Part shown: positions 1-25,822 of the stretch, piece by piece
Position numbering within the stretch: position 1 is the first letter of the stretch
Layout of the letters: each line of letters opens with the position of its first letter
From: Macrostomum lignano
Lineage: Eukaryota
Length of the DNA: 25,822 nucleotides
Assembly (NCBI GenBank): GCA_002269645.1
Contig: NIVC01000531.1
Location: 1 to 25,822, forward strand
Direction: 5' to 3'
Made by a program: the position numbers and the translations under genes
Notes under the pieces: generated by a model
The model's database searches: none
Told to the model about the DNA's origin: nothing
What the model saw: only the letters and a program-made list of their open reading frames with translations

Positions 1-3000
1 ACCTGCTTGTTTGAGAACGATGACCCGCTTGTTTTAAGAATGATGACCCGCTTGTTTGAGAACAATGACCTGCTTGTTTAAAGAATGATGACCGCTTGCT
101 TGAGAATGATGACCTGCTTGTTAAAGAATGATGACCCGCTTGTTTAAGAAATGATGACCCGCTTGTTTAAGAACGATGACCTGCTTGTTAAATAATGATG
201 ACCCGCTTTTTTTAAGAATGATGACCGCTTGTTTAAGAATGATGACCGCTTGTTTAAGAATGATGCCCGCTTGTTAAGAATGATGACCGCTTGTTTAGAA
301 TGATGACTGTTCGTTTGAGAATGATGACCTGCTTGTTTAAGAATGATGACCCGCTTGCTTGAGAATGATGGACCCGCTTGTTTAAGAATGATGACCTGCT
401 TGTTTGAGAACGATGACCTGCTTGTTAAAGAATGATGACCCGCTTGCTTGAGAATGATGACCTGCTTCTTAAAGAATGATGACCCGCTTGTTTGAGAATG
501 ATGACCGCTTGTTTAAGAATGATGGCCTGCTTGTTTGAGAATGATGGCCTGCTTGCTGAGAATGATGACCTGCTTGTTTGAGAATGATGACCTGCTTCTT
601 AAAGAATGATGACCGCTTGTTTGAGAATGATGACCCGCTTGTTTGAGAATGATGGCCTGCTTGTTGAGAATGATGGCCTGCTTGTTTGAGAATGATGACC
701 TGCTTTTTGAGAATGATGACCCGCTTGTTTAAGAATGATGGCCTGCTTGTTTGAGAATGATGACTGTTGTTTGAGAATGATGACCTGCTTGTTTGAGAAT
801 GATGACCTGTTTGTTTGAGAATGATGACCTGCTGTTGTTTGAGAATGATGGCCTGCTGTTTTAAGAATGATGGCCTGCTTGTTTGAGAATGATGACGCTG
901 CTTGTTTAAGAATGATGCCTGCTTGTTTGAGAATGATGACTGCTTTTGTTTGAGAATGATGACCTGCTTTTTGAGAATGATGACCTGCTTGTTTGAGAAT
1001 GATGACCTGCTTGTTTGAGAATGATGACCCGCTGCTTGTTTGAGAATGATGACCTGCTTGTTTGAGAATGATGACCCTGCTTGTTTGAGAATGATGACCT
1101 GCTTGTTTGAGAATGATGACCTGCTGCTTGTTTAAGAATGATGGCCTGCTTGTTTGAGAATGATGACCCGCTTGTTTAAGAATGATGACCCGCTTGTTTA
1201 AGAATGATGACCCGCTTGTTAAAGAATGATGACCGCTTGTTTAAGAATGATGACCGCTTGCTTGAGAATGATGGCCTGCTTGTTTGAGAATGATGACCTG
1301 CTTGTTTGAGAATGATGACCTGCTTGTTTGAGAATGATGACCCGCTTGTTTGAGAATGATGACCCGCTTGTTTGAGAACAATGACCTGCTTGTTAAAGAA
1401 TGATGCCGCTTGCTTGAGAATGATGACCTGCTTGTTAAAGAATGATGACCCGCTTGTTTAAGAATGATGACCGCTGTTGTAAGAATGATGACCTGCTTGT
1501 TTTGAAATGATGACCGCTTGTTTAAGAATGATGACCCGCTGTGTTTAAGAATGATGACCTGCTTGTTTAAAGAATGATGCCCTTGTTTAAGAATGATGAC
1601 CCGCTGTTTAAGAATGATGACGTGCTTCGTTTGAGAATGATGACCGCTGTTTTAAGAATGATGACCGCTTGCTTGAGAATGATGACCCGCTTGTTTGAGA
1701 ATGATGACCTGCTTGTTTGAGAACGATGACCTGCTTGTTTAAAGAATGATGACCGCTTGCTTGAGAATGATGACCTGCTTCTTTAAGAATGATGACCCGC
1801 TTGTTTGAGAATGATGACCGCTTGTTTAAGAATGATGGCCTGCTTGTTTGAGAATGATGGCCTTGCTTGAGAATGATGACCTGCTTGTTTGAGAATGATG
1901 ACCTGCTTCTAAAGAATGATGACCCGTTGTTTGAGAATGATGACCGCTTGTTTGAGAATGATGGCCTGCTTGTTTTGAGAATGATGCCTCGCTTGTTTGA
2001 GAATGATGACCTGCTTTTTTGAGAATGATGACCCGCTTGTTTAAGAATGATGGCCTGCTTGTTTGAGAATGATGACCTGCTTGTTTGAGAATGATGACCT
2101 GCTTGTTTGAGAATGATGACCTGCTTGTTTGAGAATGATGACCTGCTTGTTTGAGAATGATGACCTGCTTGTTTAAGAATGATGGCCTGCTTGTTGAGAA
2201 TGATGACCCGCTTGTTTAAGAATGATGCCTGCTTGTTTGAGAATGATGACCGCTGCTTGTTTGAGAATGATGACCTGCTTGTTTGAGAATGATGACCTGC
2301 TTGTTTGAGAATGGACCTGCTTATTTTGAAATGATGACCCGCTGCTTGTTTGAGAATGATGACCTGCTTGTTTGAGAATGATGACCTGCTTGTTTGAGAA
2401 TGATGACCTGCTTGTTTGAGAATGATGACCTGCTGCTTGTTTAAGAATGATGCCTGCTTGTTTGAGAATGATGACCCGCTTGTTTAAGAATGATGACCCG
2501 CTTGTTTAAGAACGATGACCTGCTTGTTAAGAATGATGACCCGCTTGTTTAAGAATGATGACCTGCTTGTTGAGAATGATGACCTGCTTGTTTAGAATGA
2601 TGACCTGCTTGTTTGAGAATGATGACCTGCTTGTTTGAGAATGATGACCCGCTTGTTTGAGAATGATGACCTGCTTGTTTGAGAATGATGACCCGCTTGT
2701 TTGAGAATGATGACCTGCTTGTTAAAGAATGATGACCCGCTTGTTGAGAATGATGACCTGCTTGTTAAAGAATGATGACCCGCTTGTTTAGAATGATGAC
2801 CCGCTTGTTTAGAACGATGACCTGCTTGTTAAAGAATGATGACCCGCTTGTTTGAGAATGATGACCTGCTTGTTTGAGAACGATGACCTGCTTGTTTGAG
2901 AATGATGACCCGCTTGTTTGAGAATGATGACCTGCTTGTTAAAGAATGATGACCGCTTGTTTAGAATGATGACCCGCTTGTTTAGAATGATGACCTGCTT

Positions 3001-6000
3001 GTTAAGAATGATGACCCGCTTGTTTAGAATGATGACCTGCTTGTTTGAGAATGATGACCTGCTGCTTGTTTGAGAATGATGACCCGCTTGTTTGAGAATG
3101 ATGACCTGCTTGTTTGAGAATGATGACCCGCTTGTTTGAGAATGATGACCTGCTTGTTTGAGAATGATGACCTGCTTGTTTAAGAATGATGACCTGCTTG
3201 TTTGAGAATGATGACCTGCTTGTTTAAGAATGATGGCCTGCTTGTTTGAGAATGATGACCTGCTTGTTTGAGAATGATGACCTGCTTGTTTGAGAATGAT
3301 GACCTGCTTGTTTGAGAATGATGACCTGCTTGTTTGAGAATGATGACCTGCTTGTTTGAGAATGATGACCTGCTTGTTTGAGAATGATGACCTGCTTGTT
3401 TGAGAATGATGACCTGCTTGTTTGAGAATGATGACCTGCTTTGTTTGAGAATGATGACCTGCTTGTTTGAGAATGATGACCTGCTTGTTTGAGAATGATG
3501 ACCTGCTTGTTTAAGAATGATGACCTGCTTGTTTGAGAATGATGACCCGCTTGTTTAAGAATGATGACCCGCTTGTTTAAGAATGATGACCTGCTTGTTT
3601 AAGAATGATGACCCGCTTGTTTAAGAATGATGACCTGCTTGTTTGAGAATGATGACCTGCTTGTTTGAGAATGATGACCCGCTTGTTTGAGAATGATGAC
3701 CTGCTTGTTTGAGAATGATGACCCGCTTGTTTGAGAATGATGACCTGCTTGTTAAAGAATGATGACCCGCTTGTTTAAGAATGATGACCCGCTTGTTTGA
3801 GAATGATGACCTGCTTGTTAAAGAATGATGACCCGCTTGTTTAAGAATGATGACCCGCTTGTTTAAGAATGATGACCTGCTTGTTAAGAATGATGACCCG
3901 CTTGTTTAAGAATGATGACCCGCTTGTTTAAGAATGATGACCTGCTTGTTTAAGAATGATGACCCGCTTGTTTAAGAATGATGACCGCTTGTTTAGAATG
4001 ATGACCCGCTTGTTTGAGAATGATGACCCGCTTGTTTGAGAATGATGACCTGCTTGTTTGAGAATGATGACCGCTTGTTTGAGAATGATGACCTGCTTGT
4101 TAAAGAATGATGACCCGCTTGTTTGAGAATGATGACCTGCTTGTTTAAAGAATGATGACCTGCTTGTTTGAGAATGATGACCTGCTTGTTGAGAATGATG
4201 ACCTGCTTGTTTGAGAATGATGACCTGCTTGTTGAAGAATGATGACCTGCTTGTTTGAGAATGATGACCTGCTTGTTTGAGAATGATGACCTGCTTGTTT
4301 GAGAATGATGACCTGCTTGTTTGAGAATGATGACCTGCTTGTTTGAGAATGATGACCCGCTTGTTTGAGAATGATGACCTGCTTGTTTGAGAATGATGAC
4401 CTGCTTGTTTGAGAATGATGACCTGCTTGTTTGAGAATGATGACCTGCTTGTTTGAGAATGATGACCTGCTTGTTTGAGAATGATGACCTGCTTGTTTGA
4501 GAATGATGACCTGCTTGTTTGAGAATGATGACCTGCTTGTTTAAGAATGATGGCCTGCTTGTTTGAGAATGATGACCTGCTTGTTTGAGAATGATGCCTG
4601 CTTGTTTGAGAATGATGACCTGCTTGTTTGAGAATGATGACCTGCTTGTTTGAGAATGATGACCTGCTTGTTTGAGAATGATGACCTGCTTGTTTGAGAA
4701 TGATGACCTGCTTGTTTGAGAATGATGACCTGCTTGTTTGAGAATGATGACCTGCTTGTTTGAGAATGATGACCTGCTTGTTTGAGAATGATGACCTGCT
4801 TGTTTAAGAATGATGACCTGCTTGTTTGAGAATGATGACCTGCTTGTTTAAGAATGATGACCCGCTTGTTTAAGAATGATGACCTGCTTGTTAGAATGAT
4901 GACCCGCTTGTTTAAGAATGATGACCTGCTTGTTTGAGAATGATGACCTGCTTGTTTGAGAATGATGACCCGCTTGTTTGAGAATGATGACCTGCTTGTT
5001 TGAGAATGATGACCTGCTTGTTTGAGAATGATGACCTGCTTGTTTAAGAATGATGACCCGCTTGTTTGAGAATGATGACCTGCTTGTTAAGAATGATGAC
5101 CCGCTTGTTGAGAATGATGACCTGCTTGTTAAGAATGATGACCCGCTTGTTTAAGAATGATGACCTGCTTGTTAAGAATGATGACCTGCTTGTTTGAGAA
5201 TGATGACCTGCTTGTTTGAGAATGATGACCCGCTTGTTTGAGAATGATGACCTGCTTGTTTGAGAATGATGACCCGCTTGTTTGAGAATGATGACCTGCT
5301 TGTTAAAGAATGATGACCCGCTTGTTGAGAATGATGACCCGCTTGTTTAAGAATGATGACCTGCTTGTTTGAGAATGATGACCCGCTTGTTTGAGAATGA
5401 TGACCTGCTTGTTTGAGAATGATGACCTGCTTGTTTGAGAATGATGACCTGCTTGTTTGAGAATGATGACCTGCTTGTTTGAGAATGATGACCCGCTTGT
5501 TGAGAATGATGACCTGCTTGTTTGAGAATGATGACCTGCTTGTTTAAGAATGATGACCTGCTTGTTTGAGAATGATGACCTGCTTGTTTAAGAATGATGA
5601 CCTGCTTGTTTGAGAATGATGACCTGCTTGTTTGAGAATGATGACCTGCTTGTTTGAGAATGATGACCTGCTTGTTTGAGAATGATGACCTGCTTGTTTG
5701 AGAATGATGACCTGCTTGTTTGAGAATGATGACCTGCTTGTTTGAGAATGATGACCTGCTTGTTTGAGAATGATGACCTGCTTGTTTGAGAATGATGACC
5801 TGCTTGTTTAGAATGATGACCTGCTTGTTTGAGAATGATGACCTGCTTGTTTAAGAATGATGACCTGCTTGTTTAAGAATGATGACCCGCTTGTTTAAGA
5901 ACGATGACCTGCTTGTTTAAGAATGATGACCCGCTTGTTTAAGAATGATGACCCGCTTGTTTGAGAATGATGACCTGCTTGTTTGAGAATGATGACCTGC

Positions 6001-9000
6001 TTGTTTGAGAATGATGACCTGCTTGTTTGAGAATGATGACCCGCTTGTTTGAGAATGATGACCTGCTTGTTTGAGAATGATGACCCGCTTGTTTGAGAAT
6101 GATGACCTGCTTGTTAAAGAATGATGACCCGCTTGTTTGAGAATGATGACCTGCTTGTTAGAATGATGACCCGCTTGTTTGAGAATGATGACCTGCTTGT
6201 TTAAGAATGATGACCCGCTTGTTTGAGAATGATGACCTGCTTGTTTAGAATGATGACCCGCTTGTTTGAGAATGATGACCTGCTTGTTAAAGAATGATGA
6301 CCCGCTTGTTTGAGAATGATGACCTGCTTGTTAAAGAATGATGACCCGCTTGTTTAGAATGATGACCCGCTTGTTTGAAGAATGATGACCTGCTTGTTTG
6401 AGAATGATGACCCGCTTGTTTGAGAATGATGACCTGCTTGTTTGAGAATGATGACCTGCTTGTTTGAGAATGATGACCTGCTTGTTTGAGAATGATGACC
6501 TGCTGCTTGTTTGAGAATGATGACCTGCTTGTTTGAGAATGATGACCTGCTTGTTTGAGAATGATGACCTGCTTGTTTAAGAATGATGACCTGCTTGTTT
6601 GAGAATGATGACCTGCTTGTTTAAGAATGATGACCTGCTTGTTTGAGAATGATGACCTGCTTGTTTGAGAATGATGACCTGCTTGTTTGAGAATGATGAC
6701 CTGCTTGTTTGAGAATGATGACCTGCTTGTTTGAGAATGATGACCTGCTTGTTTGAGAATGATGACCTGCTTGTTTGAGAATGATGACCTGCTTGTTTGA
6801 GAATGATGACCTGCTTGTTTGAGAATGATGACCTGCTTGTTTAAGAATGATGACCTGCTTGTTTGAGAATGATGACCTGCTTGTTTAAGAATGATGACCC
6901 GCTTGTTTAAGAATGATGACCTGCTTGTTAGAATGATGACCGCTTGTTTAAGAATGATGACCTGCTTGTTGAGAATGATGACCTGCTTGTTTGAGAATGA
7001 TGACCTGCTTGTTTGAGAATGATGACCTGCTTGTTTGAGAATGATGACCCGCTTGTTTGAGAATGATGACCTGCTTGTTAAAGAATGATGACCCGCTTGT
7101 TTGAGAATGATGACCTGCTTGTTAAAGAATGATGACCCGCTTGTTGAGAATGATGACCTGCTTGTTAAAGAATGATGACCCGCTTGTTTGAGAATGATGA
7201 CCTGCTTGTTTAAGAATGATGACCTGCTTGTTTGAGAATGATGACCTGCTTGTTTGAGAATGATGACCCGCTTGTTTGAGAATGATGACCTGCTTGTTAA
7301 AGAATGATGACCCGCTTGTTGAGAATGATGACCTGCTTGTTAAAGAATGATGACCCGCTTGTTTGAGAATGATGACCCGCTTGTTTAAGAATGATGACCT
7401 GCTTGTTTGAGAATGATGACCCGCTTGCTTGAGAATGATGACCTGCTTGTTTGAGAATGATGACCTGCTTGTTTGAGAATGATGACCTGCTTGTTTGAGA
7501 ATGATGACCTGCTTGTTTGAGAATGATGACCTGCTTGTTTGAGAATGATGACCTGCTTGTTTGAGAATGATGACCTGCTTGTTTAAGAATGATGACCTGC
7601 TTGTTTGAGAATGATGACCTGCTTGTTTGAGAATGATGACCTGCTTGTTTGAGAATGATGACCTGCTTGTTTGAGAATGATGACCTGCTTGTTTGAGAAT
7701 GATGACCTGCTTGTTTGAGAATGATGACCTGCTTGTTTGAGAATGATGACCTGCTTGTTTGAGAATGATGACCTGCTTGTTTGAGAATGATGACCTGCTT
7801 GTTTGAGAATGATGACCTGCTTGTTTGAGAATGATGACCTGCTTGTTTAAGAATGATGACCTGCTTGTTTGAGAATGATGACCCGCTTGTTTAAGAATGA
7901 TGACCTGCTTGTTAAGAATGATGACCCGCTTGTTTAAGAATGATGACCCGCTTGTTGAGAATGATGACCCGCTTGTTTGAGAATGATGACCTGCTTGTTT
8001 GAGAATGATGACCTGCTTGTTTGAGAATGATGACCTGCTTGTTTGAGAATGATGACCTGCTTGTTTGAGAATGATGACCCGCTTGTTTGAGAATGATGAC
8101 CTGCTTGTTAAAGAATGATGACCCGCTTGTTTGAGAATGATGACCTGCTTGTTAAAGAATGATGACCCGCTTGTTTAAGAATGATGACCTGCTTGTTTAA
8201 GAATGATGACCCGCTTGTTTAGAATGATGACCTGCTTGTTTGAGAATGATGACCCGCTTGTTTGAGAATGATGACTGCTTGTTAAAGAATGATGACCCGC
8301 TTGTTTGAGAATGATGACCTGCTTGTTAAAGAATGATGACCCGCTTGTTTAAGAATGATGACCCGCTTGTTTAAGAATGATGACCTGCTTGTTTGAGAAT
8401 GATGACCCGCTTGTTTGAGAATGATGACCTGCTTGTTTGAGAATGATGACCTGCTTGTTTGAGAATGATGACCTGCTTGTTTGAGAATGATGACCTGCTT
8501 GTTTGAGAATGATGACCCGCTTGTTGAGAATGATGACCTGCTGCTTGTTTGAGAATGATGGCCTGCTTGTTTAAGAATGATGGCCTGCTTGTTTGAGAAT
8601 GATGACCTGCTTGTTTAAGAATGATGGCCTGCTTGTTTGAGAATGATGACCTGCTTGTTTGAGAATGATGACCTGCTTGTTTGAGAATGATGACCTGCTT
8701 GTTTGAGAATGATGACCTGCTTGTTTGAGAATGATGACCTGCTTGTTTGAGAATGATGACCTGCTTGTTTGAGAATGATGACCTGCTTGTTTGAGAATGA
8801 TGACCTGCTTGTTTGAGAATGATGACCTGCTGCTTGTTTGAGAATGATGGCCTGCTTGTTTGAGAATGATGACCCGCTTGTTTAAGAATGATGACCTGCT
8901 TGTTTAGAATGATGACCTGCTTGTTAAAGAATGATGACCCGCTTGTTTAAGAATGATGACCTGCTTGTTGAGAATGATGACCTGCTTGTTTGAGAATGAT

Positions 9001-12000
9001 GACCTGCTTGTTTGAGAATGATGACCTGCTGCTTGTTTAGAATGATGACCTGCTTGTTTGAGAATGATGACCTGCTTGTTTAAGAATGATGACCTGCTTG
9101 TTTAAGAATGATGACCTGCTTGTTAAGAATGATGACCCGCTTGTTTAAGAATGATGACCCGCTTGCTTGAGAATGATGGCCTGCTTGTTTGAGAATGATG
9201 ACCTGCTTGTTTGAGAATGATGACCTGCTTGTTTGAGAATGATGACCCGCTTGTTTGAGAATGATGACCCGCTTGTTTGAGAACAATGACCTGCTTGTTA
9301 AATGATGACCCGCTTGCTTGAGAATGATGACCTGCTTGTTAAAGAATGATGACCCGCTTGTTTAAGAATGATGACCCGCTTGTTTAAGAACGATGACCTG
9401 CTTGTTAAATAATGATGACCCGCTTGTTTAAGAATGATGACCCGCTTGTTTAAGAATGATGACCTGCTTGTTTAAGAATGATGACCCGCTTGTTTAAGAA
9501 TGATGACCCGCTTGTTTAAGAATGATGACGCTGTTCGTTTAGAATGATGACCCGCTTGTTTAAGAATGATGACCCGCTTGTTGAGAATGATGACCCGCTT
9601 GTTTAGAATGATGACCTGCTTGTTTGAGAATGATGACCTGCTTGTTAAAGAATGATGACCCGCTTGCTTGAGAATGATGACCTGCTTGTTAAAGAATGAT
9701 GACCCGCTTGTTTGAGAATGATGACCCGCTTGTTTAAGAATGATGACCTGCTTGTTTGAGAATGATGACCTGCTTGTTGAGAATGATGACCTGCTTGTTT
9801 GAGAATGATGACCTGCTTCTTAAAGAATGATGACCCGCTTGTTTGAGAATGATGACCCGCTTGTTTGAGAATGATGGCCTGCTTGTTTGAGAATGATGGC
9901 CTGCTTGTTTGAGAATGATGACCTGCTTTTTTGAGAATGATGACCCGCTTGTTTAAGAATGATGGCCTGCTTGTTTGAGAATGATGACCTGCTTGTTTGA
10001 GAATGATGACCTGCTTGTTTGAGAATGATGACCTGCTTGTTTGAGAATGATGACCTGCTGCTTGTTTGAGAATGATGGCCTGCTTGTTTAAGAATGATGG
10101 CCTGCTTGTTTGAGAATGATGACCTGCTTGTTTAAGAATGATGGCCTGCTTGTTTGAGAATGATGACCCGCTGCTTGTTTGAGAATGATGACCTGCTTGT
10201 TTGAGAATGATGACCTGCTTGTTTGAGAATGATGACCTGCTTGTTTGAGAATGATGACCGCTGCTTGTTTGAGAATGATGACCTGCTTGTTTGAGAATGA
10301 TGACCTGCTTGTTTGAGAATGATGACCTGCTTGTTTGAGAATGATGACCTGCTGCTTGTTTAAGAATGATGGCCTGCTTGTTTGAGAATGATGACCCGCT
10401 TGTTTAAGAATGATGACCTGCTTGTTTAGAATGATGACCTGCTTGTTAAAGAATGATGACCCGCTTGTTTAAGAATGATGACCCGCTTGCTTGAGAATGA
10501 TGGCCTGCTTGTTTGAGAATGATGACCTGCTTGTTTGAGAATGATGACCTGCTTGTTTGAGAATGATGACCCGCTTGTTTGAGAATGATGACCTGCTTGT
10601 TAAAGAATGATGACCCGCTTGTTTGAGAATGATGACTGCTTGTTAAAGAATGATGACCCGCTTGTTGAGAATGATGACCTGCTTGTTAAAGAATGATGAC
10701 CCGCTTGTTTAGAATGATGACCTGCTTGTTAAGAATGATGACCTGCTTGTTTGAGAATGATGACCTGCTTGTTTGAGAATGATGACCCGCTTGTTTGAGA
10801 ACGATGAACTGCTTGTTAAAGAATGATGACCCGCTTGCTTGAGAATGATGACCTGCTTGTTAAAGAATGATGACCCGCTTGTTTAAGAATGATGACCCGC
10901 TTGTTTAAGAACGATGACCTGCTTGTTTGAGAATGATGACCCGCTTGTTTGAGAATGATGACCTGCTTGTTTGAGAATGATGACCTGCTGCTTGTTTGAG
11001 AATGATGACGTGTTCGTTTGAGAATGATGACCTGCTTGTTTAAGAATGATGACCCGCTTGCTTGAGAATGATGACCTGCTTGTTTGAGAATGATGGCCTG
11101 CTTGTTTGAGAATGATGACCTGCTTGTTTGAGAATAATGGCCTGCTTGCTTGAGAATGATGACCTGCTTGTTTGAGAATGATGACCCGCTTGTTTGAGAA
11201 TGATGACCCGCTTGTTTAAGAATGATGGCCTGCTTGTTTGAGAATGATGACCTGCTTGTTTGAGAATGATGACCCGCTTGTTTAAGAATGATGGCCTGCT
11301 TGTTTGAGAATGATGACCTGCTTGTTTAAGAATGATGGCCTGCTTGTTTGAGAATGATGACCTGCTTGTTTGAGAATGATGACCTGCTGCTTGTTTGAGA
11401 ATGATGACCTGCTTGTTTGAGAATGATGGCCTGCTTGTTTGAGAATGATGACCTGCTTGTTTGAGAATGATGACCTGCTTGTTTGAGAATGGTGACCTGC
11501 TTGTTTGAGAATGATGACCTGCTTGTTTGAGAATGATGACCTGCTTGTTTGAGAATGATGACCTGCTTGTTTGAGAATGGTGACCTGCTTGTTTGAGAAT
11601 GATGGCCTGCTTGTTTGAGAATGATGACCCGCTTGTTTAAGAATGATGACCCGCTTGTTTGAGAACGATGACCTGCTTGTTTGAGAATGATGACCCGCTT
11701 GCTTGAGAATGATGACCTGCTTGTTAAAGAATGATGACCCGCTTGTTTAAGAATGATGACCCGCTTGTTTAAGAATGATGACCCGCTTGTTTAAGAACGA
11801 TGACCTGCTTGTTAAAGAATGATGACCCGCTTGTTTAAGAATGATGACCCGCTTGCTTGAGAATGATGGCCTGCTTGTTTGAGAATGATGACCTGCTTGT
11901 TTGAGAATGATGACCTGCTTGTTTGAGAATGATGACCTGCTTGTTTGAGAATGATGACCTGCTTGTTTGAGAATGATGACCTGCTTGTTTGAGAATGATG

Positions 12001-12376
12001 ACCTGCTTGTTTGAGAATGATGACCTGCTTGTTTGAGAATGATGACCTGCTGCTTGTTTGAGAATGATGACCCGCTTGTTTAAGAATGATGACCTGCTTG
12101 TTTGAGAATGATGACCCGCTTGCTTGAGAATGATGACCTGCTTGTTTGAGAATGATGACCTGCTTGTTTGAGAATGATGACCTGCTTGTTTGAAAATGAT
12201 GACCCGCTTGTTTGAGAATGATGACCTGCTTGTTTGAGAATGATGACCTGCTTGTTTGAAAATGATGACCCGCTTGTTTGAGAATGATGACCTGCTTGTT
12301 TGAGAATGATGACCTGCTTGTTTGAGAATGATGACCTGCTTGTTTGAGAATGATGACCTGCTTGTTTGAGAATGAT
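1..12376. repeat. 22-bp tandem satellite, ~560 copies, consensus GAATGATGACCTGCTTGTTTGA; continues beyond the left edge of the window
   Basis: Directly visible head-to-tail repeat. Common variants are GACCT/GACCC, TTTGAGA/TTTAAGA/TTAAAGA, GATGGCC and a 25-bp unit with a GCT duplication. No unique spacers. Ends at ...GAGAATGAT|CTGCTCGG (12376). Confidence 0.98.
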
Positions 12377-12379
12377 CTG

Positions 12380-12640
12380 CTCGGCATCAGCCAACATGCA
12401 GGCAGTCGACGGTAGGGTGTCTGCAGCGTGAGCGGCAGCACTTGCGCCGGCTGCGGACAGTAGGATTCGACTGCCTGCTCGATGAGGATGATGTTACCTG
12501 CCAGCTGGAGTCGCCGACGGCGCAACAGTTCACTGGGACGGGACAGGCCGGTGCGGCGATAGAGGGCCGCGTTGGTGACTCACTCGTAGCCGATCTTGAA
12601 GGCGGCGCGCAGCAGGGCCAGCGTGGCCCCCATGGCACTT
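12380..12640 (-). pseudogene. Decayed fragment of an RTE-clade non-LTR retrotransposon ORF (C-terminal region downstream of the RT domain)
   Basis: Minus strand reads LLRAAFKIGYE*VTNAALYRRTGLSRPSELLRRRRLQLAGNII...LPLTLQTPYRR, then frameshifted TVDCL/LADA. This matches the RTE pattern (V+N..LY......S..+R.RRL.+AGH+.R ...VD.L..D). It has an in-frame stop and indels, and is GC-rich relative to its flanks. Confidence 0.6.
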
Positions 12641-14789
12641 TGGGCAGGTCCTATTCTCGTACATGTAAAGAGATCTTTGGTCTTGCAGTCCTCACTGTTT
12701 CGGAGTTTATGGTTTGCTAATCTAAACTGTGACAGCGTGAACTTTAATTCTAGAGTTTGAAGCTGTAGTAAAATTGACTTCTTCTTTAGTAGTCGTCGTC
12801 TTGCTTAAGATCCTCTTCATCATCCTTGCTCATGCAGAGCTTGAGGGGCTGAAGAACTGAGTAGTCAGAGTGCATAATCATCGAATTATTGTAGACCTTT
12901 TCCTCTTCTTGGTTCTGTACCAACGAGGTTCGATTTCTAGATGCAACTACGCAAGTACTTGTCTTGTTAGGGGAAACACCAAAGTAGCAATACAATTAAT
13001 GCAGAAATATTAGTTGAAGATTTTTTAAGTCTCTTCTTTTCTAATCTAGGATTGTAAGATGGAACCTTGTGATGGTAATCAATTTTTAGGGACAAGTTTT
13101 GACTGTACGAGTATTGGATGGACTTTTTCTTATTAGCTGGTATGGATATGGAGTAGACAGACAGAACGAGCTCACATGCTGCAGGGTTATCTGCCTTAAA
13201 AGTACATTGACCAATTTTTATGCTTTATGTGTCAGACTAAAGATAATTTTTCAACGAAAAAACTTGTTATTTGAATTTCCTTTCTATCTGGCTTCGGTCA
13301 AGATTTACACCAGGAAATGTGAAGGAAGGTCAGTACTAGTGTTACTCAACCTCGAATGTCTGTGGTGTCACATTTCCAATGCACCTCGGTACTTTGAAAT
13401 TGGTCAAGGTACGTGTCAAACTCTCTCTGCTTGATAGACTTTCATTGGTCACTTGCAACCATTGCCTCCCAAGCGCACTGGCACTACACTCTTACAACAT
13501 GCTAAAGTTTCCACCATGAAACCAGTGGTCAACTTTTCTCAGATTTCGGTCCCAAGTGACGCAATTCACATCCCGTCCGCGGATCGACTTTGGGTGATGC
13601 AACTTGCGTTACAAGCTTAGGCTGGTGAGGAGAGAGTGGAGAGTTATATGGCTAGGTTTAGATTAAAGCTGCCACTCTCTTACTTTAACAGGAACTTTAA
13701 CATGCTGATGAGTGTGTTATATACACCAAGGTCCTACTATGGCTGCCACCTTTCTTTAAAAGTATCTTCTACGAGCGTAAGGTAGAGCCCTGTGGTGGAG
13801 GGTTACCTTAGGTAACCAAGCAAGTCACAAGGAGTCACTGATTAGTTTATTCGCGGGTTAAGGTCTATCAGTAAGCACACTTTCCGGGACTAAAGATTCC
13901 ATGAGGAATGTGGACCCGCAGCCAGCAAGGAAGCAAGCAGTCATGCTCATTGCGTTAACCCCTGAGCACGCCTATGCACACGGTTACGTTCGCAGGCACA
14001 ATCACACAAGGTGTACAGTGGACCTGAAGGAGCGGCTCTTCATAAGCGAGAATCGCACAAGCACCAGGCAAATATTTCTTGCACAAGCCCCAAAATACGA
14101 GTACTTGGCCATATGTCTTATAACACATGTTATATGTTATTTTCTTCATGTGTAGAGTTTTATTTTACTACTTACTGCATTGAAACAAGTAGTCTGTGTT
14201 GCATATGGTTGCATAATTTTCTTTTATTTTTTAGCACTTTTTGCAGCATGTGTGTCTACTTTGAATTTTACGTTTTAATTCCGGGGCCGAACTTTATTCA
14301 ATGCATTCTCCAATTTCCGATGAAATCCCTATTTTATCCACTAGGAACCCAAGGAGGAGAACGATTGGGAAGTCTCGGCGTTTCTAGTCGACTTGAAATC
14401 GATCAATATCAGCCCTAATTTCTCTCCATTCCAGTGCTTAATTTCTACGTCCACTTTCGTGAGTATCAAGACGTCACATCACGGGCCACGCAGTGTAGTC
14501 GCATTCTGTCTTTATTTAGACAGTCTCTTGCTCTCTCGTGTATCTTTCAAAATTAGTGTCGATCCAGTTTATCGCACGTGCAGTTAACGCTCGTTGTTCA
14601 ATATCAAAAATGTGCACTTAAGTTTCTACGAGTATACAATGTGGAATAATTGGGTCTCTACTTTCTCCCTCAATGCCGGAAGACTCACTCAGCCTCACAA
14701 TCAAACCACGATGAGGTGGCTCCTCAAGCCTATACTCGTAGTAGCTATGTGCGTGCCGCCCAAGGCATAGAGACTCCCAAAACGCACTT

Positions 14790-14797
14790 AGTAGTAG
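14790..14797 (+). other. Candidate left terminus of the Maverick TIR (AGTAGTAG); preceding 6 bp GCACTT is the candidate target-site duplication
   Basis: Polinton termini begin 5'-AG and consist of 1-3 bp microrepeats. The motif sits ~35 bp before the first degenerate subterminal repeat unit (14824). The partner TIR is not in the window. Confidence 0.55.
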
Positions 14798-14866
14798 GGC
14801 GAATTATGATACTGCCGCACTAGCACTGGCGAGATAGGCGGCAATGCAAATGTATAGGGAAAAATA

Positions 14867-15130
14867 CACTGCGGAGATATGAGCCCTATCTCTGTGCATT
14901 GGGGACGGCTAAGCACTGCAGAGATATGAGCTCTATCTCTGTGCATTGGGGACGGCTAAGCACTGCAGAGATATGAGCTCTATCTCTGTGCATTGGGGAC
15001 GGCTAAGCACTGCAGAGATATGAGCTCTATCTCTGTGCATTGGGGACGGCTAAGCACTGCAGAGATATGAGCTCTATCTCTGTGCATTGGGGACGGCTAA
15101 GCACTGCAGAGATATGAGCTCTATCTCTGC
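14867..15130. repeat. Subterminal tandem array A: 47-bp unit, 5 full copies plus 1 partial, each with a CAGAGATA/TATCTCTG inverted repeat
   Basis: CACTG starts at 14867, 14914, 14961, 15008, 15055 and 15102. Unit: CACTGCAGAGATATGAGCTCTATCTCTGTGCATTGGGGACGGCTAAG. Confidence 0.97.
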
Positions 15131-15363
15131 TTAACACAGGAGTGATAGGAGAAGAGGCGGCCTATTTCTTTACACTGGAGATGGTTAACACTGCAGAGAT
15201 AGGAGGAGAGGCGGCCTATCTCTTTGCATTGGGGGTGGTTAACACTGCAGAGATAGGAGGAGAGGCGGCCTATCTCTTTGCATTGGGGGTGGTTAACACT
15301 GCAGAGATAGGAGGAGAGGCGGCCTATCTCTTTGCATTGGGGGTGGTTAACACTGCAGAGATA
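15131..15363. repeat. Subterminal tandem array B: 54-bp unit, 4 full copies plus 1 partial, each with an AGAGATAGG/CCTATCTCT inverted repeat
   Basis: TTAACAC starts at 15131 (degenerate copy), 15185, 15239, 15293 and 15347. Unit: TTAACACTGCAGAGATAGGAGGAGAGGCGGCCTATCTCTTTGCATTGGGGGTGG. Confidence 0.97.
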
Positions 15364-15378
15364 AGATGTTAATCTATG

Positions 15379-15500
15379 TAATTGGAAATAATGTTTGCGA
15401 AAGAGCCAATCACAGAGCCCGGAGTGGGATGGGTGGTTTGGGGTGGTTCGGTCGAGGGTATATAAGCCCCGAAATTGACAAGAAAGAATTCTCAATTTTT
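15379..15500 (+). promoter_or_regulatory. Canonical Pol II promoter for the PC4-like gene
   Basis: Reverse CCAAT (ATTGG 15381), AGCCAATCA (CCAAT at 15406), two GGGTGG GT-boxes (15431, 15441), TATATAAG (15459-15466) and Inr-like TCAATTT (15492), upstream of ATG 15571. Confidence 0.65.
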
Positions 15501-15570
15501 CAAATCCAAAATTTCATCCGAAATTTTCCTCAGCTTTTAACTTTTGTGAGTTTTCAATTGCGAAAGGAAA

Positions 15571-16347
15571 ATGGACATCTGTGAAGGCTATAAGGCACAA
15601 GTCCAGGAGTTTGAAGGACAAAAATTTATCGCTATTCGCAAATTTTACCGACACGGCAGCACGGCAAGTCTGAAGCCAGGCGTCCCAGGATTCAACCTGA
15701 ATGTTCACCAATGGAAGAAATTGAAGGAGGTGAAACGCTCACTTGTGATTTCTGCACGCAACAACGAGCCCAAGGTCGTGAAACTCGGCTTCGATAAGTT
15801 TGTGGAAGTCAAAGGCGGCATCATTTGGCTCAAACGGCTGCCGGAAGATTGCTGCGAGGAGTTTTTGAGACGAAACGCCGTACCACTGACTCCGCCGCTG
15901 TGGCAGAAGCTCTGGAAAATCGCCTCCTGGATCGACGGTCAGCTGGTGGCTCCCTTGAGGAACACAATGCAGTACGAGCTGGAGTCTGATGAGGAAGAGG
16001 AGGAAGAGGACAAGAAGCTCAAGTTGGAGGCTGACCAGGACACGAAGCCCATAATGGAGACTGATGAGGGCGGAGATCATGCTGATGACGAGGACGTTAG
16101 CTCGCCCACAAGGCCGCGCATTGTGACTGAGCCAATCACATCCACACCGATACCTTCGGTTGATTCTGATGCTGGACTGCTTCCGCAGCGGGACACCAAC
16201 CTTGAGGAAGATCCGGTGTGGTATCAGTTCAGGGCGCATGCAGCGGCTTCGACGGTGAGCAGCAGCAGCAGGAAGCGAAAGCTGCCATTTCAACTTCGTC
16301 GGCAGGACGCGATGAGGCTGCAGCCCAATGTTCGCTTTGATAACTGA
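15571..16347 (+). CDS. Protein with PC4/Sub1-like ssDNA-binding domain (probably two in tandem), acidic tract and basic C-terminal patch, 258 aa
   Basis: aa 1-57 (ICEGYKAQVQEFEGQKFIAIRKFY...LKPGVPGFNLNVHQWKKLKE) align by eye with the PC4 core ([24 protein letters not shown]...[20 protein letters not shown]). aa 69-125 repeat the pattern more weakly. Confidence 0.8.
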   Translation: MDICEGYKAQVQEFEGQKFIAIRKFYRHGSTASLKPGVPGFNLNVHQWKKLKEVKRSLVISARNNEPKVVKLGFDKFVEVKGGIIWLKRLPEDCCEEFLRRNAVPLTPPLWQKLWKIASWIDGQLVAPLRNTMQYELESDEEEEEEDKKLKLEADQDTKPIMETDEGGDHADDEDVSSPTRPRIVTEPITSTPIPSVDSDAGLLPQRDTNLEEDPVWYQFRAHAAASTVSSSSRKRKLPFQLRRQDAMRLQPNVRFDN

Positions 16348-16553
16348 ACAGCTAGAATGCTTTGAATGCATTGGACTAACTAAATTACTTTTAGCTTGCA
16401 CATGATTATCCAGCCTGACGGCACTATGCTGTTTTTTATCTCTGCTATTTCTGAAATGCTGGTGTGCGAGTGTTTTAGTGTTCGTTTTTATGGATTGTTT
16501 GCTTTCGGAAAATACACCGACTGTTACGATGTTAGAGGTTTCAATCTGACAGT

Positions 16554-16559
16554 AATAAA
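16554..16559 (+). terminator. Candidate polyadenylation signal AATAAA for the PC4-like gene
   Basis: AATAAA ~200 nt after stop 16347 in the AT-rich intergenic region. Confidence 0.45.
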
Positions 16560-16587
16560 TTAATTTGCCACTCGTTTCTCTATCATT

Positions 16588-16616
16588 TAATTGGAATATA
16601 AATTTCTACTTAAGAA
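16588..16616 (+). promoter_or_regulatory. Candidate integrase promoter: TAATTGGAA, TATAAAT (16597) and CTTAAGAA (16609)
   Basis: Motifs lie 59-80 nt upstream of ATG 16668. Confidence 0.45.
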
Positions 16617-16667
16617 AAAATACTGTACAGCTAGAGCAGGTGGATAGGCACGTATCTTGATAAACCC

Positions 16668-17738
16668 ATGATGGAGAAAATTTATTTGAAACCTGAGCAA
16701 CCGGCTAGTTTTTCTTGTGCCTCAAAGTTGCTGCATGAAGTGAGGCAAAGAGGTGATCGAATATCTGCAAAGAGCATTGAGCAGTGGCTCAGCGAGCAGC
16801 CAGTGCACACTCTGCACAAGCCAGCTAGGAGGCGATATCCAAGGGCCCCAATCATAGTGCGCGCAATCGATGATCAGTGGGAACTTGACTTAGTGGAAAT
16901 GATTCCATTCGCAAAGCATAATAAAGGCTACAAATATATTCTCACATGCATTGACGTGCTCTCAAAATGTGCTTGGGCCAAGGCACTGAAAAATAAATCT
17001 GCTGCAGAAGTGAAGTCAGCATTCGAGAGCATACTGAGAAGTTCAAAGCGCCAGCCACGCACAGTTCGCACAGATCAGGGGAAGGAATTTATCAACTCCA
17101 CTTTCCGTCAATACTGCATTGACAGAGGGATTCTGGCTTTCCCAACTAACAGCGAGCAGAAGGCAGCTGTCATTGAGCGATGGAATCGAACTCTGAAAAG
17201 TAGAATGTGGCGCTACTTCACCTACAAGAGCACACTGCACTGGCTTGATGTGCTGCCTAAGCTGGTAAAATCCTACAACAATACCTACCACAGAAGCATC
17301 AAAATGGCACCCACTAGTGTCTGCAAAGAGAATGAATCTGAAGTGTGGATGAACCTGTACGATGGAAAAGCAGTCGAGACTCTAGAAAAATTAAAGAAGC
17401 CTAAGTTCGCTGAAAACCAGTCAGTGAGAATTTCCAATGCTCCACGGATATTCAAAAAGGGATACAAAGCGAGCTGGAGTGAGGAAGTGTACACCGTGGT
17501 GAGCAGAGCCCCAAAACATTATCCCTACATGTACAAGATTAAAGACATGCGGGGGCAAGAGATTCGAGGACTCTTCCATGAGCACGAGCTGCAGGCTGTC
17601 CCGGACTCACAGCGGCTGTATGTGATTGAGAAGATCCTGAAAACGGAGAAGCGGAAGGGAAAAATTCGCTATCTGGTGAAATGGGCGGGCTACGACTCGA
17701 CTGGCTGGGTGGATGAAAAAGACTTAAGAAAGGTTTAG
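16668..17738 (+). CDS. INT: Retroviral-like (rve) DDE integrase with C-terminal chromodomain, 356 aa
   Basis: Catalytic motifs QWELDL, RTDQGKEF and VIERWNRTLK. Chromodomain YVIEKILK...YLVKWAGYDSTGWVDEKDL (17619-17735). The ORF is uninterrupted. Confidence 0.95.
   Translation: MMEKIYLKPEQPASFSCASKLLHEVRQRGDRISAKSIEQWLSEQPVHTLHKPARRRYPRAPIIVRAIDDQWELDLVEMIPFAKHNKGYKYILTCIDVLSKCAWAKALKNKSAAEVKSAFESILRSSKRQPRTVRTDQGKEFINSTFRQYCIDRGILAFPTNSEQKAAVIERWNRTLKSRMWRYFTYKSTLHWLDVLPKLVKSYNNTYHRSIKMAPTSVCKENESEVWMNLYDGKAVETLEKLKKPKFAENQSVRISNAPRIFKKGYKASWSEEVYTVVSRAPKHYPYMYKIKDMRGQEIRGLFHEHELQAVPDSQRLYVIEKILKTEKRKGKIRYLVKWAGYDSTGWVDEKDLRKV
17723..17730 (+). promoter_or_regulatory. CTTAAGAA box, 44 nt upstream of minor capsid ATG
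   Basis: Recurrent element motif at conserved spacing (see findings). Confidence 0.5.
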
Positions 17739-17766
17739 CTTTGGCACAGCCCTCATCATGTAGTTT

Positions 17767-18585
17767 ATGATTATAATGCGAACTATTTTGATTAACAGTG
17801 AGCATGCTGAAGGTACTCCTAGTGACTTTAATTTTTACCTGCCTTCACCTATTTACTTGGATCGAAATGTGGACTATGAGGCAGGTCTGGCTGAAATCCA
17901 TCTGCCTGCTGCATGGTTCAATGTTGACGAGCCTTACTGCTTCACTGTCTCAGATGGAAGAGAGCATGAGGCCCTGGTTCTTCAACCCGGACGCTTTGCT
18001 AGAGTGGAGGAGCTGGTGGAGCGCCTGAATGAGCTGCTGGCCAACTCTGATTCGCTGTTCTTTGATGCAATGAGTGACAGGGAGTCTGAGATGGAGGCTG
18101 ATGAGTCCGGCCTGATGGGGCGTAGTGGCAACAGGGAATTTGGTATGAAGTTCGAAATCCGCAACTCACGAACTGTGGTGCACAACAACACTGCGAGAGC
18201 AGAGCTGTTTCTTCCATCTAGTAAAATTCTGCATTGGCTGGGATTTGGAAACCAGGCTGTGAAAATCCAGCCAGGGAGCCGCGTATCCGAGCATTGCATT
18301 GGCTGCCCGCGCACCAGCTTAATCAATGTGCACTGCAGTATCGTTGAGTCAACTAATTGCAACTGGAGCTCCTTGTTGAGAACAGTTGGAATGAAAGCTG
18401 GCATTGAATGGGGCAACTATCAAACAAAAATATTTAAGAAAACAATATTCTTCCCGATTCAACGAATCAGTCTTCTTCACAGCATTCGAGTTCAGCTGCG
18501 GGACATCTATGGTTGCCCACTGATTGCACAGACTCACAGCCCTGTTCTGCTTACAGTTCAAATTCAGGAGAAACGCATTCAATGA
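17767..18585 (+). CDS. PX: Polinton minor capsid protein (penton, single jelly-roll), 272 aa
   Basis: N-terminal NSE...PSDFNFYLPSPIYL...YEAGLAEI and C-terminal INVHCSIVE...LLRTV...FFPI...SIRVQLRDIYGCPL match the Polinton PX pattern. Typical position between integrase and capsid genes. Confidence 0.8.
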   Translation: MIIMRTILINSEHAEGTPSDFNFYLPSPIYLDRNVDYEAGLAEIHLPAAWFNVDEPYCFTVSDGREHEALVLQPGRFARVEELVERLNELLANSDSLFFDAMSDRESEMEADESGLMGRSGNREFGMKFEIRNSRTVVHNNTARAELFLPSSKILHWLGFGNQAVKIQPGSRVSEHCIGCPRTSLINVHCSIVESTNCNWSSLLRTVGMKAGIEWGNYQTKIFKKTIFFPIQRISLLHSIRVQLRDIYGCPLIAQTHSPVLLTVQIQEKRIQ

Positions 18586-18958
18586 ACTACCAGCAGCTAA
18601 TCCAGCAATATTCGGGGTGAGGACAGGACACGAAAAGCCTGCACTCTATGGCTGTGGGAGCTTCCCAGGGATCATGACATACCAGCCTCCGCCAGCGGCT
18701 ATATCATCATCATCAGCCTCGACGCTTAGCAACGTCAGGCGCAAAAGAAATACTGAAGCAAGTCCGAAACGATTGAAGAAAAAGAAGGGCACCCGAAAGG
18801 CAACTGGTGGAAATCGCAGTAAGAGGTCGAGCAAGGCTAGTGGGAAAAAGCTTAAGAATAGGAAGACGAAAGCAAAGAAGAATAGAGCAGGCGGAGGAAA
18901 GCGAAAGCAAAAAGTCAGCAAGAAAACTGTGAAACGCGTGCTCGACTCTCTGTCATAG
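18582..18958 (+). CDS. Small highly basic (K/R-rich) putative virion core / DNA-condensing protein; probable 1-nt deletion at G4 18614-18617
   Basis: ATG 18582 overlaps the PX stop (ATGA). Restoring one G gives MNYQQLIQQYSGVRTGHEKPALYGCGSF... joined to the K/R-rich tail of the tracked ORF 18524..18958. Confidence 0.65.
18851..18858 (+). promoter_or_regulatory. CTTAAGAA box, 110 nt upstream of major capsid ATG
   Basis: Recurrent element motif. Confidence 0.4.
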
Positions 18959-18960
18959 AC

Positions 18961-20244
18961 ATGGCTTACGGATTCAATCCCAGACTTGATTTATTTAAGA
19001 CGCCCGTTCTACAAACCTGCATTGAAAAAGCTACTTATGTTGATATTCACCCAGTTAATTCCATTGTTGCAAACTCTCCCATTGAATTTGACTGCCACCA
19101 ATCTGCCGATGAATATACAGATCTGCTTAATTCTTTTCTTTATATTCGCTGCCGCCTTGTGAGACTGGATGGGGGTTTGCTGAGGGAGGATGTTCGAGAT
19201 GGAGATGGCATCATCACCGAGCGCAGAGACAGTGACGTGCACCCAGAAAATTTTGTTCTGTCTACAGCCTTCTCAGATGTAATTGTGAGCATTAACCAGC
19301 GAGTGGTGTCTGGTGGAGACCAGCTCTATCCCTACCATGCGTACTTCAAAGCACTAATGAGCTCATCCGATGCCCAGCAACTAAAACTTTACCCTGCTGG
19401 CTTCCTGGAGCCGAACTCGGCAGCTGAAGAGCACACGGAGAGCCACAGGGAATCCCAATGGATGGAGTATGCGGGGCCGCTCTTCAGCGATGTTTTCCAG
19501 TGCCCAGTGTTTCTGCTAAGCAATCTGCACCTGCACATCAAACTGGTCCCCAGCGATGGGGCCTTTGCCATCAGAACCCCGAATGCAAACAACGCGGCAT
19601 ACCGAATGGAAATCTCTCACAGCATTCTGCATCTTCGCCGAGTCAAAGTGATGCCCCACATCAGCCTGGCCCATGAGCAGGGGCTGACAAACCAAAATGC
19701 ACTGTATCCCATCGAGCGAACTGAAATGCAGAACTTCATCCTACCCCAGGGTATTCAGTCAAAAAACATTGAAGGATTCACTCATGGAAAATTGCCGAAG
19801 TTCATCATGCTGGCCTTCGTGAGCCACCGAGCATTCAACGGTCATCATCACGCGAGCCCGTTACAGTTCCAGAGCTTCAACCTTAGCCGATTGGCTCTAA
19901 AGAAAGGTGGGGAAACCGTGTGCCACGGCGCCTTCACACCTGAAAACAATTCCTTCGTAAGAGAATACTTGCACTACCTGAAAAGCTGTCAATCTGCAAG
20001 CCACACAAACTCGGTCCCGTGGATCCCCTACCAGCTCTTCTCCAACAACACCACGGTGTTTGCATTCGATCTCACACCCGAGGGAGCGGCTCTGTGGTAC
20101 GGACAGAAGGAGGGCAACCTGCGGCTGGAGATTCGCTTCCAACAGGCTCTGAATGAAGCGGTGTCCCTGATTGCTATGTGCCTGTATGACTCGCTGATTG
20201 AGGTCACCAAGCACCGAGAGCTTTTGCTGGACTATTCCTCTTAA
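18961..20244 (+). CDS. PY: Polinton major capsid protein (double jelly-roll), 427 aa
   Basis: LDLFKTPVLQTCIE...HPVNSI...PIEF...YTDLLNSFLYIRCRL...DG at the N-terminus; LPKFIMLAFVSHRAFNG...PLQFQSFNL and VFAFDLTP...GNLRLEIRF...L at the C-terminus. Typical PY size; the ORF is uninterrupted. Confidence 0.92.
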   Translation: MAYGFNPRLDLFKTPVLQTCIEKATYVDIHPVNSIVANSPIEFDCHQSADEYTDLLNSFLYIRCRLVRLDGGLLREDVRDGDGIITERRDSDVHPENFVLSTAFSDVIVSINQRVVSGGDQLYPYHAYFKALMSSSDAQQLKLYPAGFLEPNSAAEEHTESHRESQWMEYAGPLFSDVFQCPVFLLSNLHLHIKLVPSDGAFAIRTPNANNAAYRMEISHSILHLRRVKVMPHISLAHEQGLTNQNALYPIERTEMQNFILPQGIQSKNIEGFTHGKLPKFIMLAFVSHRAFNGHHHASPLQFQSFNLSRLALKKGGETVCHGAFTPENNSFVREYLHYLKSCQSASHTNSVPWIPYQLFSNNTTVFAFDLTPEGAALWYGQKEGNLRLEIRFQQALNEAVSLIAMCLYDSLIEVTKHRELLLDYSS

Positions 20245-20249
20245 TTGAC

Positions 20250-20762
20250 ATGGATGCAATTCAACTACTTAATCTCGCCAGAAAATTTTTGCCTTACCAA
20301 AAATTTCTCATAGTTACTTTACATTTGCGCTATAAAAATTCTCTGCCCTTGAATGTAAAAAGAAAATTTAGATCATCAATTTCCTTTGAAAACAAGTTTG
20401 TTTTTGTCCTACTTCAGCACAATGGCTCATTTGGTCACTGGGTGGTGTGCTATGTTGGGCAAGGAAATCGCATTGAGTTGTTCAACTCCCTCGGCTGGGA
20501 ACCTGAAATTTTATCTTTGGTTTATAATTTGTTTCGAGAGATTAAAACAACTGGCTTTTGGCTCCGAAGCAATATAAACAGAGTTCAATGTGCTAACTCT
20601 AATAAATGCGGAATGTTTTGCATCTATTTTGCTTATCAAAAGTTTCTGTTCAATCGGTCATTTGAGGGGATTTTGAAGCATTTGCATGCTAATGAGAAAA
20701 ATCATTTGAATGATAGAATCTTACAGAGGTTTGAAGCCAACTTAAGAAAAAGATGTCCGTGA
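20250..20762 (+). CDS. PRO: Adenain-like (clan CE) cysteine maturation protease, 170 aa
   Basis: GHWVV (His63), LFNSLG (Asn79 at the usual Asp/Glu position), RVQ (Gln113) and CGMFC (Cys120). Confidence 0.88.
   Translation: MDAIQLLNLARKFLPYQKFLIVTLHLRYKNSLPLNVKRKFRSSISFENKFVFVLLQHNGSFGHWVVCYVGQGNRIELFNSLGWEPEILSLVYNLFREIKTTGFWLRSNINRVQCANSNKCGMFCIYFAYQKFLFNRSFEGILKHLHANEKNHLNDRILQRFEANLRKRCP
20741..20748 (+). promoter_or_regulatory. CTTAAGAA box, 45 nt upstream of the in-frame ATPase ATG 20786 (12 nt upstream of ATG 20753)
   Basis: Recurrent element motif at conserved spacing. Confidence 0.5.
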
Positions 20763-21432
20763 TTTCTAATATTTATGCATTAAACATGGGAGAAAAGCAA
20801 GTTTGCTACGATATCCGCCTCAGGCAGGGAAGCTGCATGATTGTCTGCGGGCCCACCAATGCAGGAAAAACAACCTTTGTCGAACACCTGATCCAGTACA
20901 GAGACGTCATGTTTGATGTGAAGCCTGGCAGAGTTCTGTGGTACTATGGGATCTCACAGGCAGGCCATGCAGAACTGAACAGCCTAGGTGTGCAGCTGCG
21001 CCAGGGATTTCCCACCAACATCGAGGCAGCACTTAGGCCCAATGACCTGGTTGTTTTCGATGACTTAATAGAGGAAACTTCAAACTCTGCTTCAATGCGA
21101 AATTTTTTCACAGGAATCGCACATCACTTGCCGTGCTTTTTGGTGATGCTGACTCAGAATATATTTTTCAAGGGAAAAGAGTCGCGAACAATGAGCTTGA
21201 ATGTAATGTACTTAGCTATCTTGAAAAACCCCGAGACCAGCTGCAGATTGCAGCACTGGGCAGGCAGTGCTTTACAGAGAAGCCCGGCTTTCTGCTGTCA
21301 GTGTTCAAGCACGTGACCGCGCAGGGCAGGGGAGCCTACCTGTTCCTAGACTTTCACCCATCAACTCCCGATGAGCTGCGAGTGCGGGCCAGAATTCTGC
21401 CCAACCAGCGACCCCATCTTGTATTTGCTTAA
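20753..21432 (+). CDS. ATP: A32/FtsK-family genome-packaging ATPase; 1-nt deletion at C4 21229-21232 splits it into two tracked ORFs
   Basis: Walker A GPTNAGKT, Walker B LVVFDDL, AHH...LTQN and RTMSLN. Adding one C restores the conserved KNPRDQLQI and continues to YLFLDF...LRVR...VFA*. The true start may be 20786. Confidence 0.92.
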
Positions 21433-21435
21433 GAA
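21428..21435 (+). promoter_or_regulatory. CTTAAGAA box, 46 nt upstream of ATG 21474
   Basis: Recurrent element motif at conserved spacing. Confidence 0.5.
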
Positions 21436-21473
21436 AGTGAAGCTTGTTTTTATCAGCTATTGTTTTCATCGCA

Positions 21474-21812
21474 ATGGAAGTGCTTGATTCATATGCAAGT
21501 CTTTTTGCGGTTCTTGCGTCACCTAAATATACCGTGCGCTTCAAGCGGCTGTTGATAAAAAATTGTCCAAAAGAAGTGCGTTATTTTCTTGTCGAGGCCT
21601 GCCATAATCTCTTACAAAACAATCTATCGTTTTCGCTCGATGAAAAAGCTGTTCTTGCAAAGTCAAAAGAGATAATTCGAAAAATTACTCACAAAAGAAG
21701 AAAGACAGACTTGTTGAAGGCTGGCTTCATCAAAATACTCCCGATTCTGCTTAAGCTGGTAAAGAAGAAGAAGCAAAATGAACAAATTTTCAGAAATGGT
21801 TCTGATTCCTAA
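21474..21812 (+). CDS. Conserved small helical Polinton protein of unknown function (PW/PZ-type; exact name not assignable), 112 aa
   Basis: LLIKNCPKEVRYFLVEACHNLLQNNLSFS..EK..L.K.K.IIRKI...RRK..LLKAGFIKILPILL resembles the Polinton family pattern (I.E...N+L.GN+.L...K..L.K+K..LR.L). First ATG at 21474; the tracked start 21444 is TTG. Confidence 0.65.
   Translation: MEVLDSYASLFAVLASPKYTVRFKRLLIKNCPKEVRYFLVEACHNLLQNNLSFSLDEKAVLAKSKEIIRKITHKRRKTDLLKAGFIKILPILLKLVKKKKQNEQIFRNGSDS
21750..21755 (+). promoter_or_regulatory. CTTAAG box, 46 nt upstream of in-frame ATG 21796
   Basis: Recurrent element motif at conserved spacing. Confidence 0.4.
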
Positions 21813-22470
21813 AGCAGAGTATGAGATGTTGATGCAGAATTTGAAGCCAAATGAGACTACCACTGAAGCTGACTTGAAGCAGGCTCAGAAGAAATGCGAT
21901 GACATCTTGTATGCCGAGGATTGTCCAGAAGATGTGAAAACCGCCATGTACCAAAGTGCAATGCAAAGTTTGCTGGCCAAGCGCAAGCACGCTGGAAAAG
22001 AAGGAGCACGCAATACTGAAGCCAAGTTGATGAAAACAGAGACACCCCAGATAAGCACCTGGGAAGAGAAGATCAGCAAGTCGGTGCCACAGAAATTCAA
22101 AACCAGGGCTCGCAGTCTGTGGACGATCCTGTCCACCAATCCAGAGCTGATTCGAGTTTGTGAAAACGGGGAGGTGGAAATCGCAGGCACGTCAATCCCT
22201 TCCTCAAACATACTGGACTTGATTCAGCACACAGTGAGGGATTCGCCATGTGAGCGTGAACCAGTTGGGTGGAACGAGTTCATCGATTTTCTGCAGCAGA
22301 AAAAGCTTAATGTTCCGCTTTCCGCTGTTGGTAAATCAGTTAAGAAGAAAATGGCAACCAGCAGAGGGGGTGAACTGGAGAAAGAACAGGAGAGTCTAGT
22401 CAAGGGGTACGGGAGCAACACAGCCTGGCTGAAATTGCCTGCCAGAAAAGTATATAAGAAGGTGGACTGA
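21778..22470 (+). CDS. Conserved Polinton protein of unknown function, 230 aa (possible start 21796, MVLIPK)
   Basis: MVLIP...DDIL...K..MYQ..MQ..L and ENGEVEIAGTSIPSSNILDLI...PVGWNEFIDFL...NVPLSAVG match a family I recognise from Polintons (GE+...G..IP.SNI.DL+...P.G+..F...L...NVP.S.+GN). Confidence 0.7.
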   Translation: MNKFSEMVLIPKAEYEMLMQNLKPNETTTEADLKQAQKKCDDILYAEDCPEDVKTAMYQSAMQSLLAKRKHAGKEGARNTEAKLMKTETPQISTWEEKISKSVPQKFKTRARSLWTILSTNPELIRVCENGEVEIAGTSIPSSNILDLIQHTVRDSPCEREPVGWNEFIDFLQQKKLNVPLSAVGKSVKKKMATSRGGELEKEQESLVKGYGSNTAWLKLPARKVYKKVD

Positions 22471-22483
22471 CTCCGAAATTTTC
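22451..22483 (+). promoter_or_regulatory. Candidate promoter TATATAAGAA...CCGAAATTTTC for the DEDD-like/TBP-like genes, embedded in the end of the upstream ORF
   Basis: TATATAAG at 22451 (49 nt before ATG 22500) and CCGAAATTTTC at 22473. Both motifs also occur near the PC4-like gene start (15459, 15518). Confidence 0.5.
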
Positions 22484-22499
22484 GAAGGAAAGCTGCATC

Positions 22500-22978
22500 A
22501 TGAACTACATTGACTTCCAAGGATTCCCGTGCAACAGCACAAGCAAAAAATTTGTTGTGAAGGAGTTGGCAGTTGTTCAAATCAGAGCGGGGAGCTACCA
22601 CATTGCTCACCATGTGTACGCACCTCCGTATCCATGGGAGAGAGTCTCACCTGACATGCGAGTTTACTACAGACAGCTATCTAAGAGTCTGCACCAGTTT
22701 AAGTGGAATGATGGAACCCGTCCGTACATGGAACTGGCGGAAGACATTCTGAGCATTGCCAGTGGTCCGATCTGGTCAAATGGGGAAAGGAAGTCGATTT
22801 TTCTGACTGAGCTGCTTGGAAGACAGGTTTATAACCTAGAAGATTTGGGAGCACCCTCGACTGAAGATTCAGATACTGGCTGTGCAGTGAGAAATTCGTT
22901 GCTGCACTACAGTTGGCTTAAGCCAAAGTTCTGCATCAACTTAAGAAGCGAGCAGTGTCCGTGGCACACGAGCAGTAA
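22500..22978 (+). CDS. Degenerate DEDD/RNase H-fold exonuclease-like Polinton protein, ~159 aa after correcting a probable 1-nt deletion near 22920
   Basis: YIDFQGF...FVVKELAVV...HHVYAPPYPW...HQFKWNDGTRPY...GERK...NLEDLGAP...CAVRN..L..WL. Adding one A gives WLKAKVLHQLKKRAVSVAHEQ* ending at 22978, ahead of the TBP ATG. Confidence 0.55.
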
Positions 22979-23019
22979 AGTTGGCAGAAGCAGATTTGGT
23001 GAAGAAGTTGACGATCGAA

Positions 23020-23592
23020 ATGAGCCCACCAGCTACAGCCCTAAGAGTGACCAATCTGGTTGGCGGAGTAGATCTGAGACTGGATGGTGGCAGGGGCGCT
23101 CAGCTGCCTCTACGGGAACTGGCTCTCAGCATGGCTCATGTGATCTACCGGCCCGTCTGGCCCCGGGTGCTCATCAAGCGGATGCGGATTCCCAGAGTGA
23201 CTCTCCTACTCTACCCTACTGGGCAACTGAGCATCTGCGGTGCCAAGACCCACGCAGACGCCAAAAGGGCTGCCCGTCGCTTCGTGGCTATGCTGCATCG
23301 GAGAGTGCCGGCTCAACTGCTGCCTCATCAAACAATTTGTGTTCGAATTAAAACTATTACTGCTCATGGACAGCTCCCAGTTCATTCCGCACTTTCCTTA
23401 TTAATGTTAAAATCAATTATCCCAAACGCCGAATATGAACCAGAATCCTTTTCTGCTTTAATTTTCAATTTAAACTTTTGTAAATGTCTGCTTTTTCACA
23501 GCGGCTCTTTTGTTCTCAGTGGAGCTCGGTCCTTGAATCAGTTGCATACCGATAGCATGCGTCTACTCAATGTAGTTCTTTCCATTGAATAA
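23020..23592 (+). CDS. Divergent TATA-binding protein (TBP)-like protein, 190 aa, both core repeats and almost no N-terminal tail
   Basis: Repeat 1: VTNLVGGVDL...LPLRELAL....IYRP.WPRVLIKRMRIPRVTLLLYPTGQLSICGAK...AKRAARRF. Repeat 2: EYEPESFSALIF...KCLLFHSGSFVLSGAR. These parallel TBP (LQNIVSTVNL..LDLKTIAL...[35 protein letters not shown]...AARKY / SYEPELFPGLIY...LLIFVSGKVVLTGAK). First ATG 23020; the tracked start 22981 is TTG. Confidence 0.9.
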   Translation: MSPPATALRVTNLVGGVDLRLDGGRGAQLPLRELALSMAHVIYRPVWPRVLIKRMRIPRVTLLLYPTGQLSICGAKTHADAKRAARRFVAMLHRRVPAQLLPHQTICVRIKTITAHGQLPVHSALSLLMLKSIIPNAEYEPESFSALIFNLNFCKCLLFHSGSFVLSGARSLNQLHTDSMRLLNVVLSIE

Positions 23593-23599
23593 AAATAAA
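23588..23599 (+). terminator. Tandem polyadenylation signals AATAAA-AATAAA overlapping the TBP-like stop codon
   Basis: GAATAAAAATAAAG at the end of the plus-strand gene block, followed by an AT-rich convergent intergenic region. Confidence 0.65.
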
Positions 23600-24174
23600 G
23601 TCAAGTCAAGCAATTTGCCGCAAATATTTCAATGATTAGTGAAAAGTGAATAAAAGGATAAACTTGGTATTCTTTACATTCATTTTCCCAGGCAGACAGC
23701 TATGGAACACTTCAAAAACGTATTTAGCCCATCACCAAAAGTATCGCAAAACGCATATCAAATCCGAAAGTAAACAATACTACCATCGTTATAACAAACG
23801 ATGTGCACCGAGAGAAGAGAAATAGAAAAGTGATAGAGAAAATATGATTAAAACGCTGATTGAATTTACAGGAACAATTTGTGTCAGATAAAAACCAAAA
23901 ACACATTTTAAACAAGTAGTACACAAAGCAAACAAAAATGAATTAATATTGTATGAGCGCACTTGCCACACAGCTTTATAAAAAGTAAAACTTAAATTGA
24001 TATCAATATTTCACGCCGCAAAAACAAATTGACAGCTAAATCTAGCGCAATTAGCCAAGCATACAAATTTGTAAAAGTTACTACATGCAAGTCACTACAT
24101 TTAAAACAGAATTTGGCAATTTAAACAACTCTAAAAGCAAGAAAAAGTACTAAACAGTCTGTTAAACACCCGCA

Positions 24175-25822
24175 CTAGACCAGTCGGATGCGCTTCAGCT
24201 GATCGTGGGATGCGGGCGTCAGCGCATAGTGTCCGTAGGGCAGGCTTCGATTACTGCTAAGCCACACTCGCTTATCCTCCCACACCGATAGGCTTCTTTT
24301 CTCCATGACCGACGTGAAGATTTCGTGTTTCTTGGAAACAATCGCTGTCATGGCAACCATCTGCTCTTGCTTGGACTCGAACGCGTCGACATAGTTCGCA
24401 TGCGAAATTTGCTGTCTTACTACTGACTGCTTCACGCCTTTGGCAGTTTTCTTGATCTTTGCACTCGAATTCTCGGCAGGGAGAAACGAATAAAGTTTTG
24501 GACGCAAAAGAATCCACTCCTGGTAAATTCCACCAGCAGATTCATCTTTAACGCAGCCCAGCTTTCCTTTTAACTCTTCAGAGAAATGCGGATGGTCTCG
24601 AGAATAGTTGGATGTGTCAAGTATTTTTTCCTCTCTAAGCTTCGGGATTACCTCCGATGTTAAATCATGATTCTTGAAAGCTAGAAAAAATGAGTCAGTA
24701 TCACCTCCGCAAAGCATCATGTCTCTGGAACCGTCTGAATGACAGAACAGCGGTCGGAGCCTGTCATATAGTAGGCTGTACATGGCCATCTTAGAGAGAT
24801 CGAGAACTGCCTGGCCAACGAAAATGGCCTTGTCAAGCGTGACTTTATCTTTTTTGAGCTGAAAAATGCTCAACGACTCATTGATAATCGAGAATGCGGC
24901 ACAGTTTGGTCGAGAGGCGCAAGTTTCTGCTTGAGTCTGGTTAGTGCAAATTCGAACATCGCATCTTTTTCGAACGTTCTCATAGTTTTTCCAAAGAGAG
25001 AATTGTTTTTCAATTTGTAAAAATCCTTAGCAAACTCGGAAGTTGCCAAAGCTCTTTTTTCATTGTTGCTGGCAATGTACGGCGCGAAAATATTTTCCTG
25101 CTTGAACGAAATCATTTTTTTGACGCACTTGATCCGCATTCCGTGTTGCAGGTAAAATCTTAAAACGGTGCTGTGAACTACGTAAGAATCCTTGTCGGTA
25201 CAGGTGAGTAGAAGCTTCTCCGTTGCTTGAAACTTAGCTTCAGCATTGCCAGTTCGCTGTTCAGCAATCTCTTTCCATAGTTCGGCCATGTACGGCGAGA
25301 ATTGATCTGGCTGTGGTTTTGATTTTTCAGGTGCAAACGGTAACTCCTGAGTCGAATCGTGAATCTCAGCTGGGTATTCTAGATCGAGTTGAACAAGGTA
25401 GGCGATCTCGGCTTCTGGATTTGAGTGACAGAAACCGATTGGAGTCCCAGAACTGGATTTCCTGTTCCGGTACCCACCTGAATTCCCTGCATGAAGCGGA
25501 AGCGACAGGGCAAAGCCATACAAGTTGTTCATATCGATCGCATGAGGCTTACACTCTCTTGCTGATCATCATAACCTGGCAAGCTAGGTTTACCTTTGAC
25601 GCAATGCACATTAATGAAGGACATGCCTCCTCGTATTCCCTTCTCAAACAGATGATCATGTCAGCATCAGTCAGGCTGCTCTAGAACCACTCCAGTCGAC
25701 TTTAGAGCTGAGTCGTAAGACAAACCAGGAGTAGTAAAGTAGTGTACCGGATCCAATCCGTCCTCTTTCAGACTGGCCTGTCGGAATGTCTCGAAAATGT
25801 CAGCCAGCTGCCTTACATCCAT
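24175..25822 (-). CDS. POLB: Protein-primed family B DNA polymerase (pPolB), C-terminal part; 5' end lies beyond the window; ~4 single-base frameshifts
   Basis: Read across frames: DVRQLADIFETFR (ExoIII), GLDPVHYFTTPGLSYDSALK, EKGIRGGMSFI, motif A IDMNNLYG, motif B KLKNNSLFGKTMENVRKR, motif C GGDTDS, LRPKLYS, KTAKGV. Frameshifts near 25672, 25657, 25541 and 24981. Confidence 0.95.

Follow-up and report, generated by a model that had tools for sequence, protein, structure and literature searches.

How animal Mavericks express their genes bears on whether they are autonomous viruses or helper-dependent, and the literature searched on animal Mavericks, adintoviruses and PLVs showed no study of their core promoters. 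An earlier note on the window analysed here (a stretch of 25,822 nucleotides of Macrostomum lignano DNA, contig NIVC01000531.1) pointed to a recurrent CTTAAG box before gene starts and proposed it as a candidate element-specific promoter. Is this box a promoter, and what would read it?

The element and its CTTAAG boxes

The window contains one Maverick/Polinton with the hallmark genes of the definition given in PMC8097293, i.e. a protein-primed DNA polymerase B, an rve integrase, a protease, a packaging ATPase and a double jelly-roll capsid protein. We infer its left end at 14790, while the right end lies beyond the window. AGTAGT occurs as a Polinton end. The features are as follows.

14790..15363, no strand: probable left terminus (AGTAGTAG), then 47-bp and 54-bp tandem repeats
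15406..15466, plus: host-type promoter of the PC4 gene, with CCAAT (15406) and a canonical TATATAAG (15459)
15571..16347, plus: PC4-domain protein (Pfam PC4, 5.5e-08)
16609..16616, plus: CTTAAGAA box, intergenic, 59 nt upstream of integrase ATG 16668
16668..17738, plus: retroviral-like integrase with chromodomain (Pfam rve, 3.2e-13; Chromo)
17723..17730, plus: CTTAAGAA box, last integrase codons (D-L-R-K-V-stop), 44 nt upstream of minor capsid ATG 17767
17767..18585, plus: probable minor capsid protein, putative single jelly-roll, assigned by its position and by a phmmer match to the corresponding ORF in other Maverick contigs
18582..18958, plus: basic core-like ORF without a box directly upstream; its frame is broken in this copy
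18851..18858, plus: CTTAAGAA box within the basic core-protein ORF, 110 nt upstream of major capsid protein (MCP) ATG 18961
18961..20244, plus: double jelly-roll MCP (model pLDDT 75; Foldseek)
20250..20762, plus: adenovirus-like protease (Pfam Peptidase_C5, 7.2e-05), no box upstream
20741..20748, plus: CTTAAGAA box, protease tail, 45 nt upstream of ATPase ATG 20786
20753..21432, plus: packaging ATPase (P-loop; similarity to other Maverick contigs), whose frame is broken in this copy
21428..21435, plus: CTTAAGAA box that overlaps the ATPase 3' frame at its stop codon, 46 nt upstream of ORF112 ATG 21474
21474..21812, plus: ORF112, conserved Maverick gene, no assigned function
21750..21757, plus: CTTAAGCT box, ORF112 tail, 46 nt upstream of ORF230 ATG 21796
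21796..22470, plus: ORF230, conserved Maverick gene, no assigned function
22451..22460, plus: canonical TATATAAG(AA), ORF230 tail, 49/47 nt upstream of ORF 22500
22500..23351, plus: ORF 22500 ('DEDD-like' in the earlier note), overruns the TBP gene in this copy
22917..22924, plus: CTTAAGCC box, 103 nt upstream of TBP ATG 23020
22940..22947, plus: CTTAAGAA box, 80 nt upstream of TBP ATG 23020
23020..23592, plus: element-encoded TBP, 190 aa, with a DNA-binding saddle that is altered and conserved in its altered form (Pfam TBP, 7.9e-25)
23588..23654, plus: AATAAA cluster past TBP, where the plus-strand block probably has its common 3' end
24175..25822, minus: protein-primed DNA polymerase B, 3' part (Pfam DNA_pol_B_2, 7.1e-06)

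The MCP model matches the PBCV-1, Sputnik and mavirus capsids in Foldseek (E 1e-12 to 1e-15), and no relatives of the protease were found among 18 candidates. ORF 22500 falls into unnamed, arthropod-dominated Atlas clusters, with Maelstrom merely a lead at 0.87. The window end truncates the polymerase gene, which is also broken; its Pfam score sits just below the gathering score and its promoter falls outside the window. No structured RNA was matched by Rfam in 12400–25822.

All eight CTTAAG of the element lie 12–110 nt upstream of plus-strand genes and together mark seven of the 11; two more (12804, 14617) lie outside the probable left end. The coordinates of the earlier note were exact, as was its count of six CTTAAGAA among the eight, and its box–ATG distances and limit of about 110 nt are correct, the values of 45 (ATPase) and 46 (ORF230) being counted from the second in-frame ATG. 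The first in-frame ATGs stand 12 nt (20753, from the box at 20741) and 28 nt from the box, respectively; three of four ORF230 relatives begin at the second Met, and distant ATPases begin even further in than the second ATG. As had been noted, neither the core nor the protease gene has a box directly upstream, and in three genes the boxes stand farther off (59, 80/103 and 110 nt). A purine directly precedes the box at 9/9 sites. The TATAAGAA that had been read as a related box before ORF 22500 does not belong to the set, because it is part of the canonical TATATAAG at 22451, the same octamer as that of PC4 at 15459. A canonical TATAAA is additionally found at 16597, near the integrase box at 16609.

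Positional enrichment of the box

Windows 8–120 nt before the first ATG of the 11 plus-strand genes take up 15% of 15400–23600 and contain 8/8 CTTAAG (binomial 2.8e-7). In an unbiased hexamer scan CTTAAG ranks top, a result matched by 0/300 circular shifts. A synonymous-codon null gave a mean of 0.66 marked genes and a maximum of 4 in 5000 (seven reached 0/5000; family-wise 0/400), and the stricter within-gene codon permutation a maximum of 5 in 4000 (seven reached 0/4000). A family-wise correction over word lengths 5–8 and six window sizes, which covers the post hoc choice of the motif, was reached in 1/150. The positional enrichment is thus real, and the motif count with permutation that the earlier note had put forward as a check confirms it under protein-preserving, family-wise nulls. 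The clustering of distances at 44–47 nt has a chance of 0.002–0.016 when a second Met per gene is allowed. The further observation that no box lies deep in a gene interior holds as a count and is not significant taken alone (P 0.17–0.20).

Could the box reflect composition alone, given protein tails rich in lysine/arginine and gene ends rich in A? Seven of the eight boxes are located inside upstream coding sequence or at its end, as the earlier note had stated for most of them, where they are read as Leu-Lys, Leu-Arg or stop, and the fully corrected null was after all reached once. Yet all three CTT-AAG among 22 Leu-Lys pairs and all three TTA-AGA among 21 Leu-Arg pairs sit at box sites, the same word arises in three distinct frames as well as at an intergenic site, and seven genes were reached by 0/9000 protein-preserving shuffles, which leaves composition a scarcely credible account. 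Protein-tail conservation offers weak support for the box: the integrase end D-L-R-K-V is kept by the two closest integrases (70% and 82%) and by 0/148 others, i.e. five residues in proteins 70–82% alike. In a loose compatibility test 15/148 distant integrase tails also pass, and the ORF230 tail has a same-offset match in only two of four relatives.

The same slot in distant Mavericks

For comparison, 73 distant loci were reduced to 61 by dropping 12 (L061 and L063–L073; weak or partial matches, bacterial-looking context) and then to 57 non-redundant Maverick contigs with 312 genes. In these, TATAA[AG] starts 28–65 nt upstream of the ATG in 55/312 genes (null 19.5 +/- 4.2, maximum 29 in 60), with a peak bin of 41–50 nt and a median of 46 nt, and lies within the upstream ORF in 13/55 cases. 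TATAAA also came out top of a de novo hexamer scan. CTTAAG is not enriched in the 57 contigs (3/312 genes, null 3.1), nor is DTAAG (35, null 43), and per-contig de novo scans of the 16 larger contigs, which have low power, revealed no private box; the fragment L019, which lacks a TBP, has CTTAAG upstream of 2/7 genes. Canonical TATA is found at a minority of homologous junctions: TATAA[AG] occupies the slot after the integrase at 4/29 junctions (L011, L023, L030, L057) and that after the ATPase in 4/7 elements, and TATA occurs at 4/13 MCP, 3/21 integrase, 0/7 ORF230 and 0/5 protease junctions. In the TBP-bearing L030, TATAA[AG] precedes 7/14 genes (null 2.0; 0/150) and CTTAAG 0/14.

The box therefore most likely represents a non-canonical TATA element, since the slot of the relatives holds TATAA[AG] and neither CTTAAG nor DTAAG is enriched there. 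This lends support to the TATA-like interpretation of the earlier note, and judged from sequence the box probably occupies a promoter slot. The structure-based TBP rule N-W-H-W-W-N-N-N (PMC13566119), which is permissive, fits 9/9 window sites in this register; a register two bases over (TATATAAG-like) was rejected, with the rule satisfied at only 5/9. At +28 to +35 from the boxes the sequence shows no initiator consensus. A start 30 nt past the box would lie beyond ATG 20753 and 21778, in agreement with the start that three of four ORF230 relatives use.

The same data bear on two other origins of the motif. It might be a helper-virus promoter, i.e. a baculovirus/nudivirus-type late TAAG or another large-virus motif at which the RNA polymerase of a co-infecting virus starts inside the motif. 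The box includes TTAAG, and there is precedent in Gezel-14T, which bears its helper's early motif, and in Sputnik and mavirus with a late motif (10.1101/2022.07.28.501842); no RNA polymerase was found by Pfam among the window ORFs. However, only the C-preceded TTAAG is enriched (upstream non-C TTAAG 0, GTAAG 0, ATAAG 2 against a null of 1.25), TAAG is not depleted elsewhere in the element, transcription begun within the 17723 box would put an out-of-frame AUG-stop ahead of the gene's own start, and the slot coincides with the TATA slot of relatives. The baculovirus late DTAAG resemblance raised earlier was hence rejected, the other DTAAG forms being unenriched here and DTAAG as a whole in distant Mavericks, and a helper promoter appears improbable.

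Alternatively, the plus-strand genes could be processed from a polycistronic transcript by spliced-leader trans-splicing or alternative acceptors, with the box as a branch-point-like or processing element. In M. lignano 30% of genes are trans-spliced and 15% lie in operons (PMC8629364), and the element has closely packed genes with a single terminal AATAAA cluster. Against this, the host acceptor YTNCAG is unenriched (2 against 1.5 expected within 60 nt, 4 against 3.1 within 120 nt), only one of the nine sites has it between box and ATG, the 20741 box is followed by no AG within 30 nt upstream of ATG 20786, and the flanks downstream of the boxes are purine-rich. On the YTNCAG counts and the flanks, an acceptor or branch point was rejected, and RNA processing is an unlikely explanation, on a par with the helper promoter.

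The element TBP and likeness to known systems

If the box is a TATA element, its reader could be the TBP encoded by the element itself. This protein keeps the TBP fold in its predicted structure (TM about 0.7) and retains the F190/F207 pair, N69 and two acidic TFIIB-stirrup residues, while S replaces Pro191 and K replaces V203. Pro191 is reported to bar all bases except T at position 1, and V203 is one of three residues setting position-2 specificity (PMC1636458); the box has C at the position where Pro191 reportedly enforces T. Among four sequences 70% alike, 21/25 saddle positions are invariant against 91/152 others (p 0.024), including 11/13 that differ from cellular TBP. The L030 TBP has a near-canonical saddle with all four Phe, both Asn, both Thr and Pro191 kept, a contrast of TBP and box that sets one element against one. 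The residue F99 aligns to Pro48 in HMMER and hhalign and to Trp47 in MAFFT only, and the loop around it has a pLDDT under 50; one DNA-kinking residue may therefore be lost, in which case the element TBP may bind DNA poorly. A 'proline swap', in which one TBP repeat loses Pro191 and the other acquires a Pro at Ala100, appears in the MAFFT register only and is not claimed; nothing usable on such a swap was found in the literature.

The boxes depart from the consensus TATAWAWR at three positions (C1, T2, G6) in all eight cases, and the consensus is satisfied only at 15459 and 22451. That the same departures recur in every box suggests a specific reader rather than tolerance. The main competing possibility is that host TBP/TFIID, a host TBP paralogue or another host factor reads the core promoter, with the element TBP a decoy, a co-factor or idle at the boxes. 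CTTAAGAA is structurally within the bases that canonical TBP accepts, TATA is used in distant fragments in which no TBP was detected (L023, 7/18 genes; L011, 2/10), and the element TBP may have lost an intercalating Phe. Set against this are the fixed departures at all eight sites in an element that uses canonical TATATAAG twice, and the occurrence of only one CTTAAG, well away from the 3' end, in five host promoters as given, minus their 3' ends, in a supplement. A host reader is thus a doubtful but serious alternative.

That the viral TBP reads the box has, on the sequence evidence, an even chance. The combined proposal, that RCTTAAGAA is a non-canonical TATA core promoter read preferentially by the element's own TBP, is favoured slightly. 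It would serve the integrase, capsid, packaging and TBP genes with one box per gene, usually written into the tail of the upstream gene. Host RNA polymerase II would initiate about 30 nt past the box, a distance that the spacing in relatives supports indirectly. The 5' leaders would then measure about 15 nt, and the mRNAs would be nested and end at the AATAAA cluster after TBP. The element TBP, its saddle changed to fit, would be the preferred reader, while PC4 and ORF 22500 would keep canonical TATATAAG for host TBP, possibly affording an early/late switch. As the TBP gene itself stands behind a box, a separate first source of TBP is needed. If the viral TBP is the reader, it should prefer CTTAAGAA over TATAAAAG or scrambled DNA, and M. 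lignano offers transgenesis, an annotated genome and 5'-enriched RNA data (PMC5730564).

Taken together, the general observation is a per-gene TATA about 46 nt before the ATG across distant Mavericks, and the specific one is the pairing of a private box with an altered TBP that matches it, which suggests an element-specific TBP/promoter pair and thus a private promoter code. The altered TBP and the missing CTTAAG enrichment in the 57 other contigs speak for the 'element-specific' of the earlier note, whose interpretation as a whole, with its putative promoter function, is partly supported. More tentatively, a Macrostomum Maverick lineage may carry an orthogonal transcription module in which a captured TBP, its saddle co-evolved with a private TATA variant, works with host Pol II and TFIIB to drive the capsid, packaging and integrase genes after a canonical-TATA early phase. 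If so, this would be evidence that animal Mavericks express their genes autonomously and in stages, with no need of a helper virus, and a natural altered-specificity TBP would inform TATA recognition.

Among known systems, virophage and polinton-like-virus helper promoters and baculovirus late DTAAG likewise place one short motif before many genes, whereas motif content and spacing here fit a TATA slot and not a helper-polymerase initiator. ASFV encodes its own RNA polymerase. A TBP homologue is known in large DNA viruses such as ASFV (pB263R; PMC5825884), and others occur in adinto-like MELD viruses (10.1101/697771, PMC8502044); in the two latter papers TBP appears solely in figure legends that concern non-animal elements, and there is no 'promoter' passage. 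Other Mavericks/Polintons of animals (polintoviruses, adintoviruses) share the core genes and the per-gene TATA about 46 nt before the ATG, but have canonical TATAA[AG] before a minority of their genes, in contrast to the non-canonical word at 7/11 genes and the altered TBP found here. The closest parallel in function is late transcription in beta- and gammaherpesviruses, in which a TBP mimic (ORF24/BcRF1/UL87) acts with a TATT box, the vPIC and host Pol II (PMC6541308). Shared features are a virus-encoded TBP-like protein, a modified minimal TATA (about 30 bp before the start in herpesviruses) and its use for structural genes as opposed to canonical early promoters. The Maverick is an unrelated integrating element, however, its TBP is a stand-alone 190-aa core with a TFIIB stirrup, its word is CTTAAGAA and not TATTWAA, and no counterpart of a six-subunit vPIC with a large Pol II-binding mimic was recognised, with no other vPIC subunit families found by Pfam among the 13 ORFs scanned. 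The parallel is a functional analogy, convergent and not homologous, and the Maverick pair would, if the proposal holds, represent a counterpart of the herpesvirus late-gene switch that evolved independently and consists of one protein.

The element and its genes

The Maverick/Polinton in the window is a Maverick by all features testable here, with broken frames for core, ATPase and polymerase in this copy. It adjoins a 22-bp satellite filling the first 12.4 kb; this array of ~12 kb has a strong strand skew, and the long ORFs within it are repeat artefacts.

1-12370: 22-bp satellite
about 14790 to window end: Maverick/Polinton
14867-15363: tandem repeats of 47 bp (5.6 copies) and 54 bp (4.3 copies), directly inside the probable left end
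plus strand: PC4
plus strand: integrase
plus strand: probable minor capsid
plus strand: basic core ORF
plus strand: double jelly-roll major capsid (MCP)
20250-20762, plus strand: protease, AT-rich relative to neighbouring genes
plus strand: ATPase
plus strand: two conserved small ORFs, including ORF230
22500-23351, plus strand: ORF 22500
plus strand: TBP
minus strand: pPolB

A word-indexed search found no relatives of the protease. ORF 22500 is stop-free up to TBP and overlaps the TBP gene by 330 nt in a different frame; its former label 'DEDD-like' is unconfirmed, since its clusters in the Atlas are unnamed and Maelstrom is no more than a lead.

Position and statistics of the CTTAAG box

The earlier note had located eight copies of CTTAAG in the element, and every position proves correct; two additional copies fall outside it. 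With 11 genes and their first ATGs picked independently of the motif, all eight lie within 8-120 nt upstream of first ATGs, windows that make up 15% of the region (p 2.8e-7). CTTAAG ranks top among all hexamers, and none of 300 circular shifts was equally good. Because seven of the eight boxes lie within coding sequence or at its end, synonymous codons were shuffled: boxes precede seven genes, against a null mean of 0.66 and a maximum of 4 in 5000 (family-wise 0/400). Codon permutation within genes gave a null maximum of 5 in 4000 and, with word length and window size also free, 1/150 reached the observed value. The observation is thus confirmed, its positional enrichment surviving protein-preserving shuffles, and a chance arrangement appears very improbable. 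The reported cluster of box-to-ATG distances at 44-47 nt has a chance probability of 0.002-0.016. The absence of CTTAAG from gene interiors is not significant taken alone, nor is that of the longer word from the minus strand.

The box word (CTTAAGAA; extended, RCTTAAGAA) is spelled in three reading frames, plus one intergenic site. It might instead be an RNA-processing signal, given that M. lignano trans-splices 30% of its genes (PMC8629364, accessible part), but the acceptor YTNCAG is not enriched, and we consider this reading very unlikely. The supposedly related box before ORF 22500 is actually canonical TATATAAG, the same as before PC4. An exact 12-mer, TCCGAAATTTTC, occurs at 15517-15528 and 22472-22483 and nowhere else, i.e. 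in the 5' regions of both these genes, with different TATA spacing (58 and 21 nt); it is a possible early-gene element.

Among closer relatives, the terminal D-L-R-K-V of the integrase is kept in the two closest proteins and in 0/148 others. Relatives of ORF230 start at a Met 46 nt from the box in 3/4 cases, and 2/4 carry Leu-Lys at the stop offset of the window's Tyr-Lys. These traces at the protein level agree weakly with the promoter-slot reading given below.

A probable promoter slot in distant Mavericks

An integrase alignment, scanned against genome bins of prokaryotes, yielded 73 loci, mostly Maverick contigs mis-binned as prokaryotic; after removal of 12, the remaining 61 (L001-L060, L062) were merged into 57. 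Such eukaryotic contigs occur in many bins (loci L001-L062), about 20 of them in a single bin. The 57 contigs provided 312 ORFs of at least 70 aa with 150 nt upstream, some of which will be host or spurious ORFs. TATAA[AG] begins 28-65 nt before the ATG in 55 of the 312 (null 19.5 +/- 4.2), with a peak at 41-50 nt and a median of 46 nt, and lies inside an upstream ORF in 13/55; the top de novo hexamer is TATAAA. Neither CTTAAG (3 vs null 3.1) nor TTAAG (13 vs 17) is enriched in these ORFs. Helper-matched promoters are known for virophages and Gezel-14T (10.1101/2022.07.28.501842, accessible part), and a helper-virus polymerase might read the box; but the baculovirus motif DTAAG, to which the box had been likened, is not enriched in the same ORFs either (35 vs null 43), and we give this reading little credence.

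The spaced enrichment suggests that per-gene TATA boxes are common in Mavericks and that the window's element fills the slot with a different word, so that the TATA-like reading of the earlier note is well supported by this comparison. At homologous junctions, TATA was found after integrase in 4/29 and after ATPase in 4/7, and for MCP in 4/13, integrase 3/21, ORF230 0/7 and protease 0/5, a minority at most junctions. In the integrase tail, contig L011 has TATAAA at 45 nt and the window its box at 44 nt. Canonical TATAA[AG] ~46 nt before the ATG, often inside the upstream gene, would thus appear to be a general Maverick promoter architecture, of which no earlier description was found in the literature searched. 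PMC11296320 and PMC11071308 do not mention 'promoter', 'TATA' or 'TBP', and the accessible part of PMC8097293 does not treat Maverick promoters. Literature searches turned up no work on the core promoters of animal Mavericks; subscription papers or supplements could contain one.

At the end of the minor-capsid ORF (L008, L011, L013, L017, L018, L030), the codons of a conserved I-D-I-R/K-D stretch repeatedly spell TATAA[AG] some 70-100 nt upstream of the core gene, and do so even in L011, whose GC content is 54%; this stretch is possibly a dual-coding promoter. The integrase-bearing L019, a fragment without TBP, carries CTTAAG 75 and 64 nt upstream in 2/7 genes (upstream regions 1737 and 3701).

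The element TBP, a proposed mechanism and known systems

The element TBP shares 99% identity with a protein of Macrostomum lignano and has further relatives at 72-76%, and its predicted fold is that of TBP (pLDDT 71, TM about 0.7). Saddle positions follow yeast TBP numbering, which for the residues named in PMC1636458 is that of the paper. Compared with cellular TBP, N69, V71, L114, F190, I194, L205, F207, V213 and the stirrup glutamates are kept, the latter contacting TFIIB (PMC10005294, accessible part), while P191S, V203K, N159T, V161T, V122S, T124C and F116Y are changes. These changes are invariant across four sequences 70% alike, in which invariant positions are more frequent in the saddle than elsewhere (21/25 vs 91/152, p 0.024). 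In TBP, it is the C-terminal repeat that meets the box at its 5' half. According to the accessible text of PMC1636458, Pro191 permits only T at position 1 and V203 helps to set position 2 specificity; the element's box has C and T at these positions. All sites satisfy the permissive structure-based TBP rule of PMC13566119 (accessible part). That the element TBP itself reads the box is a plausible and specific hypothesis. Its ability to bind DNA cannot be taken for granted, because F99 is replaced by proline in some alignments, not all, within a poorly modelled loop; recognition by a host factor is a possible, if rather less likely, alternative.

Two other Maverick-type contigs carry TBP genes (L030:11565-12122 and L038:620-1240) about 20% identical to the window's, and TBP may recur in Mavericks. 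In the L030 protein all four Phe are retained, as are both Asn, both Thr and Pro191, and its contig has canonical boxes before 7/14 genes and CTTAAG before 0/14. L038 is too short for the same test. The contrast of TBP and box word (CTTAAG against TATAA[AG]) rests on one element against one.

Most likely, host Pol II uses the box as a TATA element and starts transcription about 30 nt downstream; such a start would also leave out the in-frame ATGs at 20753 and 21778, which lie further upstream. Tiny upstream ORFs at 17758 (AUG-stop) and 20775 (two codons) sit 35 and 34 nt past the minor capsid and ATPase boxes, respectively, a few nucleotides at most from where the cap is predicted. Outside coding sequence, AATAAA follows only PC4 and TBP, which suggests nested 3'-coterminal mRNAs for the box genes. 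Since protease and core have no box, their transcripts would be supplied by neighbouring genes. PC4 and ORF 22500, with canonical boxes, would be early genes; the first TBP could then arise from the ORF 22500 transcript, amplify itself and fire the structural genes.

TBP genes were noted earlier in adinto-like elements of non-animal hosts (10.1101/697771, PMC8502044, accessible parts). The proposed system would work like beta/gammaherpesvirus late transcription, as far as the accessible text of PMC6541308 describes it, yet the element differs from that system in its other word, small TBP and lack of a vPIC, and is not a member of it.
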